Source: an uncultured Bacilli bacterium (GTDB taxonomy: Bacteria > Bacillota_I > Bacilli_A > RF39 > UBA660). Taken from it: 64,000 bases of DNA. The stretch spans positions 44,587 to 108,586 of the forward strand of contig CANQKX010000001.1 in assembly GCA_947624565.1 (NCBI GenBank), read 5' to 3'. The notes under the pieces were generated by a model. It saw nothing but the letters and a program-made list of their open reading frames with translations, made no database searches and was not told where the DNA came from. A program made the translations under genes and the position numbers. This document shows, piece after piece, positions 1 through 64,000 of the stretch (positions within the stretch are counted from its first letter, which is position 1; each line of letters starts with the position of its first letter).

Positions 1-148
1 GATTTCTTCCTATTATTTTTGTTAACACTGTTGCTTCAATTTCATCTGAATTTTCAAAGTACTTATCTAATTTACTTAATTTGCTTTCAATATATTGCTT
101 TATTGAATCTGTGTTTTCTCCCTTCTGACTTCTTATAATATATTTCAA
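1..148 (-). CDS. hpf: ribosome hibernation promoting factor (HPF/YvyD family), N-terminal part; gene runs off the left edge
   Basis: Minus-strand translation from a TTG at 148 (RBS AAAGGAG 8 nt upstream) gives LKYIIRSQKGENTDSIKQYIESKLSKLDKYF..., which matches the HPF N-terminus (MNYNIRGENIEVTPALKDYVEKK...). Not in the ORF track because it is partial. Confidence 0.5.
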   Translation of the reverse strand, partial: MKYIIRSQKGENTDSIKQYIESKLSKLDKYFENSDEIEATVLTKIIGRN

Positions 149-194
149 ACTATCATCTCCTTTTAAATATTATATCAAAAAAACTAAAAAACTA

Positions 195-422
195 CTATAA
201 AATAGCAGTTAAATCTTTTTCATTTACAGTTTTTACATCTGTTGCTTGTAGTCCTTTGTCAGTTTTAATTAAGTTAAATTCAACAGTTTGTCCCTCTGAT
301 AAGGTTCTATAACCATCCTGTTTTATGGCAGTATAATGAACAAATATATCTTCATCTACTGAACCATTTATAAATCCATATCCTTTCTCATTGTTAAACC
401 ACTTTATTATTCCTTTTGACAT
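195..422 (-). CDS. csp: cold-shock protein (CspA family, S1-like cold-shock domain)
   Basis: MSKGIIKWFNNEKGYGFI ... typical Csp RNP motifs. A long AT-rich 5'UTR lies upstream, and a TTTACA-N18-TAAAAT promoter is visible on the minus strand. Confidence 0.9.
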   Translation of the reverse strand: MSKGIIKWFNNEKGYGFINGSVDEDIFVHYTAIKQDGYRTLSEGQTVEFNLIKTDKGLQATDVKTVNEKDLTAIL

Positions 423-730
423 CTTTTATTCCTCCTTCTTATGTCCTATATTTATAATACATCTTAAACATTGCTGTATTCAAGAAAAATAAACCCCAAA
501 AATTCGACATATTTTATAAAAATAAAATAAGATTTGTAAATGTAATTATATCATTTTTTTTATGTTTTATATAAAAGTTTATATTTTTTGAAAAAAATTC
601 TAATTTTTTTGCGTTTTTTTATTAAAATACTTCAAAATATACGATTTTTTTTATATTTTTTTTGTTTTTTTCACTAAAAATTCTTTTTAAATAAAAAAAT
701 GATATTATGTTTTTGTAATGAGGAGATTAT

Positions 731-1336
731 ATGAAGAAAAAATTTATTAATTTTTGTTTATCAATTATAACTGATTATAATGATAATTTATCACAAAAAG
801 AAATAGATAAAATGAAATATGGTTTAGAAGGTTTATATCTAACAATAACAAAATTAATTATAATTATCCTTATTTCATTAATTCTTGGAATATTTAAAGA
901 AGTTTTTTTATTGATATTAATTTTTAATGGTATTAGGTTAACTGCCTTTGGAGTTCATGCTAAAAGAAGTATAGATTGCCTTGTATCCTCTTGTTTATTT
1001 TTTATAATATTCCCAATATTATGTATTAAACTTACTATACCAATAATCATAAAACAAATTTTATTTATTCCATTGGTTTTATTAATTGGGATACTTGCTC
1101 CATCTGATACCGAAAAAAGACCATTAAAGAAGAAAAAGAAAAGATTAATATTTAAGTTTTTGTCAATTTTAATAGCCGTAATATATATGTCATTATCTTT
1201 AATAATAAAAGATAATACGATTAGTAATTGTTTTGTGTTTGCTATAATAATTCAAATTATTATAATGCTTCCTATAACATATAAAATATTTGGAGTATCA
1301 TACAACAATTACAAAAAATATGAGGTTAATGTTTAA
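731..1336 (+). CDS. agrB: AgrB-family membrane endopeptidase (AgrD propeptide processing/export)
   Basis: Multi-TM 201-aa protein. The conserved catalytic His...Cys pair is in the motif LTAFGVHAKRSIDC (cf. S. aureus AgrB RRHAHGAHAPSSFWC). A basic loop APSDTEKRPLKKKKKR matches AgrB APAATKKKPIPVRLIKRKK. RBS GAGGAG. Confidence 0.85.
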   Translation: MKKKFINFCLSIITDYNDNLSQKEIDKMKYGLEGLYLTITKLIIIILISLILGIFKEVFLLILIFNGIRLTAFGVHAKRSIDCLVSSCLFFIIFPILCIKLTIPIIIKQILFIPLVLLIGILAPSDTEKRPLKKKKKRLIFKFLSILIAVIYMSLSLIIKDNTISNCFVFAIIIQIIIMLPITYKIFGVSYNNYKKYEVNV

Positions 1337-1360
1337 CCATAGATAAAGGAGGTTGTTTAT

Positions 1361-1480
1361 ATGAAAAAAGTTCTTGCTACTATATTAACAGCTGTTGCTG
1401 CTGTTATTGGAACTGCTGCTACAAGCGCTTGTATTGTTGTTTTATTTGATGAACCAGAAATGCCTGATTCATTAAAATAA
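1361..1480 (+). CDS. agrD: AgrD-like autoinducing peptide precursor (39 aa), missing from the ORF track
   Basis: ATG at 1361 preceded by AAAGGAGG (1346-1353), 24 nt after the agrB stop. MKKVLATILTAVAAVIGTAATSACIVVLFDEPEMPDSLK has a hydrophobic N-terminal leader, a single central Cys (thiolactone candidate) and an acidic C-terminal recognition tail DEPEMP (cf. staphylococcal DEVEVPKEL). Confidence 0.75.
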   Translation: MKKVLATILTAVAAVIGTAATSACIVVLFDEPEMPDSLK

Positions 1481-1500
1481 TTACTTCTTTATTACTACTA

Positions 1501-1535
1501 AAAAATAAGATTAACCAACAATTAATCTTATTTTT
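1501..1535. terminator. bidirectional intrinsic terminator between the convergent agrBD and agrAC units
   Basis: Perfect 14-bp inverted repeat AAAAATAAGATTAA / TTAATCTTATTTTT with a 7-nt loop CCAACAA. U-runs follow on both strands. The stem overlaps the agrC stop codon (1534-1536). Confidence 0.6.
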
Positions 1536-2835
1536 ATTTATAATATATTATTATAGTTTGTTTAAATTTATCATCAATAACATCACTAAATGTATCTATA
1601 TCTTTATTATTCTTCTTTATATCTTTAACTATTGATAATCCAAAACCATGACCTACTCCTTTAGTTGAAAAACCTTTCTTACCAACTTGCGTTACATCAA
1701 CTGAATTATCAAAAGTATTTGTTATAGTAATTATTACACTATTATCTTTTGTCTTTATATCTAACTCTATTTCTTTTAAATCTGCATCTTTTGAAGCATC
1801 TATTGCATTATCTATAAAAACTCCAAGTAATTTTGTTACATCCCTATATGTATTTATATCAAGTTTTGATTCAAATATATTTTTTGTATTATTATCAATA
1901 TAAATATAATGCTTTATTTTATTATCTTCCATTTTACTTAATTTATGATAAATTAAACCTTTTATACCTCCATCAGGAAGAGCACTTAATTGTTTAACAT
2001 CATAATTTTGTCCACCGCGTTGTTCTTGAATTATTAAATCTAAATATTCTTTTAATTTATCTGGCTTTTTAATATACCCTTTTAAAACCATTAATTGATT
2101 ATTAAATTCATGATTTTTCTTACCTTGTTCGTTAATTATTTTTTCATATTTAGATACATATTCCATCATTTCATTATACTTATCTTCTAATTTAAATTTT
2201 TGAAAATTATTGTATACAACATATATCAATGTTACAAATACAAATATTACCATACCTACATTTATATAATAAGATAAACTATTTCCTAAATTATATCTAT
2301 TAAAAGTCATTAAAAATATCATTAATACTACTATTATGGTTATATAAATCCATTCTTTATTATTTTTTACTATTAATTTTTCAAATTTTCTTACTGATTT
2401 ACACAAAAATTTGAATTTTGATATTAAAATTATTGCAATTGAATTAAATAGTGAAGAAAATAATACAGAAAATTCGTGATTTGCATATGTATTTAAATCT
2501 AGTTTTAATATAAACAAAACTATCAAGGATAAGACCAATTCAAAAATAAATGCAAATATTTCATAAACTACAGCATAATACACACACTTTGATATATTTT
2601 TATTAAATAAAGTAAAATATAATGCTAAAATCATCATTACAATATTAAAAGATAATCTTGTAACTCCTTCAAAAAAAGTATAAATTAATACAAAAGATGG
2701 AAATAATATTAATACAAATTTTATAAATTTTTTTATATCTTTTTTTTCATTTGAAAAATTTGATATGGATATAATTATAACTATTGATGAAATTATAGAA
2801 CTTAATACAATATTTATTAAATTTATCCAATTCAT
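1534..2835 (-). CDS. agrC: AgrC-like sensor histidine kinase (HPK10 family; multi-TM sensor plus GHKL ATPase)
   Basis: N-terminal ~6-7 TM helices. H-box KNHEFNNQL, N-box GVFIDNAIDAS, G-boxes GVGHGFGLSIV. A 4-nt overlap with the upstream response regulator. Confidence 0.8.
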   Translation of the reverse strand: MNWINLINIVLSSIISSIVIIISISNFSNEKKDIKKFIKFVLILFPSFVLIYTFFEGVTRLSFNIVMMILALYFTLFNKNISKCVYYAVVYEIFAFIFELVLSLIVLFILKLDLNTYANHEFSVLFSSLFNSIAIILISKFKFLCKSVRKFEKLIVKNNKEWIYITIIVVLMIFLMTFNRYNLGNSLSYYINVGMVIFVFVTLIYVVYNNFQKFKLEDKYNEMMEYVSKYEKIINEQGKKNHEFNNQLMVLKGYIKKPDKLKEYLDLIIQEQRGGQNYDVKQLSALPDGGIKGLIYHKLSKMEDNKIKHYIYIDNNTKNIFESKLDINTYRDVTKLLGVFIDNAIDASKDADLKEIELDIKTKDNSVIITITNTFDNSVDVTQVGKKGFSTKGVGHGFGLSIVKDIKKNNKDIDTFSDVIDDKFKQTIIIYYK

Positions 2836-3488
2836 TTATTCACACTCCTTTCTTTTTTTGATTGTTTGACTAAAAACTTTTTATTTTGTTTATTAATATA
2901 ATACATATCATTTTTTTTATAAAATCTATAGTCTAAATTTTTTATTAGAAGTTTAAATGGTGTATATGTTTTATAATAATTATCTTTTGTTTTCACAACA
3001 GTATATTTTTTTATATGATCATGTTTAATAAAATATATGTCTTTAAGGGGTATCTTTAAATTTTTGTTATTAATTTGTATTTTTATATATTTATTAATAT
3101 TTAATGATTCAATTCCTTTAATAATTATTTTTGATAAATTTGATTCATAATCTTCAAATTTCGATACATAATCAAATATCATTAATTTTGATTTTAATGT
3201 ATATGGCAGATATTCAGTATGAGTTGTAGATATTATAATTAAACTATTTAAATCTATATCTCTAATATTTCTAGCTATATCAATACCAGATATATCTTCT
3301 AGTTCTATATCTAAAATGTAAATCTTATTTTCTATGTTGCTTAGTATTATTTTATTTAGTTCTTCTGAATAGTTTGAAAAAGGATATATTCTATAATCAA
3401 TATTATTTTCAAACATTGTTTTATTTATTATATCTATATTTTTTTGTAATATTATTTTATTATCTTCACACACAATAAAATTTACCAT
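2832..3488 (-). CDS. agrA: AgrA-like response regulator (REC + LytTR DNA-binding domain)
   Basis: Receiver domain with the Asp in YILDIELEDISGIDIARNI. C-terminal LytTR-type domain (IKIQINNKNLKIPLKDIYFIKHDHIKKYTVVKTKDNYYKTY). RBS AGGAG. Stop overlaps the agrC start (ATGA). Confidence 0.8.
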   Translation of the reverse strand: MVNFIVCEDNKIILQKNIDIINKTMFENNIDYRIYPFSNYSEELNKIILSNIENKIYILDIELEDISGIDIARNIRDIDLNSLIIISTTHTEYLPYTLKSKLMIFDYVSKFEDYESNLSKIIIKGIESLNINKYIKIQINNKNLKIPLKDIYFIKHDHIKKYTVVKTKDNYYKTYTPFKLLIKNLDYRFYKKNDMYYINKQNKKFLVKQSKKERSVNK

Positions 3489-3513
3489 TTAAACACTCCT
3501 ATTTTTTTAGTCA

Positions 3514-3562
3514 ACAAACTGATTATAACACAAAAATTCCAATTTTTTACAATTTTTGACAT
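3514..3562 (-). promoter_or_regulatory. putative sigma-A promoter for agrA-agrC with an extended -10 (TGTGTTATAAT)
   Basis: Minus-strand reading: ...TTGTAAAAAATTGGAATTTTTGTGTTATAATCAG... The TATAAT is the reverse complement of 3522..3527, with a TG at -14/-15. A 5'UTR of about 25 nt carrying AGGAG follows. Confidence 0.4.
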
Positions 3563-3584
3563 ATTATACGAAAAAAAAGAAAAA

Positions 3585-4655
3585 TTACTTTTTCTTTTTT
3601 ACTTTTTTCTTTATATCATCTTTTATTGTTTTTCTATCAAATAATATATCTGTTGTTAATACAATCCATAAAACTAATATAAATAAAATTATATATATTA
3701 TCTGACCTAACTTAGCATTTTTTAATACATAAACTATAGATGCAAAAGAGAATAATATATTAATAACATATATTATTAATACTGTTTTAACTTGACTTGA
3801 TGTCATTTGTAATAATTGATGATGTAGATGTTTTTTATCACCTTTAGTTGGAGATTCTCCTTTTATTAATCGTCTTGTTATTGCGAAAAATGTATCTAAT
3901 ATTGGTATTGCTAATATTAATATTGGAACAATAAAAGATGTTATTGTTACATTTTTAAATCCTAATAGAGATATAACAGATATCATATATCCTAAAAACA
4001 TAGATCCACTATTACCTAAAAATATTTTTGCGGGATAAAAATTATGAACTAAAAATCCTAATGTTGCACCTATCATTATTAATGATAATGAAGCATCAAG
4101 TCCATTATATATTCCAGTATAATTTATTATAATTGATATTGTTACAAAAAATATTGTAGCAATTCCTCCTGCTAAACCATCAAGTCCGTCTATGAAGTTT
4201 AAACAATTCATTAAGGCAACTATAAATATAATTGTAAGAATTGGGGCAAATACTCCAAAATTTAAATATAAACCATATGCAGATACATCTTGCATCACTA
4301 TATTTCCATAGAATACTACTACACAAGCAGACGCAATTTGTCCAACAAATTGTACTGATGGAGGCAATCTTTTTATATCATCAAATATTCCAAATACTAA
4401 TATAATTATTCCTCCTATTAATATTGATATCATTTGAGGAGTTTGATTACAAAATAGCATATATCCTAATAGGAAGCCAAAAAATATAGCTAATCCACCT
4501 AATTTTGGCATTATTCTATTATGTATATGTCTTCCTCCTGGCAAATCTACTGCATTTATATATACTGCAAGTTTTTTTATAAAAGGTATTATGCACGCTA
4601 CAAAAGCAAACACAATAAATATAACCTTTAAGTTGTTTAATAAATTATTACTCAT
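3585..4655 (-). CDS. tagO: UDP-GlcNAc:undecaprenyl-phosphate GlcNAc-1-phosphate transferase (WecA/TagO; MraY-like GT4 family)
   Basis: Polytopic membrane protein with the MraY/WecA signature NCLNFIDGLDGLAGG, a DD motif (GIFDDI) and a C-terminal basic tail. Confidence 0.8.
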   Translation of the reverse strand: MSNNLLNNLKVIFIVFAFVACIIPFIKKLAVYINAVDLPGGRHIHNRIMPKLGGLAIFFGFLLGYMLFCNQTPQMISILIGGIIILVFGIFDDIKRLPPSVQFVGQIASACVVVFYGNIVMQDVSAYGLYLNFGVFAPILTIIFIVALMNCLNFIDGLDGLAGGIATIFFVTISIIINYTGIYNGLDASLSLIMIGATLGFLVHNFYPAKIFLGNSGSMFLGYMISVISLLGFKNVTITSFIVPILILAIPILDTFFAITRRLIKGESPTKGDKKHLHHQLLQMTSSQVKTVLIIYVINILFSFASIVYVLKNAKLGQIIYIILFILVLWIVLTTDILFDRKTIKDDIKKKVKKKK

Positions 4656-4727
4656 ATAATCACAACTCCATATTACTATTTATAAATTAATTATAACATA
4701 ACATAGTAAAAAAAATAAGTGTTTAAC

Positions 4728-5717
4728 TTATTTTTCAAGTAATTTTATATTATCAAGCATTACTGCTGTACCTTCTGCTACACAGGTAAGGGGTGATTCT
4801 GCAATTGATATTGGAACTTTTAATTCTTGTTTTAATAGTTCACTTATGCCCGATAAAAGTGCTCCTCCACCGGTAACTACTATACCATTATTTACTATAT
4901 CTGCTGATAACTCTGGCATTGTTTCTTCTAATACTGACTTTGCAGCTGTAACAATTTTATGTGCTGAGTCTTTTAATGCCTCTTCTACTTCTTTAGAAGA
5001 TATACTAATCGAATTTGGCAAACCTGTTACTAAATCTCTTCCTCTTATTGTCATCTTTTCTTTTTTAGCATCTGGATAGACAGTTCCAACTTTTATTTTT
5101 ACATCCTCTGCAGTTTTCTCTCCTATTAATAATTTATATTTATTTTTAACATATTTTATTATTTCTTGATCAAATAAATCTCCTGCAACCCTAATAGATT
5201 TACTTGTTACAATATCACCTAAAGATAATATTGCAATATCTGTAGTCCCCCCACCTATATCAATTACCATTGATGCAGATGGTTTTGATATATCTAATCC
5301 TGCACCTATTGCTGCTACTTTTGGTTCTTCTTCTACATAAACTTTTCTAGCGCCTGCTGATTCTGCTGCTTCCCTAATAGCATTTCTTTCAACCTGTGTA
5401 ATATTTGATGGACAGCATATTAATATTCTTGGTTTTGAAAAAATTCCTTTTGCCTTTATCTTTTTTATAAAATTATTTAACATTGCTTGTGTAAGTTCAA
5501 AATCAGCGATTACTCCATCTTTTAATGGTCTAATAGAACTTACTTTACCTGGCGTTCTACCTAACATTTGATGTGCTTCTTCTCCAACTGCTAATACTTC
5601 TTTAGTTTCTGAATTTATTGCTACTACACTTGGTTCATTAAGAACAATACCTTGCCCTTTTACATATATTAAGACATTTGCTGTTCCTAAATCTATTCCA
5701 ATATCTTTACTTAACAA
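4728..5717 (-). CDS. mbl: rod-shape-determining actin homologue MreB/Mbl
   Basis: DIGIDLGTANVLIYVKGQGIVLNEPSVVA ... DIGGGTTDIAILS. Canonical MreB phosphate/adenosine motifs. Adjacent to spoIIID, as mbl is in Bacillus. Confidence 0.9.
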   Translation of the reverse strand: MLSKDIGIDLGTANVLIYVKGQGIVLNEPSVVAINSETKEVLAVGEEAHQMLGRTPGKVSSIRPLKDGVIADFELTQAMLNNFIKKIKAKGIFSKPRILICCPSNITQVERNAIREAAESAGARKVYVEEEPKVAAIGAGLDISKPSASMVIDIGGGTTDIAILSLGDIVTSKSIRVAGDLFDQEIIKYVKNKYKLLIGEKTAEDVKIKVGTVYPDAKKEKMTIRGRDLVTGLPNSISISSKEVEEALKDSAHKIVTAAKSVLEETMPELSADIVNNGIVVTGGGALLSGISELLKQELKVPISIAESPLTCVAEGTAVMLDNIKLLEK

Positions 5718-5721
5718 GATA

Positions 5722-5985
5722 TCATCCCTTTCTTAATTTTTCGTATTTTATTTTTGTTGCATTTCCTCCATTTATATGTCTTGTTTCAATATGTTTTTTT
5801 AAAATTTTATCTACTTTATTATATTTTTGTTCATCTATATAAAATAATCTTTCGTGTAAATCTTTATGCACTGTACTTTTACTTACTTTCATAATCTTAG
5901 CGATTTCTCTAATTGTCATGTTTTTATCTAATATATAATTAATCTCTTCTTGTATTCTTTTATATATTTTATTATTCACAATCAA
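5722..5985 (-). CDS. spoIIID: stage III sporulation protein D (HTH transcriptional regulator SpoIIID)
   Basis: IREIAKIMKVSKSTVHKDLHERL...HIETRHINGGNATKIKY matches SpoIIID (VIAKEFGVSKSTVHKDLTERL...HLRGGEATKLKY). Confidence 0.85.
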   Translation of the reverse strand: MIVNNKIYKRIQEEINYILDKNMTIREIAKIMKVSKSTVHKDLHERLFYIDEQKYNKVDKILKKHIETRHINGGNATKIKYEKLRKG

Positions 5986-6033
5986 ACACCTCTATAATAA
6001 AATATATAATTTTATAATTATTTTATGATTATT

Positions 6034-6669
6034 TTATATTTCACTTATCTTTTTATCAAAATAATTTACTGGATTTACATATTTACCATCTTTTATAAGT
6101 TCAAATAATAAAGAATTTTCTGATGTTTCCCCAAGTTCAAGTTTACCACTTTTACCAATTATATCTCCTTGATTCAATAATTGTCCTTTTTGAACATCTA
6201 CTGTTGATAATCCTTCGTATGTACTTATTAAATTATTTGAATGCTTTACTTCTACAACGTTTCCTAGTAATTCATCCTTTTTTACATCCAACACTGTACC
6301 ATCTAATATTGAAATTATATCAAAACTCTCATCTGATTTATAAAGTACACCTGAATTTTGCATATAAGTATTATTATAATAAATAATTGCTTTTTGTTTT
6401 TCTTCATCTGTTGAATTTGAATCATAGAATCCTTTTGATATTTGTACTTTTTCAGAAGAATATGGTTTTAATATTGTTACCTCTTCTGCGACTACTGGAA
6501 TGTTACTTGTAATTATACTGTTATTAACATATGTATAATTATTATTATCATCACTTGATACTTTTTTATTTTGTAAATTATCAAGCATAACAAGTGACAT
6601 TAATAAAGCTGCGAATGCTACACCATAAATAGCTGGCATTACAAATGGTTTTAATTTCTTTTTTTCCAT
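6034..6669 (-). CDS. spoIIQ: M23/LytM-domain membrane protein, SpoIIQ-like (likely degenerate, non-catalytic)
   Basis: N-terminal TM. C-terminal LytM fold (GNVVEVKHSNNLISTYEGLS...GDIIGKSGK...LLFELIKDGKYVNP). The second His of the HxH motif is replaced (LLFEL instead of LHFE). Lies between spoIID and spoIIID as in Clostridia. Confidence 0.5.
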   Translation of the reverse strand: MEKKKLKPFVMPAIYGVAFAALLMSLVMLDNLQNKKVSSDDNNNYTYVNNSIITSNIPVVAEEVTILKPYSSEKVQISKGFYDSNSTDEEKQKAIIYYNNTYMQNSGVLYKSDESFDIISILDGTVLDVKKDELLGNVVEVKHSNNLISTYEGLSTVDVQKGQLLNQGDIIGKSGKLELGETSENSLLFELIKDGKYVNPVNYFDKKISEI

Positions 6670-6723
6670 ATTTTTTCACCTCATTTTAAGTTTGGTGAAA
6701 AATTTAAATTTTATACATATTTT

Positions 6724-7659
6724 TTATAATTTTTGTATTTCTGTTCCTTGATAATAATATTTAAGTATATCTTTATAATTTTTATTTTGTTTAGCGAGTG
6801 CATTCGCACCATATTGACTAAGTCCTACCCCATGTCCAAAACCTTTTGTTGTTATTTTTACTGTATTATTTTCTTTTTTTATTGTAAAATCATTTGATCT
6901 TAGTGAAAGTTTATTTTGAAAATTTCTACCTGTAAATTCCACTTGATTTATTTTTATACTTGATACTCTCCCAGATTCAGTTCTTTTTTCATCTGTTATA
7001 TTTAAATTATCATTATATTCTATTCCTAATTTTGAGTAAAAATCTGATAAATTAAAAGTTTTTTCACTATAAAAATTATTAGTTTCATTTTCATCAAAAC
7101 TACTATCTACTACTTTTAAGTAAGGTAAGTCTTGTCCAAATACATTTTTATTATCTTCTGTTTTACCGTTACTTGTAGAAAAGAAAAATGCATATATTAT
7201 TTTATTATCATATGTAACATATTCACCTTTTGTTTCATTAACACATTTTTTTATTTTGTTAATATATTTATCATAATTATCTTTCCATTTTTCTTTTAAT
7301 TCTTCATCTGTTTGATAAACTTGAGTTTGTGTATCATCAGTTACATCATATGGTAAATCTTTTTTATTTTCAATTTGCTTTAATGCATAAGTTCTTGCAG
7401 CGACTGCCTGTGCTTTTATTGCTTCTTCTTCAAAACTTGCAGGTACTTCTGAAGATACTACTCCAATTAAATAATCTTCTAAATTTAAAACTTCTATATT
7501 ATTATCTTTTAATACTCTTATAGTTTGTTCAGTTTTATTTGAATTAAAACCAGATATATATTTTTTTACATCATATTCATAAAAAAAATTAGTAATTATA
7601 AGAGGTACTATAATAATACTCACTAATACTACTAATATTTTCTTCATAGTCTTCACCAA
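6724..7659 (-). CDS. spoIID: stage II sporulation protein D (SpoIID/LytB-domain lytic transglycosylase)
   Basis: Signal anchor followed by a SpoIID domain with EEEAIKAQAVAARTYAL and GFGHGVGLSQYGANALA motifs. Confidence 0.85.
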   Translation of the reverse strand: MVKTMKKILVVLVSIIIVPLIITNFFYEYDVKKYISGFNSNKTEQTIRVLKDNNIEVLNLEDYLIGVVSSEVPASFEEEAIKAQAVAARTYALKQIENKKDLPYDVTDDTQTQVYQTDEELKEKWKDNYDKYINKIKKCVNETKGEYVTYDNKIIYAFFFSTSNGKTEDNKNVFGQDLPYLKVVDSSFDENETNNFYSEKTFNLSDFYSKLGIEYNDNLNITDEKRTESGRVSSIKINQVEFTGRNFQNKLSLRSNDFTIKKENNTVKITTKGFGHGVGLSQYGANALAKQNKNYKDILKYYYQGTEIQKL

Positions 7660-7670
7660 TAAATTATATG

Positions 7671-8108
7671 CTAGTTTTTTAATTCATATTCACTAATTTT
7701 ATTATTTCTTCTAACATGTCTATCTAAATTAGAAAATGGTGTATTTATAAATTCTTCAATCATTCTTTTTACTTTTTTCAAATTTATTTCACTACTAAAT
7801 GAAATTATATTTGCGTTATTATCATTTCTTGTTATAATTACATCTTTAATAGAATTTACTCTTGCACATCTTATTCCTTTAACTTTATTACATGCGATGC
7901 TCATTCCTATTCCACTTCCACATATTGCAATTCCAAAATCTACTTTCTTATTATTTATTGCTTTCCCTAACTTAAATGCATAATCTGGATAATCTACACT
8001 TTCTTTTGAATTAGTTCCATAATCTATAAATTCTATATTTTTCATTTCTTTTATTATTTTGCTTTTTAAATCATAACCTCTATGATCTGATATTATACCT
8101 ATTTTCAT
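7671..8108 (-). CDS. rpiB: ribose-5-phosphate isomerase B (RpiB/LacAB family)
   Basis: MKIGIISDHRGYDLK...CGSGIGMSIACNKVKGIRCA; typical RpiB active-site region. Confidence 0.8.
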   Translation of the reverse strand: MKIGIISDHRGYDLKSKIIKEMKNIEFIDYGTNSKESVDYPDYAFKLGKAINNKKVDFGIAICGSGIGMSIACNKVKGIRCARVNSIKDVIITRNDNNANIISFSSEINLKKVKRMIEEFINTPFSNLDRHVRRNNKISEYELKN

Positions 8109-8172
8109 AATACATTCTCCATTCTAATTATAGTATACCATAAAAAGTAAAAAAATTAGGTATCTTACCTAA

Positions 8173-8388
8173 TTATTTATTTTCTTTTGTCTTAAATCCA
8201 TATTTAGCATTAAATTTTTCTACATTTCCTGCTTTTGAAGTTCTACTTTGTTTTCCTGTATAAAATGGATGACATTTTGAACATACTTCTACAGAGATTT
8301 TTTCTTTTGTAGATTTTGTTGTAAATGTTTCGCCACATGCACATGTTACAGTCGCATCAACATATTGTACATTTCCTTGTTTTGCCAT
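8173..8388 (-). CDS. rpmE: 50S ribosomal protein L31 (type A, Zn-ribbon CxxC...CxxC)
   Basis: [22 protein letters not shown]...[12 protein letters not shown]. The internal ATG at 8388 has the RBS GGAAGGAG, whereas the track's start at 8409 would place the ATG inside that RBS. Confidence 0.85.
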
Positions 8389-8458
8389 TTTTATTTCTCC
8401 TTCCGCCATAACTAATTTTTAGTTATAGAATTACTAAAATCTTCTATATTATATCAAG

Positions 8459-9187
8459 TTAATGTTTTTTATGCAAGTACAATTCATCAATTTTACTATA
8501 TATTTTATTAAATAATGCCAAATTACCATCATTTGTTATATATACTGAATTTGATTTTGTTAAATAATCTTCATTTTTATTTAATATACTAAATGTATCA
8601 ATAAAAATTATATTTTTTTTAGTCATTAGATTTTTTACTTTTTTATTTATATAATCGTAATATTTGTTGTTATCTATATTATTAGTATCATTAAAATAAC
8701 CTAAAAATATAATATTACCATCATTTATTTTTTTTATCTTATCTATCAATTTTTGTAAATCTGTTATTACTTCATCTAAATAGGCATATACAATATTATC
8801 ATTATTTTCATCAGTATCTAATTTTGATAATTTATAATTTATTTCATTATTTCCTATATTTAGTACAAGCAAATTAGTTCTCTTTAAAATATTTTGAATA
8901 GTTATATCATCTATTTCAATATTATCGTCTATATTATTTATTAAATCTGTTATTCTTATATCTTTACTAATAAAATCTTTACTATAAAATCCAAAATCTT
9001 TTTGTTCAATTAATTTTTCATATATTAAATCAGAAAAATTTTTTGACATTAAATTATTTGAAAAAATATCTTTATCACCAATTATAGTATAATTTATTTC
9101 TTCTTTTTCATTATGAATATATGTAAATAAAACTAATAAAGAAAAGAAAATTAGAACAATTAGTACTTTCATTTTCATTAAACCCAT
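8459..9187 (-). CDS. hypothetical secreted/anchored protein (signal-anchor N-terminus); YwmB-like by position next to murA
   Basis: N-terminal hydrophobic segment (MKVLIVLIFFSLLVLF) and an N/D/I-rich body with no recognisable catalytic motif. Sits between murA and rpmE, where B. subtilis has ywmB; positional evidence only. Confidence 0.35.
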   Translation of the reverse strand: MGLMKMKVLIVLIFFSLLVLFTYIHNEKEEINYTIIGDKDIFSNNLMSKNFSDLIYEKLIEQKDFGFYSKDFISKDIRITDLINNIDDNIEIDDITIQNILKRTNLLVLNIGNNEINYKLSKLDTDENNDNIVYAYLDEVITDLQKLIDKIKKINDGNIIFLGYFNDTNNIDNNKYYDYINKKVKNLMTKKNIIFIDTFSILNKNEDYLTKSNSVYITNDGNLALFNKIYSKIDELYLHKKH

Positions 9188-9203
9188 CCTTTATACTAAT
9201 AAA

Positions 9204-10460
9204 TTATATTTCGATAAGTTTTATTTTAGCACCTAATTTTTCTAATTTTTCTACAATGTTTTCATATCCTCTTAATATATAATCTGCATTATTTATAGTT
9301 GTTTCACCTTCAGCAATTAATGCCGCTATAACTAATCCTGCGCCTGCACGCAAATCAGTTGCTGTTATATCTTCTGATTTTAATTTTGTTGGACCTTTTA
9401 TATATCCTTTATTTGATACTACTTTTATATTTGCTCCCATTTTTCGAAGTTCATATAAATTTTGAAATCTATTTTCAAATATTGTTTCTTCTATTTTTGA
9501 TTCTCCTGTTGCTTGAGTCATTAAAGTTGCAATTATTTGTTGCATATCTGTTGGAAAACCTGGGTAAACTAAGGTAGTTACTTTAGTCGCTTTTAGTTTA
9601 TTTTTATTTGTAACATATATTTTATCATCATCTATTTTCAAATCCACACCCATTTCAAGTAATTTTTGAATTAGTGCTTCCAGATGTTCTGGTATAATAT
9701 TTTCTACAGTTAAATTTTCTGATAATAAGGCTCCTATCATTATATATGTGGCAGCTTCTATCCTATCTGGAATAACTTCATGCGTACAAGATTTTAAGTA
9801 TTGAACCCCTTTTATTTTTATTGTATTTGTTCCTGCTCCTGTTATTTTTGCTCCCATAGAATTTAAAAACATGGCAATATTTACTACTTCTGGTTCTCTT
9901 GCTGCATTATCTATAATCGTTACACCTTTTGCTTTTACTGCTGCCAACATAATATTTATTGTAGCCCCTACACTCGCTATATCTAAGTATATATTGCTTC
10001 CTATTAACTCATCTGCAGTAATTATTACTTTATTACCTTTTTGTTCTACTTTGGCACCTAAAGATTCAAATCCCTTTAAATGTAAATCTATCGGACGAGA
10101 TCCTATTGTACATCCTCCTGGAAATGATACTTCTGCTTTCTTATATTTACCTAATAATGCCCCCATAAAGTAATATGAAGCTCTTAATTTTCTAGTCATA
10201 TCTTCAGTTATTTCCTTATTTTCTATATTACAAGATGCAATATAAAAACTATCTTGTGACTTTTTTTCTACTTTTGCATTTAAATATTTTAATATGGAAT
10301 TTAATGAATCTATATCTGAAATATTTGGTACATTTAAAATATGTACATTTTCATCACATAATATTGCAGCTGGAAATAAAGCTACTGCGCTATTCTTTGC
10401 TCCACTTATTTTTACTGTACCATTTAGCTTTCTTCCACCATCAATTTTAAGTATCTTCAT
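9204..10460 (-). CDS. murA: UDP-N-acetylglucosamine 1-carboxyvinyltransferase
   Basis: MKILKIDGGRKLNGTVKISGAKNSAVALFPAAIL...; full-length MurA (418 aa). Confidence 0.9.
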   Translation of the reverse strand: MKILKIDGGRKLNGTVKISGAKNSAVALFPAAILCDENVHILNVPNISDIDSLNSILKYLNAKVEKKSQDSFYIASCNIENKEITEDMTRKLRASYYFMGALLGKYKKAEVSFPGGCTIGSRPIDLHLKGFESLGAKVEQKGNKVIITADELIGSNIYLDIASVGATINIMLAAVKAKGVTIIDNAAREPEVVNIAMFLNSMGAKITGAGTNTIKIKGVQYLKSCTHEVIPDRIEAATYIMIGALLSENLTVENIIPEHLEALIQKLLEMGVDLKIDDDKIYVTNKNKLKATKVTTLVYPGFPTDMQQIIATLMTQATGESKIEETIFENRFQNLYELRKMGANIKVVSNKGYIKGPTKLKSEDITATDLRAGAGLVIAALIAEGETTINNADYILRGYENIVEKLEKLGAKIKLIEI

Positions 10461-10537
10461 ATTTACCTCCTGATATATTAATATATGTTTTCTAATCTTA
10501 TTTTACCATATTTTATAAAAAGAAAAAATACTCAAAA

Positions 10538-10566
10538 ATGAGTATTTTATAACTATAATTATTTTC
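10538..10566 (-). terminator. intrinsic terminator downstream of the lipoprotein gene
   Basis: Hairpin AAAATACTCA-aaaa-TGAGTATTTT. A U-run follows on the minus-strand transcript (AUUUUUUCU). Confidence 0.45.
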
Positions 10567-10597
10567 TTTTTATTAATTTTTTTTAATTATACTAAAT

Positions 10598-11563
10598 TTA
10601 CATAATTTTTTTTAATACATTATTTTTTGATTGGGTATTTGACATATTAGAGTTTTGTTGTATTTTTTCATACATTTGCTCTTGATTTGAACACATACCT
10701 TCTTCATATTTTGTATATATTAAACTTGCTTTAATTTGAAAAATTTCATTTGCTAATTCTAATGGTATTTCTTGACCATTTCTATCTAGGCTTTCATATA
10801 ATGCAAGTTTATCAGATTCTTCATCAGTCATCGCAATTTTAAAATCATTTCCTTCTGAATCTATTATATTAGTTCCATTTGTTGCAAGTACTGTTAAATA
10901 TGTTAATCTTCTATTACATAAATTTTTTACATAATTTATTCCTTCGCTATCAACTTCGCTATTCATATGTCCTTGATCATTATTGTATGATTTTTCCATT
11001 TTAACAATTGCATGTGCTAAGTTTTGTTTATCTTGTTCTGTTATATTTCCATTAACAGCAGATTGTTGTATAGAATCTCTTAATACTTCATATTCAAGAA
11101 CATCTTGTTTTACTTCTTCATTATTTATAAAAGGTGTTAATGTAGGAGCTTGCGCAGGTGTAAAGGTTAAAGGAATATTATTTTTTGTATTATCAATAGC
11201 TTGTATTAAAGTATCTGATAAAATTATTTGATCCATTAAATATATTGCATCATTTAAATCATCTTCAGTTAACCCTGTTAAATCATCATTTATTATTTTT
11301 ATCATGTTTTCTACTTGAATAACATCTATACCTATATAATCATAAAATTCTCTATATTGACTATATGACTGCATAGCTAACTGTTCATAACTATTTGAAT
11401 CTTCTTGTTGAATTTGTTCTTGTTGTATTGTTGAAGATTGCTGTGTAGTTGTTTGTTGATTTTGATTAGTTTTACCACAACCTGATAAAGAGGCAAACAT
11501 ACTTGCAATTAATGTTGAAGTTAACATTTTTTTTCTTAATTCATTTTTTCTTTCTTTAGTCAT
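10598..11563 (-). CDS. hypothetical lipoprotein (lipobox LSGC), Q/N-rich
   Basis: Signal peptide MLTSTLIASMFASLSG|C, then a Q/T-rich linker and a globular domain with two Cys. No family recognised. Confidence 0.5.
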   Translation of the reverse strand: MTKERKNELRKKMLTSTLIASMFASLSGCGKTNQNQQTTTQQSSTIQQEQIQQEDSNSYEQLAMQSYSQYREFYDYIGIDVIQVENMIKIINDDLTGLTEDDLNDAIYLMDQIILSDTLIQAIDNTKNNIPLTFTPAQAPTLTPFINNEEVKQDVLEYEVLRDSIQQSAVNGNITEQDKQNLAHAIVKMEKSYNNDQGHMNSEVDSEGINYVKNLCNRRLTYLTVLATNGTNIIDSEGNDFKIAMTDEESDKLALYESLDRNGQEIPLELANEIFQIKASLIYTKYEEGMCSNQEQMYEKIQQNSNMSNTQSKNNVLKKIM

Positions 11564-11583
11564 TTCTTATTCCTCCTTTAAAA

Positions 11584-12753
11584 TTACATATGATATGTTA
11601 ATCTATTTGAACCATAATAAGTTACATCATCTTCATCATCTTCTATTGGCATATCATCATCATAACTTGGTGCTTCTTCTTCAATAATTATTTCCTCTGT
11701 TGTTATAGTTTCTTCTGTTGTTTCTTGTGTTGATGGTGCAGATGTATTTTCTTGTTTTGATGGTTTTGATGTATTTTCTTGTGTTGATGGTTTTGATGTA
11801 TTTTCTTCTATTGGCATATCCTTTGGTATTTCTGGTGCTTTTTCTTCTGTTGTTACTGTTTCTTCTGTTGTTTCTTGTTTTGATGTTGAATTTTGATTAT
11901 TATTAAAAGGATAATCAACCGCTGGTGCTGATTCTGTTGTTGATTGTGGAATTACATGTGTTTGTGGTTTATTATCACCAATACCTGGATCTAATGGTTT
12001 AGGATTTGAGAAATATCCTGAATTAATGTTACTTCCATTGTTATTAGGATTACTATTAATAGAACCATTATTAGAATTACTATTATTTTGATTTACAGAA
12101 TTATTTGGTGTTACTATAGTATATTTTTCTGTTGATGTTGAATTTTGTTGATTCTGTATTGTATTTTCTTGAATTTGAGTTGTATTTGTTTCAACTTGAG
12201 TTGTATTTTGTTGCATACTATTACTATCTGTTATATTATCATTATATTGATTATCTTGTGTTGTTATTTCTGTACTAGTTTGCATTGTTTTATGATCATT
12301 TTTATTATTGTTTAATTGTTTAATACCAAATACCCCAGCAACTAATGCTGCTCCTATTGAAAATCCTAAAATACATTTTTTAAATCTTCTTCTCTTTATA
12401 AGTTTATTAAGAGATGTTGATTTATCTATATTTTTAATATATCTATTACTTGAAGAGTAAACATTTTTTTGATTAATTTTACTTTCAGCATATTCCTTTT
12501 CTTTTTCATTGTTTGTTGTTTCAATGATTTTTTCTAATTCTTCTTCATCTAATTTTTTGAAATATCTTTCATTACTAAAAAGTATTTTTCTTAATTCTTT
12601 ATACTCCTTTTCTAGATATTCAATCTTTCTTGTATCATTATTTCTTTTTGCAGAAATATATTGTCCTCTTAAATTTTCTATTTGTTCTTTTATATCTTCT
12701 AAAGTTGTTAATTTTACTGTAGATTTTGGTTTATTTGCTTTATTATTTGGCAT
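11584..12753 (-). CDS. hypothetical bitopic membrane protein: cytoplasmic coiled-coil N-domain, 1 TM, extracellular N/Q/T/S-rich low-complexity region with 9-aa repeats
   Basis: Basic coiled-coil N-terminus (KEQIENLRGQYISAKRN...), a TM segment (ILGFSIGAALVAGVFGI), then low-complexity sequence with (ENTSKPS[TK]Q)x3 and an acidic C-terminus. RBS AGAGGGGGA. Confidence 0.5.
   Translation of the reverse strand: MPNNKANKPKSTVKLTTLEDIKEQIENLRGQYISAKRNNDTRKIEYLEKEYKELRKILFSNERYFKKLDEEELEKIIETTNNEKEKEYAESKINQKNVYSSSNRYIKNIDKSTSLNKLIKRRRFKKCILGFSIGAALVAGVFGIKQLNNNKNDHKTMQTSTEITTQDNQYNDNITDSNSMQQNTTQVETNTTQIQENTIQNQQNSTSTEKYTIVTPNNSVNQNNSNSNNGSINSNPNNNGSNINSGYFSNPKPLDPGIGDNKPQTHVIPQSTTESAPAVDYPFNNNQNSTSKQETTEETVTTEEKAPEIPKDMPIEENTSKPSTQENTSKPSKQENTSAPSTQETTEETITTEEIIIEEEAPSYDDDMPIEDDEDDVTYYGSNRLTYHM
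11714..11821. repeat. 27-bp tandem repeat (3 full and 1 partial unit) encoding the ENTSKPSTQ repeats
   Basis: GATGTATTTTCTTGT[T/G]TTGATGGTTTT recurs at 11741, 11768 and 11795, with a degenerate copy upstream. Confidence 0.55.
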
Positions 12754-12785
12754 ATTAATCCCCCTCTTTCAAATTGACGAGGTCT

Positions 12786-12814
12786 ATAATAACATAACTT
12801 ACTGTATTTGTCAA
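12786..12814 (-). promoter_or_regulatory. near-consensus sigma-A promoter for the repeat-protein gene
   Basis: Minus strand: TTGACA (reverse complement of 12809-12814), a 17-nt spacer, then TATTAT (reverse complement of 12786-12791). Confidence 0.45.
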
Positions 12815-12851
12815 ATATTTTTGCATAAAAATAAGACTTATGAATAAGTCT

Positions 12852-13385
12852 TTATTTAAAAAATTTATCTATTAATTCTTTAACAAAAAAAGTATACTCT
12901 GCATCTGTTGTTTCTTCTTCAGAAACTTCTACTAAACATAACGGTGGAAATAATACACACCAAAAGTTATCTCCTTTTGCTTCACCAAGTGCTATAACAA
13001 GTGATTCATACTTTCCTTCTTTATATTCTATTCCTTTATATTCTTTTTTTGGAAAATAATTATATCCGTAATTAACTTCATATTTTTTATCATAATTTAA
13101 TTTTTCTAATGTTTCTTTTACAAGATTTTCTATTTCATTTATATTTTCTTTTAATACTTTTCTTGTACTTTCTAAAGTAGTTTTACCTTTTAGTAACTCA
13201 AATATTTTATTTTGAACAACATTTCTTATTTGTAACTTTATATTTTGATCATATATAGTATTACTATTTGCTATTACTCTAAATCTTATAGCTTCATCAG
13301 GAATTATATCTTCTGCTTTATTTATATTATTATATACAAATATTAGTGAGATAATTGATATTACTAATATTATTACTTTTTTCAT
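12852..13385 (-). CDS. spoIIR: stage II sporulation protein R (SpoIIR, forespore signal for pro-sigmaE processing), probable
   Basis: Signal peptide, IRFRVIANSNTIYDQNIKLQIRNVV and NFWCVLFPPLC motifs characteristic of SpoIIR. Located next to prmC-prfA as in B. subtilis. A terminator hairpin at ~12828-12857 overlaps its stop. Confidence 0.55.
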   Translation of the reverse strand: MKKVIILVISIISLIFVYNNINKAEDIIPDEAIRFRVIANSNTIYDQNIKLQIRNVVQNKIFELLKGKTTLESTRKVLKENINEIENLVKETLEKLNYDKKYEVNYGYNYFPKKEYKGIEYKEGKYESLVIALGEAKGDNFWCVLFPPLCLVEVSEEETTDAEYTFFVKELIDKFFK

Positions 13386-13430
13386 AAAAAAATCATCCTT
13401 TCAAAATACTTATGGATGATTTATTTCTTT

Positions 13431-14150
13431 TTATTCAAAATTATGTATAAATATCATTCTATCTCTTTGTTGTAAATCTTTTTTTACTTCTATTGTTGGA
13501 TTTTTTAAATACTTATTTATAATAGATATAATATCTTTTGCCTGATTCATACCTATTTCAAAACATATTAGATATTTATCATTTATTATTTTATTTATAT
13601 TTCTTAATATTTCTTCATAGTAATATAAACCTTTGTTATCTGCAAATAAAGCAATATGAGGTTCATTATTATATACTATATCCATTATTTTTTCATCATA
13701 TGAAATATATGGTGGATTACTTATTATACAATCAAATTTGTTATTTATACCATCATATAAATTTGTATGAATGAAATTTATGTTAACATTATTTCTTTTA
13801 GAATTGTGTTTTGCTACTTTTAAGGCTTTTTTTGATATATCTGTTGCAGTTATATTTATCTTTTCATTTTGTTTTTTTAATGCAATTGATATACATCCTG
13901 ATCCTGTTCCTATATCTAAAACTTCTATATTTCCCTTAAAATATTTATTTATATATTTCAATGTATTTTCTACTAGTTCTTCTGTCTCAAATCTTGGAAT
14001 AAGTACATTTTTATTAACATTTATCTTATATCCATAAAAATCTACATTACCAATAATATATTGTACAGGAATACCCTTTTCTAGTTTTCGTTTAGCTTTT
14101 TTTAAATTCTTTTTATCTACATTTTTTTCTAAATATTCTAAATCTGTCAT
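13431..14150 (-). CDS. prmC: release factor glutamine N5-methyltransferase (PrmC/HemK)
   Basis: SAM-binding motif DIGTGSGCISI and catalytic NPPY (IISNPPYISYDE). Immediately downstream of prfA. Confidence 0.85.
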   Translation of the reverse strand: MTDLEYLEKNVDKKNLKKAKRKLEKGIPVQYIIGNVDFYGYKINVNKNVLIPRFETEELVENTLKYINKYFKGNIEVLDIGTGSGCISIALKKQNEKINITATDISKKALKVAKHNSKRNNVNINFIHTNLYDGINNKFDCIISNPPYISYDEKIMDIVYNNEPHIALFADNKGLYYYEEILRNINKIINDKYLICFEIGMNQAKDIISIINKYLKNPTIEVKKDLQQRDRMIFIHNFE

Positions 14151-15205
14151 TATTCTCCTGCTAATTTTCTTCTTTGATCTTCATTTATTAATGCTTCTAT
14201 TATTTCATCTAACTTACCTTGCATGACTCTATCAAGCTGCATTATTGTTAAATTTATTCTATGATCAGTGACTCTATTTTGTGGATAATTATATGTTCTT
14301 ATTTTTTCTGCTCTATCTCCTGTACCTATTTTACTTCTTCTTTCATCTTCTATTTGTGCATTTTGTTGTTTTTGTAAATCTTCATATATTTTGCTTTTTA
14401 ACACTTGCATTGCTCTTTCTTTGTTCTTAAGTTGACTTCTTTCATTTTGACAAGTAACAACTGTATTAGTTGGTAAATATGTAATTCTAACTGCACTATC
14501 TGTTGTATTTACTCCTTGTCCTCCTGCTCCTGTACTTCTATATACATCTATTCTTAAATCTGATTCTTTTATTTCTATATCTATATCTTCAACTTCTGGA
14601 AGAACTGCTACTGTCGCTGTTGATGTGTGAACTCTTCCTTGTGATTCTGTAGTTGGAACCCTTTGAACTCTATGTGTTCCTGATTCATATTTTAATTTTG
14701 AATATACACTATCTCCTTTTATTACAAATTCAATTTGTGAATATCCTCCACTTGTTCCTTCTATTTCATTTATTATTTCAACTTTCCATCCCATGTTTTC
14801 TGCATACCTGCAGTACATATCAAATAAATCACCTGCAAAAAGATTTGCTTCATCTCCTCCTGCGGCTCCTCTTATTTCAACAATTATATTTTTGTCATCA
14901 TTTGGATCTTTAGGTAATAGTAATACTTCTAATTGCTTTTCTACATCTTCTTTTTGCTGTTGTAAATTTGATAATTCTTCCTTAGCAAAAGATGCCATCT
15001 CTTTATCATTTAACATTTCTTTTGCTTCTGTTATATCTTCTTGTATTCTTTTATACTCTTTATATTTTTCTATTATTTCCGTAAGTGATGATTGTTCTTT
15101 AGATAGAGTAGTCATCTTTTTAACATCACTTAAAACTTCTGGTTTACTTAATTCTTCAGTTAAGAAATTGTATCTTGCTAAAGTAGCTTCTAATCTATCT
15201 ATCAT
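14150..15205 (-). CDS. prfA: peptide chain release factor 1
   Basis: GGQ motif (RSTGAGGQGVNTTDSAVRITY) and an RF1-type N-terminus MIDRLEATLARY... Confidence 0.9.
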   Translation of the reverse strand: MIDRLEATLARYNFLTEELSKPEVLSDVKKMTTLSKEQSSLTEIIEKYKEYKRIQEDITEAKEMLNDKEMASFAKEELSNLQQQKEDVEKQLEVLLLPKDPNDDKNIIVEIRGAAGGDEANLFAGDLFDMYCRYAENMGWKVEIINEIEGTSGGYSQIEFVIKGDSVYSKLKYESGTHRVQRVPTTESQGRVHTSTATVAVLPEVEDIDIEIKESDLRIDVYRSTGAGGQGVNTTDSAVRITYLPTNTVVTCQNERSQLKNKERAMQVLKSKIYEDLQKQQNAQIEDERRSKIGTGDRAEKIRTYNYPQNRVTDHRINLTIMQLDRVMQGKLDEIIEALINEDQRRKLAGE

Positions 15206-15213
15206 TTTTTCAC

Positions 15214-15657
15214 CTATTCTTCTAATTCTTCTTCGTCTACTATTGATAAATCTTCTAATTCATCATCAGGTAAGTCATCAATATCATCATCACTATAATC
15301 ATCTTCAATTACTGAATCTTCTTCACTATCTTCAACATCTTGTTCTTCATTATCTTCAGAATCTTCATCAACGACTTCATCTTCGCCTTCATCTACAACT
15401 ACTTTTACAACATGATTTTCTTTTAAATCCCAATTAACACTATCAATTAAGATAAATCTTTTATCTGTTGAAAGAGCAGTAAAGAAATCACCTATTTTTG
15501 ATTCAAACTCCTCTTCACTCATTTCAAGTAAATTACATACTTCCTTAAATAAATTTGGAGTATTATATTGTTTTTTATCTTCCTTTATTATTTCATAAGC
15601 TATATCTGTATAACTCATTAATTCTAAATCTAGTTTTTCTTTTTTTCTTATACTCAT
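15214..15657 (-). CDS. rpoE: DNA-directed RNA polymerase delta subunit (RpoE)
   Basis: N-terminal HARE-HTH-like domain (SYTDIAYEIIKEDKK...FILIDSVNWDLKE) followed by a long poly-acidic C-terminal tail. Confidence 0.75.
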   Translation of the reverse strand: MSIRKKEKLDLELMSYTDIAYEIIKEDKKQYNTPNLFKEVCNLLEMSEEEFESKIGDFFTALSTDKRFILIDSVNWDLKENHVVKVVVDEGEDEVVDEDSEDNEEQDVEDSEEDSVIEDDYSDDDIDDLPDDELEDLSIVDEEELEE

Positions 15658-15720
15658 AATATTAATCCTTTCATTTATAAATATTCATTATATGTATATG
15701 TATTATATAATTTTATGACT

Positions 15721-17430
15721 TTACATTTTATCTGGCATCTTTATACCAAGTAATCCACATCCTGTTTTTAATACACTACCAACCATATCTATTAGATATA
15801 ATCTTGCTTTTCTTTCTTCAATATCATCTGATAATACTTTATTTTGATTATAAAATAAACTATATGCTTGTGCTAAATCAATTAAATATCTAGATACTAT
15901 ATATGGTTCATTTTTATTTGATGCTTGAATTACTACATCAGTAAAATTATAAAGCAATTTAACTATATTATATGATAGTTCGTCATTAAGTTTACTATAG
16001 TTTATATCTTTTAGCAATACATTTTCATTAGATTTTTCAATTATGCTTTTAATTCTTACATACATGTATTGAATATAAGGACATGTTTCACCCTGAAATG
16101 AAAGCATTTCATCTAAATCAAAAACTTCATCTTTTATTCTAGAATTATATAAATCACTAAATATAACTGCCCCTATTCCAACCTTTTGTGCTACATCATC
16201 ACTATTATCTAAGTTTGGATTTTTTTCTTCTATTATTTCTTTTGCTTTTGTGATTGATTCATTTAATATATCTTCTAATTTTATGAAATTTCCTTTTCTT
16301 GTAGACATTTTTCCTTCTTTTAAACGATACATTCCATAAGATACGTGTATTAACCCTTTTATGTATTTTTCGTCTAAATCTAGATATTTTGCTACCTCAA
16401 ATACTTGTTTAAAATGAAGATCTTGTTCATATCCTGTAACATAAATACTTTTATCATAGTCATAAGTTTTAGCCCTATACATAATAGCAGCTAAATCACG
16501 TGTAGCATAAATAGATGATCCATTTGCCTTTTGAACTATACAAGGGGTTTTTATTCCTGCATCTTCTAAATTTACAATTTTTGCACCCTCTGATTCTATT
16601 AATTTTCCATTTTTTTCTAGTTTATTTATTATTTCTTCCATATTTTTTGCATAAGATGCTTCTCCTTTATATGAATCAAATTTTATGTCTAACAACTTAT
16701 ATATTTTTTCAAAATCTATCATACTTAGGTCTTTAAACTTATTCCACAAGTCTACGCAATATTTGTCTCCTTGTTCTAAAAGTCTAAAATTTTCTCTGCA
16801 TCTTTCTAATACATTTTCATCTTCACTACATAGTTTATTTATTCTTACATACATATCTACCATTTGATCCATTGCATTTTCTTGTAAATTATATTCTTTT
16901 CCCCACATTTTATATGCTTCTATTAATTTACCAAATTGAGTCCCATAATCGCCTAAATGATTAATACCAATGGTATTATAACCTAAAAATTTATATATAT
17001 TATATAATGCATGTCCTATTACAGTTGTTCTTAAATGTCCTATATGAAATGGTTTTGCAATATTTGGTGAAGAATACTCTATTAATACTGTTTTATTTGT
17101 TCCTATATCTGATTTGCCATAATCTTGCCTTTTTAATTCATATTCTTTGAAAACTTCTTTTGTTAAATATTCTTTATCTATATAAAAATTTAAATATCCA
17201 TTTACACTTTCAACTTTTTCTATAAATTTTGGAAGTTTTAATTTTTCTTTTAATTCTTCAGATATTTGATTAGGAGATTTTTTTAACTGTTTTGATAAAG
17301 TAAAACAAGGAAAAGTATAATCACCTTTATCTTTTTCTTTTATTAAAGATATATTTTGATATATCATATCTTTTTGTATTGATATTACTTCTGATATTAA
17401 ATCTGTTATTTCTTGTTTAAAATTTAACAT
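15721..17430 (-). CDS. argS: arginine--tRNA ligase
   Basis: Class I HIGH motif (PNIAKPFHIGHLR); 569 aa with an ArgS-type anticodon-binding C-terminus ending ...KM. Confidence 0.9.
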   Translation of the reverse strand: MLNFKQEITDLISEVISIQKDMIYQNISLIKEKDKGDYTFPCFTLSKQLKKSPNQISEELKEKLKLPKFIEKVESVNGYLNFYIDKEYLTKEVFKEYELKRQDYGKSDIGTNKTVLIEYSSPNIAKPFHIGHLRTTVIGHALYNIYKFLGYNTIGINHLGDYGTQFGKLIEAYKMWGKEYNLQENAMDQMVDMYVRINKLCSEDENVLERCRENFRLLEQGDKYCVDLWNKFKDLSMIDFEKIYKLLDIKFDSYKGEASYAKNMEEIINKLEKNGKLIESEGAKIVNLEDAGIKTPCIVQKANGSSIYATRDLAAIMYRAKTYDYDKSIYVTGYEQDLHFKQVFEVAKYLDLDEKYIKGLIHVSYGMYRLKEGKMSTRKGNFIKLEDILNESITKAKEIIEEKNPNLDNSDDVAQKVGIGAVIFSDLYNSRIKDEVFDLDEMLSFQGETCPYIQYMYVRIKSIIEKSNENVLLKDINYSKLNDELSYNIVKLLYNFTDVVIQASNKNEPYIVSRYLIDLAQAYSLFYNQNKVLSDDIEERKARLYLIDMVGSVLKTGCGLLGIKMPDKM

Positions 17431-17432
17431 TT

Positions 17433-17816
17433 TTACACCTCCTTTATATTTACTTCATATATAAATTTTCCTGAGTATTCATCTTGTAAATATAACTCAT
17501 ATTCAATATATAGTCTATCTTTTTTTATTTCCAATTTATTTGTTTTTATTTTAGTATCTATATAAAAATTAAGACTTTTGATAAAATATTTACTTTCTGT
17601 TTCTTTATTTTTTATAAAATTAAAAGTTAAAATTGATTCATTATTTTCCTTATACATAATTATATTATCTTTTTTAATAGTTATTTTTATACTTTCATTA
17701 TCATATTTAAAAGATAATTCATTATTTTTATATTTTGTGTTTATATTTTTCTTTACTATTTTCTCATCATTATTTTGAATTGAAAAATTAATTACATAAT
17801 TCATAAGAATCACCAA
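17433..17816 (-). CDS. DUF1934/YwiB-like small beta-barrel protein (conserved upstream partner of argS)
   Basis: 127 aa whose stop overlaps the argS start. Position and size match B. subtilis ywiB; weak sequence support. Confidence 0.45.
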   Translation of the reverse strand: MVILMNYVINFSIQNNDEKIVKKNINTKYKNNELSFKYDNESIKITIKKDNIIMYKENNESILTFNFIKNKETESKYFIKSLNFYIDTKIKTNKLEIKKDRLYIEYELYLQDEYSGKFIYEVNIKEV

Positions 17817-17902
17817 ACTTTTTTCTAGGAGAATTATATCATATATATATTAAAATTGCACTTATATTTTTCTATTTTTTTTACATAATAAAAATAGAAT
17901 TT

Positions 17903-19849
17903 ATGGTGATTTTAATGAAAATAAGAAGAATACTACTTAAATTTTTTGTTTTTTTTAGTTTTTTTATATGCATTTTATTTACAACTATATATTTTTATAT
18001 TAAATTAACACCCAAAATTGACTTAAAAAAAACTAATAATATAATCTTATATGATAAAAATAATGAAATTTTTTTTAAAGGAAATGGATCTAAAGAATGG
18101 ATAAGTCTTAATTTAATTGATAAAGATTTAATAAATGCAACTATATCGATTGAGGATAAAAGATTTTATTCTCATAATGGTTTTGATTATATAAGAATTA
18201 TTAAGTCAATATATAATAATATTAAAAATAAAAATATTGTTGAAGGAGCATCTACTATATCTCAACAATATGCTAGAAATTTATACTTAAATTTTGATAG
18301 AAATTGGGAAAGAAAAATAAAAGAAGCATGGCTTGCTTTAAAACTTGAAATAAATTACTCTAAAGATCAAATTTTAGAGGGATATTTAAATACTATTAAT
18401 TACGGTAATGGGGTAATGGGAATACAAAATGCGGCACAATATTATTTTAATAAAGGAGCTGAAAATTTATCTTTAGCAGAATCTTCAATGCTTGCAGGTA
18501 TACCTGGATCTCCCCAAGAATATTCTCCTATAAATAATGAAAAAAAGGCAAAAGAAAGACAAAGAATAATACTTGATACTATGGTTAATAATGGATATAT
18601 AACAAAAAAAGAAGCAGATGCTGCTTATAATATTAAACTTTCTTATTATGGAAAAAAAGATACTTTAAATTTATCTACATTAATGTATTATAAAGATGCT
18701 GTTATGAGTGAACTTGAAGATTTAAATGTAATTCCAAATGATTATTTAGATTCAAATAGTTTAAAAATTTATACTAATTTAGATTTAGATGCACAAACAT
18801 CTTTAGAAAATTCTGTAAATTCTAATATAACAGATAATAATGAAATTCAAGCATCTAGTGTTATGGTAGAAAATAAATCTGGTAAAATTATTGCTCTTAT
18901 AGGTGGAGTTAATTATGAAAAAAGCCAATATAATAGAGTTTTGTATTCTAAAAGACAAGTTGGATCTACTATGAAACCATTTTTATATTATGCAGCACTT
19001 GAAAATGGATTTAATGCTTCTTCTACTTTTTTATCTGAACCTACAACATTTTCTTTAGATAATAAACAAACATATAGTCCATCTAATTATGCAGACATAT
19101 ATGCTAATTATCCTATACCATTAACTCTTGCTATTGCATATTCAGATAATATATATGCAATTAAAACTCATTTGTTTTTAGGTGAAGAAGAACTAATTAA
19201 TGTAGCTAAAAAGGCTGGTATTTCTACAAGACTTCCTAAAAATGTATCTTTGCCTCTTGGAACAACAGAATTAAATATTTTAGAATTTACAAAAGCATAT
19301 ACAACTCTTGCTAATGAAGGAAAAAGAAATAATTTATATTTAATTAGAAAAGTAGAAGATGAAAAAGGAAACACAATTTATAAGCACAAAAATTATACTA
19401 AACAAGTTTTAGATAAAAACTATACATTTATTCTTAGTTCCTTACTTAATAATTGTTATGATAATACTTTATCTAGTTATACATCACCTACTTGTTTAGC
19501 TATTAAACCTAAATTAACTAAAACATATGCAATCAAAACTGGTACTACTAGTGCTGATTCTTGGACTGTAGGATATAATAAAGATTATACTTTAAGTGTT
19601 TGGGTTGGTTATGATAATAATAAAGAAATAAAAAGTAAAGATATGAAATATGCTAAAAATATATGGGCTGATACTATAGAAAACTATTTAAGAGATAAAG
19701 AAGATTCTTGGTATGAAAAACCTAAAAATGTAATATCTGTAATTGTTAATCCACTAAATGGAAAACTTGCAACTAACTCATCACCTAGAAAAAAAGTTGT
19801 GTACTATTTAAAAGGTACACAACCTACTGAGTATGATGATACTGAATAA
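17903..19849 (+). CDS. class A penicillin-binding protein (GT51 transglycosylase + transpeptidase)
   Basis: N-terminal TM. GT51 motifs EDKRFYSHNGFD, GASTISQQ and RKIKEAWLALKLE. Transpeptidase STMKP (SxxK), SDN and KTGT. Confidence 0.8.
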   Translation: MVILMKIRRILLKFFVFFSFFICILFTTIYFYIKLTPKIDLKKTNNIILYDKNNEIFFKGNGSKEWISLNLIDKDLINATISIEDKRFYSHNGFDYIRIIKSIYNNIKNKNIVEGASTISQQYARNLYLNFDRNWERKIKEAWLALKLEINYSKDQILEGYLNTINYGNGVMGIQNAAQYYFNKGAENLSLAESSMLAGIPGSPQEYSPINNEKKAKERQRIILDTMVNNGYITKKEADAAYNIKLSYYGKKDTLNLSTLMYYKDAVMSELEDLNVIPNDYLDSNSLKIYTNLDLDAQTSLENSVNSNITDNNEIQASSVMVENKSGKIIALIGGVNYEKSQYNRVLYSKRQVGSTMKPFLYYAALENGFNASSTFLSEPTTFSLDNKQTYSPSNYADIYANYPIPLTLAIAYSDNIYAIKTHLFLGEEELINVAKKAGISTRLPKNVSLPLGTTELNILEFTKAYTTLANEGKRNNLYLIRKVEDEKGNTIYKHKNYTKQVLDKNYTFILSSLLNNCYDNTLSSYTSPTCLAIKPKLTKTYAIKTGTTSADSWTVGYNKDYTLSVWVGYDNNKEIKSKDMKYAKNIWADTIENYLRDKEDSWYEKPKNVISVIVNPLNGKLATNSSPRKKVVYYLKGTQPTEYDDTE

Positions 19850-19864
19850 GATTATTTTCATTTT

Positions 19865-20845
19865 TTATTCTTTATCTACTTTTATTACAAATTGATATAT
19901 TTCATCAAAATCATATTTATCTAATTTTACAGAAAATCCTAGTTTTTTAATTTCAGTTAATAATTTATCTATTTTATCAATGACTACATCTATATCTTTT
20001 TTATTAAACTTATATATTTCATCTAAATTAATTATTTCATCATTTGTTTCTGGTTCATCTTCAATAACTTCTATTTCTTCATCTAAATTTGGAATATTTA
20101 TACTATTTAATATAGAGTCTATTTCATTATCGTTAGATTCATAGTTATTTTTAAATAACTCTGGAAATTCAAAATTTTTATCATTTTTACTAGGTGTTAA
20201 ATTTGAAATTTTAATAAATTCAAGATCTTCTTTTTTTGGTTGTAATTTTTCATTTATTAACTCTTCTGTATCTCTAACGTTCAATCTTTTTTCTATTATT
20301 TCTTTTAATACTTGTCTTTGAAGTTCTTTATCATCTAATCTAAGAAGACTTCTTGCATGTCTTTCTGATATTTTATTATTTAATAAAGCATCTTGAACTT
20401 CTTGATCTAAATTTAAAAGTCTTAATTTATTAGAAACTGTAGCTTGTGTTTTACCCATTCTTGTTGCTAATTGATCTTGAGTTAAATATCCTCTGTCAAG
20501 TAATTTTTTATATGATTTAGCCTCTTCTATTGGAGATAAATCTCTTCTTTGAATATTTTCTACAATAGCTACTTCTGCAGATTCATTATCATTTAAATTG
20601 ATTATTACTGCTGGTACAGTTGAAAGACCTGCAATATATGATGCTTTATATCTTCTTTCTCCTGCGATTATCTCATATTTATTTCCGACTTTTCTAAGTA
20701 CTAATGGTTGAATTATACCATGTTGTTTTATTGACTGTGCAAGTTCATTTAATCCTTGTTCATCAAAAGATAATCTTGGTTGAAACCTATTTGGAATTAT
20801 ATCATCTAAAGATACTTGAACAATCTCTTTCTCTGCTTGATTCAT
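19865..20845 (-). CDS. noc: ParB/Noc-family nucleoid-associated protein (Noc/Spo0J paralogue)
   Basis: ParB N-domain (LDDIIPNRFQPR, GIIQPLVLRK, IIAGERRYKASYIAGL) and an HTH, immediately after rsmG as noc is in Bacillus. The start at 20845 (MNQAEKEI) has the RBS AAGGGTGAG; the track's longer N-terminus lacks an RBS. Confidence 0.7.
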   Translation of the reverse strand: MNQAEKEIVQVSLDDIIPNRFQPRLSFDEQGLNELAQSIKQHGIIQPLVLRKVGNKYEIIAGERRYKASYIAGLSTVPAVIINLNDNESAEVAIVENIQRRDLSPIEEAKSYKKLLDRGYLTQDQLATRMGKTQATVSNKLRLLNLDQEVQDALLNNKISERHARSLLRLDDKELQRQVLKEIIEKRLNVRDTEELINEKLQPKKEDLEFIKISNLTPSKNDKNFEFPELFKNNYESNDNEIDSILNSINIPNLDEEIEVIEDEPETNDEIINLDEIYKFNKKDIDVVIDKIDKLLTEIKKLGFSVKLDKYDFDEIYQFVIKVDKE

Positions 20846-20899
20846 ACTACTCACCCTTTTATTCTTATATAATATTAGTTTACAATAAAAATCCATTTT

Positions 20900-21604
20900 T
20901 TACAATGGATTTTTTTTAATTTTATCAAAATTACGAGGATACTTTTCTTTTGTTTTTCCTATTTTTTTAATTTTTATTAGATTTCTAATACTATTTTCTT
21001 TCGGTAAAGTAAATGATATAACTTCTTCTATATTATAATTTAGTTCTTGTATAGATTTTTTTGATAGATTTATTTCATCTTCTATATTTGCTTTCATAGG
21101 TATAAAGTAGCCATTTATTTTTACCATTGGAAGACATATTTCATTTAAAATATTTAGTTTAGCTACTGCTCGCGAAGTAACTATATCAAATTTTTCTCTA
21201 TTTTCTTTTGCAAAGTCTTCTGCTCTTTGATGAACTGCAACTATATTTTTTAAATTTAATTCTTTTATTACTTCGTTTAAAAATTTTACTCTTTTATTTA
21301 ATGCATCTACTAATGTTACGTTAAGATTTGGAAAGACAACTTTTAGAACTAATCCAGGAAATCCTGCACCTGTTCCTATATCACAAATAGATATATTTTT
21401 AGTTAAATCATATGACTTTATTAAAGTTAAACTATCATAAAAATGTTTTAAATAAACTTCTTCTTTTTGTGTAATAGATGTTAAATTTATTTTTTCATTC
21501 CAACTTATTAACATCTCATAATATTTATTTAATTTATTTATCATGTCATCAGTTATATTTATACCTAATTGTTTTATACTTTCTATAAATTCATTAATTT
21601 TCAT
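20900..21604 (-). CDS. rsmG: 16S rRNA (guanine527-N7)-methyltransferase RsmG (GidB)
   Basis: ICDIGTGAGFPGLVL SAM motif; follows mnmG. Confidence 0.9.
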   Translation of the reverse strand: MKINEFIESIKQLGINITDDMINKLNKYYEMLISWNEKINLTSITQKEEVYLKHFYDSLTLIKSYDLTKNISICDIGTGAGFPGLVLKVVFPNLNVTLVDALNKRVKFLNEVIKELNLKNIVAVHQRAEDFAKENREKFDIVTSRAVAKLNILNEICLPMVKINGYFIPMKANIEDEINLSKKSIQELNYNIEEVISFTLPKENSIRNLIKIKKIGKTKEKYPRNFDKIKKNPL

Positions 21605-23450
21605 TAAAATACCTCTTCATATAAATTGATAGTATTGATATGTCAGATGGATTAACTCCACTTATTCTAAGTGCTTGTCCAAAACTTTCTGGTCTTATTT
21701 CTTTTAATTTAATTCTTGCTTCTGATGCCAAATTAGGTATATTGTCATAATTAATGTCTTTGGGTATTTTTTTATTTTCTAGTTTTCTCATTTTTTCTGC
21801 TTCTTTTTTTGTTTTTCTTATATATCCTTCATATTTAACTATTATTTCTGCTTGTTCAAGTTCTACTTCATCAAATTTTTCACTTAATTTTTCTTTTATA
21901 TCACTAATAGATACTTCTGTTCTTTTTAAATAATCATATGCATTTATATTTTTTTCATCTTTTATTTTTATTTCTTTTAATTCTTGTAATATTTTTTCTA
22001 TATTTTTTTCTTTATTTAATAATTTATTATATTGTTTTTCATTTATTAAACCTACTTCATATCCATATTTTCTTAGTCTTAAATCTGCATTATCATGTCT
22101 TAGTAATAACCTATATTCTGCACGTGAAGTTAAAAGTCTATATGGATCTTTAACACCTTTAGTTACTAAGTCATCAATAAGTACACCAATATATGCTTCA
22201 TCTCTTTTAAGTATCAATGGATCTTTATTTTCTAATTTTAGCGATGCATTAATTCCAGCGATTAATCCTTGCCCTGCAGCCTCTTCATATCCACTAGTTC
22301 CATTTATCTGCCCTGCAGTAAATAAATTTTCTATTATTTTTGTTTCTAGTGATTGTTTTAAATCTCTTGAATCTATCGCATCATATTCAATCGCATACGC
22401 ATACCTAAGTATTTTTGCTTTTTCTAATCCTGGTAGACTATGAACCATTTCTTCTTGAACATCATATGGCATACTTGTTGAAAAACCTTGTAAATATATA
22501 TCATCATAATATAAACTTTCTGGTTCTAAAAATAATTGATGTCTTTCTTTATCTGCAAATCTAACTACTTTATCTTCTATTGAAGGACAATATCTAGGAC
22601 CAGTTCCTAAATTTTCATGAAAGCCTCCATACATACTTGATCTACTTAAATTATCTCTTATTATCTTATGTGTTTCTTTTGTTGTATAAGTTAAATAACA
22701 TGGTTCTTGACTTTCTATAGAATAATATGGTGCATCATCAAATGAAAATGTATAAAGTTTACTATCTCCATCTTCTCTTTTAGTTTTTGAAAAATCTATA
22801 GTACTTCTTTTAATTCTAGGAGGTGTTCCTGTCTTTAATCTTATAAGTTTAAATCCTAATTTTTCTAAGTTTTTACTTAAATATAATGAAGGTCTTGTGG
22901 CTTTTGTTTTAGATAAGTCTTTTTCTGTTGGATTAGATATTGGTCCACTAGATGTTCTTTTTTCTCCTACTAATATATCTGATCTCATATATGTTCCTGT
23001 AGTTAATATTACAGCATCACACATTATTTCTTTTCCTGTGGATAATTTAATACCTCTTATTTTATTGTTTTCTACTATTAAATCTTCTACAATTTCTTCT
23101 TGTATGTCTATATTTTTATTTTCTTCTATTATTCTTAGCATTTCTTTTGGATAAGTTATTTTATCTCCTTGTGCTCTAAGAGATCTTACTGCTGGGCCTT
23201 TACTTGAGTTAAGCATTTTCATTTGTATTAAAGTTTTATCTGCTACTTTTCCCATATATCCACCAAGTGCATCTATTTCTCTTACTACAATACCTTTTGC
23301 AGAACCACCAATTGATGGATTACATGGCATCATTGCTATTGTATCTTTACTACCTGTAACAAGTAAAGTTTTATGACCTTTGTTTGCGCAAGCAAGTACT
23401 GCTTCACATCCTGCATGTCCACCACCAACTACAATTACTTCATACTTCAT
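21594..23450 (-). CDS. mnmG: tRNA uridine 5-carboxymethylaminomethyl modification enzyme MnmG (GidA)
   Basis: FAD-binding N-terminus MKYEVIVVGGGHAGCEA; 618 aa. Confidence 0.9.
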   Translation of the reverse strand: MKYEVIVVGGGHAGCEAVLACANKGHKTLLVTGSKDTIAMMPCNPSIGGSAKGIVVREIDALGGYMGKVADKTLIQMKMLNSSKGPAVRSLRAQGDKITYPKEMLRIIEENKNIDIQEEIVEDLIVENNKIRGIKLSTGKEIMCDAVILTTGTYMRSDILVGEKRTSSGPISNPTEKDLSKTKATRPSLYLSKNLEKLGFKLIRLKTGTPPRIKRSTIDFSKTKREDGDSKLYTFSFDDAPYYSIESQEPCYLTYTTKETHKIIRDNLSRSSMYGGFHENLGTGPRYCPSIEDKVVRFADKERHQLFLEPESLYYDDIYLQGFSTSMPYDVQEEMVHSLPGLEKAKILRYAYAIEYDAIDSRDLKQSLETKIIENLFTAGQINGTSGYEEAAGQGLIAGINASLKLENKDPLILKRDEAYIGVLIDDLVTKGVKDPYRLLTSRAEYRLLLRHDNADLRLRKYGYEVGLINEKQYNKLLNKEKNIEKILQELKEIKIKDEKNINAYDYLKRTEVSISDIKEKLSEKFDEVELEQAEIIVKYEGYIRKTKKEAEKMRKLENKKIPKDINYDNIPNLASEARIKLKEIRPESFGQALRISGVNPSDISILSIYMKRYFNEN

Positions 23451-23505
23451 TTATTGCACCCTCTTTTTGCAAATGTATTATACTACAATATTTAATTTTA
23501 GACAA

Positions 23506-24111
23506 TTAACTATTATTTGATAATAAAGATATCAATGTTAAATTTGCAATATAAAAGGTCCATTCTATGCAATGACAAATAATTTTTAAATTTGTAGATA
23601 AATCAAATTTTCTTATAATTACAATATTTATATCACATACTAAAAGACATAATATAGCAACTAAAAATAATATTGATATTCTTTTTAATCTTATTTTTTT
23701 AATCGTTAAAAATATATTTATAATTACTATTAAACCATATAATATAGCCTCAACTATCAATATTTTTTTATCAAGTATTAAACATATAATAAAATTTATT
23801 ATTGATAGTAATAAGATTTTATTTGATTTATCTTTAATAAAAAAGAAATAAAATATCTGAACTATTATAAAAGAAGATATTCCTAATACTGATTTTTTTA
23901 TTAATATAAAAAAGATATCTGCTAAAAAAGAAAATATTAAAGATAAAGTTAAGTAAAAATTTACTTTATTTGATTTAATTCTGTTTATTAAAATATATAT
24001 AATACTTATCAATGTAGGAAAAATCTTAATAATATCAAAATTCGTACTATTTACAAAATTAATGATAATTATAATTAAGAAAATTATTTGAAAAAAAATA
24101 TATAAATACAT
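23506..24111 (-). CDS. hypothetical polytopic membrane protein
   Basis: ~6 predicted TM helices and no recognisable motif. First gene of the insertion between mnmG and mnmE. Confidence 0.35.
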   Translation of the reverse strand: MYLYIFFQIIFLIIIIINFVNSTNFDIIKIFPTLISIIYILINRIKSNKVNFYLTLSLIFSFLADIFFILIKKSVLGISSFIIVQIFYFFFIKDKSNKILLLSIINFIICLILDKKILIVEAILYGLIVIINIFLTIKKIRLKRISILFLVAILCLLVCDINIVIIRKFDLSTNLKIICHCIEWTFYIANLTLISLLSNNS

Positions 24112-24174
24112 TTTAACACCTTCATTACTTTAAATTATGATGTGTATTAATAATGTTTTTATACATTTTTATTG

Positions 24175-24672
24175 CTATTGTACAGCATATAAATATTCAA
24201 TACTTGTTATCTCATTATTGTTAATAATAAAATTTAATTGTGTTTTTTGTTTTGTATATGTATACATATTATCTATTTTCTCATAATCATCTCCATATGT
24301 TTTTTTCATTTTATCAAATGAATCAGTTATTTTTATTCCTTCTTTAGTTTTTACATTTTCATCTAAAAAATAAATTGAATATATTTTATCTTTGTCATTA
24401 TCAGAAAATGTTGTAACTTCATAACTTCCATAATTAAATGTTTTATCAAGTCCTTCAAATGCGCAAGACTCAACCTCTGTATAATCTTCAGGTTGTCCAT
24501 ATTTTTCTATTGAAAAAACTTCTCCTAATTTCATCGTTTTTCCATTATGTTCAAATTCATATAATTGAATTTCATCTTTTTGTTTTTGATTATAATTACA
24601 ACCAAATAATACTCCTATTAAAAATAATGTTATAAAAATTTGTTTTATTTTTTTCATAGAATCCTCCTTCAA
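24175..24672 (-). CDS. hypothetical lipoprotein (lipobox LFGC)
   Basis: Signal peptide ITLFLIGVLFG|C followed by a small globular domain. Its start overlaps the downstream end of the preceding gene by 4 nt. Confidence 0.45.
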   Translation of the reverse strand: MKEDSMKKIKQIFITLFLIGVLFGCNYNQKQKDEIQLYEFEHNGKTMKLGEVFSIEKYGQPEDYTEVESCAFEGLDKTFNYGSYEVTTFSDNDKDKIYSIYFLDENVKTKEGIKITDSFDKMKKTYGDDYEKIDNMYTYTKQKTQLNFIINNNEITSIEYLYAVQ

Positions 24673-25673
24673 TATCTTATATCATTGTAATACATATTTA
24701 TCTTTTTTTGATATATTTTATTAATTTTTTCATTTTTCCTATAATCTATCAAATCGTAGTTTTCTTTTAATATATTTGAAAAATATTTTGATAATTTTGT
24801 TGCACCTGATAAATTAAGATGTAAACCTCCATCATATGTATCTAAATTATAATTTATCCCTATTTCATTTGATATACTGGCAAAATTATAATATTGTAAA
24901 TTATTTTTCCTTGAATATTCTTGAATTTGTGTTTCATATTCTTCATACCAATATGGATATAAACTAGGTGCTTTTATAAGTATTAATTCTATATTATTTT
25001 TTTTACATAAAGAAACAATCTTGTCAAGGTATGAATAATCTATATCTGAAAAACTATAATTTGAAAGAATTTTTTTTGAAGGTAGTGAAGTATAAGGTTT
25101 TACATTAGTATTTATTAAAAAACCATTATGTGTATTTTTTTTTCTTTTAAATAAATATTCAAAATCTTCTTTTGTTAATTTGTCATATCTAGAATGATAC
25201 CTTATTATTGGAAATAAATAGGAGATAAAAGTTTCATCTTTTAACATTGAATTATTTATAATTTCTATTTTTTCTTTTGACCATTTCATTTTATCTATTG
25301 TTAACCTATTATAAGCTTCACTTACAGGCTTATTATATCTCATAGAATTAACATTAAATACCACTACTTTTGGCTTTTCATATTTTAAAGTTTCTTTTAA
25401 TATAGAATAAGATTGCCATATCAATTGTTGAGGTGTACCTCTTACATAAGAAGAAATTCCTTCTTCTTCATACATAACAATAGGAGAAAAATTTGCATAT
25501 ACTTCACAATCTCCTATAAAAATTACATCATGAGGAACTTCTTCATCGTAGTATTCTGATATCATTGATCCCTCTATTAGATTTGTTGCATATTTTGGAG
25601 AAAAAAGAATATTTAAAAATATAAATATAAGTGTAAAAGAAAATATTATAAGAAAAGTTTTTATATACTTCAT
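24669..25673 (-). CDS. SGNH/DltD-like (AlgX/PatB-like) putative O-acyltransferase partner protein, membrane-anchored
   Basis: N-terminal TM anchor then an extracytoplasmic domain, encoded immediately downstream of the MBOAT protein. This is the conserved MBOAT+SGNH pairing (DltB/DltD, PatA/PatB). Sequence-level family assignment is tentative. Confidence 0.4.
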   Translation of the reverse strand: MKYIKTFLIIFSFTLIFIFLNILFSPKYATNLIEGSMISEYYDEEVPHDVIFIGDCEVYANFSPIVMYEEEGISSYVRGTPQQLIWQSYSILKETLKYEKPKVVVFNVNSMRYNKPVSEAYNRLTIDKMKWSKEKIEIINNSMLKDETFISYLFPIIRYHSRYDKLTKEDFEYLFKRKKNTHNGFLINTNVKPYTSLPSKKILSNYSFSDIDYSYLDKIVSLCKKNNIELILIKAPSLYPYWYEEYETQIQEYSRKNNLQYYNFASISNEIGINYNLDTYDGGLHLNLSGATKLSKYFSNILKENYDLIDYRKNEKINKIYQKKINMYYNDIRY

Positions 25674-25685
25674 ATATACTACCTC

Positions 25686-26963
25686 CTAAAATTTACTATA
25701 AATAAACTCGTTAACATTAAATCCTATACCATATCTTCCAAAAGTAATAACTAATAGAAATAAAATTAAAATTATAATTATCTTTTTATTCGTTGTCATC
25801 TTCTTAATTTCTTCTTTTATTCTTAATTTTTTTATATCAAATATCATAATAATAACTATAGATATAATTAATATTAAATAATCTGATATTTCCAAACCAA
25901 AAATAAATAAATTTTTAAATAAACTTATATAATTAAATTCATAAAATATTGTTGACAATTTTGTAAGTGCTTCAATAGAATTTGGATAAATGAAAAATAT
26001 CCATAACAAAGAAACTATTATATAATTAAATATAATATTTAAAATTCTATTTTTACTTTTTTTATTGTTTTCTATAATTAATATAATACCATTTAATAAA
26101 CCCCACAAAATATAATTTATTCCATGCCATATTCCAGATACAAAGAAAGTTATTAAAATATTTATATTATTTCGTATTTTACTTACTCTATTTCCCCCTA
26201 ATGGAATGTATACATAATCTTTTAGAAAATTTGATAATGTAATATTCCATCTTTTCCAAAATTCTTTCAAATTTTCTGATAAATAAGGACTATCAAAATT
26301 TTCTACTAATTTTATATCAAATAAATTTGATACTCCTAATACTATATCAATTCCTCCACTAAAATCACAATATATAAGTATAGAATATAACAAACACGAT
26401 AATAATACATACGATCCCGTAAAATTATTTTCTACAATATAATTTATTATCACTATGATTCTTTGAGCAATTATAACTTTTTTAAATAATCCAAAAAGTA
26501 TTCGCATAAACCCATAAATGAAATTTTCTAATTTTATCTTCTTTTTCTTTTTTAATTGATTACCCAATTGAGAATATCTTGATATTGGGCCTATAAATAA
26601 ATATGGTAAATATAGTGCATATAATAAGAAATTAAATAAATTTGTTTCGGCATCTATTTTTTCGTTATATACATCAATTAAGTATGAAATTATTTGAAAA
26701 GTATAGTATGATATTCCAATAGGAACAATTATTGATGTTTTTTCAAAAATTCCAAAGAAATTGTTGTATATATATAGTTTGAAAAATAAAAGTAATAATA
26801 TATTTAATATAATTACAATCAATATTAATTTTTTTCTTTTTGATTTTTTCAATGTTTTCGCACTAAAAAAGGATATTAATGTACTTAATAATATATAAAT
26901 TAAATTATATATACCAAAACTGGCATAAATTAGTATACTAAATATTAATATAAAAATATTCAT
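25686..26963 (-). CDS. MBOAT-family membrane-bound O-acyltransferase (DltB/AlgI/PatA-like)
   Basis: Polytopic protein with the MBOAT catalytic His motif FFVSGIWHGINYILWG. The start at 26963 (MNIFILIF) has the RBS AGGAG 6 nt upstream, which removes the track's overlap with the upstream gene. Confidence 0.75.
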   Translation of the reverse strand: MNIFILIFSILIYASFGIYNLIYILLSTLISFFSAKTLKKSKRKKLILIVIILNILLLLFFKLYIYNNFFGIFEKTSIIVPIGISYYTFQIISYLIDVYNEKIDAETNLFNFLLYALYLPYLFIGPISRYSQLGNQLKKKKKIKLENFIYGFMRILFGLFKKVIIAQRIIVIINYIVENNFTGSYVLLSCLLYSILIYCDFSGGIDIVLGVSNLFDIKLVENFDSPYLSENLKEFWKRWNITLSNFLKDYVYIPLGGNRVSKIRNNINILITFFVSGIWHGINYILWGLLNGIILIIENNKKSKNRILNIIFNYIIVSLLWIFFIYPNSIEALTKLSTIFYEFNYISLFKNLFIFGLEISDYLILIISIVIIMIFDIKKLRIKEEIKKMTTNKKIIIILILFLLVITFGRYGIGFNVNEFIYSKF

Positions 26964-26971
26964 AAAATCTC

Positions 26972-28579
26972 CTATTCTGCAAGTGGAAATATGGATTGAT
27001 CCCACACTCTACCTTTCATACTTGCACTACTTAATTTTTCAATATCTGTTGCAGGACCCATTATATGATTTCCTGGTGTTGAATCAAAATGCCTATATAC
27101 TTCATTTATTTTAACTAAATTCCAATAATGAGTTTTATCTGTTGTATAAATCAAATAATTTGGAATTTCTTGTTTATCAAGAGCTTGTTTTACTAACAAT
27201 GCATGTACATAACAATTTCCCTTTTTTTCAGTTAAACCATACCAAATTGGATCCGAGCCTCCCCAATTTGAATTATACTTTATCATATTTCTTATTGTAC
27301 TAACTATTCCTGTTACATCTTTGCCAACTAAATAATTATTATAAAATTCATTAAATTTTTCTGATGTATCAAACTGGTCATGTTCAACATATATTTTTCT
27401 TTTTTTGTATGTTTTATTTCCACTTTTATCTTCGGAATAATAAGTTGCATAATAAGTACCAAAAACAGCCGTATTTACACTACTACTATCTACAGAAAAA
27501 CTAACATAGCCATCTTTTGCATCGTAAGCGCTTACTCCTGAATTATAGTCAATATTTGTATTTTTATTTATAGTTATTGTAGTTAATCCATTAATACTAG
27601 GACCAACTTCATCTTTTATTATATTTAAGGTACATTTTTGTTCTGTTTTGTTTCCACTTTTATCTATAGCTTCTATTATAATTTCTTGTTGACCTATATT
27701 GTTATTTATATCAGTTTTTAAATTTGTTTCAACTCCTTCTTGTTTATCATATACGTACTCAATAAAGGAATCTTTATTTATGTGTTGACCATAATATATA
27801 GTTACATTACGTAATTTTAATTCTGGAGGTGTTGTATCTTTTATTATTATTTTTACATTATAATTTTCATTATTATATTTTATTGGTATATTATATTCTC
27901 CAGGTGGAGAAGAATTTATTTTATCTAATATTTCTTGATTTATTAAATCTCCATTTTTATTAGAATTTAATAAAATTTCTTCTTTTGTTAGTAAATCACC
28001 TAACTCCTTTTCAATTTTTTCATTTAATAATTTTATTTTTAAGTTGCAGGTCTTTCTAGTACTATTCCCATATATATCTTTTACTTCTATAATTATTTTA
28101 TAATTTCCAAACTTGGTGATTTTTGGTTTATTTATGATATTTACAAGAATTTTTGAACTATCACTTTTACTAACAATAAAATCTTCCGCATTAATTTTAT
28201 AATCTATATCTTTTTCCAAATTTCTAAATTTTACTTTTGGAGGTGTTGTATCTTTAATATATAAATTTACATTTCTAGTAATGTTATTATATTTTATTTT
28301 TATATTATAGTTTGATACTTTTGAAGTGTCTATTTTTTTTACATTAGTTACAAAATAACTATCTTTTGGAGATTTTCCATCTTTGAAGAAACTTTGTATT
28401 TTTATTTCTTTTGTTCCTATTTCTAGTATTACCTCTTTTTTTACATTATTATAAATACATTTATATGAAATAAAAGAAACAAGGAAAAAAGCTAATAAAA
28501 TTATTAACTCTATAAATAATGAACGAAATAATACATATTTAAAGCTTTTTTTCTTTTCCTTCAAATTTTTTTTAAACAT
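26972..28579 (-). CDS. signal-anchored surface protein: two Ig-like (DUF5011-type) repeats plus a C-terminal transglutaminase-like (Cys-His-Asp) domain
   Basis: N-terminal TM. Two ~95-aa repeats share YIKDTTPPKVKFRNL / IIKDTTPPELKLRNV. C-terminal GNCYVHALL...THYWNLV...HFDSTPG resembles the papain-like transglutaminase core. Confidence 0.45.
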   Translation of the reverse strand: MFKKNLKEKKKSFKYVLFRSLFIELIILLAFFLVSFISYKCIYNNVKKEVILEIGTKEIKIQSFFKDGKSPKDSYFVTNVKKIDTSKVSNYNIKIKYNNITRNVNLYIKDTTPPKVKFRNLEKDIDYKINAEDFIVSKSDSSKILVNIINKPKITKFGNYKIIIEVKDIYGNSTRKTCNLKIKLLNEKIEKELGDLLTKEEILLNSNKNGDLINQEILDKINSSPPGEYNIPIKYNNENYNVKIIIKDTTPPELKLRNVTIYYGQHINKDSFIEYVYDKQEGVETNLKTDINNNIGQQEIIIEAIDKSGNKTEQKCTLNIIKDEVGPSINGLTTITINKNTNIDYNSGVSAYDAKDGYVSFSVDSSSVNTAVFGTYYATYYSEDKSGNKTYKKRKIYVEHDQFDTSEKFNEFYNNYLVGKDVTGIVSTIRNMIKYNSNWGGSDPIWYGLTEKKGNCYVHALLVKQALDKQEIPNYLIYTTDKTHYWNLVKINEVYRHFDSTPGNHIMGPATDIEKLSSASMKGRVWDQSIFPLAE

Positions 28580-28665
28580 TTTACACCTACTATATAGTAG
28601 TATACATTTTTTTAAATTTTAATGTCAATTTTTTGTTTTATAACAATGTAAAAAAATGTATATTT

Positions 28666-29622
28666 TTATACATTTTTAATATTATTTACAAACTCATTTA
28701 TATCAATATAATCGTTTAATAAATTATATAAATTTTTTATTAAATTTAAATCTAAATTATACTTAATCATCAAATTATATGATGAATCTATATTATCAAA
28801 ACCTTCTATAACCATACCTATTTCTTTGGTTATTTCATCTTTTTTCTTACCTTTAGATAGTAATATTCCTGCCCTTTTATTTCTACTATCATTTCCTATT
28901 GATGTTGTTAATAAATCTCCTAATCCTGACAAATTATAAAATGTGCTTTCTTTTGCACCTAGTTTTATTCCTATTTCTTTTATCTCATTTAATCCTTTAG
29001 TTATTATAAAAGATAATGTATTTGTATCATATCCTAATCCTTCAAATATTCCACTTGCGATTGACACAACATTTTTTAATGCTCCACCTATTTGTATTCC
29101 TATTATATCTTCATTATTTTCAAGTTTAAAATTGTCTGTTTCAAATAATTCCTTTATCTTCTTATTACCTGAATATTCAATAACTGTTATCATATCATTT
29201 ATAATTTGATTAGCATGTGATGGACCTGATATTACGGATATTTCACATTTTGGTAATTCTTCTTTTACTACATCTGATAATATCTTATTTGTTTTTTCTT
29301 CTAATCCCTTTGATGAGATTATTATCTGTTGATTTGTTACATATTTTTTTATATCTATGCAGGTTTGTCTTACAACTTTAGATGGTGTTGCAATAACTAT
29401 ATATTCACTATCAATTAAAGTTTCTTCATAATTTGTATAACATTTTATATTTTTATCTAAAAATAAATCTTTTAAATACATACTTTTATGTTCATTGTTT
29501 ATTAAATCACATTCTTCTTTTTTATATGACCATATTTTGATATTATTATCTTTCTTTTTGCTTAATACATACGCAAGTGCGCATCCAAAACTCCCACTAC
29601 CTATTATAGCTATATTTTTCAT
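28666..29622 (-). CDS. gpsA: NAD(P)H-dependent glycerol-3-phosphate dehydrogenase
   Basis: MKNIAIIGSGSFGCALA Rossmann N-terminus. The track's longer start (29643) would overlap the mnmE stop. Confidence 0.85.
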   Translation of the reverse strand: MKNIAIIGSGSFGCALAYVLSKKKDNNIKIWSYKKEECDLINNEHKSMYLKDLFLDKNIKCYTNYEETLIDSEYIVIATPSKVVRQTCIDIKKYVTNQQIIISSKGLEEKTNKILSDVVKEELPKCEISVISGPSHANQIINDMITVIEYSGNKKIKELFETDNFKLENNEDIIGIQIGGALKNVVSIASGIFEGLGYDTNTLSFIITKGLNEIKEIGIKLGAKESTFYNLSGLGDLLTTSIGNDSRNKRAGILLSKGKKKDEITKEIGMVIEGFDNIDSSYNLMIKYNLDLNLIKNLYNLLNDYIDINEFVNNIKNV

Positions 29623-29627
29623 ATTTC

Positions 29628-30974
29628 CTACTTTCCTAAACAAAAGTTACTAAATAATGTATCTATTAATTTTTCATCATAACTTTCACCTATTATTTCA
29701 TTTAATATTTCACAGATTTGTTTAATATCTATTTCAAGTATATCTATTGGAATATCTTCTTTTAAAGATTTTGATAAATTTTTTGCAATTTTGATTGCTT
29801 GTTTTACAAGCGATATCTGTCTTGAATTTGATAAATACGTAAAATCTTTATTATTTAATTCATCAAGTTTAAATATATCACTTATTTCTTCTTTTAATTC
29901 ATCAATTTCTTCTAAAGCTGATATTTTTATTATTTTTTCATCTTTAAAGATATTTAAATCTATTTTAGCATCTAAATCAATTTTATTTATTACTATTATT
30001 CTTTTTTTATCTTTTGTTATTTCTAATAAATTTAAATCCTCTTTTGTAATTTCTTCATTATTATTTAAAACTAATATTATTAAGTCTGCATTTTCTATTA
30101 AATTAATACTTTTTTCTACACCTATTTTTTCAACGATATCATCTGTTTTTCTAATTCCCGCCGTATCTATTATATTTAATAATACTCCATTTATTCTAAT
30201 TTGTCCCTCAACAATATCTCTCGTTGTTCCTGCTACATTTGTTACTATTGCTTTTTCTTCATTTAATAGTTTATTAAGTATTGAACTTTTACCTACATTT
30301 GGTCTTCCTAAAATTAGAGTATTTATTCCTTCTTTTATTATTTTTCCATTTTCTGATTCATTAAGTAATTTAGATAATTCTTCATTTATATATTTTGAAA
30401 TATCTTCTATTTCTTTTTTTGTAACTATCTCTATATCTTCATATTCTGGATAATCTATATTAACTTCTATATTAGCATTAAGGTTAATTAATTTATTTAC
30501 TATATCTTTAATTAATTTTGATATTTTTCCATCTATACCATTAATTGCAAGTTTTCTAGCATTTTCTGTCTTAGAATTTATCATATCCATTACTGATTCG
30601 GCTTCAATTAAGTCAATTCTTCCATTTAAAAATGCTCTTTTTGTAAATTCACCAGGTTCAGATAGTCTTGCTCCTTTACTCAACAAAATTTCAAGTATCT
30701 TATTTGTTGTTGAAATAGATCCATGACAATTTATTTCAACCATATCTTCTCTTGTAAATGTTTTAGGTGATTTCATAATTGTTACCATTACTTCATCTAT
30801 TATTTCATTATTTTCTATTATATGTCCATAAGTTATAGTATGAGAATCTTTTTTATTTAAATCTTTATCAAAAATACTATTTACTATATTTATTGATTCT
30901 TCACCACTTACTCTTATAATAGAAATTGCACCTATACCAACAGCCGTTGATATAGCACATATCGTATCATTCAT
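29628..30974 (-). CDS. mnmE: tRNA modification GTPase MnmE (TrmE/ThdF)
   Basis: G-domain GRPNVGKSS, DTAGIR and C-terminal CLGK. The start at 30974 (MNDTICAIST) is the typical MnmE N-terminus; the track's extension overlaps jag. Confidence 0.9.
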   Translation of the reverse strand: MNDTICAISTAVGIGAISIIRVSGEESINIVNSIFDKDLNKKDSHTITYGHIIENNEIIDEVMVTIMKSPKTFTREDMVEINCHGSISTTNKILEILLSKGARLSEPGEFTKRAFLNGRIDLIEAESVMDMINSKTENARKLAINGIDGKISKLIKDIVNKLINLNANIEVNIDYPEYEDIEIVTKKEIEDISKYINEELSKLLNESENGKIIKEGINTLILGRPNVGKSSILNKLLNEEKAIVTNVAGTTRDIVEGQIRINGVLLNIIDTAGIRKTDDIVEKIGVEKSINLIENADLIILVLNNNEEITKEDLNLLEITKDKKRIIVINKIDLDAKIDLNIFKDEKIIKISALEEIDELKEEISDIFKLDELNNKDFTYLSNSRQISLVKQAIKIAKNLSKSLKEDIPIDILEIDIKQICEILNEIIGESYDEKLIDTLFSNFCLGK

Positions 30975-31010
30975 AATATCATCTCTTTCTTTATTTATAA
31001 AAAGAACCAT

Positions 31011-31619
31011 CTATTTTGATGGTTTTATAACTACACATCTGTTTGGTTCTTCGCCTTCACTTTCTGTTTTTACTCCTTTGAAATCTTTTAATACTTCATG
31101 AATTAATCTTCTTTCATAAGAATTCATAGAATCCATTTTGATTTCTATTTGAGTTTGAACAACTTCTTTAGCTAATTTTTTTGCTAAAAATTCTATGCTT
31201 CTTTGATGTTTTTCTTTATAATCTTCAACATCTAATACTATATTAGCATGTATTCCTGTTTTCACATATATTGATTGTCTTAATATTACTTGTAAAGACT
31301 CTAAAGTTTTACCATTTTTTCCAATTAAAATTGAATTATTATTAGAATGTAATTTTATTAATATATGATTTTCTTTTCTTTTTGTTTCTATATTCAATTC
31401 AAGTCCAATTGCTTGTACTATTTGTTTTAAAAATTTTTTACTATATTCCAAAACTTCTGTTTTTAATACAACATTTAAAATTAATTTTTTCTTTTTTAAT
31501 AATCCTGTTGTTTCTTCTTTTACTGTATACAATAATTCATCTTCTTTTACTTCTAACTCATTTAATGCCTTTAATACTAATTCTTCTTCTGTTTTTCCTT
31601 CATATACATATATTTTCAT
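31011..31619 (-). CDS. jag: Jag/KhpB RNA-binding protein (KH + R3H domains)
   Basis: C-terminal R3H (SMNSYERRLIHEVLKDFKGVKTESEGEEPNRCVVI). Follows yidC. Confidence 0.85.
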   Translation of the reverse strand: MKIYVYEGKTEEELVLKALNELEVKEDELLYTVKEETTGLLKKKKLILNVVLKTEVLEYSKKFLKQIVQAIGLELNIETKRKENHILIKLHSNNNSILIGKNGKTLESLQVILRQSIYVKTGIHANIVLDVEDYKEKHQRSIEFLAKKLAKEVVQTQIEIKMDSMNSYERRLIHEVLKDFKGVKTESEGEEPNRCVVIKPSK

Positions 31620-31620
31620 A

Positions 31621-32565
31621 TTACTTTACCTCTTTCTTTGCTGTTTTTTTAACTATTAAATTTTGAATTATTGTAAACAATGTTGATGCTATCCAATATA
31701 GTGATAATGCTACTGAAAAGTTTAGTGACATAATTGCAATCATTATAAGTAAGAAATTAGTCATTGTATTTGGATTTATATCATCTGTTTGTGGTGTTGG
31801 CGCAGTTGTGTTTAATTTTTGTGATATAAATGTTGTTCCTATTATTAATATAACTATTATTGCATACTCAATATGACCTGAAGTAATTGCTTTTAAAGGA
31901 GTTGTTCCTAATATAAGTCCAAATAAATTTTCTTCAAATATAACAGGAACTCTATTTATTGCTTCTAAAAATCCAAATAATAATGGAATTTGTATAAATG
32001 CAAATAAACAACTTGAGAAAGGATTAATATTATATTTTTTGTATAATGTCATCATTTCCATAGATTTTTGATTTAATGATTGTTGATCTGTTTTATTTTC
32101 ATATTTTTTATTTATTCTATCCATTTCTGGTTGCATTTTTTTCATGTTTTCAGATTGCATAGCTGTCTTCTTTGTAAAAGGTGCCAAAATAAGTCTAATT
32201 ATTATAGATAATATTATCAATGCTATACCATAACTTTTAACTAAACTACCAATTTTAATCGTTAACCATGCTAATGGTTTAACTACTAATGTTTCCCATA
32301 AATTATTATAATTTCCATCACTTGGTGTAAAATTTGAACATTCTGGCAATTTTTCTATATTTATTTGTTTTTTGTACTCATTATATTTTTTTATAAGTCC
32401 TTTATTAGTTGGTTTACATAATATATTTTGATTTAATGTTATTTTTACTTTATCATCCTCGTATGTAACAACCTTTTTTGTTTTTGGGTCTTTTAGTGTT
32501 ACTGTACATCCTGTAAGTAGTATTATTAATAAAAAAATAAATATTCTTTTTATATTTTTTCTCAT
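31621..32565 (-). CDS. yidC: membrane protein insertase YidC/SpoIIIJ (lipoprotein form)
   Basis: Lipobox LLTGC, YidC TM core and a C-terminal basic tail. Confidence 0.85.
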   Translation of the reverse strand: MRKNIKRIFIFLLIILLTGCTVTLKDPKTKKVVTYEDDKVKITLNQNILCKPTNKGLIKKYNEYKKQINIEKLPECSNFTPSDGNYNNLWETLVVKPLAWLTIKIGSLVKSYGIALIILSIIIRLILAPFTKKTAMQSENMKKMQPEMDRINKKYENKTDQQSLNQKSMEMMTLYKKYNINPFSSCLFAFIQIPLLFGFLEAINRVPVIFEENLFGLILGTTPLKAITSGHIEYAIIVILIIGTTFISQKLNTTAPTPQTDDINPNTMTNFLLIMIAIMSLNFSVALSLYWIASTLFTIIQNLIVKKTAKKEVK

Positions 32566-32575
32566 AAAATTTCTC

Positions 32576-32905
32576 CTAATCTAACATCTTTGTAAATAAT
32601 TTTATTAAATTTTCTTTTTTTTCTTGATAATTTAACTCATTTATTTCTTTCTTTATAATTATAACATAATCATATGAAGAATTAAATATTAAATTGCTTT
32701 TATCTATAATATCTTTTATTTGTCTTTTTACCTTATTTCTCTCAACAGCATTACCTATCTTTGTTGAAATGCATATTGCAAATCTATATTTATTAAGGTT
32801 ATTTTTTCCACTATATATTGAAAAATATTTATTTTTTATGCAATTTTTATTATTTATTATTTTATTAATTTCATAATTTTTTTTAATAATATTTATTTTT
32901 TTCAT
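32576..32905 (-). CDS. rnpA: ribonuclease P protein component
   Basis: 109-aa basic protein between rpmH and yidC with an RnpA-like RNR motif region (KVKRQIKDII). Confidence 0.8.
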   Translation of the reverse strand: MKKINIIKKNYEINKIINNKNCIKNKYFSIYSGKNNLNKYRFAICISTKIGNAVERNKVKRQIKDIIDKSNLIFNSSYDYVIIIKKEINELNYQEKKENLIKLFTKMLD

Positions 32906-32951
32906 TAATTCACCTACTTACAAAAAAAACCACTAGTATAAAGTGGAATTA

Positions 32952-33074
32952 TTATTTAGATAAAGTCTTACGTCCTTTTTTTCTTCTATTATTTAATACT
33001 TTACCTTTTACTCTAGAAAAAAATCCATGTTTTTTTGCTTTCTTTCTATTATTAGGTTGAAATGTTCTTTTCAT
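32952..33074 (-). CDS. rpmH: 50S ribosomal protein L34 (40 aa; below the ORF-track size cut-off)
   Basis: Minus-strand [40 protein letters not shown], canonical L34 (MKRTFQP...GRK.L). RBS GGAGGTG. Confidence 0.85.
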
Positions 33075-33138
33075 TTTAACACCTCCAGCTCATAAAACAT
33101 TACAATTATATATTTTTTTTAAAAAAAAGTCAATAATT

Positions 33139-33666
33139 TTAATTTTGTGATAACTTTTTTTCTTTATTTTTTCTTTCTGAAATTATTTCTTCTAATACTT
33201 CATCACATATTCCTTCAATTTTTTTGATTGATTCTTTATTTCTTTGGGTGTGACATAAATCAACAAAATAATTATATGATTCTTCGTCTGCTTCTTTATA
33301 TTGGCTTATATCCACATAAGATCTTACATATCCCTTTCTATTATAAGTTGAGGCTATATTTCCTTGAACATCATAAAATGAATAACCAATTTTAACTACA
33401 GAATGAAAATCATTTGAAGCTGATGTATAAATTTTTGAATCATTTTCAAAAATCTTATTCAACATATGTGAAAAATAGTAACAACTTCCTTCCATAAATA
33501 TTGACATTGTAAGTTGATATTTTGTATCTTCGTCTAATTTTTGAAAATCAGAATCAGAATCAAGATATTTTTGAGAAAATTTACTTATAATTGAATCAAT
33601 TACATCTAAAATAGGTTCACTTTGCTTATTTATTAACTCTGATACTTTTTTAAAATAATCTTCCAT
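33139..33666 (-). CDS. hypothetical cytoplasmic protein (no recognisable family) heading the rpmH-rnpA transcription unit
   Basis: 175 aa, acidic/aromatic-rich, no TM. Occupies the position where rpmH normally faces dnaA. Confidence 0.4.
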   Translation of the reverse strand: MEDYFKKVSELINKQSEPILDVIDSIISKFSQKYLDSDSDFQKLDEDTKYQLTMSIFMEGSCYYFSHMLNKIFENDSKIYTSASNDFHSVVKIGYSFYDVQGNIASTYNRKGYVRSYVDISQYKEADEESYNYFVDLCHTQRNKESIKKIEGICDEVLEEIISERKNKEKKLSQN

Positions 33667-33773
33667 AAAAAACCTCTTTCCTTAGAATTTATACAATATT
33701 ATACATTTTTTTAGATAAATTTCAATATTTTTTATAAAAACAATATGATATAATGTAAATAGGAAGTGATTTT

Positions 33774-35135
33774 ATGATAAATATTAAAACTGATTCAAGA
33801 AAAGTTAAGGAAGGAGATACTTTTATAGCAATTAAAAATGTTAATACTGATGGACATGATTTTATTAATCAAGCAATTGAAAATGGAGCTAAAAAAATAA
33901 TTTGTGAACATGGAGAATATCCTGTTGAAACTGTAATTGTTAATAATACAAAAGAATTTTTAAATAAATATTTATATGATAATTATTATGAAAAAATTAA
34001 AGATATGAAATTAATTGGTGTAACAGGAACCAACGGAAAAACAACTATTTGTTATTTAGTTTATCAAATATTGACATTACTTAATAAAAAATGTGCATAT
34101 ATAGGAACAATTGGTTTTTTCTGTGGAAATATAAAAAGAGAATTGAATAACACAACTCCTGATACAGATTTATTATATGAAATGTTTTTAGAAGCAAAAG
34201 AAAATAATTGTGAATATATTGTTATGGAAGTAAGTAGTCATGCCCTTGATAAAAATAGAATTTATGGATTAGAATTTGATGAAGTAGCCTTTACAAATCT
34301 TACACAAGACCATTTAGATTATCACAAAACTATTGAAAATTATATTGAAGCAAAAAAGAAATTATTTTTTAGAACTAGAAATAATAAAATTGCTATTATA
34401 AATGCTGATGATAAATATTATAAAAATTTTCTAAATAAAGATAATAAAAATATTTTGATAAGTGAAAATAATGCAGATTTATCTATTAAAAAAATTAATT
34501 TATCTCATCTTAATACTAATATCATATTTAACTTTGAAAATATTGAATATGAAACTACAATAAATATGATAGGAAAATATAATGTTTATAATTTTTTAAC
34601 AGCCTTGTTACTTGTAAATAAATTAGGATTTGATATAAAAGATATCTTAAAAATTACAAATAAATTAAATGCTCCAAATGGTAGAATGGAGTTAATAAAA
34701 TATAAAACAAATAGTATTTTTATTGATTATGCACATACCCCAGATGCTGTTTTAAATGTTTTAGAAAATGCTAAAGAATATAAAAAAGGAAAAATTATAA
34801 CAATTATTGGTTGTGGAGGGGATAGAGATAGATCAAAAAGACCAATAATGGGAAAAATTGCTGAAGAAAATTCTGATTTTGTTATTTTTACTAATGATAA
34901 TCCAAGAACAGAAGATGAAAATCAAATTATGAATGATATTATTAATGGGTTAAGTAAAAAAAATCATGAAATAATTTTAGATAGAGAAGAGGCTATAAAA
35001 AAAGGAATATCCTTATTAAATAATAATGATATATTAATGGTTTTAGGAAAAGGGCATGAAGATTATCAAATAATTGGAAATACAAAATATCATTTTAGTG
35101 ATAAAGAAATAGTTTTGAAATATATTAAAATATAA
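33774..35135 (+). CDS. murE: UDP-N-acetylmuramoyl-L-alanyl-D-glutamate--2,6-diaminopimelate (or L-lysine) ligase MurE
   Basis: Mur ligase P-loop GVTGTNGKTT and a DNPR-type C-terminus (FTNDNPRTED). Slightly short N-terminus. Confidence 0.85.
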   Translation: MINIKTDSRKVKEGDTFIAIKNVNTDGHDFINQAIENGAKKIICEHGEYPVETVIVNNTKEFLNKYLYDNYYEKIKDMKLIGVTGTNGKTTICYLVYQILTLLNKKCAYIGTIGFFCGNIKRELNNTTPDTDLLYEMFLEAKENNCEYIVMEVSSHALDKNRIYGLEFDEVAFTNLTQDHLDYHKTIENYIEAKKKLFFRTRNNKIAIINADDKYYKNFLNKDNKNILISENNADLSIKKINLSHLNTNIIFNFENIEYETTINMIGKYNVYNFLTALLLVNKLGFDIKDILKITNKLNAPNGRMELIKYKTNSIFIDYAHTPDAVLNVLENAKEYKKGKIITIIGCGGDRDRSKRPIMGKIAEENSDFVIFTNDNPRTEDENQIMNDIINGLSKKNHEIILDREEAIKKGISLLNNNDILMVLGKGHEDYQIIGNTKYHFSDKEIVLKYIKI

Positions 35136-35146
35136 GGAGTCTATGT

Positions 35147-36526
35147 ATGAAAAAGATTTTAATAAAAGATATTTTAAATATATGCAATGCAGAATTATTT
35201 TTTGGAAAGAAAAATTTAATATGTAATTATTTTTCTAATGATACTAGAAAAATAAAAAAAGGGGATATATACATTGGTATTAAAGGAAATAACTTTGATG
35301 GAAATAAATTTTATGATGATGCTTTTCAAAAAGGCGCAAAAGCATGCATTTTAGAAAAAAAATATTTTGATAAAAATAATTTTGATAAAATAAAATATAA
35401 AAATAAAACTATAATTCTTGTTGATAATTCTATTGAAGCCTTACAAAAAATTGCAGAGTATAAACGTTCTTTATATAATATACCAGTAATAGCAGTAACG
35501 GGTAGTGTTGGTAAAACAAGTACAAAAGATATAATTGCAAGCACATTAAGTGAAAAATATAAAGTTTTGAAAACTGAAGGTAATTATAATAATCATATTG
35601 GTTTACCATTAACTATATTAAAGTTAAATAAACATAATGCAATGGTTTTAGAAATGGGAATGAATAATTTAGGAGAAATTCATTTATTAAGTAAAATTGC
35701 TAAACCTACAATTGCAGTTATTACAAATATAGGAACAGCTCATATTGGTAATTTAGGATCTAGAGAAAATATATTAAAAGCAAAACTTGAAATTACAGAT
35801 TTTTTAGATGAAAATGGAGTTCTTATTATAAATAATGATAATGATTTATTACACGAAAATTTAAATTTCTTAAAAAATAAGTTAAAATTAATTACAATCG
35901 GTATTGAAAATGATAGTGATTTTATAGCAAAAAATATTAATTTTGATATATTTAAAAGTAAATTTGAAATAGAAAATAACGTAATAAAAATAAATGTAGG
36001 AGGATATCCTTATATTTATAACTCTTTATTTGCATATTCTATTGGTAAATATTTAAATATTAAAGAAAATAAAATAATAAAAGGAATAGAAAATTTTAAA
36101 TTATCAAATAATAGAATGGAAAAAATAATTAATAATAAGGGAATAACTATTATAAATGATACATATAATGCTAGTTATGATTCAACTATATATGCCATTG
36201 ATTTAGTTGATAAATCTAATTATAAAAGAAAAATTTTATTACTTGCAGACATCTTAGAACTTGGTAAATTTTCTAAAGAAATCCACAGTAAAATAGGTAA
36301 TTATATTATTAATAAAAATATAGATTATGTAATTTTGGTGGGTAATGAAGTAAAATATATTAAAGATATTTTAGAAAAAAATAATTTTAATAATATATAT
36401 TTATTTAATAAAGAAGAAGAAACTTATGACTTTTTAGATAACTTTTTACAAAAAGAAGATATTATATTAATAAAAGGTTCTCATGCAATGAATTTAATTA
36501 ATATTGTTAACTATTTAAAAAAGTGA
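35147..36526 (+). CDS. murF: UDP-N-acetylmuramoyl-tripeptide--D-alanyl-D-alanine ligase MurF
   Basis: P-loop AVTGSVGKTSTK and a Mur ligase middle and C-terminal domain. A terminator hairpin AAGTGAA-aataaa-TTCACTT plus T-run overlaps its stop (36520-36548). Confidence 0.85.
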   Translation: MKKILIKDILNICNAELFFGKKNLICNYFSNDTRKIKKGDIYIGIKGNNFDGNKFYDDAFQKGAKACILEKKYFDKNNFDKIKYKNKTIILVDNSIEALQKIAEYKRSLYNIPVIAVTGSVGKTSTKDIIASTLSEKYKVLKTEGNYNNHIGLPLTILKLNKHNAMVLEMGMNNLGEIHLLSKIAKPTIAVITNIGTAHIGNLGSRENILKAKLEITDFLDENGVLIINNDNDLLHENLNFLKNKLKLITIGIENDSDFIAKNINFDIFKSKFEIENNVIKINVGGYPYIYNSLFAYSIGKYLNIKENKIIKGIENFKLSNNRMEKIINNKGITIINDTYNASYDSTIYAIDLVDKSNYKRKILLLADILELGKFSKEIHSKIGNYIINKNIDYVILVGNEVKYIKDILEKNNFNNIYLFNKEEETYDFLDNFLQKEDIILIKGSHAMNLINIVNYLKK

Positions 36527-36540
36527 AAATAAATTCACTT

Positions 36541-36740
36541 TTTTTGTGGAAAAAATATGACTTTTTTATTATAATATAAGGAAAAATTTAATTATAAACA
36601 TTATCAACATATTTGTGGATAAATATAAAATATTTATAAACATGTTGTTTATATAAAATTTGTGGAAATTGTGGAAAACTATAGAATTTTATTATTTTAT
36701 AACAATTTTTATAAACTTTTATTGTTGATAATTTTTTAAC
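36541..36740. promoter_or_regulatory. oriC-associated DnaA-box cluster and dnaA promoter region
   Basis: DnaA-box 9-mers: TGTGGATAA perfect at 36614-36622; one-mismatch boxes TTATCAACA (36601), TGTGGAAAA (36545, 36670), TGTGGAAAT (36661) and TGTTGATAA (36723). Confidence 0.65.
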
Positions 36741-36814
36741 ACATTATTTTTTTGTTGAAATAAAAGAAAAATAGGTTATAATTAAGTTATAAATACTTCA
36801 GGGGAGATGATAAT

Positions 36815-38185
36815 ATGAACATTGATAATATTTGGAATCAATTTTTAAATATAATAAAAACAAGATTATCTTCTCTTTCATATAATACTTGGTTTAGCTC
36901 GTCTAAACTTGTTGAATTAAATGAAGAACATGCTGTTATAATTGTTCCAACGATTGCTCATAAAAAACATTTATCTGAATCATATATAGATATTATAAAT
37001 GAAATATTTAATGATATAACAGGAACTAATTTTAATATTGAATTTGTATTAGAAAATGAATATGAAAAAAATAAAAATCAAACTAGTAAAAATATTGAAA
37101 ATGATATAGAAGAATATGGTGTTCCTTATAATAGTAGTGAGAAAGCTAATTTAAATCCAGATTATACTTTTGAAAATTTTATAGTAGGTGAAAGTAATAG
37201 ATTTGCACAAGCGACTGCTCTTGCTGTTGCTGAAAATCCTGGAAAAATGTATAATCCTTTATTTATATATGGAAATAGCGGATTAGGTAAAACCCATTTA
37301 ATGCAAGCAATTGGAAATTATATAATAAAAAATAGTAATAAAAGAGTATTATATGTTACTAGTGATCAATTCATCAATGATTTTCTTGGTTTAAATAAAA
37401 AAGATAAAGATGGAACTAATTTTGATTATGTTGAAATATTTAAAGATAAATATAGAAATATAGATGTATTAATTATTGATGATATTCAATTTTTAGGGAA
37501 TGCTCCAAAAACACAAAATGAATTTTTTCACACATTTAATACATTATATGATGATAAAAAACAAATAATTATTTCTTCTGATTCTTCTCCTGATGATTTA
37601 AAACATTTAGAGGATAGGTTAAGAACAAGATTTAATTGGGGATTAAAAGTAAATATTTTTCCACCTGATAATAATCTTAGAAAAGAAATATTAAGAAAAA
37701 AAATGGCAAATATGGATTTTTCTAGACATATTACTGAGGATGCGATTGATTATATTGCTAACATGTGTGCTTCTGATGTAAGAAGTTTAGAAGGTGCTTT
37801 AACAAGAGTTTGTGCTTATTCAACTATCTTTTTTGAAGAAGAAATTACACTTGATCTTGCTGTTGAAGCTTTAAAAGGAACAATTTCTCAAACTTCTAAC
37901 TTTAAAAACGATATTCAAAAGATACAAAGAATTGTTGCTGAATATTATAATGTATCTGTTGAAGATTTAAAATCAAAAAAAAGAGTAGCAAGTATTGCTT
38001 TTCCTAGACAAATTGCTATTTACTTATCAAGATTATTAACTGATGAATCATTTCCAAGAATTGGTATGGAATTTGGAGGAAGAGATCATTCAACTGTAAT
38101 TCATTCATGTGATAAAATTGAAAAAGAAATTAAAAATAATAAGCAATTAGAAAAAATAATAGAAGAAATTAAATTAAAATTATAA
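36815..38185 (+). CDS. dnaA: chromosomal replication initiator protein DnaA
   Basis: AAA+ Walker A GNSGLGKTHL, DnaA signature and a C-terminal DNA-binding domain. Confidence 0.95.
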   Translation: MNIDNIWNQFLNIIKTRLSSLSYNTWFSSSKLVELNEEHAVIIVPTIAHKKHLSESYIDIINEIFNDITGTNFNIEFVLENEYEKNKNQTSKNIENDIEEYGVPYNSSEKANLNPDYTFENFIVGESNRFAQATALAVAENPGKMYNPLFIYGNSGLGKTHLMQAIGNYIIKNSNKRVLYVTSDQFINDFLGLNKKDKDGTNFDYVEIFKDKYRNIDVLIIDDIQFLGNAPKTQNEFFHTFNTLYDDKKQIIISSDSSPDDLKHLEDRLRTRFNWGLKVNIFPPDNNLRKEILRKKMANMDFSRHITEDAIDYIANMCASDVRSLEGALTRVCAYSTIFFEEEITLDLAVEALKGTISQTSNFKNDIQKIQRIVAEYYNVSVEDLKSKKRVASIAFPRQIAIYLSRLLTDESFPRIGMEFGGRDHSTVIHSCDKIEKEIKNNKQLEKIIEEIKLKL

Positions 38186-38363
38186 TATGTTGAAAAGTTT
38201 AAGTTATCTACATTTTAATTAACAATAATAAACAGACAAAAATTCTATAAAATGTTATAAAATAAAGAAAATTTATACTTTTAAACATTTTAAACAGTAA
38301 TAATAAAAATAAAATCATTAAATTAATAATATATATGATATAATTCATTGTAGGAGGTTTAAA
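38186..38363. promoter_or_regulatory. dnaA-dnaN intergenic region: DnaA box plus AT-rich putative DNA-unwinding element
   Basis: TTATCTACA (38204-38212, one mismatch) followed by >100 bp of >85% AT. Confidence 0.4.
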
Positions 38364-39485
38364 ATGAAGTTTAGCATTAAAAAAGAAATATTATTAGAAA
38401 ATTTAAATAATGTATCAAAGGCAGTATCAACAAAAAATGTTATACCTGTTCTTGGAGGAATTAAATTTAATTTAACTAAAGAAGGATTATTTTTAACAGC
38501 TACTAATAGTGATATAGATATAGAAAGTTTTATTGATAAAAAATATATAGATAAAATAGAATCAACAGGAACAATTATTATTCAAGGAAAATATCTTCTT
38601 GAAATAATTAGAAAATTACCGGATGGTCTTATTAATATAGAAATAATAGATGGATTAAAAATATTAATATATACTCAAAATTCAAATTTCAATTTAAATG
38701 GTATTGATTCATCAGAATTTCCTAATATAAATTTAGATATATCTACAAATCCTATTATACTAAGTAAGAGAGTAATAAAAAATATAATTAATCAAACTTT
38801 ATTTGCAACATCTATGCAAGAAGCAAGACCAATATTAACAGGAATTAATATAAAAATAGAAAATGATAAAATGGAATGCGTTGCAACAGATTCATATAGA
38901 CTAGCAAAAAAAGTGGTTAATTTAGATAATAGTGTAGATAATTTAATAAATATAGTTATTCCTGGAAAAAATATTGGAGAACTTAATAAAATATTAACTG
39001 ATGATGATGATAATGTTGAAATACATATATTTTCTAATAAAATATTATTTAAGTTTGATAATTTATTATTTCAATCTAGATTATTAAATGGAACTTTTCC
39101 TGATACTTCAAGATTAATTCCAGATGAATTTGAAATAGAGATAAAAGCTGATTTAAATGAATTCTTTGGTGTAATTGATAGAGCAGCTTTATTAACATCT
39201 GAAAAAGAGAAAAATGTAATAAAGTTTGAAACAAACAAAAATGAAGTAACTGTAAGTTCAAATACTCCAGAAATAGGTAGAGTAGAAGAAAAATTAATGG
39301 TTACTAAAAATAATGATAAAGAAATAAAAATATCTTTCTCATCTAAGTTTATGATGGAAGCATTAAGAACAATTAATAGTAAAGATATAAAAATATTATT
39401 AAATTCTGATATAAAGCCAATTATTTTAAAAACTGACGAAGATGATGGTTTAACACAATTATTATTACCTATTAAGACATATTAA
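38364..39485 (+). CDS. dnaN: DNA polymerase III beta sliding clamp
   Basis: MKFSIKKEILLENLNNVSKAVS...; three-domain clamp, 373 aa. Confidence 0.95.
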   Translation: MKFSIKKEILLENLNNVSKAVSTKNVIPVLGGIKFNLTKEGLFLTATNSDIDIESFIDKKYIDKIESTGTIIIQGKYLLEIIRKLPDGLINIEIIDGLKILIYTQNSNFNLNGIDSSEFPNINLDISTNPIILSKRVIKNIINQTLFATSMQEARPILTGINIKIENDKMECVATDSYRLAKKVVNLDNSVDNLINIVIPGKNIGELNKILTDDDDNVEIHIFSNKILFKFDNLLFQSRLLNGTFPDTSRLIPDEFEIEIKADLNEFFGVIDRAALLTSEKEKNVIKFETNKNEVTVSSNTPEIGRVEEKLMVTKNNDKEIKISFSSKFMMEALRTINSKDIKILLNSDIKPIILKTDEDDGLTQLLLPIKTY

Positions 39486-39600
39486 AAGAAAAAAATGTAT
39501 TTTTTCTTTTTTTATCCTAAAAATCGACAAATTTTGCGAAAAAAAGTGTTATTAATATAGGCAAATTATTATTTTTAATAATTTTAAAGGAGGGGATTTT

Positions 39601-40047
39601 ATGGAACAATATGAAATAAATTCTAAAACAATAGCTCTTATACCAATTGAAGAAAATATGAGTAAAGTAATTGAAGAGGATAATTCTTTTGTAGTAAAAA
39701 TGAAGACTATGGAAATTATAAAAAGAAGTTGTGAATATTTTGGAAGTACTTATTTAGGAAGACATATAGGAACAAAAAAATTAACTGGAATTTCTTATAA
39801 ATCTCCAATAATAATTGAAGAAAGTAAAAATATTATATATTTTCCAACTTCATCACCAAGACAAAATGAATGTATATGGATGTCATTAAAACATATATTA
39901 AATTATAAAGAAAATAATGGTAAATCAATAGTATTCTTTGAAAATGGTGAGAATATAGAAATAGATGTATCATATAATTCTTTTGATAATCAATACTTAA
40001 GAGCTACAAAATTAGAATCTATTTTAAGAAAAAGAAAAATGAATTAA
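39601..40047 (+). CDS. comK: ComK-family transcription factor (short form, 148 aa)
   Basis: Matches B. subtilis ComK blocks: YEINSKTIALIPIEEN ~ YEVNGATIAVLPEE; RSCEYFGSTYLGRHIGT...SYKSPIII...IYFPTSSPRQNECIWMS ~ RSCRFFGSSYAGRKAGT...SHKPPIMV...FLFPTLSSTRPQCGWIS; ISYNSFDNQYLRA ~ ISYNSFENQVYRT. RBS AAAGGAGGGG. Confidence 0.65.
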   Translation: MEQYEINSKTIALIPIEENMSKVIEEDNSFVVKMKTMEIIKRSCEYFGSTYLGRHIGTKKLTGISYKSPIIIEESKNIIYFPTSSPRQNECIWMSLKHILNYKENNGKSIVFFENGENIEIDVSYNSFDNQYLRATKLESILRKRKMN

Positions 40048-40183
40048 TACAAAAATAATAAATTTTTGTATTTTTTTATAAAAAAGTAAAAAAAAGCCCT
40101 ATTTTGTGTTATAATTATATTGTGTGTATAGTAGCATTATTTTAGTATAAAGGTGATAATATGGTCATAAAAATAGGTTTAAA

Positions 40184-41290
40184 ATGTTTCTAGAAAAAAT
40201 TGAACTTAAAAATTTTAGAAATTATTCAAATTTAAAATTAAATTTTGATAAAAATATAAACATTTTTATAGGAAATAATGCTCAGGGGAAAACCAATATA
40301 TTAGAAAGTATATATTTTTTATCAATTACTAAATCTCATAGAACAAATAAAGAAATCTTTTTGATAAAAAATAATGAGATTTTTTCCAAAGTCACAGGAA
40401 TTATTAAAGACAATTCAAATTTTTCAAAAAAATATGAAATTATTATTAATAAACAAGGTAAAAGAGTACTTATTAATGATAATCTTATAAAAAAGATAAG
40501 TGATTACTTATCTAATATAAATGTTGTAATGTTTTGTCCAGATGATTTAGAGATAATAAAAGGTACTCCTTCTAATAGAAGATCTTTTCTAAATATTGAA
40601 ATAGGACAATTAAACAATTTTTATATAAAACATTTAAATAATTATAATAGACTATTAAAAACAAGAAATGATTATTTAAAAAATAGTAAAGAAAAGTTTG
40701 ATAATGTTTATTTTGAGATATTGACTAATAAATTAATTGACGAAAATATAAAAATAATTAATTTTAGAAATGAATTTATTAATAATTTAAATAAATATAT
40801 TTCTAAAATATATAAAGACATAACAGGTAAAAAAAATATATACTTAAAATACGAAACTTTTATAGATATTAATTCAGAAGAAAATATGATTAAATCTATG
40901 AAAGAAAAATACGATAAAAATTTAAATAATGAAATATTTCAGGGGGTTACTCTATTTGGTACACATAAAGATGATTTTTCGGTATACATAGATGATATAA
41001 AAATAAATAATTATGGATCTCAAGGACAACATAGAATTGCAATATTATGTATTAGATTATCAGAGATTGAGATATTTAAAAAAGAAAAAAAGAAAAATCC
41101 TATATTATTATTGGATGATATATTCAGTGAATTAGATGAAATTAAAAAAAATAATATTATTAGATATATAGATAATGATTTACAAGTTTTTATAACATCT
41201 ACAGATATTGAAAATATAGATAATAAATTGCTTAAAAATTCAAATATTTTCTATGTAAAAGAAGGAAACGTAATAAGAAAGGAAGATTAG
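40184..41290 (+). CDS. recF: DNA replication and repair protein RecF
   Basis: Walker [15 protein letters not shown] and an SMC-like signature. Confidence 0.9.
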
Positions 41291-41294
41291 AGTT

Positions 41295-43214
41295 ATGACA
41301 GATAATAATTATGATGCTTCAGCAATACAAGTACTAGAAGGTTTAGAAGCAGTAAGAAAAAGACCAGGTATGTATATAGGAACAACAGATGTTAAAGGAT
41401 TACATCATTTAGTATGGGAAATAGTTGATAATGCAATAGATGAAGCTCTAGCTGGTTATTGTAAAAATATTGAAATAATAATAAATAAAGATAATTCAAT
41501 AACTGTAAAAGATGATGGACGTGGAATTCCTGTAGGTATACATAAAAAAACTGGAATATCTACCGTTGAAACAGTTTATACAGTACTTCATGCCGGTGGT
41601 AAATTTGGAGGAGGAGGATATAAAGTATCAGGAGGACTTCATGGTGTAGGAGCATCTGTAGTTAATGCATTATCAAGTTCAGTAGTAGTAACAGTTTATA
41701 AAGATGGAAAAATATATGAAGTAAAGTTTGAAAATGGTGGAAAAATAAAACAACCTTTAACTGTTGTTGGAGAATGTGATAAAAATAGAACAGGAACAAC
41801 AGTTACTTTTAAACCAGATGCAGATATTTTTGATACTGAAATATATGATTATGAAACATTAAAGGTTAGAACAAGAGAACTTGCTTTCTTAAATAAAGGA
41901 TTAAGATTAACATTAAGAGATGATAGAAAAGGTGATAGTACAACAGGAGAAACTTTTATTTATGAGGGTGGTATTAGTGAATATGTAAAATTTTTAAATA
42001 AAAATAAAACTCCTATTCATGAAGAAATAATTCATTTAGAAGGAGAAGAATCAGGTGTTATGTTCGAAGTTGCAATGCAATATAATTCTAGTTATACAGA
42101 TAATATATATTCATTTGTAAACAACATAAATACACATGATGGTGGAACTCATGAAGAAGGAGTAAAAAGAGCCTTAACTAGAATAATTAACAATTATGCA
42201 AGAAAAAACAATATATTAAAAGAAAAAGATGAGTCTTTAACAGGTGATGATGTTAAAGAAGGGTTAACAATGATTATTTCTTGTAAACACCCAAATCCAC
42301 AATTTGAAGGACAAACAAAAGGAAGACTTGGAAATTCAGAAGTTAGAAAAATAGCAGATAATGTTTTTGCAGGTGGTTTTGAAAGATTTTTAATGGAAAA
42401 TCCAGATGAAGCAAGAATAATAGTAGAAAAAACAATGACTGCTGCAAGAGCAAGAGTAGCAGCTAAAAAGGCTAGAGAATTAACAAGAAGAAAAAGTGAT
42501 TTAGATGTAGTTAACTTTGGTGGAAAACTTAATGATTGTAAAGAAAAGGATCCAAGTGTTTGTGAAATATTTATAGTAGAGGGAGATTCAGCAGGAGGTT
42601 CTGCTATTAAAGGTAGAGATTCAATGACTCAAGCAATACTACCTCTTAGAGGAAAAATATTAAATGTAGAAAAGGCAAGAATTGATAGAGCATTATCAAA
42701 TGAAGAAATAAGAACAATAATTACTGCCTTTGGTACAGGAATAGGTGAAGAATTTGATTTAAATAAACTTAGATATAATAAAATAATAATAATGACGGAT
42801 GCCGATGTAGATGGATCACATATTAGAGTATTACTTTTAACTTTATTTTATAGATTTTTTAGACCTATTGTTGAAACAGGCCATGTGTATGCTGCACAAC
42901 CACCATTATTTTCTATAAGTCATGGAAAGACTATAAAATATGTTCTTAATGAAGAAGAAAGAGATGAGTATATTGCTTCATTAAATCCTAATACAAAATA
43001 TGAAGTAAAGAGAATGAAAGGTTTAGGAGAAATGGATGCAGAAGAGTTGAATGAAACAACAATGGATATTAATAAAAGAGTTCTTAGAAAAATAACAATA
43101 GAGGATGCCATAGCTGCAGATGAAGCTTTCTCAAAATTAATGGGTGAAGAAGTAGAACCTAGAAGGCAATTTATAGAAGAAAATGCAAAATATGCAGAAA
43201 ACTTAGATATATAG
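41295..43214 (+). CDS. gyrB: DNA gyrase subunit B
   Basis: GHKL ATPase, TOPRIM (EGDSAGG), C-terminal ...ENLDI. Confidence 0.95.
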
Positions 43215-43230
43215 GAAGGAGTATAAAATA

Positions 43231-45675
43231 ATGGATCATAGTAGAGATAGATTAGAAGAAAACAATATAGTAGATGAAATAGAATCATCTTTTATAGAAT
43301 ATTCAATGAGTGTAATTGTATCACGTGCTCTTCCAGATTTAAGAGATGGTCTTAAACCTGTTCATAGAAGAATTTTATGGTCAATGTATGAATCAGGATA
43401 TACTCCAGATAAGCCTCATAAAAAATCCGCTCGTATTGTTGGTGATGTTATGGGTAAATATCATCCACATGGAGATTCAAGTATATATGAAGCAATGGTT
43501 CGTATGGCTCAAGATTTTAGTTATAGAAATATGCTAGTAGATGGTCATGGAAATTTTGGTAATATAGAAGGTTATGGTGCAGCAGCAATGCGTTATACTG
43601 AGTCTAGATTATCAAAAATTTCACTTGAAATGCTTAGAGATATAAATAAAAACACTGTTAATTTTAAACCAAACTTTGATGAATCAGAAAAAGAACCAGA
43701 GATTTTACCATCTAGATTTCCAAATATATTAGTAAATGGAACAATGGGTATTGCTGTTGGTATGGCAACAAATATTCCACCACATAATTTAGGTGAAGTA
43801 ATAGACGGATGTATTGCATATATAGATAATCCAGAAATAGACACAGCAGGATTAATGGAATATATAAAAGGACCAGATTTTCCAACAGGAGGAATAATAT
43901 TAGGTAATAGTGGAATAAAAAAAGCATATGAAACAGGAAGAGGAACTATTACAATTAGAAGTAGAGCAAGAATAGAAGAAGAAAAAGGAAAACACTTAAT
44001 TATAATCGATGAGGTTCCATATGGTGTTAATACAATGGAATTAAAAAATAAGGTTGCAGAACTTGTTCATAATAAAACTATAGATGGTATTGCTGATTAT
44101 CATACAGACTTAAAAAATGGTGTAAAAATTACAATAACATTAAAGAAAGATGCAAATGCACAAGTTGTTTTAAATAATTTATATAAACATACATCATTTC
44201 AAACAAATTTTGGAATAATTTTCTTAATGTTAGATCAAGGAGTACCAAAAACTCTAGGACTTAAAGATATTATTTCAAAATATGTTGAATATCAAAAAGA
44301 AATAATTATAAGAAGAACAAAATTTGATTTAGATAAAGCTGAAAAAAGAGTTCATATTTTAGAAGGATTAAAGATTGCTTTAGATCATATAGATGAAGTT
44401 ATTAAATTAATAAGAGGTTCAAAAACAGATGAAGAAGCAAAATCTGGTTTAATGAATAAATTTGGTTTAAGTGAAGCACAATCAGATGCAATTCTTGAAA
44501 TGAAGTTAAGAAGATTAACAGGATTAGAAAGAGATAAAATTGAAAATGAATTAAATGAATTATTAGATAAAATAAATGAATTTAAATTAATTTTAGCATC
44601 TGATGAAAAAATATATGGAATTATCAAAACTGAATTGTTAGAAATAAAAGATAAATATAGTGATGATAGAAGAACAAGTATAGATATGACAGCAATAGAT
44701 TACATTGAAGATGAATCTTTAATTCCAGTAGAAGATATAATTGTAACTTTGACAAATAAGGGATATATTAAAAGATTAACAACAGATACATATAAAGTTC
44801 AAAATAAAGGTGGAGTTGGAGTAAAGGGAATGTCTACTAATGAAGAAGACTTCGTTGAACAAATGTTAACTCTAAAAACACATGATCATGTTCTATTCTT
44901 TACTAATAAAGGAAAAGTATATAGAATAAAAGGATATGAAATACCTGAATTTTCAAGACAAGCTAAGGGATTACCAATAATAAATCTATTACCAATTGAA
45001 AAAGATGAATTTGTAAAAGCAATATTACCAATAACTGTTGATGATGATATTGCTACAAAATTAGTAACTTTTGTAACAAAAAATGGTCTTGTAAAACGTA
45101 CTGATATATCAGAATTTGAAAATATAAGAAAAACCGGTAAAATAGCAATAAATTTAAAAGAAGATGATGAGTTATTATTTGTTAGCTTAACAACAGGAAA
45201 TGATGAAATTGTAATAGGTGCATCAAATGGTAGATTAGTAAGATTTAATGAAAATGAAATAAGAATTATGGGAAGAACAGCAAGTGGAGTAAAAGGAATT
45301 GATATACCAAATGGAGTTAATTGTGTAAGTGCAGAAAAAGTAAATAAAGAAAGTGATATATTAATAATTACTGAAAAAGGTTATGGAAAACGTACGAAAA
45401 TTGATGAATATAGATTAACTCATAGGGGAAGTAAAGGGGTTAAAGCATTAAATATAACAGAAAAAAATGGAAATTTAGTTTCAGTAAAAAATGTTAATGA
45501 AAATGAAGACTTAATGATTATAACAAACAGTGGTATTGTTATTAAAATTCCAGTTAATCAAGTATCAAAGATGAGTAGAGTAACTCAAGGTATAAGATTA
45601 ATAAATTTAAAAGAAAATCAAAAAGTTACCACAATTGCTACTACAAAAGAAGAAGAAGAGACTATAAATGAATGA
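43231..45675 (+). CDS. gyrA: DNA gyrase subunit A
   Basis: Catalytic Tyr region (AAMRYTE), a QRDR-like segment ([17 protein letters not shown]) and a GyrA-box beta-pinwheel C-terminus. Confidence 0.95.
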
Positions 45676-45767
45676 ATAGTCTTTTTTTTACAAAAAGCGA
45701 ACAAAATATTTCCCGGGAAATATTTTACGAACAAAAAGCGAACAAAAAAATAAAAAATAATATTTAT

Positions 45768-45796
45768 TTGACTTATTTATATTAATGTAGTATAGT
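45768..45796 (+). promoter_or_regulatory. near-consensus sigma-A promoter driving the small SRP RNA
   Basis: TTGACT (45768-45773), a 17-nt spacer, then TATAGT (45791-45796). Confidence 0.5.
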
Positions 45797-45802
45797 TTTA
45801 AT

Positions 45803-45880
45803 GCACAACGGGAATATTGGAACCAGGTCAGGATAGAAATATAGCAGCCTTAACAATCAATTTTCGTGTGTGCTTTTTTT
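45803..45880 (+). ncRNA. ffs: signal recognition particle RNA (small 4.5S-type ffs/scr)
   Basis: CCAGGUCAGGAUAGAAAUAUAGCAGCC aligns position-for-position with the universally conserved SRP domain IV CCAGGUCAGGUCCGGAAGGAAGCAGCC (GNRA-type GAAA tetraloop, conserved flanks). The 5' GCACA pairs with the 3' UGUGC, followed by a U7 terminator. tadA follows it, as in B. subtilis (tadA-scr-dnaX). Confidence 0.65.
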
Positions 45881-45892
45881 GTGGAGGAATGT

Positions 45893-46300
45893 ATGAGTAT
45901 AATTAATATAGAAAAAGAATTAAATAAATTAATATTAAAAGCATTAAAGTATAATGAGGTTCCAATTGCAGCAATAATAATAAAAAATGGTAAAATTATA
46001 AGTAAAGCTTATAATAAAGTTAATAAAACTAATAATTTTATGGATCATGCAGAAATAATATCTATAAAAAAAGCAATAAAAAAATTAAAAAATTGGAGAT
46101 TAAAAGAATGCATAATGTATGTTAGTTTAGAACCTTGTGCAATGTGTAAAGAAATTATAAAAAAATCTAGAATAGAAGAAGTATATTATTTTGTTAATCA
46201 GAATGCTGAAAAAACTGAAAAAAATCCTAATTATAAAAAAATAAATTCTACAACTGATTTTTCAACAACATTAAAAAAATTTTTTGTTAATAGACGATAA
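45893..46300 (+). CDS. tadA: tRNA-specific adenosine deaminase TadA (CDA-fold)
   Basis: Zn motifs HAE(IISIKKA) and PCAMC. The start at 45893 (MSIINIEKELNK) has the RBS GGAGG; the track's start at 45866 would overlap the SRP RNA and its terminator. Confidence 0.8.
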   Translation: MSIINIEKELNKLILKALKYNEVPIAAIIIKNGKIISKAYNKVNKTNNFMDHAEIISIKKAIKKLKNWRLKECIMYVSLEPCAMCKEIIKKSRIEEVYYFVNQNAEKTEKNPNYKKINSTTDFSTTLKKFFVNRR

Positions 46301-46306
46301 TTATAT

Positions 46307-46400
46307 AATGTTCCACGTGGAACATTCAAATAATAAGTAACTAATGTTTCACGTGGAACATTGATAAAAATAAAAAATATAATGTTTCACGTGAAACATT
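46307..46400. repeat. three tandem 20-bp palindromes AATGTT(C/T)CACGTG(G/A)AACATT in the tadA-dnaX intergenic region
   Basis: Copies at 46307-46326 (perfect), 46343-46362 (one mismatch) and 46381-46400 (perfect, followed by GTTTTT). Centre-to-centre spacing is 36 and 38 bp. Confidence 0.6.
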
Positions 46401-46461
46401 GTTTTTAATACTGAAAATTAATAAAATATGATATAATTATATAGGCAATAAAGGAGGTTTT

Positions 46462-48060
46462 ATGGAATATCAAGCATTATATAGAAAATATAGACCAAAA
46501 ACATTTGATGATGTATATGGTCAAGAAATAATTGTTCAAACATTAAAAAATATTATTAAAAACAACAAATTAACACATGCATATTTATTTATAGGACCTC
46601 GTGGTACAGGAAAAACAAGTATTGCAAAAATATTTGCTAAAACAATAAATTGTTTAAATTCTAAAAATGGAATATCTTGTGAAAAATGTGAAATTTGTAT
46701 TAATAATAATCAAAATGAAAATATAGATATAATTGAAATGGATGCTGCATCAAATAATGGTGTTGATGAAATACGTGAAATAAAAAATCATGTTACATTG
46801 TTGCCAACTATTTCAAAATATAAGATATATATTATAGATGAAGTACATATGTTAACCACAGGGGCATTTAATGCATTATTAAAAACATTGGAAGAACCCC
46901 CAAAACATGTTATTTTTATTTTAGCAACAACGGAACCTCATAAAATTCCATTAACCATTGTATCTAGATGCCAATCTTTTGAATTTAAACCAATTCCTAA
47001 AAAAATAATAAAAGAAAGATTAAAATATATTTGTGAACAAGAAAAAATAAAAATTGATGAGAAAGCATTAGAATTGATAGCTTTAGATTCAAATGGTGGA
47101 ATGAGAGATGCAATAGGACTATTAGATCAGTTAAATTCATATTCAAATTCAAATATAAAATATGAAGATGTTTTATTACTCAATGGTAGAATATCAACAG
47201 ATGAAATAAATAATTTAATTTTAAATATAAAAAATAATAAATTAAAAAATGTGTTTGATATAATTGAAAATTTTGAAACTGATGGCAAAAATTTTATTTA
47301 TATAAGTGAAGATATAATAAAAATATTAAGAGATGAATTAATAATATATCAAACTGGAAAACAATCAACATTAATAAATAAAATAAGTAGTGAAAAAGCC
47401 TTTGATATAATCTTACTTATAAATAAATCTATTAATGATATGAAAAATTCAAAAGATAAAAAAATATTTTTTGATATTATGATTATGAAAATATATGAAA
47501 TATTAAATAATCAAACAAATGTTTATATAAATAATAATAAAAATGAACAGAAAGAAAAAATACAAAAAGAAATAACATCTGAAAAATTTGATACAAAATT
47601 ATATGAAAAATTAATGGAAATAAGACTAAATAATATTTTATCAAATGCAAATAAACAATTATTAATTGAATATAAGTCAAAATTTAAAAAATTAGATAGT
47701 GAAATAACTAACTTAGATCAATTAAAAATTGCTAATATTTTGATGGAGTGTGAAGTTCATGCTGGAAGTGATGAAGGAATAGTAATTACTACAGATATTG
47801 AAAATTTATTGATTGATATTTATAAAGAATTAGATATAATAGAACAAGTGATATCAGAAATTATTGGAAGAAAAGTAAAAATATGTGCGTTATTAAAAGA
47901 TATTTGGAATAATAAAAGACAAATATATGTAGATAAAATCAAAAATAAAGAAAAAATTGAATATATAAGTGAAGAAGATATAGTAAAAAAGATAAATGAG
48001 TTATATAATATAAAAGAAACAAATGAATTTGAAGATTTATTAGAGATAAAAGGAGAATAA
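46462..48060 (+). CDS. dnaX: DNA polymerase III subunit gamma/tau
   Basis: AAA+ GPRGTGKTS, Zn module CEKCEIC and a clamp-loader SRC motif. Confidence 0.9.
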   Translation: MEYQALYRKYRPKTFDDVYGQEIIVQTLKNIIKNNKLTHAYLFIGPRGTGKTSIAKIFAKTINCLNSKNGISCEKCEICINNNQNENIDIIEMDAASNNGVDEIREIKNHVTLLPTISKYKIYIIDEVHMLTTGAFNALLKTLEEPPKHVIFILATTEPHKIPLTIVSRCQSFEFKPIPKKIIKERLKYICEQEKIKIDEKALELIALDSNGGMRDAIGLLDQLNSYSNSNIKYEDVLLLNGRISTDEINNLILNIKNNKLKNVFDIIENFETDGKNFIYISEDIIKILRDELIIYQTGKQSTLINKISSEKAFDIILLINKSINDMKNSKDKKIFFDIMIMKIYEILNNQTNVYINNNKNEQKEKIQKEITSEKFDTKLYEKLMEIRLNNILSNANKQLLIEYKSKFKKLDSEITNLDQLKIANILMECEVHAGSDEGIVITTDIENLLIDIYKELDIIEQVISEIIGRKVKICALLKDIWNNKRQIYVDKIKNKEKIEYISEEDIVKKINELYNIKETNEFEDLLEIKGE

Positions 48061-48062
48061 TT

Positions 48063-48356
48063 ATGAATTTAAATATGTTAATGCAACAAGCAAATAAAAT
48101 GCAAAAAGATATGCAAAAGGCAAAAGAAGAAGTAAGTAAAATGACTTTTACATCTAAACAACCATTAGTTGAGGTAACAGTTAATGGAGATAAAAATATA
48201 ACAAATATCAAAATAAATGAAGAAATAACAAAAGAAGATATAGAAATATTACAAGATATGATTATGCTCGCAGTAAATGATGCTATTGGTCAAGCAACAA
48301 AAGCAATGGAAGATAAATTAGGCAATTTTGCTTCAGGCATTCCAGGTTTGTTTTAA
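48063..48356 (+). CDS. ybaB: nucleoid-associated protein YbaB/EbfC
   Basis: MQQANKMQKDMQKAKEE... typical YbaB; lies between dnaX and recR. Confidence 0.85.
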   Translation: MNLNMLMQQANKMQKDMQKAKEEVSKMTFTSKQPLVEVTVNGDKNITNIKINEEITKEDIEILQDMIMLAVNDAIGQATKAMEDKLGNFASGIPGLF

Positions 48357-48955
48357 TGAAATATCCAAATAGTTTACAACAATTAATAGAATGTTTTAAG
48401 TTGCTTCCTGGTATAGGAGAAAAAAATGCAGAAAGACTATCTTTTTCTGTTTTGAAATTTGATGATGAGCAAATAAATTGTTTTTCCAAATCAATAAAAG
48501 ATGTAAAAGAAAAAATAAAAAAATGTGTAATATGTAATAATTTAACTGAAGATGACAAATGTGATATTTGTAAAGATGAAAGTAGAAATAAAGAAACATT
48601 ATGTGTTGTAGAAAATACTAAAAATTTAATTTTATTTGAAAAAGCAAATATATATAATGGAAAATATCATGTTTTAGAAGGATTAATATCTCCACTTGAA
48701 GGTATAAATCCTGAAGATATAAAAATAAATCAGTTAATAAATAGAATAAAAGATGAAAAAATAAAAGAGGTAATACTTGCATTAACTCCTAGTATTGAGG
48801 GAGAAACAACTTCAGCATATATACTTAAAATGCTAGAAGGTTTAGATGTTTCAATAACTAAAATAGCATCAGGAATACCGGTAGGAGCAGATATGGAATA
48901 TTTAGATCCTTTAACAATTGCAAGAGCTATGGAAGGTAGAAATAAAATTTCATAA
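48356..48955 (+). CDS. recR: recombination protein RecR
   Basis: HhH followed by a C4 zinc finger (CVICNNLTEDDKCDIC) and a Toprim domain. Confidence 0.9.
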   Translation: MKYPNSLQQLIECFKLLPGIGEKNAERLSFSVLKFDDEQINCFSKSIKDVKEKIKKCVICNNLTEDDKCDICKDESRNKETLCVVENTKNLILFEKANIYNGKYHVLEGLISPLEGINPEDIKINQLINRIKDEKIKEVILALTPSIEGETTSAYILKMLEGLDVSITKIASGIPVGADMEYLDPLTIARAMEGRNKIS

Positions 48956-48995
48956 AAGTGTTTTTTATTCATAAAATGTATTGAGGTGGACAAGT

Positions 48996-49187
48996 ATGTT
49001 TAAATCAATACTAAAAATATTAAAAAAAATAATAATAAGTGTTATTGTTTTATATGGGTATAATTTAGTTACACAGTCTTTTAATTTAAATATACCCATA
49101 AATATAATAACAGTTGCAATAATGACTATGTTTGATGGTGCTGGTTTTTTAGGATTAGTAGCGTTCTATTTATTAAATTTTAGATAG
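48996..49187 (+). CDS. bofA: BofA-like small membrane protein (pro-sigma-K processing inhibitor family)
   Basis: Two TM helices. NIPINIITVAIMTMFDGAGFLGLVAF matches the BofA HVPINLVTTAISGILGIPGIAALVV. Position after recR as in Bacillus. The start at 48996 has the RBS GAGGTGGA. Confidence 0.55.
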   Translation: MFKSILKILKKIIISVIVLYGYNLVTQSFNLNIPINIITVAIMTMFDGAGFLGLVAFYLLNFR

Positions 49188-49204
49188 ATTAGGTGGTGGT
49201 AAAT

Positions 49205-50134
49205 ATGCTTGAAAAATACATTAATAATCAAGAAATAGTAACTAAATTATTAATGCAAAGTTTAAAAGATGCAAAAATTGTACAAGCATATTTATTCTGC
49301 TGTGATGATATAGATTTCATATATAATTATGCAAAAGATTTTACAAAAGATATAATTAGTTTATCTAACTTAGATGAAAAAGTATTAGATAATATATATA
49401 AAAGGATTGATAAAGAAGAATATACAGAACTTAAAATAATTGAACCAGATGGAAATTATATAAAAAAAGAACAATTAGCACAATTACAAAATAGTGTTTT
49501 AAATAAACCAATTGAAGGAAATAAGATTGTGTATATAATAAAAAATTGTGATAAATTAAATATATCATCTGCTAATTCAATATTGAAATTTCTAGAAGAA
49601 CCTGAAGATGATATAATTGCAATATTATTAACAGATAATATAAATATGGTTATTCCTACAATTAAATCAAGATGTCAAATTTTAAATTTTAAAAGTGTAA
49701 AGAATAACTTGCAAGACAATCAAAAATTATATAAATATATATTTGAAAATATAGAGGATTTAGATGAAGAAACTTTAAAAATATTTATAGAAAATTCAAT
49801 AAATGTAATAGAAACAATAGAAAATAAAGGCAAGAATACTTTTATATACTTGAAAAAAATAGTTTTGGACATTTTTAAAACACCAAACGATATATTACAT
49901 CTATTAAATAGCATGATTTATTTTTATACAGATTGTTTGTATTATAAATTAGGAAAAAATATTAATTATTTTCTTAATTATGAAGAAAAAATAGTCGATA
50001 TATCAAATAAAAATGAAGAAAATCAATTAGTAAAGAAAATAAGCATAATAGAAGAAATAAAAAATTATAATAGATCAAATGTAAATAGTAAGTTACTCTT
50101 CGATAAACTAATTATAGAAATGAGTGAGGTATAA
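49205..50134 (+). CDS. holB: DNA polymerase III delta' subunit (HolB)
   Basis: AAA+-like clamp-loader fold (AYLFCCDD, SRCQIL). The start at 49205 follows the RBS AGGTGGTGG. Confidence 0.7.
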   Translation: MLEKYINNQEIVTKLLMQSLKDAKIVQAYLFCCDDIDFIYNYAKDFTKDIISLSNLDEKVLDNIYKRIDKEEYTELKIIEPDGNYIKKEQLAQLQNSVLNKPIEGNKIVYIIKNCDKLNISSANSILKFLEEPEDDIIAILLTDNINMVIPTIKSRCQILNFKSVKNNLQDNQKLYKYIFENIEDLDEETLKIFIENSINVIETIENKGKNTFIYLKKIVLDIFKTPNDILHLLNSMIYFYTDCLYYKLGKNINYFLNYEEKIVDISNKNEENQLVKKISIIEEIKNYNRSNVNSKLLFDKLIIEMSEV

Positions 50135-50135
50135 T

Positions 50136-50933
50136 ATGCAGGAAAAAAAAGTAAATGTAGTTGGGGTAGTATTTAAAAAATACGGTAAAAAATATTATTT
50201 TGATTGTCATGATTTAAAATTAAAGAAAAATATAACTGTTATTGTCGAAACAGAAAGGGGATTACAATTCGGCACAGTTATTACAGACATAATTCAAATG
50301 GATAAAAATAAAATTCATTTTCCTTTAAAAAAAGTAATAAGAATATCTACAAAGAAAGATTATACTAATTATTTAAATAATATAAAAGATGAAAAACAAG
50401 CTTTTGAAAAATGTAACGAACTTATAAAAAAGCATAACTTAGATATGAGATTAGTAGAAGTTAGTTATACGTTTGAAAGAACACAATTATTTTTTACCTT
50501 TATCGCATCAGATAGGGTAGATTTTAGAAATTTAGCTAAAGATTTAGCAAAAATATATAAAACAAGAATAGAACTTAGACAGATTGGTCCAAGAGATAAA
50601 GCAAAAGAAATTGGTGGAGTTGGTCCATGTGGTAGACCTCTTTGTTGCTCATCTTATCTTTATACATTTGATAATATTACAATTAATATGGCAAAAAATC
50701 AAAATATTGCATTAAATCCAACAAAAATAAATGGTGCTTGTAATAGATTATATTGTTGCTTATCATATGAGGATGATACATATACTGAATTAAAAAAAGA
50801 TTTACCATCTATAGGGCAAATAATTAAGCATGATGGTAAAGAAGGAAAAATTATATCAGTAGATGTATTTAAAAAATCATATAAAATTGAAACTGATGAA
50901 AAAGAGATAATAGAAATATATGCAAATAACTAA
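50136..50933 (+). CDS. ricT: PSP1-domain protein RicT/YaaT
   Basis: Conserved Cys clusters GPCGRPLCCSSYL and CNRLYCCLSYE. RBS GAGTGAGGT. Confidence 0.8.
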   Translation: MQEKKVNVVGVVFKKYGKKYYFDCHDLKLKKNITVIVETERGLQFGTVITDIIQMDKNKIHFPLKKVIRISTKKDYTNYLNNIKDEKQAFEKCNELIKKHNLDMRLVEVSYTFERTQLFFTFIASDRVDFRNLAKDLAKIYKTRIELRQIGPRDKAKEIGGVGPCGRPLCCSSYLYTFDNITINMAKNQNIALNPTKINGACNRLYCCLSYEDDTYTELKKDLPSIGQIIKHDGKEGKIISVDVFKKSYKIETDEKEIIEIYANN

Positions 50934-51639
50934 TAGATTATTAAATTTTAAAGATTTAAAAATAGTTCAGAATACAGATTGGTTTAATTTTTCTTTAGAT
51001 TCAGTTTTATTATCAAACTTTGTTACAATAAACAAAAATTGTAATAATATAATAGATTTTTGCACAGGAAATGCACCCATACCTCTTATGTTAAGTACAA
51101 AAACAGATTCTAACATAGTTGGTGTAGAACTGCAAAAAGAGGTATATGAGTTAGCAAAAAAATCAGTGGAAATAAATAATTTACAAAACAGAATAAAAAT
51201 ATTAAATATTGATGTAAAAGATTTACCAAGAAAATATGAAACAGATACTTTCGATTTAATAACATGTAATCCACCTTTTTTCAAAGTAAATAATAATTCA
51301 AAATTAAATAAAAATGATGTGAAGACAATCGCAAGACATGAAATTGAAATTAATCTAGATGAAATTTTTCAAGTTGCTAGAAAAATACTTAAAAATAATG
51401 GATTAATATCTATTGTACATAGACCAGATCGTTTAACAGAAATATTTGAAATAATGAAAAAAAATAATATTGAACCTAAAAAAATTCAGTTCGTTTATCC
51501 AAAATATGATAGTGAATGTAATATGATTTTAATTGAAGGTAGCAAAAATGGGAAACCAGGATTAAAAATACTCCCACCATTATATGTTCATGATGAAAAT
51601 GGTAAATATTTAGAAAAAATAGAAGCAATGTTTCAGTAG
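50920..51639 (+). CDS. SAM-dependent methyltransferase, YabB/TrmN6-like (tRNA m6A37)
   Basis: N6-adenine MTase motif LITCNPPFF. Position after yaaT as yabB is in B. subtilis. Confidence 0.6.
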   Translation: MQITNRLLNFKDLKIVQNTDWFNFSLDSVLLSNFVTINKNCNNIIDFCTGNAPIPLMLSTKTDSNIVGVELQKEVYELAKKSVEINNLQNRIKILNIDVKDLPRKYETDTFDLITCNPPFFKVNNNSKLNKNDVKTIARHEIEINLDEIFQVARKILKNNGLISIVHRPDRLTEIFEIMKKNNIEPKKIQFVYPKYDSECNMILIEGSKNGKPGLKILPPLYVHDENGKYLEKIEAMFQ

Positions 51640-51647
51640 GTGATAAT

Positions 51648-52490
51648 ATGAGTCAAAAAAGTTATGATAATAGTCCTAGTTTATATTTAATACCAACACC
51701 AATTGGTAATATGGAGGATATTACAATTAGATCAATCAATACATTAAAACAAGTAGATGTAATTTTTTCTGAAGATACAAGAGAAACAATGAAACTACTT
51801 AATTATTTTAATATAAATAAAAAACTAATTTCTTGTCATAAATTTAATGAGGATAATGCGTATTTAAAAGTTTTACAATATTTAGAAGATGGTAAAAATG
51901 TAGGTTTAGTCACTGATAGAGGTACACCTGCCATTAGTGATCCAGGATATGTGTGTGCGTATAATGCTATTAAGAATAATTATAATGTTATATCTCTTCC
52001 AGGTCCAACCGCTTTCGTTCCTGCTTTAATTACATCTGGAATAAATCCAAATCAGTTTTTATTTTATGGTTTTTTAAATAGCAAAAAATCATCAAAAAAG
52101 AAAGAATTAGAAGATTTAAAAAAAAATAAATATACTATGATTTTTTATGAATCTCCATTTAGAATAAGAGAAACACTTGAAATTATGCAAAGTATATTTG
52201 GTGATAGAAATATAAGTATATCACGAGAAATAAGTAAAAAATATGAAGAAATATATAGAGATTTAATCAGTAATGTATTAAAAGAGTTACTTGATCCTAA
52301 AGGAGAATTTGTAATAATAGTTGAAGGAAATAAAGAAGAGGAAAAATATGATGAAATTGATTTAATTGATCATGTTAAATTACTAATAAGCGAAGGAGTT
52401 TTAGAAAAGGATGCAATAAAAAAAGTTGCAAAGTTACATAATGTAGAAAAAAATAAAGTTTATATGGAATATCATGGAGGAAAAAAATGA
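51648..52490 (+). CDS. rsmI: 16S rRNA (cytidine1402-2'-O)-methyltransferase RsmI
   Basis: LYLIPTPIGNMEDITIRSINTLKQVDVIFSEDTR, the tetrapyrrole-methylase-fold RsmI N-terminus. Confidence 0.85.
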   Translation: MSQKSYDNSPSLYLIPTPIGNMEDITIRSINTLKQVDVIFSEDTRETMKLLNYFNINKKLISCHKFNEDNAYLKVLQYLEDGKNVGLVTDRGTPAISDPGYVCAYNAIKNNYNVISLPGPTAFVPALITSGINPNQFLFYGFLNSKKSSKKKELEDLKKNKYTMIFYESPFRIRETLEIMQSIFGDRNISISREISKKYEEIYRDLISNVLKELLDPKGEFVIIVEGNKEEEKYDEIDLIDHVKLLISEGVLEKDAIKKVAKLHNVEKNKVYMEYHGGKK

Positions 52491-53041
52491 AATTAATTGT
52501 GGGTTTAGGTAATCCAGGTAAAGAATATGAAAATACAAGACATAATGTAGGATTTGATATAATAGACAAATATGTATTAATTAAAAATATTGAAAAAAGT
52601 AAATCGAAATTTAATGGCATATACTATGAAACAACAATAAAAAATGAAAAAGTAATATTATTAAAACCACAAAAATATATGAATTTATCTGGTGAGGTTG
52701 TTAAAAAATTTGTAGATTATTTTAAAATAAAAATAGAAGATATTTTAATAATACATGATGATTTAGATCAAGATATTGGTAAAATAAAATTAAAACAAAA
52801 TAGTTCATCCGGTGGTCATAATGGAATTAAAAATATAGAATTAAATTTAAATACAAAAGATTATAAAAGATTAAAAATTGGTATTTCAAATAATAAAATG
52901 ATAGATACAAAAGATTTTGTATTAGGTAAATTTAGTAATGAAGAAAGAAAAATAATAGACAAATCAATAGATATATGTTTAAATATAATCGATGATTTTT
53001 TTGAGTTAGATTTTAATAAACTAATGAATAAATATAATTAA
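52487..53041 (+). CDS. pth: peptidyl-tRNA hydrolase
   Basis: MKLIVGLGNPGKEYENTRHNVGF. Confidence 0.9.
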   Translation: MKLIVGLGNPGKEYENTRHNVGFDIIDKYVLIKNIEKSKSKFNGIYYETTIKNEKVILLKPQKYMNLSGEVVKKFVDYFKIKIEDILIIHDDLDQDIGKIKLKQNSSSGGHNGIKNIELNLNTKDYKRLKIGISNNKMIDTKDFVLGKFSNEERKIIDKSIDICLNIIDDFFELDFNKLMNKYN

Positions 53042-53068
53042 ATTAATAATTTTAGATAGGTGAATATC

Positions 53069-56000
53069 ATGAAATTAGTAAATAATTTAATAGACATTGA
53101 TGAAATAAATAATATAAGTGTATCTGGATTAACAAATCAGTTAATCTCTTTTTGCGTTGACAATATATATAATAAACACAAAAAAGATATATTAATAGTA
53201 ACAAATTCATTATATGAAGCAAATATATATTATTCATCATTATCAAAAATAAATAAAAATGTTTACTTATTTCCTATGGATGATTTTTTGACTAGTGAGT
53301 CAATTGCAATATCTCCAGAGTTAAAATCAATAAGAATTAATACTTTGAATAACATATCAAAAAATGATAATAATATTGTAATAACAAATCTTATGGGATT
53401 TTTAAGATATTTACCATCTAAAAAACTATGGAATGAAAGTAATATAAAATTAAGTAAAAATCAAGATATAAATAAAGAACTATTATATAAAAAATTAGTA
53501 TCAATTGGATATGAAAATGATGTATTAGTTAATAAAACAGGAGAAGTTGCAAATAGAGGATATATAATAGATATTTTTCCTAGTAATACAGAAAATCCTA
53601 TAAGAATAGAATTTTGGGGAGATACCATAGAATCTATTAGATCTTTTGATATAGAAACACAAAGATCGTTAAGTGAACTTGATACAATAGAAATTACACC
53701 TTTTTCAGAATTCATAAATGAAAAACAAATACAAGAAGTCCCAGATAAACAAAAGTATTTACCTGTTGTTACAGACCAAATACAATCAATAATAAACTAT
53801 TTAACAAATCCAATTTTAATATATAAAGATTATAACCAAATAAAAAATGCATATTTAAACTTAAACGAAGAAATATTAAATTATAGTCAAACAAAAGAAG
53901 AAATGTATGAAACAACATATATGCATAATTTTTATGATATTAAGTGCAATAATATCATATATTTACAGACAATAGATAATATAATAGATAATTTAAAAGT
54001 AAAAAAACAATATAATTTTACATCACGATTACCAGATAAGTTTAATTCTAATTTTAAATATCTAAATGAGTATTTAGAAAAAAGTTTATATAATAAAAAG
54101 CAAGTCATAATATGCTTAAGTGATGATTCAAAAATAAAAAATATAATAAAATATTTAAATGTTCCGTATATAAAAACAAATGTTGAAAATTTAACAGATA
54201 ATAAAATAAATATTATTAAAGAAGACATTGATGAAGGATTTGAAATAGATAAATATATTGTATTATGTGAAAATGAATTATATAAAACAAAAAATAAAGA
54301 TATAAATTATAAAAATAAATTTAAGTATGGAACAAAAATAAATTCAATAGAAAATTTAAAAATAGGTGATTATGTTGTTCATACTAATCATGGTATTGGT
54401 ATATATACAGGAATTAAAACTTTAGAAAAAAACGGAAATAAAAAGGATTATTTAGAAGTTGTATACAAAGATAATGATAAATTATATATTCCTGTTGAAA
54501 AAATACAATTAATAAGTAAGTATTCTTCAAATGAATCAATAGTACCAAAAATAAATAAATTAGGTTCAACAGATTGGCAAAAAACAAAAATAAGAATAAG
54601 AAATAATGTAAAAGATATAGCAGATAAACTTTTAAAAGTTCAAGCAGAAAGACAAATGAAAAAAGGTTTTGCATTTAAAAGAGATGAAGAAGAAGAAAAA
54701 TTATTTGCTGATGAATTTAAATATGAACCTACAGTTGATCAATTCATTGCAATAGATAAAATAAACCAGTCAATGGAAAAAGAAAATCCTATGGATATGC
54801 TTTTATGTGGTGATGTTGGTTATGGAAAAACAGAAGTAGCGTTTAGAGCAATGTTTAAAGCGGTAAATAATGGAAAACAAGTTGCTTATTTATGTCCTAC
54901 TACTATACTATCATCTCAGCAATATAAAAGTGCAGTTGAAAGATTTAGTAACTTTGGTGTATCAATTGCTCTTTTAAATAGATTTACAACATCTAAAGAG
55001 TATAGAGAAATAAAAGAAAAATTAATTCAAGGTAAAATAGATATAATATTTGGAACACACAGATTATTAAATAGTGAAATCAAATTTAAAGATTTAGGAT
55101 TACTAATAATTGATGAAGAACAAAGATTTGGAGTAACTCATAAAGAAAAAATAAAAGAATATAAAAGTACAGTTGACGTATTAACATTAAGCGCAACACC
55201 AATACCAAGAACACTTCAAATGTCACTTGTTGGAATTAGAGAACTTGCTTTAATTGAAACACCACCTATAAATAGATATCCAGTTCAGACATATGTAATT
55301 GAAGAAAGTCCTCAAATTATTAGAGAAGCAATATATAAAGAAATGTCTAGAAACGGACAAGTATTTATATTGTTTAATAGTGTAGAACATATAGAAGAAA
55401 AGTTATTTGAAATAAAAAAGATAGTCCCAGAAGCAAATATAAGAGTTGCACATGGTAAAATGAATAAAAATGAAATAGAAGATACAATGGTAAGTTTTAT
55501 AAACAATGAATTTGATATATTATTATGTACAACGATTATAGAAACAGGTATTGATATTCCAAATGTAAATACATTAATAATATATGATGCAGATAGATTT
55601 GGACTTAGTCAGTTATATCAAATAAGAGGAAGAGTAGGAAGAAGTAATAAAATAGCATATGCTTACTTAATGTATGCGTCTAATAAAACTTTAAATGAAT
55701 TAGCAGTAAAAAGATTAAATGTTATTAAAGAATTTACTAATTTAGGTAGTGGATTTCAAATTGCAATGAGGGATTTATCAATAAGAGGTGCTGGAGATAT
55801 TTTAGGTAGTAAACAGGCTGGGTTTATTGATACAGTAGGATATGAACTATATGTAAAAATATTAAATGAAGAAGTTAATAAACTAAAAGGTATAAAAATT
55901 CAAGAAGAAATAAAAGAAGAGGAAAAACCTTTAATAGAAGTAGAAAATCATATTAAAGATGAATATGTAAAAGATGAAGAATTAAAAATAGAGTTACATA

Positions 56001-56374
56001 AAAAAATAAGTGATATAGATAGTATAGAAAAATTGAAAAATGTACAAAATGAAATAGAAGATAGATTTGGAAAAATGGATGAAAAATTAATTATATATAT
56101 GTATAGTAAATTATTTGAAAATAGAGCAAGAAAATTAAATATAATTAATATAAAACAAACGAATCTATATGTTCAAATAATTTTAACAAAAGAAGAAGTT
56201 AGTAAAATGAACATAGATAAGTTATTTATGAATGTAAGTTTGATAAGTACTAATTTTAAATTTGAATTTAAAAATGATAGAATATATATAAAATTATTAT
56301 TTCATAATTTAGAAAAACATTTTATTTATTATTTGAATCAATTATTAGATGAAATAGAAAATATATTAGTATAA
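53069..56374 (+). CDS. mfd: transcription-repair coupling factor Mfd
   Basis: UvrB-homology N-domain, superfamily-2 helicase motifs (GDVGYGKTEVA, DEEQRFG) and a TRG motif. The start at 53069 follows the RBS AGGTGA. Confidence 0.9.
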   Translation: MKLVNNLIDIDEINNISVSGLTNQLISFCVDNIYNKHKKDILIVTNSLYEANIYYSSLSKINKNVYLFPMDDFLTSESIAISPELKSIRINTLNNISKNDNNIVITNLMGFLRYLPSKKLWNESNIKLSKNQDINKELLYKKLVSIGYENDVLVNKTGEVANRGYIIDIFPSNTENPIRIEFWGDTIESIRSFDIETQRSLSELDTIEITPFSEFINEKQIQEVPDKQKYLPVVTDQIQSIINYLTNPILIYKDYNQIKNAYLNLNEEILNYSQTKEEMYETTYMHNFYDIKCNNIIYLQTIDNIIDNLKVKKQYNFTSRLPDKFNSNFKYLNEYLEKSLYNKKQVIICLSDDSKIKNIIKYLNVPYIKTNVENLTDNKINIIKEDIDEGFEIDKYIVLCENELYKTKNKDINYKNKFKYGTKINSIENLKIGDYVVHTNHGIGIYTGIKTLEKNGNKKDYLEVVYKDNDKLYIPVEKIQLISKYSSNESIVPKINKLGSTDWQKTKIRIRNNVKDIADKLLKVQAERQMKKGFAFKRDEEEEKLFADEFKYEPTVDQFIAIDKINQSMEKENPMDMLLCGDVGYGKTEVAFRAMFKAVNNGKQVAYLCPTTILSSQQYKSAVERFSNFGVSIALLNRFTTSKEYREIKEKLIQGKIDIIFGTHRLLNSEIKFKDLGLLIIDEEQRFGVTHKEKIKEYKSTVDVLTLSATPIPRTLQMSLVGIRELALIETPPINRYPVQTYVIEESPQIIREAIYKEMSRNGQVFILFNSVEHIEEKLFEIKKIVPEANIRVAHGKMNKNEIEDTMVSFINNEFDILLCTTIIETGIDIPNVNTLIIYDADRFGLSQLYQIRGRVGRSNKIAYAYLMYASNKTLNELAVKRLNVIKEFTNLGSGFQIAMRDLSIRGAGDILGSKQAGFIDTVGYELYVKILNEEVNKLKGIKIQEEIKEEEKPLIEVENHIKDEYVKDEELKIELHKKISDIDSIEKLKNVQNEIEDRFGKMDEKLIIYMYSKLFENRARKLNIINIKQTNLYVQIILTKEEVSKMNIDKLFMNVSLISTNFKFEFKNDRIYIKLLFHNLEKHFIYYLNQLLDEIENILV

Positions 56375-56418
56375 ATATTCCAAGTTTTCCCAAAATATAA
56401 TTGTAGGGAGGAAAACTT

Positions 56419-56943
56419 ATGAAATCAACAGGAATAACTAGAAGAATAGATGATTTAGGAAGAATCGTAATTCCAAAAGAAATAAGAAAAAATTTAAAGA
56501 TAAAAGAAAATGAAATACTAGAAATATTTATTGATAATGAAGAGATAATTTTAAAGAAATTTTCTTCATTTAGTGATATGGAAAAAATATTATTTAATTT
56601 TGCAGAAACTTTATACAAAATGACAGGTAATAATATATTTATAACTGATAGAGATAAAATAATCGCATGTAATGAAAGTAAAAAAGTTAATTATTTAAAT
56701 AAACAAATTGGTGAAACTATTAATTATGTAATAGAAAGTAGAATGCCTATTATATCTAATGATTTAGATAAACTAGAATTAAAAGAATCAGAAGAATTAA
56801 ATATAAATTATTATATTGTTCCAATAATTACTAATAGTGACATACTTGGAGTAGTTATAATAACTTCTAATAATAAAATAGATGAAGAAGATAAATTATC
56901 CATTAACATAGTATCAAAATTAATATCTAATTATATTGAATAA
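56419..56943 (+). CDS. spoVT: stage V sporulation protein T (AbrB-N + GAF-like domain)
   Basis: AbrB/MazE swapped-hairpin N-terminus MKSTGITRRIDDLGRIVIPKEIRKNL and a GAF-like C-domain. Follows mfd as in Bacillus. Confidence 0.8.
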   Translation: MKSTGITRRIDDLGRIVIPKEIRKNLKIKENEILEIFIDNEEIILKKFSSFSDMEKILFNFAETLYKMTGNNIFITDRDKIIACNESKKVNYLNKQIGETINYVIESRMPIISNDLDKLELKESEELNINYYIVPIITNSDILGVVIITSNNKIDEEDKLSINIVSKLISNYIE

Positions 56944-57009
56944 CACTAGAAAAAGATTCTAATATGCTATATAATATAGTTATAATTAGAATTTTTTTTG
57001 GAGGTAATT

Positions 57010-57477
57010 ATGGAAAAAATTAGAGGATTTGAAATTGCAAAAGGATTTGAGGATAAAGAAATTGAATTACCAATTAGAAAAACTTCAAGATCAGCAGCAT
57101 ATGATTTACAAGCAGCAGAAGATACAGTTATACCATCTTTTAAATTAGGTCAAAAACCAACATTAATTCCAACTGGATTAAAAGCATATATGCAAAATGA
57201 TGAAGTATTAATGCTATTTCCAAGAAGTTCTGCACCTAAAAAACAAGGAATAATGTTTCCACATAGTGCTGGAATAATAGATGCAGATTATTATGGAAAT
57301 GTAGATAATGATGGTCATATAATGATACAATGTATAAATATAAAAGATGAAGATGTAACAATAAAAAAAGGAGAAGCAGTTGCTCAAGCAATGTTTCAAA
57401 AATTTTTAACAGTTGATAATGACAATGCACAAGGTGAAAGAAAAGGTGGATTTGGTTCCACAGAAAAGGGTGAATAA
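57010..57477 (+). CDS. dut: dUTP diphosphatase (trimeric dUTPase, YncF/YosS-like)
   Basis: LQAAEDTVIP, FPRSS, GIIDADYYGNVDNDG and C-terminal ERKGGFGSTE match dUTPase motifs I-V. The start at 57010 follows GGAGG. Confidence 0.75.
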   Translation: MEKIRGFEIAKGFEDKEIELPIRKTSRSAAYDLQAAEDTVIPSFKLGQKPTLIPTGLKAYMQNDEVLMLFPRSSAPKKQGIMFPHSAGIIDADYYGNVDNDGHIMIQCINIKDEDVTIKKGEAVAQAMFQKFLTVDNDNAQGERKGGFGSTEKGE

Positions 57478-57479
57478 TT

Positions 57480-59057
57480 TTGAAAAAAACATTTTATATA
57501 ACAACACCAATATATTATCCAAGTGGTAAATTTCATATTGGTACAGCATATACAACAATATTAGTTGATTCATTAAAAAGATATAAAACACTAAGAGGTT
57601 ATGATGCATATATGTTAACTGGTACTGATGAACATGGCCAAAAAATAGAAAATGTTGCTAAAGAAAATAATGAATCACCTAAGCAATATGTAGATAAAAT
57701 TGCAAAACAAGCAAAAGAATTATGGAAAAAATTAGAAATTGAATATGATGATTATATTCAAACAACAGAAGAAAGACATGAAAAAGTAGTTCAAAAAATA
57801 TTTGAAAAATTCCTAAAACAAGGAGATATATATAAGGGAGAATATGAAGGATGGTATTGTGAACCATGTGAATCATATTTTACTGAAACACAGTTAATTG
57901 ATAATAAATGTCCAGATTGTGGACGAGAAGTTAAAAAAATGAAAGAAGAATCATATTTCTTTAATATGAATAAATATATAGATAGATTATTAAAGTATTA
58001 TGATGAACATCCTAATTTTATAAAACCGGATTATAGAAAAGAAGAAATGATTAATAATTTTATAAAACCAGGGTTAGAGGATTTATGTGTTACAAGAACA
58101 TCATTTGATTGGGGTATAAAAGTATTATCAGATCCAAAACATGTAATTTATGTATGGCTAGATGCTTTAGCAAATTATATAACTGCTTTAGGATATATGT
58201 CAGAAGATGATAGTTTATTTAAAAAATATTGGCCTGCAAATGTTCATGTAGTTGCTAAGGATATTGCAAGATTTCATTTGATTTATTGGCCTATATTCTT
58301 AATGGCTCTTGATTTACCACTTCCTGAAACAATATATGTTCATAATTTCATAATGATGAAAGATGGAAAAATGAGTAAATCAAAAGGTAATGTTATTTAT
58401 CCAGAAATATTAGTAGATAGATATGGACTTGATGCTATTAAGTATGCATTGCTTAGAGAAATGCCATATTCTCAAGATGGAGTTTTTTCTCCAGAATCAT
58501 TTATTGAAAGATATAATTTTGATTTATGTAATGATTTAAGTAATTTGCTTAATAGAACTATATCAATGGTAAATAAATATTTAAATGGTAATATAGAAAA
58601 GTATACAGGATTTGTTAATAATTATGATGAAGAAGTAGAAAAATTTTGTTTAGAACAAATAAATTTATTTGAAAAAAAAATAGATAATTTTGAAATTGCA
58701 AATGCTTTAAAAGAAATATGGTCTATAGTTTCAAGAACAAATAAATATATAGATGAAACATCTCCATGGGTTTTATCTAAAAATGGTCAAGAAGATGAAT
58801 TAAAGTCTGTAATGTATCATTTAGTTGAAAATCTAAGAAAAATTGCAATATTAATTTATCCATTTATGAAAGATACTTCAATAAATATAATGAATCAAAT
58901 TGGAATAACAGATGAAAAATTAAAATCATGGGATAGTTTATATAAATATGATCTACTTAACAATATAAAAGTAATAGAAAAAGGTGAACCTATATTTATG
59001 AGACTTGATTATGATAAAGAAGTTGAATACATTAAAAATGCAATGAAAAATAATTAA
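57480..59057 (+). CDS. metG: methionine--tRNA ligase (short form without C-terminal tRNA-binding domain)
   Basis: Conserved N-terminus KKTFYITTPIYYPSGKFHIG, Zn knuckle CEPCESY...CPDCG and KMSKS. Uses a TTG start 3 nt after the dut stop. Confidence 0.9.
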   Translation: MKKTFYITTPIYYPSGKFHIGTAYTTILVDSLKRYKTLRGYDAYMLTGTDEHGQKIENVAKENNESPKQYVDKIAKQAKELWKKLEIEYDDYIQTTEERHEKVVQKIFEKFLKQGDIYKGEYEGWYCEPCESYFTETQLIDNKCPDCGREVKKMKEESYFFNMNKYIDRLLKYYDEHPNFIKPDYRKEEMINNFIKPGLEDLCVTRTSFDWGIKVLSDPKHVIYVWLDALANYITALGYMSEDDSLFKKYWPANVHVVAKDIARFHLIYWPIFLMALDLPLPETIYVHNFIMMKDGKMSKSKGNVIYPEILVDRYGLDAIKYALLREMPYSQDGVFSPESFIERYNFDLCNDLSNLLNRTISMVNKYLNGNIEKYTGFVNNYDEEVEKFCLEQINLFEKKIDNFEIANALKEIWSIVSRTNKYIDETSPWVLSKNGQEDELKSVMYHLVENLRKIAILIYPFMKDTSINIMNQIGITDEKLKSWDSLYKYDLLNNIKVIEKGEPIFMRLDYDKEVEYIKNAMKNN

Positions 59058-59109
59058 TTTAAAGATTATATCAAATATGGTATAATCTTTTTAGGTATAG
59101 GAGTTTTAT

Positions 59110-60159
59110 ATGACAAAAGAAGATTACAAAAAGTTAAACGAATATTTAAATGAAATTTTTTTATATCTTTCCAAAAATGATTCTTTTTTTCTTAATAATA
59201 TGCAATATTTTGCGGTTATGAGTGAAAAATATTTGAATTTTATATCTAAATATGATTTAAAATTAAAAAAAATACCAGATTGTTTAACTTTTATTGAAAT
59301 ATATGATATAACAAGAGAAATAATAAAAAGTATAAATGATGAATATTTAAAAGAATATGATAAAATTCTAGATAATGGTGTATTAGGTTTTGATTATTCA
59401 ACTCTAGAGGGTGATTTTAAAACAGATTTAAGCGCTTTTAATAGTGTAAATGGCAATAAAGAAATAATTTTGAGAACCAATTTTAACTATGAGTCGGTTA
59501 CTACATTAGTTCATGAATTTATGCATTATATAAATGATTGTGATACAATAAATAGATATCTTTTGACAGAGTTTATCTCAATTAGTTGTGAAGAGTATGC
59601 AAGAAGATATCTAGTAAATAAAGGAATAAATAAGGAATTATTGCAATATGATGATAGACTTATTGAAGCAAAAAAAATAGCACGAGAAATTAATTTTTAT
59701 ATTAAATATTTAATTTTATTTGATAAATTTGGACCATTAGATGAAAATGGTTATATATTTATAAATGAAAATGTATGTCCTATTAGCAGGGAAACATATG
59801 AATCAGATTGTCTATTTATACTAGATATATTAAGAAAAAAAGAAGATAAGTATAAATACAATATAAAATATAATATTCAAAATCAAGGTAGTTTAGATGA
59901 AATATTGTCTCATGAAATATCTTATGGGTATAGATATTTTTTTGGAGATTTATTAAGTTTTTATTGTCTAGAATTTAATGATATTAAAGATATAGTAAAT
60001 TTATGTGATTATTTGGATAAAAATTATAATATAGTAGATTTACTAAAACAATGTAAAATTTATATTGAGGATGAAGATTTTTATCAGAAAATTAATAAAA
60101 GCATTGAAGGTCATATAAATTTTTATAGTGGGGAAGCAAAAAATTTAAAAAGCAGGTGA
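59110..60159 (+). CDS. hypothetical cytoplasmic protein with an HExxH zinc-metallopeptidase-like motif
   Basis: 349 aa, no TM; TLVHEFMHYINDCD is the only recognisable motif; M3-like at best. Confidence 0.35.
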   Translation: MTKEDYKKLNEYLNEIFLYLSKNDSFFLNNMQYFAVMSEKYLNFISKYDLKLKKIPDCLTFIEIYDITREIIKSINDEYLKEYDKILDNGVLGFDYSTLEGDFKTDLSAFNSVNGNKEIILRTNFNYESVTTLVHEFMHYINDCDTINRYLLTEFISISCEEYARRYLVNKGINKELLQYDDRLIEAKKIAREINFYIKYLILFDKFGPLDENGYIFINENVCPISRETYESDCLFILDILRKKEDKYKYNIKYNIQNQGSLDEILSHEISYGYRYFFGDLLSFYCLEFNDIKDIVNLCDYLDKNYNIVDLLKQCKIYIEDEDFYQKINKSIEGHINFYSGEAKNLKSR

Positions 60160-60163
60160 TTTT

Positions 60164-60913
60164 ATGATTATTGATACACATTGTCATATGTATAATAGCG
60201 AATATGAACAAGCAGAAGAAATAATAAGACAATGTAATGATAATAATATATTTATGATTTTAAATGGAATTGATAAAAAAAGTAATGAAGAAATATTATA
60301 TCTTGCAGAAAAATACGATAATGTTTATGCTGCAATTGGGTATGATCATTCTACTGTGGATAAAATAACAGATGATGATTTATTACTACTAGAAAGTCAA
60401 TTACAAAATAAAAAAGTAGTGGCTATTGGAGAAATAGGACTTGATTATTATTGGATAAAAGAAAATAAAGATAAACAAAAAAAATTATTTGAGAATCAAT
60501 TATTACTTGCAGAAAAATATAATTTACCTGTTATAGTTCATAGTAGGGATGCTGTTCAAGATGTCTATGATATATTAAAAAAATATAATATAAAAGGTAG
60601 CATTCATTGTTATTCTGGAAGTGTTCAAATGGCAAAAGAATTTACAAAATTAGGATTTTATATTGGAATAGATGGACCTATAACTTTTAAAAATAATAAA
60701 AGACAAAAAGAAATAGTTAAAGAAATAGATAATAATTATTTACTAGTAGAAACTGATTCTCCTTATTTATCACCTGAACCAAAAAGAGGAGAAAAAAACA
60801 CACCATTAAATCTAGTATATATAATAGATAAAATAGCAGATGAACTAGAAATTGATAAGGAAGATATGAGTAATATTCTTACAGAAAATGCTAAAAGATT
60901 ATTTAAAATATAG
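60164..60913 (+). CDS. tatD: TatD-family metal-dependent deoxyribonuclease (YabD)
   Basis: MIIDTHCHM..., TIM-barrel hydrolase His/Glu/Asp pattern; 249 aa. Confidence 0.85.
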   Translation: MIIDTHCHMYNSEYEQAEEIIRQCNDNNIFMILNGIDKKSNEEILYLAEKYDNVYAAIGYDHSTVDKITDDDLLLLESQLQNKKVVAIGEIGLDYYWIKENKDKQKKLFENQLLLAEKYNLPVIVHSRDAVQDVYDILKKYNIKGSIHCYSGSVQMAKEFTKLGFYIGIDGPITFKNNKRQKEIVKEIDNNYLLVETDSPYLSPEPKRGEKNTPLNLVYIIDKIADELEIDKEDMSNILTENAKRLFKI

Positions 60914-60921
60914 GAGTTTAT

Positions 60922-61740
60922 ATGAAAGAAATAATAGAAAAATACGATTTTAAATTTAAGAAAAAATACGGACAAAATTTTTTGAAAGATAAAAATATAT
61001 TAGAAAGCATAGCGTTAAAAAGTGAAATAGATAAAGATACACTTGTAATTGAAATAGGAGTAGGTGCAGCATCTTTAACTAATTACTTAAGTTTATATTC
61101 AAAGAATGTTTTAGCATATGAAATAGATGAAACTTTGAAACCTATAATAGAAGAAGAATTGAAAGATAAAAACAATGTTGAAGTAAAATATATAGATTTT
61201 CTAGAAAGTAATGTAGTTGAAGATATAAAAAAATATGAGTATTCAAAGTTATATGTAGTTGCAAATTTACCTTATTATATTACAACTCCTATAATTGAAA
61301 AAATAATAAATGATAAATTAGATGTAGATAAAATAGTTATTATGGTTCAAAAAGAAGTTGGGGATAGATTTAGTGCTAAACCTTCAAGTAAAGAATATAA
61401 TTCTCTAACAGTTTTTTTAAATTATTATTTCGATATTAAAAAAATAATAAATGTATCTAGAAATTGTTTTATACCTGTTCCTAATGTAGATAGTGTAGTT
61501 ATAGAAATGAAACGAAAAAAAGATAAATATATTGTAAATAATGAAGAATTATTTTTTAAATTAGTAAGAGATTCTTTTAAATATAAAAGGAAAAATTTAA
61601 GAAATAATCTAAAAGGTTACAATTTAGATAAAATAAATAAAATATTATCTAAATATAATTTAGATTTAACTGTAAGAGCAGAAAATTTAACAATTGAACA
61701 ATTTATAGATATAAGCAATAAATTAAATGAAGAACAGTAA
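60922..61740 (+). CDS. rsmA: 16S rRNA (adenine1518/1519-N6)-dimethyltransferase RsmA/KsgA
   Basis: KKYGQNFL, IEIGVGAASLT, NLPYYITTPI. Confidence 0.9.
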   Translation: MKEIIEKYDFKFKKKYGQNFLKDKNILESIALKSEIDKDTLVIEIGVGAASLTNYLSLYSKNVLAYEIDETLKPIIEEELKDKNNVEVKYIDFLESNVVEDIKKYEYSKLYVVANLPYYITTPIIEKIINDKLDVDKIVIMVQKEVGDRFSAKPSSKEYNSLTVFLNYYFDIKKIINVSRNCFIPVPNVDSVVIEMKRKKDKYIVNNEELFFKLVRDSFKYKRKNLRNNLKGYNLDKINKILSKYNLDLTVRAENLTIEQFIDISNKLNEEQ

Positions 61741-61803
61741 CTTCATTTTTTTATTTTCATAAAATATAGTGTGTATAAGTCCATTGGGAGTGTGATAAAT
61801 ATA

Positions 61804-62586
61804 ATGATTAATGTAGGGGATGTTGTATCAAGAAATAAATACAATAATGATATGTTATTTAAAGTTGTTAAAATAGAAGATGATATATATTATTTAACAG
61901 GAATAGAAATAAGATTATGCGCAGATAGTAATTTATCAGATTTAAAAAAAGAAGATATAGTATTAGAAGATAGTAGCAATGATGATGAAAGATTATTAGA
62001 ATCACTAAATAACAATATAACAGAACAACGAGATGATTTTTTTTATATACCGGGCAAGATATTGCATATTGATGGGGATAATGAGTATCTAAAAAGATGT
62101 TTAAAATTTTATAAAAGTGCTGGATTAACTGCATATGGTGTATATGAAAAAGAAGAAAATTTATATAGAAATATTACTAAATATTTGGAAGATATAAAAC
62201 CAGATATAGTAATAATTACAGGTCATGATGCATATTATAAACAGAAAGGTGCGGATGAAAGAACATACAAAAATAGTGATAATTTTGCTAAGGCAATAAG
62301 GGTAGCAAGAAAATATGAAAAATCATATGATAAGTTGAAAATAATTGCTGGTGCTTGTCAATCAAACTATGAAGAGTTAATAAGTGCTGGTGCAAATTTT
62401 GCATCTAGTCCCAAGAGAGTAAATATACATGCCTTAGATCCTGCTATTATTGCAATTTCAATATCCAAAACTGAAAATACTAAAGAATTAAATATAATTG
62501 AACTACTTAATAAAACAAAATGTGGAAAAGATGGAATTGGTGGAATAAAATCTTATGGTAGTATGTATGTCGGTTATCCAAGATAA
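61804..62586 (+). CDS. yabG: sporulation-specific protease YabG
   Basis: MINVGDVVSRNKYNNDMLFKVVKIE...IRLCADSNLSDL matches the YabG N-terminus MQFQIGDMVARKSYQMDVLFRIIGIE...VRLIADSDFSDL. The track's start (61771) adds 11 aa with no RBS. Confidence 0.7.
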   Translation: MINVGDVVSRNKYNNDMLFKVVKIEDDIYYLTGIEIRLCADSNLSDLKKEDIVLEDSSNDDERLLESLNNNITEQRDDFFYIPGKILHIDGDNEYLKRCLKFYKSAGLTAYGVYEKEENLYRNITKYLEDIKPDIVIITGHDAYYKQKGADERTYKNSDNFAKAIRVARKYEKSYDKLKIIAGACQSNYEELISAGANFASSPKRVNIHALDPAIIAISISKTENTKELNIIELLNKTKCGKDGIGGIKSYGSMYVGYPR

Positions 62587-62594
62587 GGTGATCA

Positions 62595-62798
62595 ATGTAT
62601 CAGGATAAAAAAGAAGAATTATTAAAATTAAAGGGAAAAAATGTGACTGCTATAATAGATGAAGGAAGAAGTAGAAAAAGGATAGAAAAAGCAATAATAA
62701 AAGATGTATATGACAGAATTTTTACAATAGAAATAAATAACATGATTACATCATTTAGTTTTTCTGATTTAATTTGTAAAACAATTATACTAAAATAA
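62595..62798 (+). CDS. veg: Veg-family biofilm/sporulation-associated small protein
   Basis: ...GRSRKRIEKAIIKDVYDRIFTIEINNMITSFSFSDL follows the Veg pattern [24 protein letters not shown]...SYSYADIL. RBS AAGGTGA. Confidence 0.65.
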   Translation: MYQDKKEELLKLKGKNVTAIIDEGRSRKRIEKAIIKDVYDRIFTIEINNMITSFSFSDLICKTIILK

Positions 62799-62847
62799 GT
62801 ATAATTGTTTTAATTTTTATGATATAATTCACATAGTAGGTGAAATA

Positions 62848-63234
62848 ATGAAAAAAACAGGATTTACTTTGGTAGAATTATTAGCAGTTATATTTATAAT
62901 ATCATTGATATCAACATTAGCTTTTGTTACAGTTGAAAAAAAAGGGGAACAATTTAAAGATATATCATATAAAAAATTTGAAGATATGATAATAACATCT
63001 GCAAAAGAGCATATATCTAGTAATTATAATATTGATAATACTCTTAAAAGTGGTAAGAAAGTCACAATATCATTTGAAGATTTAGTAAATTCAAACAAAT
63101 TAGACAGCAAAAATTTACAAAACCCAAAGACAAATAATAAAATAGATATAAGTGCCTCAAATGTAACCATAAGTTATGTTGATTATAAATATAATTATGT
63201 AGTTAATATAGTAGATATTCAAAGCGATAATTAA
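62848..63234 (+). CDS. prepilin-type N-terminal cleavage/methylation-domain protein (type IV pilin / competence pseudopilin-like)
   Basis: Class III signal MKKTG|FTLVELLAVIFIISLISTLAFV (G-F-T-L-x-E), then a small C-terminal globular domain. RBS AGGTGA. Confidence 0.65.
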   Translation: MKKTGFTLVELLAVIFIISLISTLAFVTVEKKGEQFKDISYKKFEDMIITSAKEHISSNYNIDNTLKSGKKVTISFEDLVNSNKLDSKNLQNPKTNNKIDISASNVTISYVDYKYNYVVNIVDIQSDN

Positions 63235-63305
63235 TAAACTACTTGCTAAATTTTATCTAATATTGTATAATTATTGTAACGGATACTGGAAGGAGATGAT
63301 AGGTG

Positions 63306-63563
63306 ATGAAAGTTACATCAGTAAAAGTTAAAAAAATTGAAAAAGAAAATTCTAGAATGAAAGGACTTGCTTCTATATTATTAGATGATATGATAGCTAT
63401 TCATGATATTAGAATAATATCAGGCGATAATGGATTATTTGTAGCTATGCCTAGTAGAAAAACAGCAACAGGTGATTATAGAGATATAGTTCATCCTATT
63501 TCACAAGAAGCAAGAGATATAATTGAAGGCGCAATTATAGAAGAATATAATTCACAAGAATAA
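63306..63563 (+). CDS. spoVG: septation/sporulation regulator SpoVG
   Basis: MKVTSVKVKKIEKENSRMKGLASILLDDMIAIHDIRIISGDNGLFVAMPSRKT closely matches B. subtilis SpoVG. The ATG at 63306 follows GGAAGGAG. Confidence 0.85.
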   Translation: MKVTSVKVKKIEKENSRMKGLASILLDDMIAIHDIRIISGDNGLFVAMPSRKTATGDYRDIVHPISQEARDIIEGAIIEEYNSQE

Positions 63564-63632
63564 CTCTTATTTAAGAGTTTTTTTGTTCTAAAAAAATTGT
63601 ACAAGCATATTATCTACTATAAGGAGGATAAT

Positions 63633-63920
63633 ATGGAAATAGTAAAAGATGTTAATACAAATCTAAACCATTCATTTTCAGTATCAGAAAGAAAGAACAT
63701 AATAATATCAGGAGTTGTAAAAATAGATAGTTTTGATAATGAAGAATTTTTGATTGAAACAGTTCAGGGATATATGAATATAAAGGGAGAAAATTTAGAA
63801 GTAGTAAAACTTGATACTTATCAAGGAAATGTTACAATAAAAGGAAGAATTGATGCATTAAGTTATATAGATGAGAATGCAAAAAAAGAATCCTCTGTTT
63901 TTACTAGATTATTTAAATGA
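63633..63920 (+). CDS. yabP: sporulation protein YabP
   Basis: ISGVVKIDSFDNEEFLIETVQGYMNIKGENLEV matches the YabP core (LDGIVNVISFDDQEIIVETVQGVLTIKGEGLHI). The start at 63633 follows AAGGAGG. Confidence 0.65.
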   Translation: MEIVKDVNTNLNHSFSVSERKNIIISGVVKIDSFDNEEFLIETVQGYMNIKGENLEVVKLDTYQGNVTIKGRIDALSYIDENAKKESSVFTRLFK

Positions 63921-64000
63921 CATTAATAATTCAAATTAAGTCATTAGCATTTTCTTTTTTATATGGGATATTTTTTGCATTTACTTATAAAATTAATTAT
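63917..64000 (+). CDS. yabQ: probable spore cortex protein YabQ, N-terminal fragment (continues past the window end)
   Basis: ATG overlaps the yabP stop (ATGA). Hydrophobic N-terminus MTLIIQIKSLAFSFLYGIFFAF. Position as in B. subtilis yabP-yabQ. Confidence 0.4.
   Translation, partial: MTLIIQIKSLAFSFLYGIFFAFTYKINY

Follow-up and report, generated by a model that had tools for sequence, protein, structure and literature searches.

A convergent agr-type quorum-sensing locus with a shortened LytTR-derived response regulator in uncultured gut Bacilli

The window analysed here, a stretch of 64,000 nucleotides (64 kb) from an uncultured Bacilli bacterium, contains a locus which, judged by its gene content, is an agr-type peptide quorum-sensing locus of uncultured gut Bacilli. 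The reading preferred here, which is held to be slightly better than evenly probable, is that of an agr-type module divided into two insulated units, in which the response regulator is shortened and the direct repeats upstream of agrB are lost, with peptide production likely not autoinduced and the output borne by the receiver domain. Textbooks use the agr system to illustrate peptide quorum sensing and, to our knowledge, nearly all of its mechanism has been worked out in loci whose LytTR regulator switches on the operon encoding it. In this widespread uncultured lineage of the mammalian gut, selection maintains the signal peptide along with the enzyme that processes it, its receptor kinase and the receiver, while the DNA-binding domain and the sites for self-activation are being shed stepwise, from full through shortened to absent. 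Should signalling persist, agr output need not be transcriptional via AgrA, and these genomes are natural comparators for what positive feedback adds to quorum sensing; if it does not, the locus is an ordinary agr variant with a common layout.

Recomputed open reading frames place agrB (positions 731–1336; 201 aa, a putative AgrD-processing membrane peptidase of PF04647) and agrD (1361–1480; 39 aa, an autoinducing-peptide precursor of TIGR04223) on the plus strand, and an agrC-type sensor histidine kinase gene (1534–2835; 433 aa, HATPase_c_5) and a response regulator gene in the role of agrA (2832–3488; 218 aa) on the minus strand, in agreement with the converging arrangement first described from the DNA letters (hereafter the sequence-only reading). 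The two units face each other with 53 nt between the stop codons of agrD and agrC. The 4-nt overlap of the regulator and kinase genes in that description is likewise confirmed as ATGA at 2832–2835, where the regulator stop TGA overlaps the kinase ATG, and so is the setting of the locus, with a cold-shock protein gene (csp; 195–422, minus strand) on one side and cell-wall and sporulation genes on the other, namely a GT4/WecA-like transferase gene upstream of the regulator (3585–4655, minus strand) and further those for MreB, SpoIIID, an M23 peptidase and SpoIID. The dnaA gene lies approximately 33 kb from the agr locus, and the host lineage has about 22% G+C; the best explanation of the locus is a chromosomal module inherited vertically in this lineage of uncultured gut Bacilli.

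AgrB shares high similarity with PF04647 (110.9 bits; cut-off 23), contains 4–5 hydrophobic segments and the His/Cys dyad H76-x6-C83, and is 61–82% identical across 10 related species. AgrD is recognised by TIGR04223 (33.1 bits; cut-off 19) and falls under the cut-off of the Pfam AgrD model (20.1 bits; cut-off 22.7). It is encoded downstream of and adjacent to agrB, and has the ring cysteine (Cys24, codon 1430–1432) followed by the acidic, proline-containing tail by which AgrD peptides are known. The ring region is predicted to span C24–F29 (CIVVLF; 1430–1447), followed by DEPEMPDSLK. The motif C-x5-DEPxMP is kept in AgrD of 25 loci, where the five residues after the cysteine are hypervariable, and these variants form a panel of candidate gut signalling peptides. 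As implied by family membership, AgrB would cleave AgrD and cyclise it at Cys24 into a thiolactone, with CIVVLF or CIVVL as the ring.

The kinase contains a HATPase_c_5 domain (PF14501; 50.6 bits, cut-off 22) and consists of a multi-pass membrane sensor (residues 1–205; 2221–2835, minus strand) with 6–7 hydrophobic segments, and a kinase core (residues 206–433, minus strand) with H242 (codon 2110–2112), an N-box at 342 and a G-box at 395. It thus combines the polytopic sensor and the GHKL core with the H-box histidine of HPK10-type kinases. The AgrC model NF046015 aligns over residues 14–422 with 77 bits, which is far under the equivalog cut-off of 500 for staphylococcal AgrC. Relative to the kinase of a related species (L003), the sensor is 51% and the kinase part 75% identical. 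The fast-evolving membrane domain would sense the peptide, and the kinase would then phosphorylate D60 of the regulator. The sequence-only reading had counted all four agr components; AgrB, AgrD and AgrC are supported by profiles, while the fourth, the regulator, has an intact receiver and no Pfam LytTR domain. The Pfam searches proposed with that reading accordingly recovered AgrB and the AgrC kinase domain, with AgrD passing through TIGR04223 rather than Pfam and the regulator remaining without LytTR.

Both units have a putative promoter of their own. The extended -10 element claimed for the regulator gene, TGTTATAAT, is present at 3530–3522 (minus strand), and is conserved as TGnTATAAT upstream of the regulator in 10 of 11 related loci, where no -35-like spacing is kept. 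Transcription of the regulator and kinase genes would start from this element, and the ATGA overlap would couple their translation. On the plus strand, agrB and agrD would be transcribed from an extended -10 promoter near the start codon, TGATATTAT at 700..708, approximately 12 nt before the AGGAG ribosome-binding site (721–725); TGnTA(A/T)nAT occurs at equal distance from the ribosome-binding site upstream of agrB in nine of the 10 species of the window clade, whereas the deeper clade has no such element there. A consensus sigma-70 scan of positions 150–4800 returned 48 sites against 54 expected, which is chance in DNA of 20% G+C, and the promoter evidence is thus cross-species conservation, not consensus match.

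A bidirectional intrinsic terminator hairpin (1501–1535, both strands) follows the agrD stop codon and extends 2 nt into that of agrC. Its 14-bp stem, in which only one pair is G-C, lies between an A-run and a T-run and folds with a dG of -10.2 kcal/mol on the plus strand and -11.6 kcal/mol on the minus strand (z -6.3 and -3.6, respectively). The shared hairpin suggested earlier is therefore real in this genome and has an equivalent, of different sequence, between the stop codons in 11 of 11 related loci (z -3.5 to -8.3), two of which (L003 and L004) have two hairpins each between the convergent units. A simple terminator scan found none, as it requires three G-C pairs and the hairpin has only one. 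With a conserved extended -10 element for each unit and a conserved bidirectional terminator between them, agrBD and the regulator-kinase genes are very likely separate transcription units, as had been proposed for the sensor/regulator and signal pairs, and the terminator would insulate the one from the other. The facing orientation, the short distance between the stop codons and the A/T-rich stem with one G-C pair, at which termination may leak, are also compatible with convergent transcription itself being regulatory, where collision or antisense read-through sets the switch. This is the least probable of the explanations considered, as the strong hairpin found at the conserved position in all 11 loci, bordered to either side by A- and T-runs, and its doubling in L003 and L004 argue for selection to insulate the units rather than to let them collide, and as the layout is common to relatives which keep classical binding repeats. 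Farther upstream, a weak A/T hairpin with a conserved T-run at the end of the GT4 gene (3573..3600, minus strand; dG -8.2, z -2.3) is possibly a leaky terminator, and read-through from GT4 into the regulator gene is conceivable.

The block spoIIID-mreB-GT4-response regulator-agrC, followed by agrD-agrB on the other strand and then csp, is found in approximately 30 species-level metagenome-assembled genomes (MAGs) of gut Bacilli, and the convergent core layout also in Clostridia MAGs and in the Alkaliphilus plasmid pB6464. The layout is hence not special to this genome, and the view of the architecture as unusual has to be given up. A search of the available literature library for convergent agr units or receiver-only agr regulators returned no explicit description of either. 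In at least 10 species, the kinase core is 62–75%, the receiver 65–82% and MreB 80–92% identical, and the AgrD cysteine and DEPEMP motif are maintained in the same species. While AgrB, AgrD, the kinase core and the receiver are conserved, variation accumulates in the ring residues of AgrD and in the sensor of the kinase, a pattern expected of a working signal-receptor pair.

The receiver domain of the regulator (residues 1–125; 3114–3488, minus strand) scores 28.8 bits against Pfam Response_reg, just below the cut-off of 30.2. It is modelled by AlphaFold with a pLDDT of about 90, and Foldseek returns receiver-domain matches with TM-scores of 0.8 normalised to target. The residues E8, D9, D60 (codon 3309–3311), T88 and K110 are invariant in 16 homologs, in keeping with a CheY-like receiver.

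The C-terminal LytTR-derived domain (residues 126–218; 2832–3113, minus strand) is shortened and divergent, and ends in the basic tail KKERSVNK. A full LytTR domain is a ten-strand domain of about 100 residues, with an F-x-R-x-H-R-S-x-x-V-N region and C-terminal strands carrying a DNA-contacting arginine. The model of the window regulator contains seven strands and a short helix at 134–199, followed by a low-confidence helix, and thus falls short of ten strands; residues 131–200 are modelled as a beta-rich fold with a pLDDT of 83–93. Within the stretch FYKKNDMYYIN, ND stands in place of the conserved HR(S/A). The conserved basic tail KKERSVNK may derive from the C-terminal SRNxKK motif, to which the DNA-contacting arginine of AgrA belongs. 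The sequence-only reading had assigned a LytTR domain and had named the failure of profile searches to find one as grounds for abandoning the assignment; a Pfam search of the regulator at E≤10 found no LytTR, so that formally the assignment fails for this protein. A hidden Markov model of the full LytTR domains of the clade nevertheless recovers partial homology, aligning regulator residues 127–203 with positions 3–79 of 114 (E 1.8e-10), and the family profile (alignment A1) matches AgrA 3bs1 at residues 4–79/103. At 218 aa, the window regulator is approximately 15–35 residues shorter than its full-length relatives (231–250 aa); the Pfam LytTR domain is full in L013 and L040, partial in L005, and not detected in the window, L003 and L007. 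The protein therefore contains a receiver without the complete LytTR domain of an AgrA-type regulator, and the best explanation of these alignments is descent from an AgrA-type REC-LytTR protein which has lost approximately the last third of LytTR and the HR motif. A LytTR end hidden by a frameshift was considered and rejected, as the stop codon of the regulator and the start codon of the kinase share bases, and alignments of the kinase with those of the relatives begin at residue 1. A separate LytTR protein was not found within the 64-kb window, where a weak LytTR match at 52457–53038 looks spurious.

The residual C-terminal domain is retained as an open reading frame in seven species and contains invariant positions; being kept, partly conserved and confidently folded, it may still bind DNA. 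This bears on the possibility that the locus is a classical autoinducing agr system, in which the shortened LytTR domain binds DNA with an altered, A/T-rich specificity that escapes the repeat searches made here, and activates agrBD, and possibly its own promoter, in the manner of AgrA at P2. We regard this as rather doubtful, at about one chance among several, even though Foldseek places the whole regulator closest to full-length ComE (REC-LytTR; E 4e-11 over 212 columns), since the loss of about a third of the domain and the change of HR to ND would weigh against such activity. The DNA upstream of agrB bears on it further. Relatives with a full LytTR regulator contain 21-bp-spaced direct repeats at about -150 to -167 upstream of agrB, and held-out full-length-regulator loci score 10.6–19.8 bits against the repeat motif (p≤0.025). 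In the window, no direct repeats were found at 423–730 upstream of agrB, in very A/T-rich DNA (80% A+T), and neither a de novo repeat at 18–24 bp spacing nor the motif of the relatives (p>0.14) turned up in the window clade (10 distinct loci). The lack of any repeat conserved across these 10 species, in which the extended -10 elements are conserved, speaks against classical autoinduction, as does the fact that sister species drop the domain entirely yet retain agrB, agrD, agrC and the receiver. In its favour, the pair AAAAGTTTA N12 AAAATTCTA at 573..602 (plus strand) sits at -158, exactly the position of the intact repeats in the relatives, and is possibly an eroded relic of them; it emerges in a relaxed search only, and the motif of the relatives is not significant there (best in region 1.1 bits, p=0.23). 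The binding motifs also clearly vary by sub-clade (GAAAGGTAA, TTTTCTTTG and ATTCACACA), and several full-length-regulator loci are likewise without a detectable repeat. Repeats are present in 7 of 23 loci with full-length regulators and in 0 of 10 with shortened ones, a difference which is suggestive only (Fisher p=0.07).

Paired repeats of about 9 bp with a 12–13 bp spacer, the signature of positive feedback, are thus missing upstream of agrBD. The direct repeats of LytTR type which the sequence-only reading had suggested seeking upstream of both units did not appear either, the search of the upstream regions returning only A/T inverted repeats of low complexity and a single 10-nt tandem (TTCCAATTTT/TTACAATTTT; 3537–3556), which is judged to be promoter-spacer sequence. 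That reading had attributed a decoupling of autoinduction to the convergent arrangement. As relatives with an identical layout and a full LytTR domain keep the 21-bp-spaced repeats, the convergent layout as such does not decouple the loop; it is plausible that autoinduction is decoupled in this genome through the shortened output domain and the missing repeats instead. With LytTR shortened, the HR motif lost and the 21-bp repeats gone, peptide production is most likely not autoinduced.

In the preferred reading of two insulated units with receiver-borne output, the receiver most likely bears the main part of the output, via a protein partner, the residual C-terminal domain being dispensable or auxiliary. 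Full reduction to a receiver has already taken place in sister species, e.g. Clostridium sp. CAG:433. In the sister species L008–L012 and in more than 70 protein clusters, this position is taken by a receiver-only protein of 130–145 aa, and the kinase gene begins within approximately 50 nt; trees place the receiver-only forms inside the shortened-regulator clade. The stronger proposal, that the regulator is shrinking to a bare receiver which passes the quorum signal to a protein partner without autoinduction, is tentative and rather less likely than the preferred reading as a whole, though a little above classical autoinduction. The partner of such a receiver would be, e.g., the sporulation or cell-envelope machinery, and such an output, if true, would follow a logic not yet known from agr systems. 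Receiver identity relative to MreB is 0.80 in the shortened clade and 0.88 in the full-length clade, i.e. not higher in the former, and does not speak for a newly gained protein partner.

Progressive shortening and then loss of the output domain, together with its fast evolution (50% identity, compared with 82% for the receiver), could also indicate a decaying system, in which the output domain erodes as the whole module heads for loss and nothing functional is signalled. The kinase gene of Clostridium sp. CAG:433 (L009), which appears frameshifted, fits such a course. Decay is nonetheless improbable, barely more credible than transcriptional collision, as AgrB, the AgrD motif, the kinase core and the phosphorylation residues of the receiver are maintained in at least 10 species, the promoters and the terminator are conserved, and all genes are intact in the loci other than L009.

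Among the closest known systems are orthologous loci of gut Bacilli MAGs with full LytTR regulators (L013, L016–L024 and L027), which have the convergent layout and the mreB and csp neighbours in common with the window locus. Their regulators are 236–239 aa long and match Pfam LytTR with 62 bits over positions 2–96 of 98. In these loci the repeat [CT]GAAAGGT[AC]A N12 is conserved upstream of agrB, whereas it is absent in the window clade, and, unlike the window clade, they have no extended -10 element beside the ribosome-binding site.

The agrBDCA locus of Staphylococcus aureus shares all four protein families with the window locus: AgrB with its His/Cys dyad, AgrD with the cysteine and the acidic, proline-containing tail, a multi-pass HPK10-type kinase and a regulator of REC-LytTR descent. 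In contrast to the two convergent units of the window, the S. aureus genes form one operon (P2), with AgrA boxes, RNAIII and a whole LytTR domain in AgrA; the window has no 21-bp-spaced repeats upstream of agrB, an Rfam scan of the whole 64-kb window found no RNAIII-like or other RNA near the agr locus, and the regulator is without approximately the last third of LytTR. Compared with S. aureus AgrD, the window peptide has one more residue between the cysteine and the acidic tail, so that its ring is predicted to be six-membered. The peptide of Clostridium acetobutylicum also has a six-membered ring; the agr units of that species run in one direction, the kinase gene preceding that of a full-length AgrA, while those of the window converge and have the regulator gene first. 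According to work cited in PMC3754575, agrBD and agrCA of C. acetobutylicum are predicted to be separate units, as in the window.

The agr2 locus of Clostridioides difficile R20291 ("agrACDB") has the chromosomal order regulator, kinase, agrD and agrB (PMC3754575), which is the gene order of the window, and both hosts are gut spore-formers. The C. difficile AgrA is predicted to contain a full LytTR domain (PMC3754575), whereas the window regulator is shortened, and the four genes of agr2 are treated as one transcript (PMC3754575, PMC4453554).

An identical layout is found on plasmid pB6464 of Alkaliphilus sp. B6464, where overlapping regulator and kinase genes converge on an AgrD-like and an AgrB-like open reading frame, the second of which is missing from the plasmid gene table. 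In RefSeq the regulator is annotated as a 248-aa LytTR-family protein and the kinase as GHKL. The precursor contains serine in place of cysteine and the locus is plasmid-borne, both in contrast to the window. The convergent architecture of the window locus is therefore also known from a named strain whose plasmid record is public and annotated.

The agr locus consists of two convergent gene pairs separated by 53 nt, in a window with a G+C content of about 22%: agrB (731-1336, plus strand, 201 aa) and agrD (1361-1480, plus strand, 39 aa) face the genes for an AgrC-type histidine kinase (1534-2835, minus strand, 433 aa) and a response regulator first called agrA (2832-3488, minus strand, 218 aa). 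The ORF listing matches the coordinates of the sequence-only reading exactly, and the 4-nt overlap described there is a true ATGA (2832-2835), in which the TGA of the regulator shares bases with the ATG of the kinase. The setting of the locus beside cold-shock and cell-wall/sporulation genes also holds, with a cold-shock gene (csp; 195-422, minus strand) on one side and genes for a GT4/WecA-like transferase (3585-4655, minus strand), MreB, SpoIIID, an M23 peptidase and SpoIID on the other. The window includes the chromosomal replication origin region (33100-45700) with two Mur-ligase genes (33774-36526), dnaA (36815-38185), dnaN (38364-39485) and gyrB (41295-43214), so the agr locus lies about 33 kb from dnaA. 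Near 34 kb the GC skew switches sign, and genes reverse their orientation at about 33.7 kb; a 175-aa ORF (33139-33666, minus strand), in which a Phage_YunG-like domain scores 39.6 bits, is situated at this strand-switch point. The Rfam scan of the window matched only Small SRP RNA (45797-45882, plus strand; 54.9 bits) and an L31 ribosomal-protein leader (8397-8428, minus strand; 35.1 bits).

Profile searches bear out the assignment to the agr family. AgrB scores 110.9 bits against PF04647 and contains the dyad H76-x6-C83, AgrD scores 33.1 bits against TIGR04223 (cut-off 19), and the kinase scores 50.6 bits against HATPase_c_5 and possesses H242, N-box, G-box and 6-7 hydrophobic segments. The staphylococcal AgrC model spans kinase residues 14-422 at 77 bits, far below its equivalog cut-off of 500. 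Among the Pfam domains expected by the sequence-only reading, AgrB and HATPase_c_5 were thus recovered, while AgrD fell below its cut-off (20.1 versus 22.7 bits) and LytTR, the DNA-binding output domain of AgrA-type regulators, gave no match to the window regulator even at E<=10. Across 25 loci AgrD keeps its Cys and a DEPxMP tail, and the five residues following the Cys are hydrophobic and freely variable (IVVLF, VIVIL, FIVLL, IIFMF, LFGLF and others).

The receiver residues E8, D9, D60, T88 and K110 are present in the regulator and all invariant, and its Response_reg score is marginally below the cut-off (28.8 versus 30.2 bits). An AlphaFold model (16 homologs as input, mean pLDDT 82.7) comprises a receiver domain, seven strands with a short helix (residues 134-199) and a low-confidence helix; Foldseek ranks the full-length REC-LytTR protein ComE first among its matches (E 4e-11, 212 columns). 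The regulator-family profile covers only residues 4-79 of 103 in the AgrA LytTR crystal construct, and residues 127-203 of the window regulator match positions 3-79 of 114 in a profile from full-length relatives (E 1.8e-10); the conserved stretch F-x-x-x-H-R-(A/S)-x-x-V-N reads FYKKNDMYYIN in the window protein. These partial matches, the altered stretch and the invariant receiver residues identify the protein as an AgrA-type descendant with an intact receiver and a shortened, divergent output domain; the designation agrA was right as to the receiver and wrong in implying a complete LytTR domain.

When one genome per species was scanned, 46 loci emerged, onto which the eight window proteins were mapped; the regulator ORFs sort into three length classes. 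Deep relatives and Clostridia encode regulators of 231-250 aa with Pfam LytTR at 62-68 bits (positions 2-96 of 98). In the window's clade (L001-L007) the regulator has 207-223 aa and LytTR is partial (L005, 22.0 bits, positions 3-65 of 98) or undetectable, with no Pfam LytTR match in the window, L003 or L007 regulators. Loci L008-L012 (each about 6001-6435), from sister species that include one named Clostridium sp. CAG:433, encode at the orthologous position a receiver-only protein of 136-144 aa, with the start of the kinase gene no more than about 50 nt away. Receiver-only regulators are widespread, as more than 70 protein clusters (P0041-P0120) of 130-145 aa share 65-76% identity with the window receiver. 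Receiver-only genomes nest within the shortened clade in neighbour-joining trees of both MreB+Csp+AgrB and the receiver domain, which suggests an initial shortening followed by one or two complete losses of the output domain. L005 also carries, between its regulator and kinase genes, a 424-aa polytopic membrane ORF (6625-7899), whose residues 238-342 match the AgrB domain PF04647 at 29.8 bits and whose C-terminal tail is soluble; it would add another AgrB-like protein, of unusual form, to the sensing unit.

Loci with full-length regulators contain direct repeats of 21-bp period at -150 to -167 relative to agrB. In L013, L016-L024 and L027 this is the conserved bipartite [CT]GAAAGGT[AC]A N12 [CT]GAAAGGTA, 150-167 nt upstream of agrB, and L015 has TTTTCTTTG N12 TTTTCTTTG at the same position; the former is likely the binding site of that clade's full-length LytTR regulators. 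Trained on seven loci, a matrix reaches 10.6-19.8 bits (p<=0.025) in three held-out loci and finds no match in the window clade (<=3.9 bits, p>0.14). De novo, such repeats turn up in 7/23 loci with full-length regulators (shuffles: 3-4%) and in 0/10 loci whose regulator is shortened or receiver-only (Fisher p=0.07). Upstream of the window agrB, where the sequence-only reading proposed to seek LytTR repeats, a degenerate pair, AAAAGTTTA/AAAATTCTA (573-602), occupies the exact homologous position and is not significant. Residual DNA binding with classical feedback is rated as unlikely, though with appreciable weight. The same convergent layout coexists with intact repeats in full-length relatives, so on its own it does not break the feedback loop, contrary to what had been supposed; loss of the domain together with its sites would, in an overall picture that we hold to be somewhat probable.

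A consensus promoter scan was uninformative (48 sites observed, 54 expected), so cross-species conservation was used instead. An extended -10 element precedes the regulator (TGTTATAAT, 3530-3522, minus strand), TGnTATAAT being kept in 10/11 loci and the -35-like spacing not; another precedes agrB (TGATATTAT, 700-708, plus strand), where TGnTA(A/T)nAT lies about 12-17 nt upstream of the RBS in nine of ten window-clade species. A 14-bp hairpin (1501-1535) flanked by an A-run and a T-run occupies the gap (plus strand -10.2 kcal/mol, z -6.3; minus strand -11.6, z -3.6). All 11 loci have a perfect A/T-rich hairpin with such runs between the stop codons (z -3.5 to -8.3), two of them in each of L003 and L004, and the stem sequence differs in every locus. 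The two -10 elements and the hairpin support two putatively insulated transcription units, in agreement with the separate transcription proposed earlier; regulation by convergent transcription, to which the facing arrangement might point, appears highly improbable. At the end of the GT4 gene, upstream of the regulator, the hairpin is weak (z -2.3), and a fraction of transcripts may therefore continue into the regulator gene. In the intergenic region between csp and agrB, the half next to csp (430-520; …ATTCAAGAAAAA…CCCAAAAWTTCGACA…) is strongly conserved across species and gave no match in the Rfam scan; it probably contains the promoter and 5' leader of csp, on the minus strand.

A comparison of the window with L003 (MreB 92% identical) gives higher identity for AgrB (about 81%; halves 82% and 80%), the receiver (82%) and the kinase core (75%) than for the kinase sensor domain (51%) and the regulator C-terminal domain (50%). 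Where enzymatic cores are conserved while the peptide ring and the sensor domain diversify together, the pattern is that of a working signal-receptor pair, which argues against simple decay of the module. Damage was seen in one gene only, the AgrC-type kinase of L009 (Clostridium sp. CAG:433; 6437-7722), with matches split over two frames (6437-6805 and 6805-7722; longest ORF 301 aa) by a frameshift or assembly error. Decay is considered very unlikely. We modestly favour a mechanism in which the peptide would be made from a promoter without activation by the regulator, the kinase would sense it and phosphorylate D60, and output would pass mostly through the receiver, with the residual C-terminal domain as auxiliary. 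Extra constraint on the receiver was looked for in the shortened clade and none was found, so a new protein partner is inferred rather than observed. The new point here is that, in a gut lineage of wide distribution, an agr regulator loses its DNA-binding domain step by step, and its binding sites as well; no description of this was found in the literature searched.

The convergent locus as first described is ordinary: the family and separate units stand, the rarity of the layout and its role in decoupling do not, and the incompleteness of the LytTR domain had been overlooked. The identical locus also occurs on gut contigs in ENA and Logan, and about 30 species-level MAGs share the block spoIIID, mreB, (GT4), regulator, agrC, opposing agrD and agrB, then csp. 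The guts of humans, deer, rabbits and mice are the sources of these MAGs, whose labels include uncultured Bacilli, Tenericutes and Clostridium sp. CAG:433, and the identity of their regulators goes down to 31%. Regulator and kinase face AgrB in the same convergent core in Clostridia MAGs L040, L041 and L043, and on plasmid pB6464 of Alkaliphilus sp. B6464 (L050) a regulator annotated as LytTR and a kinase annotated as GHKL converge on an AgrD-like ORF (4102-4305) and an adjoining AgrB-like ORF (4226-4855) absent from the plasmid gene table. Convergence is thus an arrangement that recurs within the agr gene family and is not peculiar to this genome. The pB6464 AgrD-like ORF has Ser in place of Cys before the hydrophobic stretch and an EEPTIP tail (…SVILIFEEPTIPDSL), and its peptide would be a lactone, not a thiolactone. 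A Clostridium tagluense plasmid has yet another gene order; agr2 of C. difficile R20291 shares the window's order A, C, D, B, a likeness that refers to gene order (PMC3754575).

Follow-up and report, generated by a model that had tools for sequence, protein, structure and literature searches.

Precursors of the AgrD type are well known: a survey by way of PF04647 and TIGR04223 counted 29,921 AgrDs in RefSeq, 43 AIPs have been characterized, and the AIP families of the human microbiome have already been catalogued and synthesized. Mining for such genes is routine, and the agrD gene in the window (the whole 64,000-nucleotide stretch of DNA that was analyzed) is therefore an ordinary find. Two features go beyond the ordinary: pherotypes that are all-hydrophobic are numerous, and the regulator has an eroded output domain.

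The AIP of Clostridium acetobutylicum ("R6T0," CVLVTL) is six-membered and tail-less, a structure that was inferred from synthetic peptides and later detected by mass spectrometry (PMC8251862; PMC10301443; PMC4916163). Its precursor and the window AgrD share the register C-x5-[YD]-E-P-x-M-P, and the product predicted for the window would likewise be a six-residue, largely aliphatic ring with no tail. In both organisms, agrBD and agrCA are in separate transcription units. The C. acetobutylicum leader, however, is long, charged, and amphipathic (GRAVY of -0.99), whereas that of the window is short and hydrophobic (GRAVY of 1.89). Clusters of the C. acetobutylicum type also contain a LanM-like gene, CA_C0082, immediately downstream (PMC10301443), whereas no LanM- or LanC-like gene is present among the neighbors of the window agr locus, and the C. 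acetobutylicum AgrA has a full LytTR domain, which is incomplete in the window regulator. Rc-AIP1 of Ruminiclostridium cellulolyticum (CWFWSY), a six-residue homodetic cyclopeptide, is a tail-less AgrB/AgrD product in which a thiolactone becomes a lactam, and the same chemistry is predicted for the window. The Rc-AIP1 core is aromatic and polar, with a GRAVY of 0.23 as opposed to 3.67 in the window, and Rc-AIP1 was shown experimentally, whereas the window product is predicted. By sequence and analogy, we predict that the window product groups functionally with these six-residue, tail-less clostridial AIPs.

The agr systems of Staphylococcus aureus and Staphylococcus epidermidis resemble that of the window in the His/Cys dyad of AgrB, in a kinase of the HPK10 type, in an AgrD tail of the form D-E-P/V-x-V/M-P..L, the E and L of which occupy +2 and +9, and in a hypervariable core whose AgrC sensor co-varies with it (pherotypes). 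They differ from it in having AIPs with five-residue rings and tails of 2 to 4 residues, where a six-residue ring is predicted for the window, in their amphipathic leader, and in a C-terminal AgrD tail of 14 to 15 amino acids (aa), as opposed to 10 aa. The staphylococcal agrBDCA genes form one operon, in contrast to two convergent units in the window, and staphylococcal AgrB is hypervariable too, whereas the C-terminal part of AgrB is 99% identical between alleles of the window species. The AgrD of Clostridium perfringens (core CLWFT; 5R) has a leader much like that of the window, in that it begins with MKK, is hydrophobic, and ends in ATSA|C. Its ring has five residues, however, with Pro at Cys+7 rather than at Cys+8, and its receptor, VirS/VirR, is encoded elsewhere.

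The window agrD occupies positions 1361 to 1480 of the plus strand, exactly where an earlier note on this DNA had placed it, and begins with an ATG, with no other in-frame start present in the ORF. It encodes 39 aa, MKKVLATILTAVAAVIGTAATSACIVVLFDEPEMPDSLK, with just one Cys, at residue 24 (TGT, 1430 to 1432), and with the conserved acidic C-terminal tail, both of which had also been noted. The layout C24-IVVLF-D30 E31 P32 E33 M34 P35 D36 S37 L38 is that of a Cys, a hydrophobic core, and an acidic Pro tail. The leader (residues 1 to 23, MKKVLATILTAVAAVIGTAATSA; 1361 to 1429, plus strand) is signal-peptide-like, in that it contains KK and a hydrophobic core and has small residues at positions -3 and -1 relative to the Cys; it is uniformly hydrophobic rather than amphipathic. 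The core CIVVLF (residues 24 to 29; 1430 to 1447, plus strand) is predicted to form a six-residue macrocycle and to determine specificity, and DEPEMPDSLK (residues 30 to 39, with the stop codon; 1448 to 1480, plus strand) is the recognition tail that AgrB is predicted to remove.

A Shine-Dalgarno sequence, AAGGAGG (1346 to 1352, plus strand), is situated 8 nt 5' of the agrD start codon, and an RBS-like motif precedes the equivalent small ORF in all related loci scored. The earlier note had described a strong RBS 24 nt after agrB; the RBS is present, but 24 nt is the distance from the agrB stop codon to the agrD ATG. The gene had also been called unannotated. It was absent from the ORF track available at that time, which had a 60-aa limit, but an identical peptide is a called gene on 9 contigs from NCBI, ENA, and Logan assemblies, where it has neither a name nor a Pfam match. 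No second agr locus was found within the 64-kb window, in which the agrBD pair is single copy.

The alignment to AgrD family profiles proposed in the earlier note yielded 33.1 bits against the NCBIfam AgrD family TIGR04223 (cutoff of 19; E = 4e-8), covering residues 4 to 39. Against the staphylococcus-centered Pfam AgrD model PF05931, the score was 20.1 bits, slightly below the gathering threshold of 22.7. An exhaustive phmmer search of 1.84 billion representatives returned 18 matches, 11 of which are further AgrD-like peptide clusters, all in the C-x5-DEP register. The other 7 were discarded as chance resemblances to VLFDEPEMP: they are long "proteins" of repeated VSVLFSEPKIPQ or FQCSSASRKFLN units, which probably are translated repeat arrays (CRISPR). 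A full-text literature search for the string DEPEMP gave no relevant match.

The gene upstream, agrB (731 to 1336, plus strand; 201 aa), encodes the predicted membrane peptidase-cyclase for AgrD, matching Pfam AgrB PF04647 with 110.9 bits (E = 6e-32) and containing about four hydrophobic segments. Its His76 and Cys83, which are 7 residues apart and compare with the S. aureus dyad His77/Cys84, are invariant in 14 homologues. Via AgrB, 9 genomic and 80 metagenomic loci were fetched, and in 85 of these, a small ORF with an RBS directly follows agrB. The profile match, the AgrB neighbor, and the recurrence of this ORF support its identity as AgrD, and the profiles, the AgrB dyad, and the conserved locus support the predicted processing by AgrB at the acidic tail, in agreement with the earlier note on both points. 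As judged from its sequence, the ORF at 1361 to 1480 is a genuine agrD, the precursor of a cyclic quorum-sensing peptide, and, the character of its leader aside, every sequence feature of AgrD that could be tested was found in it.

If the ORF were not a substrate of AgrB, it might encode a tiny lipoprotein or secreted peptide with a mature 16-mer, CIVVLFDEPEMPDSLK, or be an ORF by chance. Its leader and Cys do fit a permissive, PROSITE-type lipobox rule, as do those of 44 of 67 relatives, and a word-indexed protein search with AgrD plus one upstream codon returned the AgrD peptide alone. The same lipobox rule, however, is satisfied by the AgrD of C. perfringens, a proven AIP precursor; position -3 is always Thr, where a lipobox usually has Leu; and the "mature" part would be merely 16 aa. 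The position after agrB is obligate in the 85 loci, the core co-varies with the kinase sensor, and the 11 additional AgrD-like clusters share the C-x5-DEP spacing. Because the AgrD family evidence, including the TIGR04223 score above its cutoff, outweighs the lipobox match, the lipoprotein reading was rejected, and an origin outside the agr pathway is very improbable.

In 83 of the 85 relatives, the Cys is exactly six residues ahead of the invariant motif [DE]-E-[PEV]-x-x-P. Forty loci with an AgrB identity of at least 70% make up the close clade, which contains 35 distinct AgrD peptides. Within this clade, hardly any variation is seen in the flanks G-T-V-A-T-[TS]-G and D-E-P-E-M-P: the entropy of positions -7 to -1 of the leader is 0 to 1.0 bit, the pherotypes share T at -3 and G or A at -1, and the D, E, P, M, and P of the tail are invariant in all 35 sequences. 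This tail aligns with the dEpevP..L motif of the staphylococcal, Listeria, and C. perfringens AgrDs. The core between these flanks is variable, with entropies of 1.9 to 2.4 bits at C+1 to C+3, 0.6 bit at C+4, and 1.0 bit at C+5; of the core positions, C+4 varies least (L in 31 of 35 sequences), and either L or F occupies C+5. The 40 loci of the close clade contain 29 distinct cores composed of I, V, L, F, A, M, and G, and CIVVLF occurs only in the window among the loci compared.

The size of the ring was judged from the alignment register and by analogy with a handful of characterized systems, and on this basis the macrocycle is quite likely to be the six-residue CIVVLF, with F29|D30 as the predicted scissile bond. 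The constant spacing of six between the Cys and the DEP motif in 83 of the 85 relatives favors this ring, and the C. acetobutylicum precursor, CVLVTL|YEPKMP, has the same register between its Cys and E-P as the window AgrD (C-x5-x-E-P). In S. aureus AgrD, E34 and L41, at +2 and +9 from the end of the ring, are needed for processing by AgrB (PMC10482373). The window residues E31 and L38 match E34 and L41 only if the ring ends at F29, which again argues for CIVVLF. An HMM of five-ring AgrDs has to place one inserted residue inside the ring if it is to match both the window Cys and the dEpevP..L tail; its input comprised the AgrDs of S. aureus I to IV, S. epidermidis, Listeria, and C. perfringens, whose five-residue rings are proven or likely. 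Alignment alone is fallible, since HMMER mis-registered the Cys of the C. acetobutylicum AgrD, the ring of which is experimentally six-membered. Allelic changes also favor CIVVLF because C+5 is among the positions affected: it changes from F to L within the species, and it alone distinguishes CLVVLF from CLVVLL.

The earlier note had preferred a Cys+4 ring, CIVVL, with an exocyclic SA or TSA tail, and had named CIVVLF as the alternative. In the five-residue reading, AgrB would cut after L28 to produce the thiolactone CIVVL, and the tail would keep the thioester stable. Most characterized AIPs do have five-residue rings (PMC4916163), and staphylococcal AIPs do possess tails. Moreover, with L at C+4 in most of the close clade and with C+5 only moderately variable (L or F), C+5 could be a conserved hydrophobic P1' residue that lies outside the signal. 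If the ring had five residues, however, the invariant E and L of the recognition tail would come to lie at +3 and +10, which matches neither S. aureus E34/L41 nor any of the five-ring AgrDs aligned, and the spacing seen in the 83 relatives equals that of the six-ring C. acetobutylicum peptide verified by mass spectrometry. Furthermore, C+5 is substituted within a species and between alleles that differ at this position alone, and the residues of the proposed exocyclic tail are conserved across pherotypes, as would be expected of a processing site. Given the spacing, the HMM insertion, and the E31/L38 register, the tailed CIVVL ring is unlikely, and CIVVLF is the reading that we retain.

The window species has a second agr allele, on contig L091/P0002, with the core CFFVLL in an AgrD of sequence MKKVLATILTAVAAVIGTAATSAC-FFVLL-DEPEMPDSLK. 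The cores of the two alleles differ only at C+1, C+2, and C+5, and all 7 nucleotide differences between the two agrD genes are in codons 22 to 29, with codons 1 to 21 and 30 to 39 being identical. The sensor of the L091 kinase (residues 1 to about 185) is approximately 47% identical to that of the window (36 to 56% per 25-residue block), whereas its kinase module (from about residue 200) is 88 to 100% identical per block, and mostly 100%. The regulators are 98% identical, and the C-terminal parts of AgrB are 99% identical; in contrast to the situation in S. aureus, AgrB is not involved in the hypervariability.

The same association is evident in a human-gut sister clade, where pairs with the same core have sensors that are 97 to 100% identical, whereas pairs with different cores have sensors that are 62 to 79% identical, even when their kinase domains are 92 to 99% identical. 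For the pair that differs at C+5 alone (CLVVLF and CLVVLL), the sensors are 69% identical and the kinases 99% identical. At the level of sequence, this co-variation of core and sensor is the classic pattern of agr specificity groups, or pherotypes. The co-variation between alleles and within the sister clade suggests that the six-residue stretch determines the signal and that the convergent kinase acts as the receptor for it. Overall, it is likely, by sequence and analogy, that the window contains a functional agrD in a single-copy agr locus and that its six-residue CIVVLF signal would be read by the convergent kinase. CIVVLF and CFFVLL, each with its matching sensor allele and both from a single uncultured species, offer a natural pair for studies of cross-activation and cross-inhibition.

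As to the form of the mature signal, we lean slightly, by analogy, toward a tail-less peptide rearranged to the homodetic cyclo(Cys-Ile-Val-Val-Leu-Phe). A tail-less product is favored because positions -3 and -1 are conserved, because ATSA|C occurs as in C. perfringens, and because the clostridial AIPs detected by Molloy et al. are all tail-less, their thiolactones having been converted to homodetic lactams by an S-to-N acyl shift (PMC8251862). The tail-less 5R peptide is the likely natural signal of C. perfringens, and the signal-peptide-like leader of the window AgrD ends, just before the Cys, in residues similar to a site of the signal-peptidase type. In the proposed pathway, AgrB (His76/Cys83) would recognize the invariant tail DEPEMPDSLK, cleave F29|D30, and transfer the acyl group onto the Cys24 thiol, forming the thiolactone C-I-V-V-L-F. 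The leader would most likely be cut directly ahead of Cys24 (T-S-A|C), and an S-to-N acyl shift would then turn the tail-less thiolactone into cyclo(CIVVLF), a homodetic cyclohexapeptide. The kinase encoded by 1534 to 2835 would sense this peptide through its polytopic sensor domain. The computed mass of cyclo(CIVVLF) is 674.3825 (M), with [M+H]+ at 675.3898; the practical gain is a sharper and testable product prediction, m/z 675.3898, instead of a tailed CIVVL.

The core CIVVLF has a GRAVY of 3.67, compared with at most 2.97 for the rings of the characterized AIPs with which it was compared. The 29 cores of the clade range from 2.83 to 3.78, with a median of 3.37. The description of this AIP as unusually hydrophobic thus holds against characterized AIPs but not within its own clade, where such cores are the rule, and "all-aliphatic" does not apply, there being a Phe in the predicted ring.

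The kinase gene (1534 to 2835, minus strand) encodes 433 aa, with a sensor at residues 1 to about 205, which includes 6 to 7 hydrophobic segments in residues 1 to 207, followed by His242 in HEFNN and a GHKL ATPase domain. It matches Pfam HATPase_c_5 (E = 2e-13) and the NCBIfam AgrC model (E = 1e-21, under the equivalog cutoff), and its best sequence match in the PDB is the kinase module of S. aureus AgrC (6e52; E = 2e-15), with His242 aligned to the phospho-accepting His. The protein is a predicted polytopic histidine kinase of the AgrC type (HPK10).

The response regulator (2832 to 3488, minus strand; 218 aa) consists of an intact receiver, which keeps D9, D60, and K110, and a shortened and diverged LytTR-like remnant (residues 128 to 202, approximately). 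Among Pfam models, it matches Response_reg alone, with no match to LytTR (PF04397) at an E value of 1 or less, whereas 14 of 18 aligned relatives match that model. A family-specific LytTR HMM aligns to the window regulator over positions 2 to 76 of about 110 (E = 1.4e-9); the regulator lacks approximately 18 residues beyond the conserved "IN" motif and has N-D-M in place of H-x-S. The DNA contacts of AgrA (H169, N201, and R233) correspond in the alignment to Lys, Asp, and a deleted or uncertain position. An AF2 model (pLDDT of 83.5) contains a confident beta-rich domain at residues 128 to 200, and the fold most similar to it is that of full-length ComE (4cbv; E = 5e-11). The shortened form is common to relatives of 206 to 225 aa, and the LytTR remnant is conserved among relatives, at 50 to 68% identity. 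More than 25 independent contigs of the human-gut sister clade encode a receiver-only regulator of 130 to 145 aa that ends right at the start of the kinase. Neither the 64-kb window nor the sister-clade loci encode another LytTR protein. The predicted window regulator is thus not of the AgrA type with a complete LytTR domain, and of the AgrC/AgrA pair named in the earlier note, the kinase is AgrC-like, but its partner retains only a remnant of the output domain. Without a complete LytTR domain, a canonical LytTR autoinduction loop is not to be assumed.

This erosion might mean that the agr system is decaying or orphaned, with AgrD perhaps still made but with a degenerate regulator domain that yields no transcriptional output and, hence, no working quorum signal. 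The loss of the Pfam LytTR match, of the 18 or so residues, and of H-x-S would agree with such decay, as would the receiver-only regulators of the sister clade and the lack of another LytTR protein in either set of loci. Four intact ORFs, however, are maintained in dozens of independent contigs, the receiver residues are kept, and the LytTR remnant is conserved and predicted to fold. Kinase domains remain 92 to 100% identical while sensors and cores co-diversify, indicating ongoing selection; this co-diversification argues that the predicted system is under selection rather than decaying, and decay is distinctly improbable. A more speculative possibility, which we hold only tentatively, is that of a rewired agr circuit, in which tail-less, all-hydrophobic, six-residue cyclopeptides of many pherotypes (at least 2 in the window species and at least 29 in the sister clade) act through a kinase coupled to a regulator that lacks part of its LytTR domain in the window and all of it in the human-gut sister clade, with a noncanonical output that may be nontranscriptional or partner dependent. 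The incomplete LytTR domain is the sole departure from the textbook circuit, and it would matter if the system proved to be active.

The agrB-agrD pair is convergent with the kinase and regulator genes on the minus strand, and of about 90 related loci, nearly all keep this four-gene layout. Neither AgrA-type direct repeats nor conserved operator motifs were found in the regions upstream of agrB and the regulator gene; these regions contain AT-rich low-complexity repeats, and the only conserved element is the promoter region of a cold-shock gene. A consensus scan for promoters and terminators was uninformative in DNA of 20% G+C, returning 38 promoter-like sites versus 41 expected and no terminators. 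Between the convergent agrD and kinase genes, there is an AT-rich hairpin of 14 bp (1501 to 1535) with an A-run on its 5' side and a T-run on its 3' side, which the scan missed because the stem is not G-C-rich. Its predicted RNA fold has an energy of -10.2 kcal/mol (z = -5.6), with none of 200 shuffles being equally stable; it is identical in the L091 allele, and it has the appearance of a bidirectional terminator.

The host is an uncultured gut bacterium of the Bacillota/Bacilli, related to "Clostridium sp. CAG:433." Its DNA is very AT-rich, at about 20 to 26% G+C (approximately 22%), and the sources of its nearest AgrB relatives (75 to 85% identity) are gut metagenomes and MAGs labeled "Bacilli bacterium" and "Clostridium sp. 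CAG:433." The neighbors of the agr locus encode a cold-shock protein, a hibernation factor, CHAP, Glycos_transf_4, MreB, and SpoIIID, and DnaA, DnaN, GyrB, and GyrA are also encoded nearby.

Within the window's species there is a second pherotype, in which the AgrD core is CFFVLL (L091:2572-2691 and L091:1229-2521; L094 and L095 also, all of them related contig loci fetched for comparison). The kinase sensor of the CFFVLL type is ~47% identical to that of the window, and the remainder of the locus is ~98 to 100% identical. In contrast to S. aureus, in which AgrB falls within the hypervariable region, AgrB in the window's species lies outside it.

The response regulator linked to agr retains only a shortened LytTR remnant, both in the window (2832-3488, minus strand) and in its relatives of 206 to 225 aa. 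In the human-gut "CAG-433-like" sister clade, this regulator is reduced to the receiver, with a length of 130 to 145 aa (L012 to L050; e.g., L012:5586-6020). With either form of the regulator, the kinase, AgrB, and AgrD are still intact and diversifying.

The same cold-shock-protein (csp) gene adjoins the agr cassette throughout the clade, and the intergenic region between them contains the conserved block ...ATTCAAG...CCAAAA(A/T)TTCGACA (423-730 in the window, with counterparts in L002 and L012 to L046). The shared neighbor and the conserved block indicate that the agr locus has been inherited vertically in the clade; the block is perhaps the csp promoter. The same Firmicute-type agr locus also occurs in L004 (CAYWKX010000024.1) and L006 (CAVBMP010000113.1), from bins labeled Muribaculaceae and Bacteroides helcogenes, a placement that probably reflects binning contamination.

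Several AgrD homologues depart from the usual cysteine content. The homologue at L007:4606-4710 (MMADFLANLFARLTTGATTYTWLFVWDETEYPED) has no Cys, and a Thr is situated exactly six residues ahead of the D-E motif, a spacing suggesting that it may yield a Thr-lactone AIP. One subgroup of relatives (L051 to L061, L068, L070, L074, and L080 to L082) has a conserved additional Cys in the recognition tail, where DEPECPKS replaces DEPEMP, and the L077 core, CLWGCF, contains two Cys.

The leader and Cys of the window AgrD (1361-1432) formally match a PROSITE-type lipoprotein lipobox rule, as do 44 of 67 relatives and the AgrD of C. perfringens. Automated pipelines could mislabel AgrD-type peptides of this kind as lipoproteins. 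Database proteins matched in the exhaustive phmmer search (P0253, P0254, P0256, and P0262 to P0264) were rejected as AgrD relatives: they are chance matches composed of repeated VSVLFSEPKIPQ, FQCSSASRKFLN, or FSALQRAENSSI units with variable stretches between them, and they resemble the translation of a repeat-spacer (CRISPR-like) array.

The agr locus lies ~30 kb from the chromosomal replication-origin region, which is at ~32000-46000 of the window. GC skew changes sign near 32 to 33 kb, where gene orientation also flips, and the region includes YidC (31621-32565, minus strand), DnaA (36815-38185), DnaN (38364-39485), GyrB (41295-43214), and GyrA (43231-45675). Two RNAs scored above the Rfam gathering score: a bacterial small SRP RNA (45797-45882, plus strand; 54.9 bits) and an L31-Firmicutes ribosomal-protein leader (8397-8428, minus strand; 35.1 bits).

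Follow-up and report, generated by a model that had tools for sequence, protein, structure and literature searches.

In the PatA/PatB systems of Neisseria and Campylobacter, and more generally in AlgI/AlgJ and WssH/WssI, an MBOAT with a conserved histidine carries a fused C-terminal FxYxxF motif. In PatA/PatB, the next gene encodes a single-pass, membrane-anchored SGNH-fold protein. At the extreme C terminus of PatA-type MBOATs, after extra transmembrane helices, FxYxxF is the acyl-shuttle motif, and its role as an acyl-tyrosine shuttle has been shown experimentally for PatA and DltX (PMC12148441). Teichoic-acid D-alanylation by DltABCD(X) and the SGNH-clan families DUF1574 and LB_356, which are listed without known activity (PMC9487903), provide further points of comparison.

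Here we analysed a 64-kb stretch of DNA (the window) that holds a four-gene cassette of related layout. It shares with PatA/PatB the MBOAT with its conserved histidine and fused motif, the anchored SGNH-fold protein as the next gene and an operon devoid of adenylase, carrier and DltX microprotein. In contrast to PatA/PatB, its partner protein belongs to none of the PatB (DUF459), AlgX/AlgJ and DHHW families and has Cys instead of Ser at the nucleophile position, its MBOAT is closest to DltB by sequence, and it adds two conserved extracellular proteins, one BLIP-like with an invariant Cys and one Ig-like/transglutaminase-like. As for DltABCD(X), DltB is the nearest relative of the MBOAT, the top structural matches of the partner include DltD, and DltA-like and DltC-like genes directly precede the MBOAT in the long relatives of the cassette. 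The window cassette nevertheless lacks dltA, dltC and dltX, its shuttle motif is fused to the MBOAT, its MBOAT scores 152 bits where DltB requires 375, its partner fails PF04914, and the long relatives add an Asp-type racemase. Likeness of the partner to DUF1574 and LB_356 is limited to faint profile matches, with the window protein below threshold. The surface protein shares the G-x-C...H-x-W...D core of the PF01841 transglutaminase-like superfamily, to which it adds Ig-like repeats, a membrane anchor and coupling, sometimes by fusion, to the MBOAT–SGNH pair; we found no report in the literature of a transglutaminase-like domain coupled to such a pair.

Composition of the mnmE–mnmG interval

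The locus lies near the replication origin of an uncultured low-GC gut bacterium, with the cassette between two housekeeping genes. On the minus strand, to which all genes, promoter-like sites and the hairpin below belong, the ORF order is rnpA, yidC, jag, mnmE, gpsA, a 535-aa protein, the MBOAT, its 334-aa partner, a 165-aa small protein, a 201-aa membrane protein, mnmG, rsmG and parB. The first-pass annotation placed gpsA and five further ORFs between mnmE and mnmG at 23506–29622; the ORF map agrees exactly, gpsA starting at one end of that span and the 201-aa protein stopping at the other. The flanks are mnmE (29628–31010; Pfam TrmE_N, MnmE_helical and MMR_HSR1) and mnmG (21594–23450; Pfam GIDA, E=8.6e-158). 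A promoter-like site for mnmG (TTGTCT–17 nt–TATAAT, 23477–23505), conserved with loci L003 and L086, forms the edge of the conserved flank. Independent assemblies of the source organism have the identical gene arrangement, so the block is not an assembly artefact.

To compare this interval among relatives, we used 80 related species loci. Adjacency of the two genes is the norm: in 44 of the loci mnmG lies no more than 150 bp from mnmE, and in 15 the gap is 150–1,300 bp; gpsA alone intervenes in four, larger inserts in four, and the five-gene block occupies the position in none. The order mnmE–gpsA–mnmG is found in the four closest usable loci (L003, L004, L006 and L007), and gpsA likewise adjoins mnmE in a fifth, truncated locus. 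The gpsA gene (28666–29622 from ATG) encodes an NAD(P)H-dependent glycerol-3-phosphate dehydrogenase (Pfam NAD_Gly3P_dh_N and _C, E about 1e-40; NCBIfam subfamily NF000942, 280 bits, cut-off 257). The closest relatives have it as a resident of the locus, and it does not belong to the cassette.

The same applies at the other end. The 201-aa polytopic membrane protein (23506–24111) is provisionally assigned through its homologues as a divergent YhhN-family (lysoplasmalogenase-like) protein: it has no Pfam match of its own, YhhN PF07947 included, and PF07947 is found in 8 of 10 homologues (50–58% identity), marked as weak where shown. YhhN-like homologues lie between gpsA and mnmG in L093 and L095 (L094 is also listed) without MBOAT genes, and no such gene stands beside the cassette in L086, L087 or L089. 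The YhhN-like gene is thus a resident of the locus in some relatives and not a cassette part. The interval comprises three things of different origin, namely gpsA, the YhhN-like gene and a four-gene operon between them. The single insertion of about 6 kb initially proposed is ruled out by the gpsA and YhhN homologues at the same interval in cassette-free relatives.

The true accessory unit is a predicted four-gene operon of 4.45 kb (24175–28628), with intergenic gaps of 8–12 nt and its own promoter-like site. That site (TTGACA–18 nt–TATACT, 28599–28628), 20 nt 5′ of the first cassette gene, matches 11 of 12 consensus positions and ranks top in the region; it is a consensus match only, in AT-rich DNA where 82 promoter-like sites were found, close to the 70.5 in shuffled sequence. 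An AT-rich hairpin, TGTATAAAAATATACA, with a run of seven T (28650–28672) overlaps the gpsA stop codon and, as read from the sequence, is likely the gpsA terminator; a GC-biased terminator scan did not pick it up. A repeat search identified a 27-nt direct repeat (16 nt exact, TTTTTATACATTTTTA; no strand assigned) with copies 4,507 nt apart, one at the distal cassette boundary (24153–24179) and one at the proximal boundary, on the gpsA 3′ end and terminator (28660–28686). By rough estimate a chance match at both boundaries has a probability of about 1e-3, for a repeat of low-complexity sequence.

Products of the four cassette genes

The first gene (26972–28579) encodes a 535-aa type II membrane-anchored surface protein (PF16403, E=2e-7) with an N-terminal transmembrane helix, the one transmembrane segment predicted, followed by Ig-like repeats and a C-terminal transglutaminase-like domain. 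The core of this domain, Cys456, His484 and Asp499, is invariant in homologues. All eight homologues tested match PF01841 in this domain (best 5.3e-11); the copy in the window scores 17.6 bits (cut-off 23, E 0.005) and is 63–70% identical to members that pass. A profile search with the domain also matched PDB 9crn, a transglutaminase-like protein.

The second gene encodes the 425-aa MBOAT (25686–26963 from ATG; PF03062, 97.7 bits, cut-off 27, E=1.1e-27), whose ORF reaches upstream to a GTG at 27005 (439 aa). Its WHG histidine, in SGIWHGINY, is residue 294 of the 439-aa ORF (280 from ATG) and invariant in the MBOAT alignment; the RW(H/N) position is Asn here and His in the five compared homologues. 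The C terminus, ...NEFIYSKF, is an exact FxYxxF, which is kept in all five compared cassettes and in every MBOAT C terminus recovered beside a partner in metagenomic loci. DltB is the closest solved structure (PDB 6BUG/8JEM, E=3e-23). The sole NCBIfam match is the DltB equivalog TIGR04091, at 152.4 bits, well below the DltB cut-off of 375.

The third gene encodes the 334-aa partner (24669–25673), with a predicted N-terminal transmembrane helix. Its AF2 model (pLDDT 95.8) retrieved GDSL acylhydrolases, DltD, TesA and PatB in Foldseek (probability 1.0, E 1e-5 to 1e-2), with TM-scores on the target of 0.5–0.72 across GDSL/SGNH structures (three-layer alpha/beta/alpha fold, clan CL0264); the DltD structures 6pfx, 6o93 and 3bma were matched at the fold level only. 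Block I reads G54-D-C56, with Cys where the nucleophile would be Ser; block V is D281-x3-H285-x-N287, a D-x3-H spacing compared with Asp-x-x-His in the SGNH/GDSL superfamily. In GDSL structures, the family profile aligns the two blocks to the catalytic Ser and Asp/His. Invariant residues are G54, G184, P236, N287 and G290, with D281 and H285 at least 90% conserved; for the Asn of SGNH block III, conservation in the partner family is not obvious. The nucleophile position is Cys in the window partner and all 120 close homologues; among 73 aligned sequences (the window and 72 family representatives) it is Ser in 57 and Cys in 15.

Profile searches placed the partner in no described group. DltD PF04914 gave no match to the window protein up to E 10 and matched 1 of 72 family members at 1e-3. 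The PatB/DUF459, AlgX/AlgJ (PF16822) and DHHW profiles did not match the window protein either; across the family, ALGX weakly matched 2 of 72 members, DUF459 and DHHW matched 0 of 72, and DUF1574 (PF07611) and LB_356 (PF27429) gave faint or occasional matches. Against every characterised transferase family the window partner scores below the Pfam and NCBIfam thresholds, and it reaches no profile threshold, which leaves its family effectively unclassified.

The fourth gene (24175–24672) encodes a small anchored protein of 160–165 aa with a BLIP-like, DUF4309-like or YfeY-like domain. C70 (motif SCAFEG), G74, G112 and Y160 are invariant in its alignment. In the AF2 model (pLDDT 88.7), which weakly matches the folds of 4ygt, 4ifa, 2qzb and 3d4e, Cys70 lies in a loop joining two strands. 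The signal LFGC departs from the lipobox L-[ASTVI]-[GAS]-C by an atypical Phe at −2, and in many homologues the Cys is missing and the protein appears to be signal-anchored.

Together, these results uphold the first-pass annotation in its call of an MBOAT with a WHG histidine followed by a membrane-anchored extracytoplasmic partner with an SGNH/DltD-like fold. Where it had named the DltB/DltD, PatA/PatB or AlgI/AlgJ arrangement, the architecture stands; membership of the partner in the DltD, PatB, AlgJ or DHHW families is not supported by profile, and the nucleophile position holds Cys.

Cassette types and proposed acyl transfer

Next, we surveyed 45 metagenomic loci with enough flank. The MBOAT is present in all 45, the small protein in 44 and the transglutaminase-like protein in 42. 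Fusions to the partner also occur: the small-protein domain is joined to its C terminus in P0123, P0125, P0126, P0129 and P0135, and Ig-like plus transglutaminase-like domains are joined to it in P0182 and P0127. The four-gene set occurs in five chromosomal contexts (gene 1 is split into three ORFs in L083), and no polysaccharide or teichoic-acid synthesis genes adjoin it in any context examined. The small protein and the surface protein are integral, conserved cassette parts and not bystanders.

Two types of cassette were distinguished. In the long type, genes immediately upstream of the MBOAT encode a DltA-like adenylase (32 of 45 loci; AA-adenyl-dom, 309–334 bits), a 75-aa DltC-like carrier with LDSFD (34 of 45) and an Asp-type racemase (27 of 45; TIGR00035, 215 bits), the last implying an amino acid other than D-Ala. 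The short type, found in the window and 10 of the 45 loci, lacks adenylase and carrier. With long-type adenylase, carrier and racemase as queries, tblastn gave no match in the 64-kb window or in short-type loci (6–10 kb of flank on each side); the view covers 64 kb of the genome, so that adenylase and carrier, or canonical dltA/dltC, may lie elsewhere in it. Between types the MBOATs are 31–37% and the partners 49–59% identical, and this far greater divergence of the MBOAT is consistent with a change confined to the donor side. Relative to the long MBOAT, the short one also lacks an N-terminal helix and several loops; its C-terminal motif is FIYS(K/R)F in most short loci compared with FIYNQF in most long loci.

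An envelope acylation module remains the best reading of the block, and the cassette probably carries out MBOAT–SGNH acyl transfer to an envelope acceptor. From domain identities, motifs, fold, co-occurrence, fusions and synteny, we infer a donor, an order of transfer, an acceptor and roles for the two accessory proteins as follows. The MBOAT would draw on a cytoplasmic donor for its acyl group. Since the short version has no adenylase or carrier protein, this donor is probably an acyl-CoA, for instance acetyl-CoA; acyl-CoA specifically is a somewhat better than even call. The WHG histidine would then place the group on the Tyr of the MBOAT's own FIYSKF shuttle at the outer face of the membrane, from where it would pass to Cys56 of the partner as a thioester, in place of the usual seryl ester. 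The partner would deliver it to peptidoglycan or to a secondary or teichoic-type polymer, any single acceptor being at best a tentative choice. The BLIP-like protein (Cys70) and the Ig-like/transglutaminase-like protein (Cys-His-Asp) would be obligate accessories that may position or process the acceptor, or serve as further transfer steps.

The accessory roles admit another tentative reading. The transglutaminase-like protein could act hydrolytically, taking off or remodelling the modification or trimming the acceptor, as Ape1 does with O-acetyl-peptidoglycan and DltE with D-Ala-LTA, and the small protein could serve as a scaffold or an inhibitor-like regulator. The invariant Cys-His-Asp triad and a BLIP-like fold typical of protein-binding modules are consistent with it, and described systems combine a transferase with an esterase (PMC9487903; PMC13653941). 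However, the sole conserved Cys of the small protein is hard to explain in a pure scaffold, and fusion of the transglutaminase-like domain to the transferase in two proteins suggests that both act in the same direction.

Regarding the acceptor, a peptidoglycan O-acetyltransferase analogous to PatA/PatB or OatA, giving lysozyme protection and autolysin control in a gut bacterium, appears doubtful. The PatA/PatB architecture is shared down to the fused FxYxxF, murE, murF and a class A PBP gene in the window show that the organism makes peptidoglycan, Peptidase_M15 genes lie near the cassette in two contexts, and transglutaminase-like proteins are often wall-active. Yet the partner, with no PatB-family match, is equally far from DltD and from generic GDSL esterases, PatA/PatB work without a BLIP-like or transglutaminase-like protein, and the long relatives activate an amino acid, not acetate.

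Regarding the donor, the cassette could instead be that half of the long system which works in the membrane and outside the cell, performing Dlt-like amino acid transfer with adenylase and carrier encoded elsewhere. The upstream position of the three long-type genes and DltB as the nearest curated and solved relative of the MBOAT favour this, and the high partner identity means that the same aminoacyl group could be moved in both types. We nonetheless consider it rather improbable, given that the three genes were not found in the window or the short-type flanks, that the short MBOAT is so reduced and divergent and that the C-terminal motif differs consistently. Acyl-CoA-fed transfer to the envelope is the reading we favour.

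Origin and significance of the cassette

Lineage specificity of the block, raised as a point to check in the first-pass annotation, is borne out by its absence from all 80 related species loci and tempered by L086, a divergent locus (gpsA 51% identical) with the cassette in the same gpsA–mnmG interval, directly upstream of the conserved mnmG promoter, so that strict lineage-specific acquisition is not proven. That the block is ancestral to a subclade and lost elsewhere, and not an acquired or relocating cassette, is unlikely: L086 and a cassette protein divergence (49–77%) of the same order as that of gpsA speak for it, but the cassette is absent from the interval in all 80 species loci (closest mnmE 82–83% identical) and in L093 and L095, which hold different cargo there, a direct repeat flanks it, and equally similar cassettes occupy four unrelated loci (before obg; before secE–nusG, with integrase and resolvase adjoining; beside Vut_1; and the window).

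The window cassette is the short form of a system that is widespread, apparently undescribed and related to Dlt and PatA/PatB. A long shot, in our estimation, is that the family is a Cys-based acyl relay and not a simple O-acyltransferase. The MBOAT Tyr ester would be converted to a thioester on the SGNH Cys and passed, possibly through the BLIP-like Cys, to the transglutaminase-like domain and finally to an amine, giving an amide on, for example, a peptidoglycan stem peptide or a surface-protein lysine. The long type would move a D-amino acid supplied by its own Asp-type racemase, and the window cassette would have switched donor to acyl-CoA. If this were true, the long type would attach a D-amino acid other than D-Ala to the wall by an extracytoplasmic route.

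Locus between mnmE and mnmG

The window, with a G+C content of about 22%, covers the replication-origin region of a member of an uncultured Bacilli/Mollicutes-related gut lineage; the closest matches of its mnmE are from MAGs labelled uncultured Bacilli, Erysipelotrichaceae, Tenericutes, Clostridium sp. CAG:1193 and Candidatus Fimihabitans, names that suggest an RF39-like organism. On the minus strand, rnpA, yidC, jag, mnmE and gpsA are followed by genes for a 535-aa protein, an MBOAT, proteins of 334 and 165 aa and a 201-aa membrane protein (23506–24111), then by mnmG, rsmG and parB. An assembly artefact is excluded, since the locus is identical in assemblies made independently (ENA, Logan and NCBI). 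The first-pass annotation had proposed an insertion at 23506–29622 into a normally contiguous block. This span runs exactly from the gpsA start to the membrane-protein stop, and adjacency is indeed the norm: among 80 related species loci, mnmG follows mnmE within 150 bp in 44 and after a gap of 150–1300 bp in 15; only gpsA separates the two in four, larger inserts do so in four, mnmG is elsewhere or inverted in four and was not found within the available flank in nine. None of the five accessory genes was nearby in any of the 80.

The reading of this block as a single insertion did not stand. The block is composite: a four-gene accessory unit lies between two resident genes. At its mnmE side, gpsA is a locus resident, with the order mnmE–gpsA–mnmG in all four closest species with usable flanks (L003, L004, L006 and L007; mnmE 63–82% identical). 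At the other side, the 201-aa membrane protein has no Pfam match of its own, and eight of ten homologues (50–58% identical) carry PF07947 (YhhN). Such homologues lie between gpsA and mnmG, with other neighbours and no MBOAT genes around them, in two close relatives, L093 (from GCA_017938725.1; mnmE 83% and mnmG 87% identical) and L095, and yhhN was not beside MBOAT genes in the other cassette contexts examined. The membrane protein was rejected as a cassette member on synteny. Sequence conservation with L003 and L086 extends upstream of mnmG as far as the yhhN stop codon. From this conservation and the residency of both flanking genes, the true accessory unit is therefore four genes, at about 24175–28628.

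Within this cassette the intergenic gaps are 8–12 nt. A promoter-like site, TTGACA-18 nt-TATACT, matches the consensus at the start of the unit and follows the gpsA stop with its AT-rich hairpin and T-run. Two copies of a 27-nt direct repeat (16 nt exact), at 24153–24179 and 28660–28686, coincide exactly with the cassette boundaries, and the repeat overlaps the gpsA stop and terminator. Suggestive, but of low complexity, the repeat might be a recombination or insertion footprint or just two similar AT-rich terminators.

The gpsA–mnmG slot varies in the clade and appears to be a small variable region near the origin, around a conserved yhhN in L093 and L095. It is empty in L003, and holds a 131-aa ORF, yhhN and a 245-aa lipoprotein-like ORF in L093 (L093:7550–9491), an S6PP/APH fusion gene, a MurD-like ligase, yhhN and a 157-aa ORF in L095 (L095:4936–9158), and the cassette and yhhN in the window; in L086 the order is gpsA–TIM–Metallophos–cassette–mnmG. 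Because L086 has the cassette in the same slot, the cassette may be ancestral there and repeatedly lost; against this, cassettes of equal similarity are found at unrelated loci in other genomes. Carriage by a plasmid or phage found no real support, with one weak plasmid match and eight short unannotated ‘Bacteriophage sp.’ faecal contigs. Two human-faecal contigs of that label, MT837917.1 and MT839289.1, carry partner homologues of 49–52% identity and are probably bacterial fragments filed as phage.

Around the origin, six DnaA-box-like sites lie within 190 bp (36545–36731) just upstream of dnaA (36815–38185), which is followed by dnaN, and the cumulative GC skew has its minimum near 33–34 kb of the window; the cassette slot is therefore ~8–13 kb from dnaA and the likely origin. 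An insertion of murE and murF separates rpmH from dnaA, and a 175-aa ORF (33139–33666, minus strand) with PF24591 (Phage_YunG-like) lies between rpmH and murE, in the same place as in L093.

Components of the cassette

The predicted MBOAT with a WHG histidine was confirmed (PF03062, 97.7 bits; WHG present). Among solved and curated proteins, DltB is its nearest relative (E=3e-23 to 6BUG/8JEM; TIGR04091 152 bits, cut-off 375). At residue 254 of the 439-aa ORF (26244–26246) the sequence reads RWN, versus RWH in all five homologues compared and in DltB; at this second conserved position eukaryotic MBOATs usually have Asn. The C terminus, FIYSKF, is an FxYxxF ‘acyl-shuttle’ motif, which was kept in all five compared cassettes and, among the matches listed, in every partner-adjoining MBOAT of 80 metagenomic loci. 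In PatA the tyrosine of this motif is auto-acetylated and then serves as donor to PatB (Anderson et al. 2025; PMC12148441), and the Dlt counterpart is located on the microprotein DltX (PMC12148441).

The partner, the small protein and the membrane protein gave nothing above threshold in Pfam or NCBIfam, including at E up to 10, and a single-sequence search of PDB sequences returned nothing useful for the partner or the 535-aa protein. The 334-aa partner has a single N-terminal TM helix, and its AlphaFold model, built from 72 diverse homologues (pLDDT 95.8), was matched by Foldseek to the SGNH/GDSL fold at 10–15% identity, among others to Bacteroides GDSL acylhydrolases, DltD (6pfx, 6o93, 3bma), TesA and PatB (7tjb, 8tlb). 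The earlier suggestion of a membrane-anchored, SGNH-like partner is thus supported by the TM helix and the predicted fold. In the family profile, the partner G-x-S/C aligns with the GDSL block I serine, and D...H-x-N with block V. At the nucleophile position, the window protein and all 120 close homologues have Cys; across the window protein and 72 aligned family representatives, the residue is Ser in 57 and Cys in 15. The partner family is large, with 6,676 cluster representatives up to E=1e-3, and one member is named ‘SGNH/GDSL hydrolase family protein’ in one source, and a minority touches DUF1574 or LB_356, SGNH-clan families of unassigned function (PMC9487903).

The 165-aa protein had been called a lipoprotein. 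Its N terminus does carry a lipobox-like LFGC; the Phe at position −2 is atypical, and many homologues look signal-anchored. Cys70 (in SCAFEG), G74, G112 and Y160 are invariant. Its model (pLDDT 88.7) shows a two-repeat domain of helix plus beta-sheet, in which Cys70 falls in an inter-strand loop, and weakly resembles DUF4309 YjgB, SCP-protein N-domains, YfeY and BLIP-like proteins. The 535-aa protein combines an N-terminal TM anchor with Ig-like repeats (PF16403) and, at its C terminus, a transglutaminase-like domain; PF01841 matched eight of eight homologous C-terminal domains (best 5e-11), and Cys456, His484 and Asp499 are invariant. Weak YunG and Phage_YunG-like matches also came from this domain.

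Linkage of the genes and the long-form relatives

The set of Ig-like/transglutaminase-like protein, MBOAT, partner and small protein recurs in five chromosomal settings, the window and L086 included. The cassette lies beside a Vut_1 gene in L083, before obg in L087, together with a second Ig-like/transglutaminase-like paralogue, and before secE–nusG in L089. The last lies ~4 kb downstream of resolvase and phage-integrase genes (L089:1718–3245), which are accompanied by a Zn-dependent phospholipase C gene; this is the sole hint of mobile-element surroundings. The first cassette gene of L083 is split into three ORFs (L083:6433–8168; 132, 216 and 230 aa) with the rest of the cassette intact; it is likewise in three ORFs in L085 and in four in L084, all three being independent assemblies of one genome, which suggests a pseudogene or programmed frameshifts.

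The partner C terminus is fused to the small-protein domain in five homologues (P0123, P0125, P0126, P0129 and P0135), and an MBOAT ending in FIYTQF is encoded directly upstream of one such fusion (L091). In P0182 and P0127 the partner carries fused Ig-like and transglutaminase-like domains, and the gene next downstream of P0182 encodes a small-protein homologue. A metagenome scan yielded at least 579 confirmed stretches; it used the narrow alignment A4, and its patterns favour the Cys subfamily. Among the matches listed with enough flank, the MBOAT was present at 45 of 45 loci, the small protein at 44 and the transglutaminase-like protein at 42. With their identities and linkage established, the four genes form one system.

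Among the same listed matches, 32 of 45 loci hold three extra genes between the transglutaminase-like gene and the MBOAT. These encode an Asp-type amino-acid racemase (27/45; TIGR00035, 207–215 bits, with the CuyB cysteate-racemase cut-off also passed), a DltA-like amino-acid adenylation enzyme (TIGR01733, 309–334 bits) and a DltC-like carrier of 75 aa whose serine motif is LDSFD (34/45). The full order at L139:29–7671 and L164:77–7658 is Ig-like/transglutaminase-like protein, racemase, adenylase, carrier, MBOAT, Cys-SGNH partner and small Cys protein; the long-form MBOAT has 530 aa and ends in FIYNQF. The short, carrier-less form accounts for 10 of the 45 listed loci and is the form of the window, where tblastn found no match to the long-form racemase, adenylase or carrier within the 64 kb.

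The long form looks like an uncharacterised Dlt-like D-aminoacylation system and, since most relatives have racemase, adenylase and carrier genes, the cassette family overall may be described as a Dlt-like aminoacyl-transfer system plus extra extracellular parts. Short and long forms share 31–37% identity in the MBOAT (with several indels, and one N-terminal helix fewer in the short form) and 49–59% in the partner. Because the MBOAT diverged far more than the partner, we infer that the donor side changed and that the extracellular chemistry was kept. The two forms also offer a natural donor-switch pair for studying MBOAT donor choice.

Proposed mechanism and relation to known systems

A mechanism is proposed here by analogy with PatA/PatB and Dlt (PMC12148441); its donor and acceptor, and what the two Cys-bearing accessory proteins do in it, are inferences. 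A cytoplasmic donor, probably acyl-CoA, would provide the acyl group. The group would pass through the MBOAT histidine to the FIYSKF tyrosine on the outer side of the membrane, then, as a thioester, to Cys56 of the SGNH-fold partner, and last to an envelope acceptor. Alternatively, an aminoacyl donor may be encoded elsewhere in the genome. The cassette could also serve specifically in peptidoglycan O-acetylation; murE, murF and a class A PBP are inside the window, so the host makes peptidoglycan. The transglutaminase-like protein, in turn, might be an esterase or remodelling enzyme, or the cysteines might form a relay whose final step is a transglutaminase-type N-acylation.

By analogy, the cassette would work like the PatA/PatB type of MBOAT–SGNH pair, and in sequence ancestry it is nearest to Dlt; it belongs to neither. 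A canonical Dlt system was rejected, with dltA, dltC and dltX missing from the window and the DltB score below its cut-off; the DltD, PatB, AlgX and DHHW profiles all failed too. Unlike PatA/PatB and Dlt, the cassette has a Cys at the nucleophile position and two extra conserved proteins. Membership of AlgI/AlgJ or WssH/WssI was dismissed, with no profile match and no polysaccharide synthase genes nearby, as was Bacillus lipoprotein N-acetylation (LhaT), an unrelated system with another membrane protein and donor (PMC12345273).

In the open-access literature, we found no description of an MBOAT combined with a transglutaminase-like protein, no account of this system under MBOAT with SGNH in Firmicutes, and none for DltA with aspartate racemase and MBOAT or for an SGNH protein with a cysteine nucleophile matching this system. 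MBOAT–SGNH pairs are the general bacterial route for placing acyl groups onto wall polymers, and through it they shape resistance to lysozyme and cationic peptides as well as immune recognition. To our knowledge, few such systems have been characterised: Dlt, PatAB, AlgIJFX, WssFGHI and PatA1/B1. Three features of this family are absent from the descriptions of those systems: Cys at the nucleophile position of an SGNH fold, a pair of additional extracellular proteins that are both conserved and carry a conserved Cys apiece, and a dedicated racemase, adenylase and carrier in most members.

The finding for the window is the narrower one, a probable accessory surface-modification operon in a variable slot; the window itself holds the simpler form, and the value for envelope biochemists comes mainly from the family it revealed. 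Metagenomes from gut, rumen and bioreactors contain that family in abundance. With its three undescribed features, it therefore points to an envelope modification, so far uncharacterised, among uncultured low-GC gut bacteria and Clostridia-like organisms.

Follow-up and report, generated by a model that had tools for sequence, protein, structure and literature searches.

A predicted core-only ComK gene in the replication-origin cluster of RF39 Bacilli and its candidate control by Spo0A

A short ComK-family gene between dnaN and recF

The open reading frame at 39601..40047 (+) of the window, a term used here for the whole 64-kb stretch of DNA that was analysed, is predicted to encode a short, core-only transcription factor of the ComK family and is referred to below as comK. 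Our preferred reading, to which we assign a probability of about 0.6, is that this ComK, reduced to the core of the family, is fixed in the origin cluster of the RF39 lineage, is transcribed as a unit of its own, and has its expression switched by phosphorylated Spo0A.

The frame lies between dnaN and recF on the + strand and specifies 148 amino acids, as the original prediction had described; the prediction had also likened its product block for block to the ComK core, and this likeness was borne out. The Pfam ComK profile PF06338, which had been proposed as a check, matched the product with an E value of 2.2e-49 and 167.5 bits (cutoff 22.3) over positions 1-151 of 152, nearly the full profile. 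In a BLASTP comparison, the protein was 42% identical (E=4e-41) to residues 9-157 of the 192-residue B. subtilis ComK, whose sequence was entered by hand. Long-form ComK homologues also align with the window protein, and these alignments are independent of the hand-entered sequence. Searches of NCBIfam and of PDB sequences with the window protein returned nothing informative. ComK was the sole Pfam match above threshold and no S4 domain was detected, so that a remnant of an S4/YaaA gene at 39601..40047 was rejected as a reading. The family assignment is secure, and the frame is predicted to be a functional gene.

An AlphaFold2 model built from a 62-sequence alignment (pLDDT 94, pTM 0.87) consists of a single domain with a beta-rich core, two helices, and a long C-terminal helix (residues 125-147) with which the protein ends. 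Among solved structures, the best matches were LytTR DNA-binding domains (3d6w, AgrA, ComE); these were weak (best E=7e-3, TM 0.42-0.55), and a profile comparison gave no support. We note a LytTR relationship as a lead only.

When 1.84 billion cluster representatives were searched exhaustively with phmmer, 1198 ComK family members were recovered at E<=1e-3; these fall into two length classes of ~146-157 and ~180-216 aa. Alignment of both classes showed that the long forms carry, in addition to the core, a short N-terminal extension and a C-terminal tail of 30-40 aa. The 403 homologues of the window protein are all ~150 aa long. The window protein itself stops at the core helix (residue 148) and lacks the C-terminal region that B. 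subtilis ComK needs for activation. In B. subtilis, ComK without its last 25 aa no longer activates PcomG and still binds DNA (PMC3128618). The RF39 protein thus retains the DNA-binding core without the known activation region.

The comK frame is intact, at ~147-154 aa, in nearly all complete related loci, and 36 alignment columns do not vary among 62 sequences. Relative to the window, the median identity is 55% for ComK, compared with 59% for DnaA, 56% for DnaN and 48% for RecF; selection on comK in RF39 is estimated to match in strength the selection acting on DnaA and DnaN. All carriers are uncultured MAGs, and NCBI and JGI name the proteins 'competence protein ComK'. Two outcomes had been put forward beforehand as speaking against a competence-type ComK: failure of the profile, and presence of the gene throughout non-competent relatives with a different assigned function. 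The profile matched; the gene is indeed near-universal at this locus in relatives, but the copies there are annotated as ComK and not with another function.

The host belongs to an RF39-type lineage of Bacilli with a predicted capacity to sporulate

The window has a G+C content of ~22%, and its DnaA shares 89% identity with the CAG:433 protein. Carriers of comK homologues are MAGs labelled Bacilli, Mollicutes or Tenericutes, including Clostridium sp. CAG:433, CAG:1193 and Candidatus Coprovivens; those with circular genomes have sizes of 1.20-1.26 Mb. Candidatus Coprovivens has been placed in order RF39, family CAG-1000, and CAG-433 is likewise an RF39 family (PMC8035907), so that the carriers include at least these two families of the order. 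Given these relatives and the identity of the DnaA proteins, the host is predicted to be an RF39-type member of the Bacilli, and the description of its genome as Clostridia-like in the original prediction does not stand (PMC8035907). With a host in the Bacilli, the class in which a ComK is expected, the taxonomic surprise disappears. RF39 bacteria have been described as highly genome-reduced and auxotrophic (PMC6784871).

The gene content agrees with the view that the genome is that of a spore former. The window encodes SpoIID, SpoIIR, SpoVT, YabG, YabP and SpoVG, as well as an M23 peptidase resembling SpoIIQ, and these sporulation genes stand in a Bacillus-like, origin-proximal order. RF39 has been predicted to be capable of sporulation, for which spo0A is an absolute requirement (PMC10868615). 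The spo0A gene was not seen within the 64-kb window, and we infer its presence in the genome from this RF39 literature.

comK is lodged in the origin cluster across the lineage

The gene order of the window is dnaA-dnaN-comK-recF-gyrB-gyrA, all on the + strand, with comK as the second gene after dnaA. The cluster starts with dnaA (36815..38185), homologues of which also flank comK in related loci. The upstream neighbour is dnaN (38364..39485), whose counterparts in orthologous loci carry DNA_pol3_beta Pfam domains, and the downstream neighbour is recF (40184..41290), whose counterparts carry SMC_N/AAA domains; gyrB and gyrA follow at 41295..45675. The GC skew changes sign at ~32-36 kb of the window, which places comK a few kb from the replication origin, so that its earlier description as lying inside the origin core was roughly right.

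In Bacillus, the slot between dnaN and recF is occupied by the S4 gene yaaA. The original prediction had noted that ComK takes this slot, which is correct. The replacement is not a singular event of this genome: the arrangement is conserved throughout the lineage. YaaA/RlbA of Bacillus and RF39 ComK share the slot and the orientation, but they have no sequence relationship.

Placement was counted over 80 species-representative loci. In 69 of the 80, comK is directly flanked by dnaN and/or recF, and in 64 by both. The other 11 all belong to one clade, which is nested within the origin-linked ComK sequences; there, an intact comK with its promoter cassette lies after ligA or before gatCAB, suggesting that comK was relocated or duplicated once, starting from an origin-linked ancestor. 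When a seed ComK only 37% identical to that of the window was used in a metagenome scan, dnaN-comK-recF was recovered in 7 of 7 informative loci. Unrelated, non-S4 proteins are encoded between dnaN and comK in three loci, with comK left in place; in L012 and L061, the additional DNA amounts to 0.9 kb. The order dnaA-dnaN-comK-recF-gyrB-gyrA is accordingly a trait of the RF39 lineage. A literature search for competence or ComK in RF39, or for comK between dnaN and recF, found nothing relevant.

comK is predicted to form its own transcription unit

Terminator-like structures follow both dnaN and comK. The element after dnaN (39484..39513, +) comprises an 11-bp stem in a hairpin at 39484-39510 (dG -6.3, z -3.1) and a run of U residues, and that after comK (40046..40079, +) comprises an 11-bp stem in a hairpin at 40046-40072 (dG -6.7, z -3.5), again with a U-run. 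The position of these hairpins and T-runs after both genes is conserved across species. A G+C-based terminator scan found nothing and missed both elements, because their stems consist of A/U pairs only.

Upstream of comK, a candidate extended -10 element, TGtTATTAA, lies at 39547..39555 (+) and aligns with a TGnTATAAG column conserved over 67 unique spacers. It is followed by a ribosome-binding site read from the sequence, GGAGGGG, at 39589..39595 (+); a G-rich block before the comK start codon is conserved in all spacers aligned. The flanking signals asserted in the original prediction, a terminator and a promoter belonging to comK itself, could thus be located as the two A/U hairpins and the extended -10 element. 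Downstream of comK, a separate promoter for recF-gyrB-gyrA is predicted at 40107..40136 (+), with an extended -10 TGtTATAAT at 40107-40115 and a conserved leader start GTATAGTAGCA at 40126-40136. The corresponding block, TTTTrTGnTATAAT-N8-GTATAGGAGTA, is near-universal in 72 origin-linked loci. With terminators after dnaN and after comK and a separate promoter for recF, comK is predicted to be a transcription unit of its own, insulated on both sides.

Tandem Spo0A-type boxes precede the comK promoter

To describe the region upstream of the -10 element across species, 70 dnaN-comK spacers (8.7 kb in total, 67 of them unique) were aligned. The heptamer TTCGACA, which on the opposite strand reads exactly as the Spo0A box core TGTCGAA, occurs 43 times on the forward strand of these spacers, against 0.12 expected from shuffles; all 817 kb of loci contain 64 forward-strand copies, including these 43. 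The commonest distances between copies are 10 bp (17 cases) and 20 bp (11 cases), and the copies occupy three registers at ~11, 21 and 31 nt upstream of the TGnTATAAG extended -10. Allowing at most 1 mismatch, a box is found in 54 of the 67 unique spacers, and at least two phased boxes in 23 of the 67. Species promoters with exact boxes contain 1-3 copies with a 10-bp period, as in the tandem array TTCGACAAAATTCGACAAAATTCGACAA of L068; L087 and L088, which are independent and distant loci, show the pattern too. In some species, an inverted pair of boxes surrounds the transcription start.

The window itself has a single, imperfect Spo0A-type box, ATCGACA, at 39523..39529, matching TTCGACA at 6 of 7 positions. 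It precedes the -10 hexamer by 20 nt and falls into the second register. The nearest relatives of the window range from an exact box to none, and the relocated comK copies have degenerate boxes. As the array is reduced in the window to one 6/7 box, Spo0A control is less certain here than for the lineage as a whole.

Within TGTCGAA, a core common to Bacillus and Clostridioides, base-specific contacts are made to G2, C4 and G5 (PMC3485338). The consensus sequences of the 0A box and the DnaA box are similar (PMC5295017), and since the locus adjoins oriC, a reading of the repeats as DnaA boxes (TTATNCACA / TGTGNATAA) was tested. It was rejected: of 92 instances, 86 have C at the diagnostic position and none has G. 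On average, the repeats match the 0A box at 6.5 of 7 positions and the DnaA box at 5.8 of 9, and the 67 spacers contain no more than 3 exact DnaA boxes.

The promoter architecture points to control by Spo0A, which is the most likely factor to bind the boxes. Tandem head-to-tail 0A boxes with a 10-bp period that overlap the -35 region are found at the abrB and spoIIG promoters. RF39 comK resembles those promoters in these traits, and it has the exact TGTCGAA core (as defined in PMC3485338); it differs in that its sites are predicted, number up to three and lie ahead of an extended -10, roughly at -25 to -50. From this position, the boxes could serve either activation or repression. In B. subtilis, PcomK is under direct Spo0A control through activating and repressing sites (PMC3297582), which provides a precedent for Spo0A gating comK in RF39.

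A conserved leader hairpin without a conserved sequence

Between the -10 element and the ribosome-binding site, the window has an inverted repeat, AAATTATTA-TTTT-TAATAATTT, at 39563..39584 (+; dG -4.1, z -3.4). Such a repeat is present in every sub-clade, with a different stem sequence whose two arms covary: the arms elsewhere are CAGACGCATTTC/GAAATATGTCTG, ATACTTGTTAT/ATAACAAGTAT or, in some species, TTCGACA/TGTCGAA. A crude inverted-repeat finder proved too noisy in A/T-rich DNA, and alignment-free folding against dinucleotide shuffles was used instead. By this measure, the 60 nt upstream of comK have a mean z of -1.26 (p=6e-11, n=64 species), compared with -0.06 for recF leaders. The simplest reading of the repeat is that the comK mRNA carries a stem-loop at its 5' end. 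Where the arms are 0A half-sites, the leader could have a double role, the second being that of a Spo0A site near the point where transcription begins.

K-boxes and competence genes

K-boxes of type I or type II, sought with at most 1 mismatch at spacings of 8 and 18, were absent from the 64 kb, where ~0.7 would be expected per type; at 78% A+T, such a search has low power. In the comK spacers, K-box-like matches were no commoner than in recF control spacers, and spacings of 8, 18 and 31 were not preferred. The matches arise from terminator T-runs and A/T flanks. They were rejected as support for autoregulation, as an enrichment seen against mononucleotide shuffles vanished against the real control spacers. 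No comG, comE, comF or comC gene was found in the 64-kb window apart from a lone prepilin-type gene, described below. The suggestion in the original prediction that the gene may govern something other than DNA uptake is backed indirectly by the missing C-terminal activation region and by the lack of K-boxes and of comG, comE and comF genes in the window.

A candidate Spo0A switch and its alternatives

In the reading that we prefer, phosphorylated Spo0A would switch comK as the bacterium passes into stationary phase or sporulation, acting on it directly, as at the comK promoter of B. subtilis. ComK would then bind A/T-rich sites and control a stationary-phase regulon, for which genes of DNA uptake and recombination are the most plausible members. 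As TTCGACA is the reverse complement of the Spo0A box and sporulation is predicted for the lineage, Spo0A appears the most likely switch of comK.

A more prosaic account, doubtful but deserving the most weight among the alternatives, is that an ordinary comK was inserted once into the stable cluster of an RF39 ancestor and has been inherited passively. ComK is common in the Bacilli, the proteins already carry the competence name in the databases, and the order dnaA-dnaN-recF-gyrB-gyrA is among the most conserved in bacteria. Passive inheritance leaves unexplained, however, why genomes of ~1.2 Mb, from which much other content has been lost, keep the protein as well conserved as DnaA and DnaN (PMC6784871), and why a promoter array and a leader hairpin have been maintained. 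A rather unlikely possibility is that the short ComK works as a repressor or anti-activator that dampens its targets, like the second, short ComK of B. cereus and S. aureus. It would fit a protein that ends after the core helix, 30-40 aa before the long forms do, and that belongs to a large subfamily of 146-157 aa. The 25-aa C-terminal deletion in B. subtilis abolishes the activation of PcomG and leaves DNA binding, and the naturally short ComK2 of B. cereus, which is missing 22 aa, lowers comG expression (PMC3128618); ComK2 of S. aureus has been reported to repress competence (PMC12491500). The short forms of B. cereus and S. aureus, however, coexist with a long activator, whereas the RF39 protein appears to be the sole ComK of each locus, and a regulator that is both sole and strongly conserved is more likely the primary one; moreover, another surface of the protein could serve activation.

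Two further accounts, both improbable in our estimation, concern the position of the gene and the identity of the boxes. The position may be functional in itself, if the dosage of a comK near oriC rises with stalled forks or frequent initiation and so reports replication status. The distance of a few kb from the skew switch would suit this, as would the fact that 69 of the 80 species, and distant relatives too, retain the position despite inserts between dnaN and comK, and there is a precedent in the pneumococcal comCDE genes (PMC8394987). Yet such a device would work only with a threshold or positive feedback, and neither the window nor the spacers showed K-boxes through which comK could regulate itself. 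One clade has moved comK to the ligA/gatCAB locus with the gene intact, so that the origin position is not essential, and the dnaA-gyrA cluster is generally so stable that a lodged gene may persist in it by linkage alone. For these reasons, we keep a dosage effect as a rival or an addition to Spo0A switching. As for the boxes, direct repeats phased at 10 bp are also typical of winged-helix response regulators, so that TTCGACA might be bound by another regulator of direct repeats, or else represent DnaA boxes from the adjoining oriC, given the similarity of the two consensus sequences (PMC5295017). The C at position 4 of TGTCGAA, where a DnaA box has G, the closer fit to the 0A box and the scarcity of exact DnaA boxes argue against the latter, and box-like elements also accompany the comK copies that have left the neighbourhood of oriC.

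A bolder version of that reading, which we regard as speculative and unlikely, is that an ancient link from Spo0A to ComK is hard-wired in RF39, through a tail-less ComK at the origin, a tandem 0A-box switch and sensitivity to replication. If so, DNA uptake would be coupled to entry into sporulation and to replication stress; in these auxotrophic genomes of ~1.2 Mb, DNA might then serve as a nucleotide source or a repair template, or else the regulon might be unrelated to competence.

Relation to known systems and significance

B. subtilis ComK belongs to the same Pfam family and shares ~42% core identity with RF39 ComK, and direct Spo0A control through multiple 0A-type sites, as established for its promoter (PMC3297582), is predicted likewise for RF39 comK. 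The differences lie in the protein, in which the N-terminal 8 aa and the C-terminal ~35 aa are absent, the latter being needed for activation (PMC3128618); in the location between dnaN and recF; in the promoter, in which no K-boxes were detected; and in the boxes, which are near-perfect tandem repeats of 10-bp period in RF39 but scattered and imperfect in B. subtilis. The ComK2 proteins of B. cereus and S. aureus resemble the RF39 form in lacking the C-terminal activation region or in acting negatively on competence (PMC3128618), with S. aureus ComK2 reported to be a competence repressor (PMC12491500). They differ from it in accompanying a full-length ComK1, whereas the RF39 form is the only copy seen per locus and, at 148 aa, shorter still. 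The comCDE genes of S. pneumoniae are origin-proximal and auto-inducible, and their relative dosage increases under replication stress (PMC8394987). They share with RF39 comK the position of a competence regulator next to oriC, but belong to an unrelated family, a two-component system with a peptide pheromone, and their auto-induction loop has been demonstrated, while none is evident in RF39.

RF39 is prevalent in the gut and uncultured; its genomes are reduced, its auxotrophies are many, and its biology is scarcely covered in the literature. Against this background, a tail-less ComK embedded at the origin, constrained like a housekeeping protein and preceded by an exact Spo0A-box signature, offers a concrete hypothesis that links stationary phase or sporulation in RF39 to a ComK programme. 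It also suggests that the Spo0A-to-ComK wiring may predate the Bacillus lineage, and the short ComKs are defined here as a large, little-studied subfamily. If competence in RF39 is real, it would bear on horizontal gene transfer and on the scavenging of DNA as a nutrient in the gut, and could, when isolates become available, open a way to manipulate these bacteria genetically.

Other features of the window

No tRNAs were found in the window, and an Rfam search of positions 36000-41500 returned no family for the comK leader or the recF leader. The lone prepilin-type gene at 62848-63234, already pointed out in the original prediction, has an N_methyl motif (E=6.7e-6); it is an isolated insertion between veg and spoVG, with its own TGATATAAT promoter and no K-box. 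Between comK and recF, a 10-codon upstream open reading frame with its own AAGGTGA ribosome-binding site lies at 40161..40193 (+) and overlaps the recF start codon. Its C-terminal (V/I)KIGLK motif and the overlap are conserved in the sub-clade of the window.

Retention of the promoter cassette by relocated and interrupted comK loci

In one nested clade of 11 species, represented by the metagenomic loci L033, L047, L049, L052, L055, L059, L062, L064, L077, L080 and L085, a copy of comK lies outside the origin cluster, after ligA or before gatCAB. The relocated copies retain the promoter cassette, in which a box degenerated to TTCGATA or TTCTACA is accompanied by TGnTATTTT, by a duplicated palindrome (GAAATTATAATT) and by the ribosome-binding site. 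Genes inserted between dnaN and comK are lineage-specific: L012/L013 carry a 203-aa low-complexity membrane protein (4228-4839), and L061 an unrelated 256-aa protein (4137-4907). Despite either insert, comK is still joined to its own promoter.

Conserved elements upstream of recF and the region preceding dnaA

The comK-recF spacer holds an extended -10 promoter and conserved leader start, TTTTrTGnTATAAT-N8-GTATAGGAGTA (40100-40136), at the head of recF-gyrB-gyrA. This block is near-universal in the comK-recF spacers of all origin-linked loci, i.e., those with comK flanked by dnaN and/or recF (e.g., L006-L085), and is far more conserved than the flanking sequence. It may be the gyrase-operon promoter of the lineage. 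Further downstream, a 10-codon upstream ORF (40161-40193) has its own AAGGTGA ribosome-binding site and shows a 10-nt overlap with recF that takes in the recF start codon. Within the sub-clade of the window, this overlap is kept, as is the sequence (V/I)KIGLK at the C-terminus, while the N-terminal length varies; this pattern suggests that the ORF is translationally coupled to recF.

Between the strand switch and dnaA, the window genome holds a phage YunG-like gene (33139-33666, reverse strand) and murE and murF (33774-36526, forward strand), unlike its relatives, in which the dnaA upstream region is directly adjoined by rpmH-rnpA-yidC-jag. Only one exact DnaA box, at 36614, was found upstream of dnaA, and none in the dnaA-dnaN spacer.

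Predicted ComK fold and other genes of the window

The solved structures that best matched me433aa2b9d1c, the AlphaFold2 model of the window ComK (39601-40044), were LytTR DNA-binding domains, including those of AgrA and of ComE, a regulator of competence in the pneumococcus. These matches were weak (E 7e-3, TM 0.42-0.55), and no sequence-profile support for the likeness was found. If real, the likeness would assign a DNA-binding fold to ComK.

The window has just two exact 0A boxes, and one of them (TTCGACA, position 503) is in an agr-like cluster (503-3488, box included), where it precedes agrB (731-1336, forward strand) by ~230 bp. Opposite agrB are a GHKL histidine kinase (1534-2835, reverse strand) and a response regulator (2832-3488, reverse strand), the C-terminal half of which matched no Pfam family.

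veg (62595-62798) and spoVG (63306-63563) are separated by an inserted prepilin-type gene (62848-63234), which encodes 128 aa with a G/FTLVELL N-terminus and has its own extended -10, TGATATAAT; no further pilus or comG genes accompany it within the 64-kb window. Several sizeable ORFs had no Pfam match: those of 320 and 388 aa adjoining spoIIR (10598-12753), those of 200, 164 and 333 aa adjoining an MBOAT gene (23506-25673), and one of 349 aa between metS and tatD (59110-60159). Many sporulation-associated genes are present in this RF39-type sequence of 22% GC, encoding an M23 SpoIIQ-like protein, SpoIID, SpoIIR, SpoVT, YabG, SpoVG and YabP (6034-7659, 12852-13385, 56419-56943, 61771-62586 and 63306-63920), consistent with the spore-forming capability predicted for RF39 (PMC10868615).
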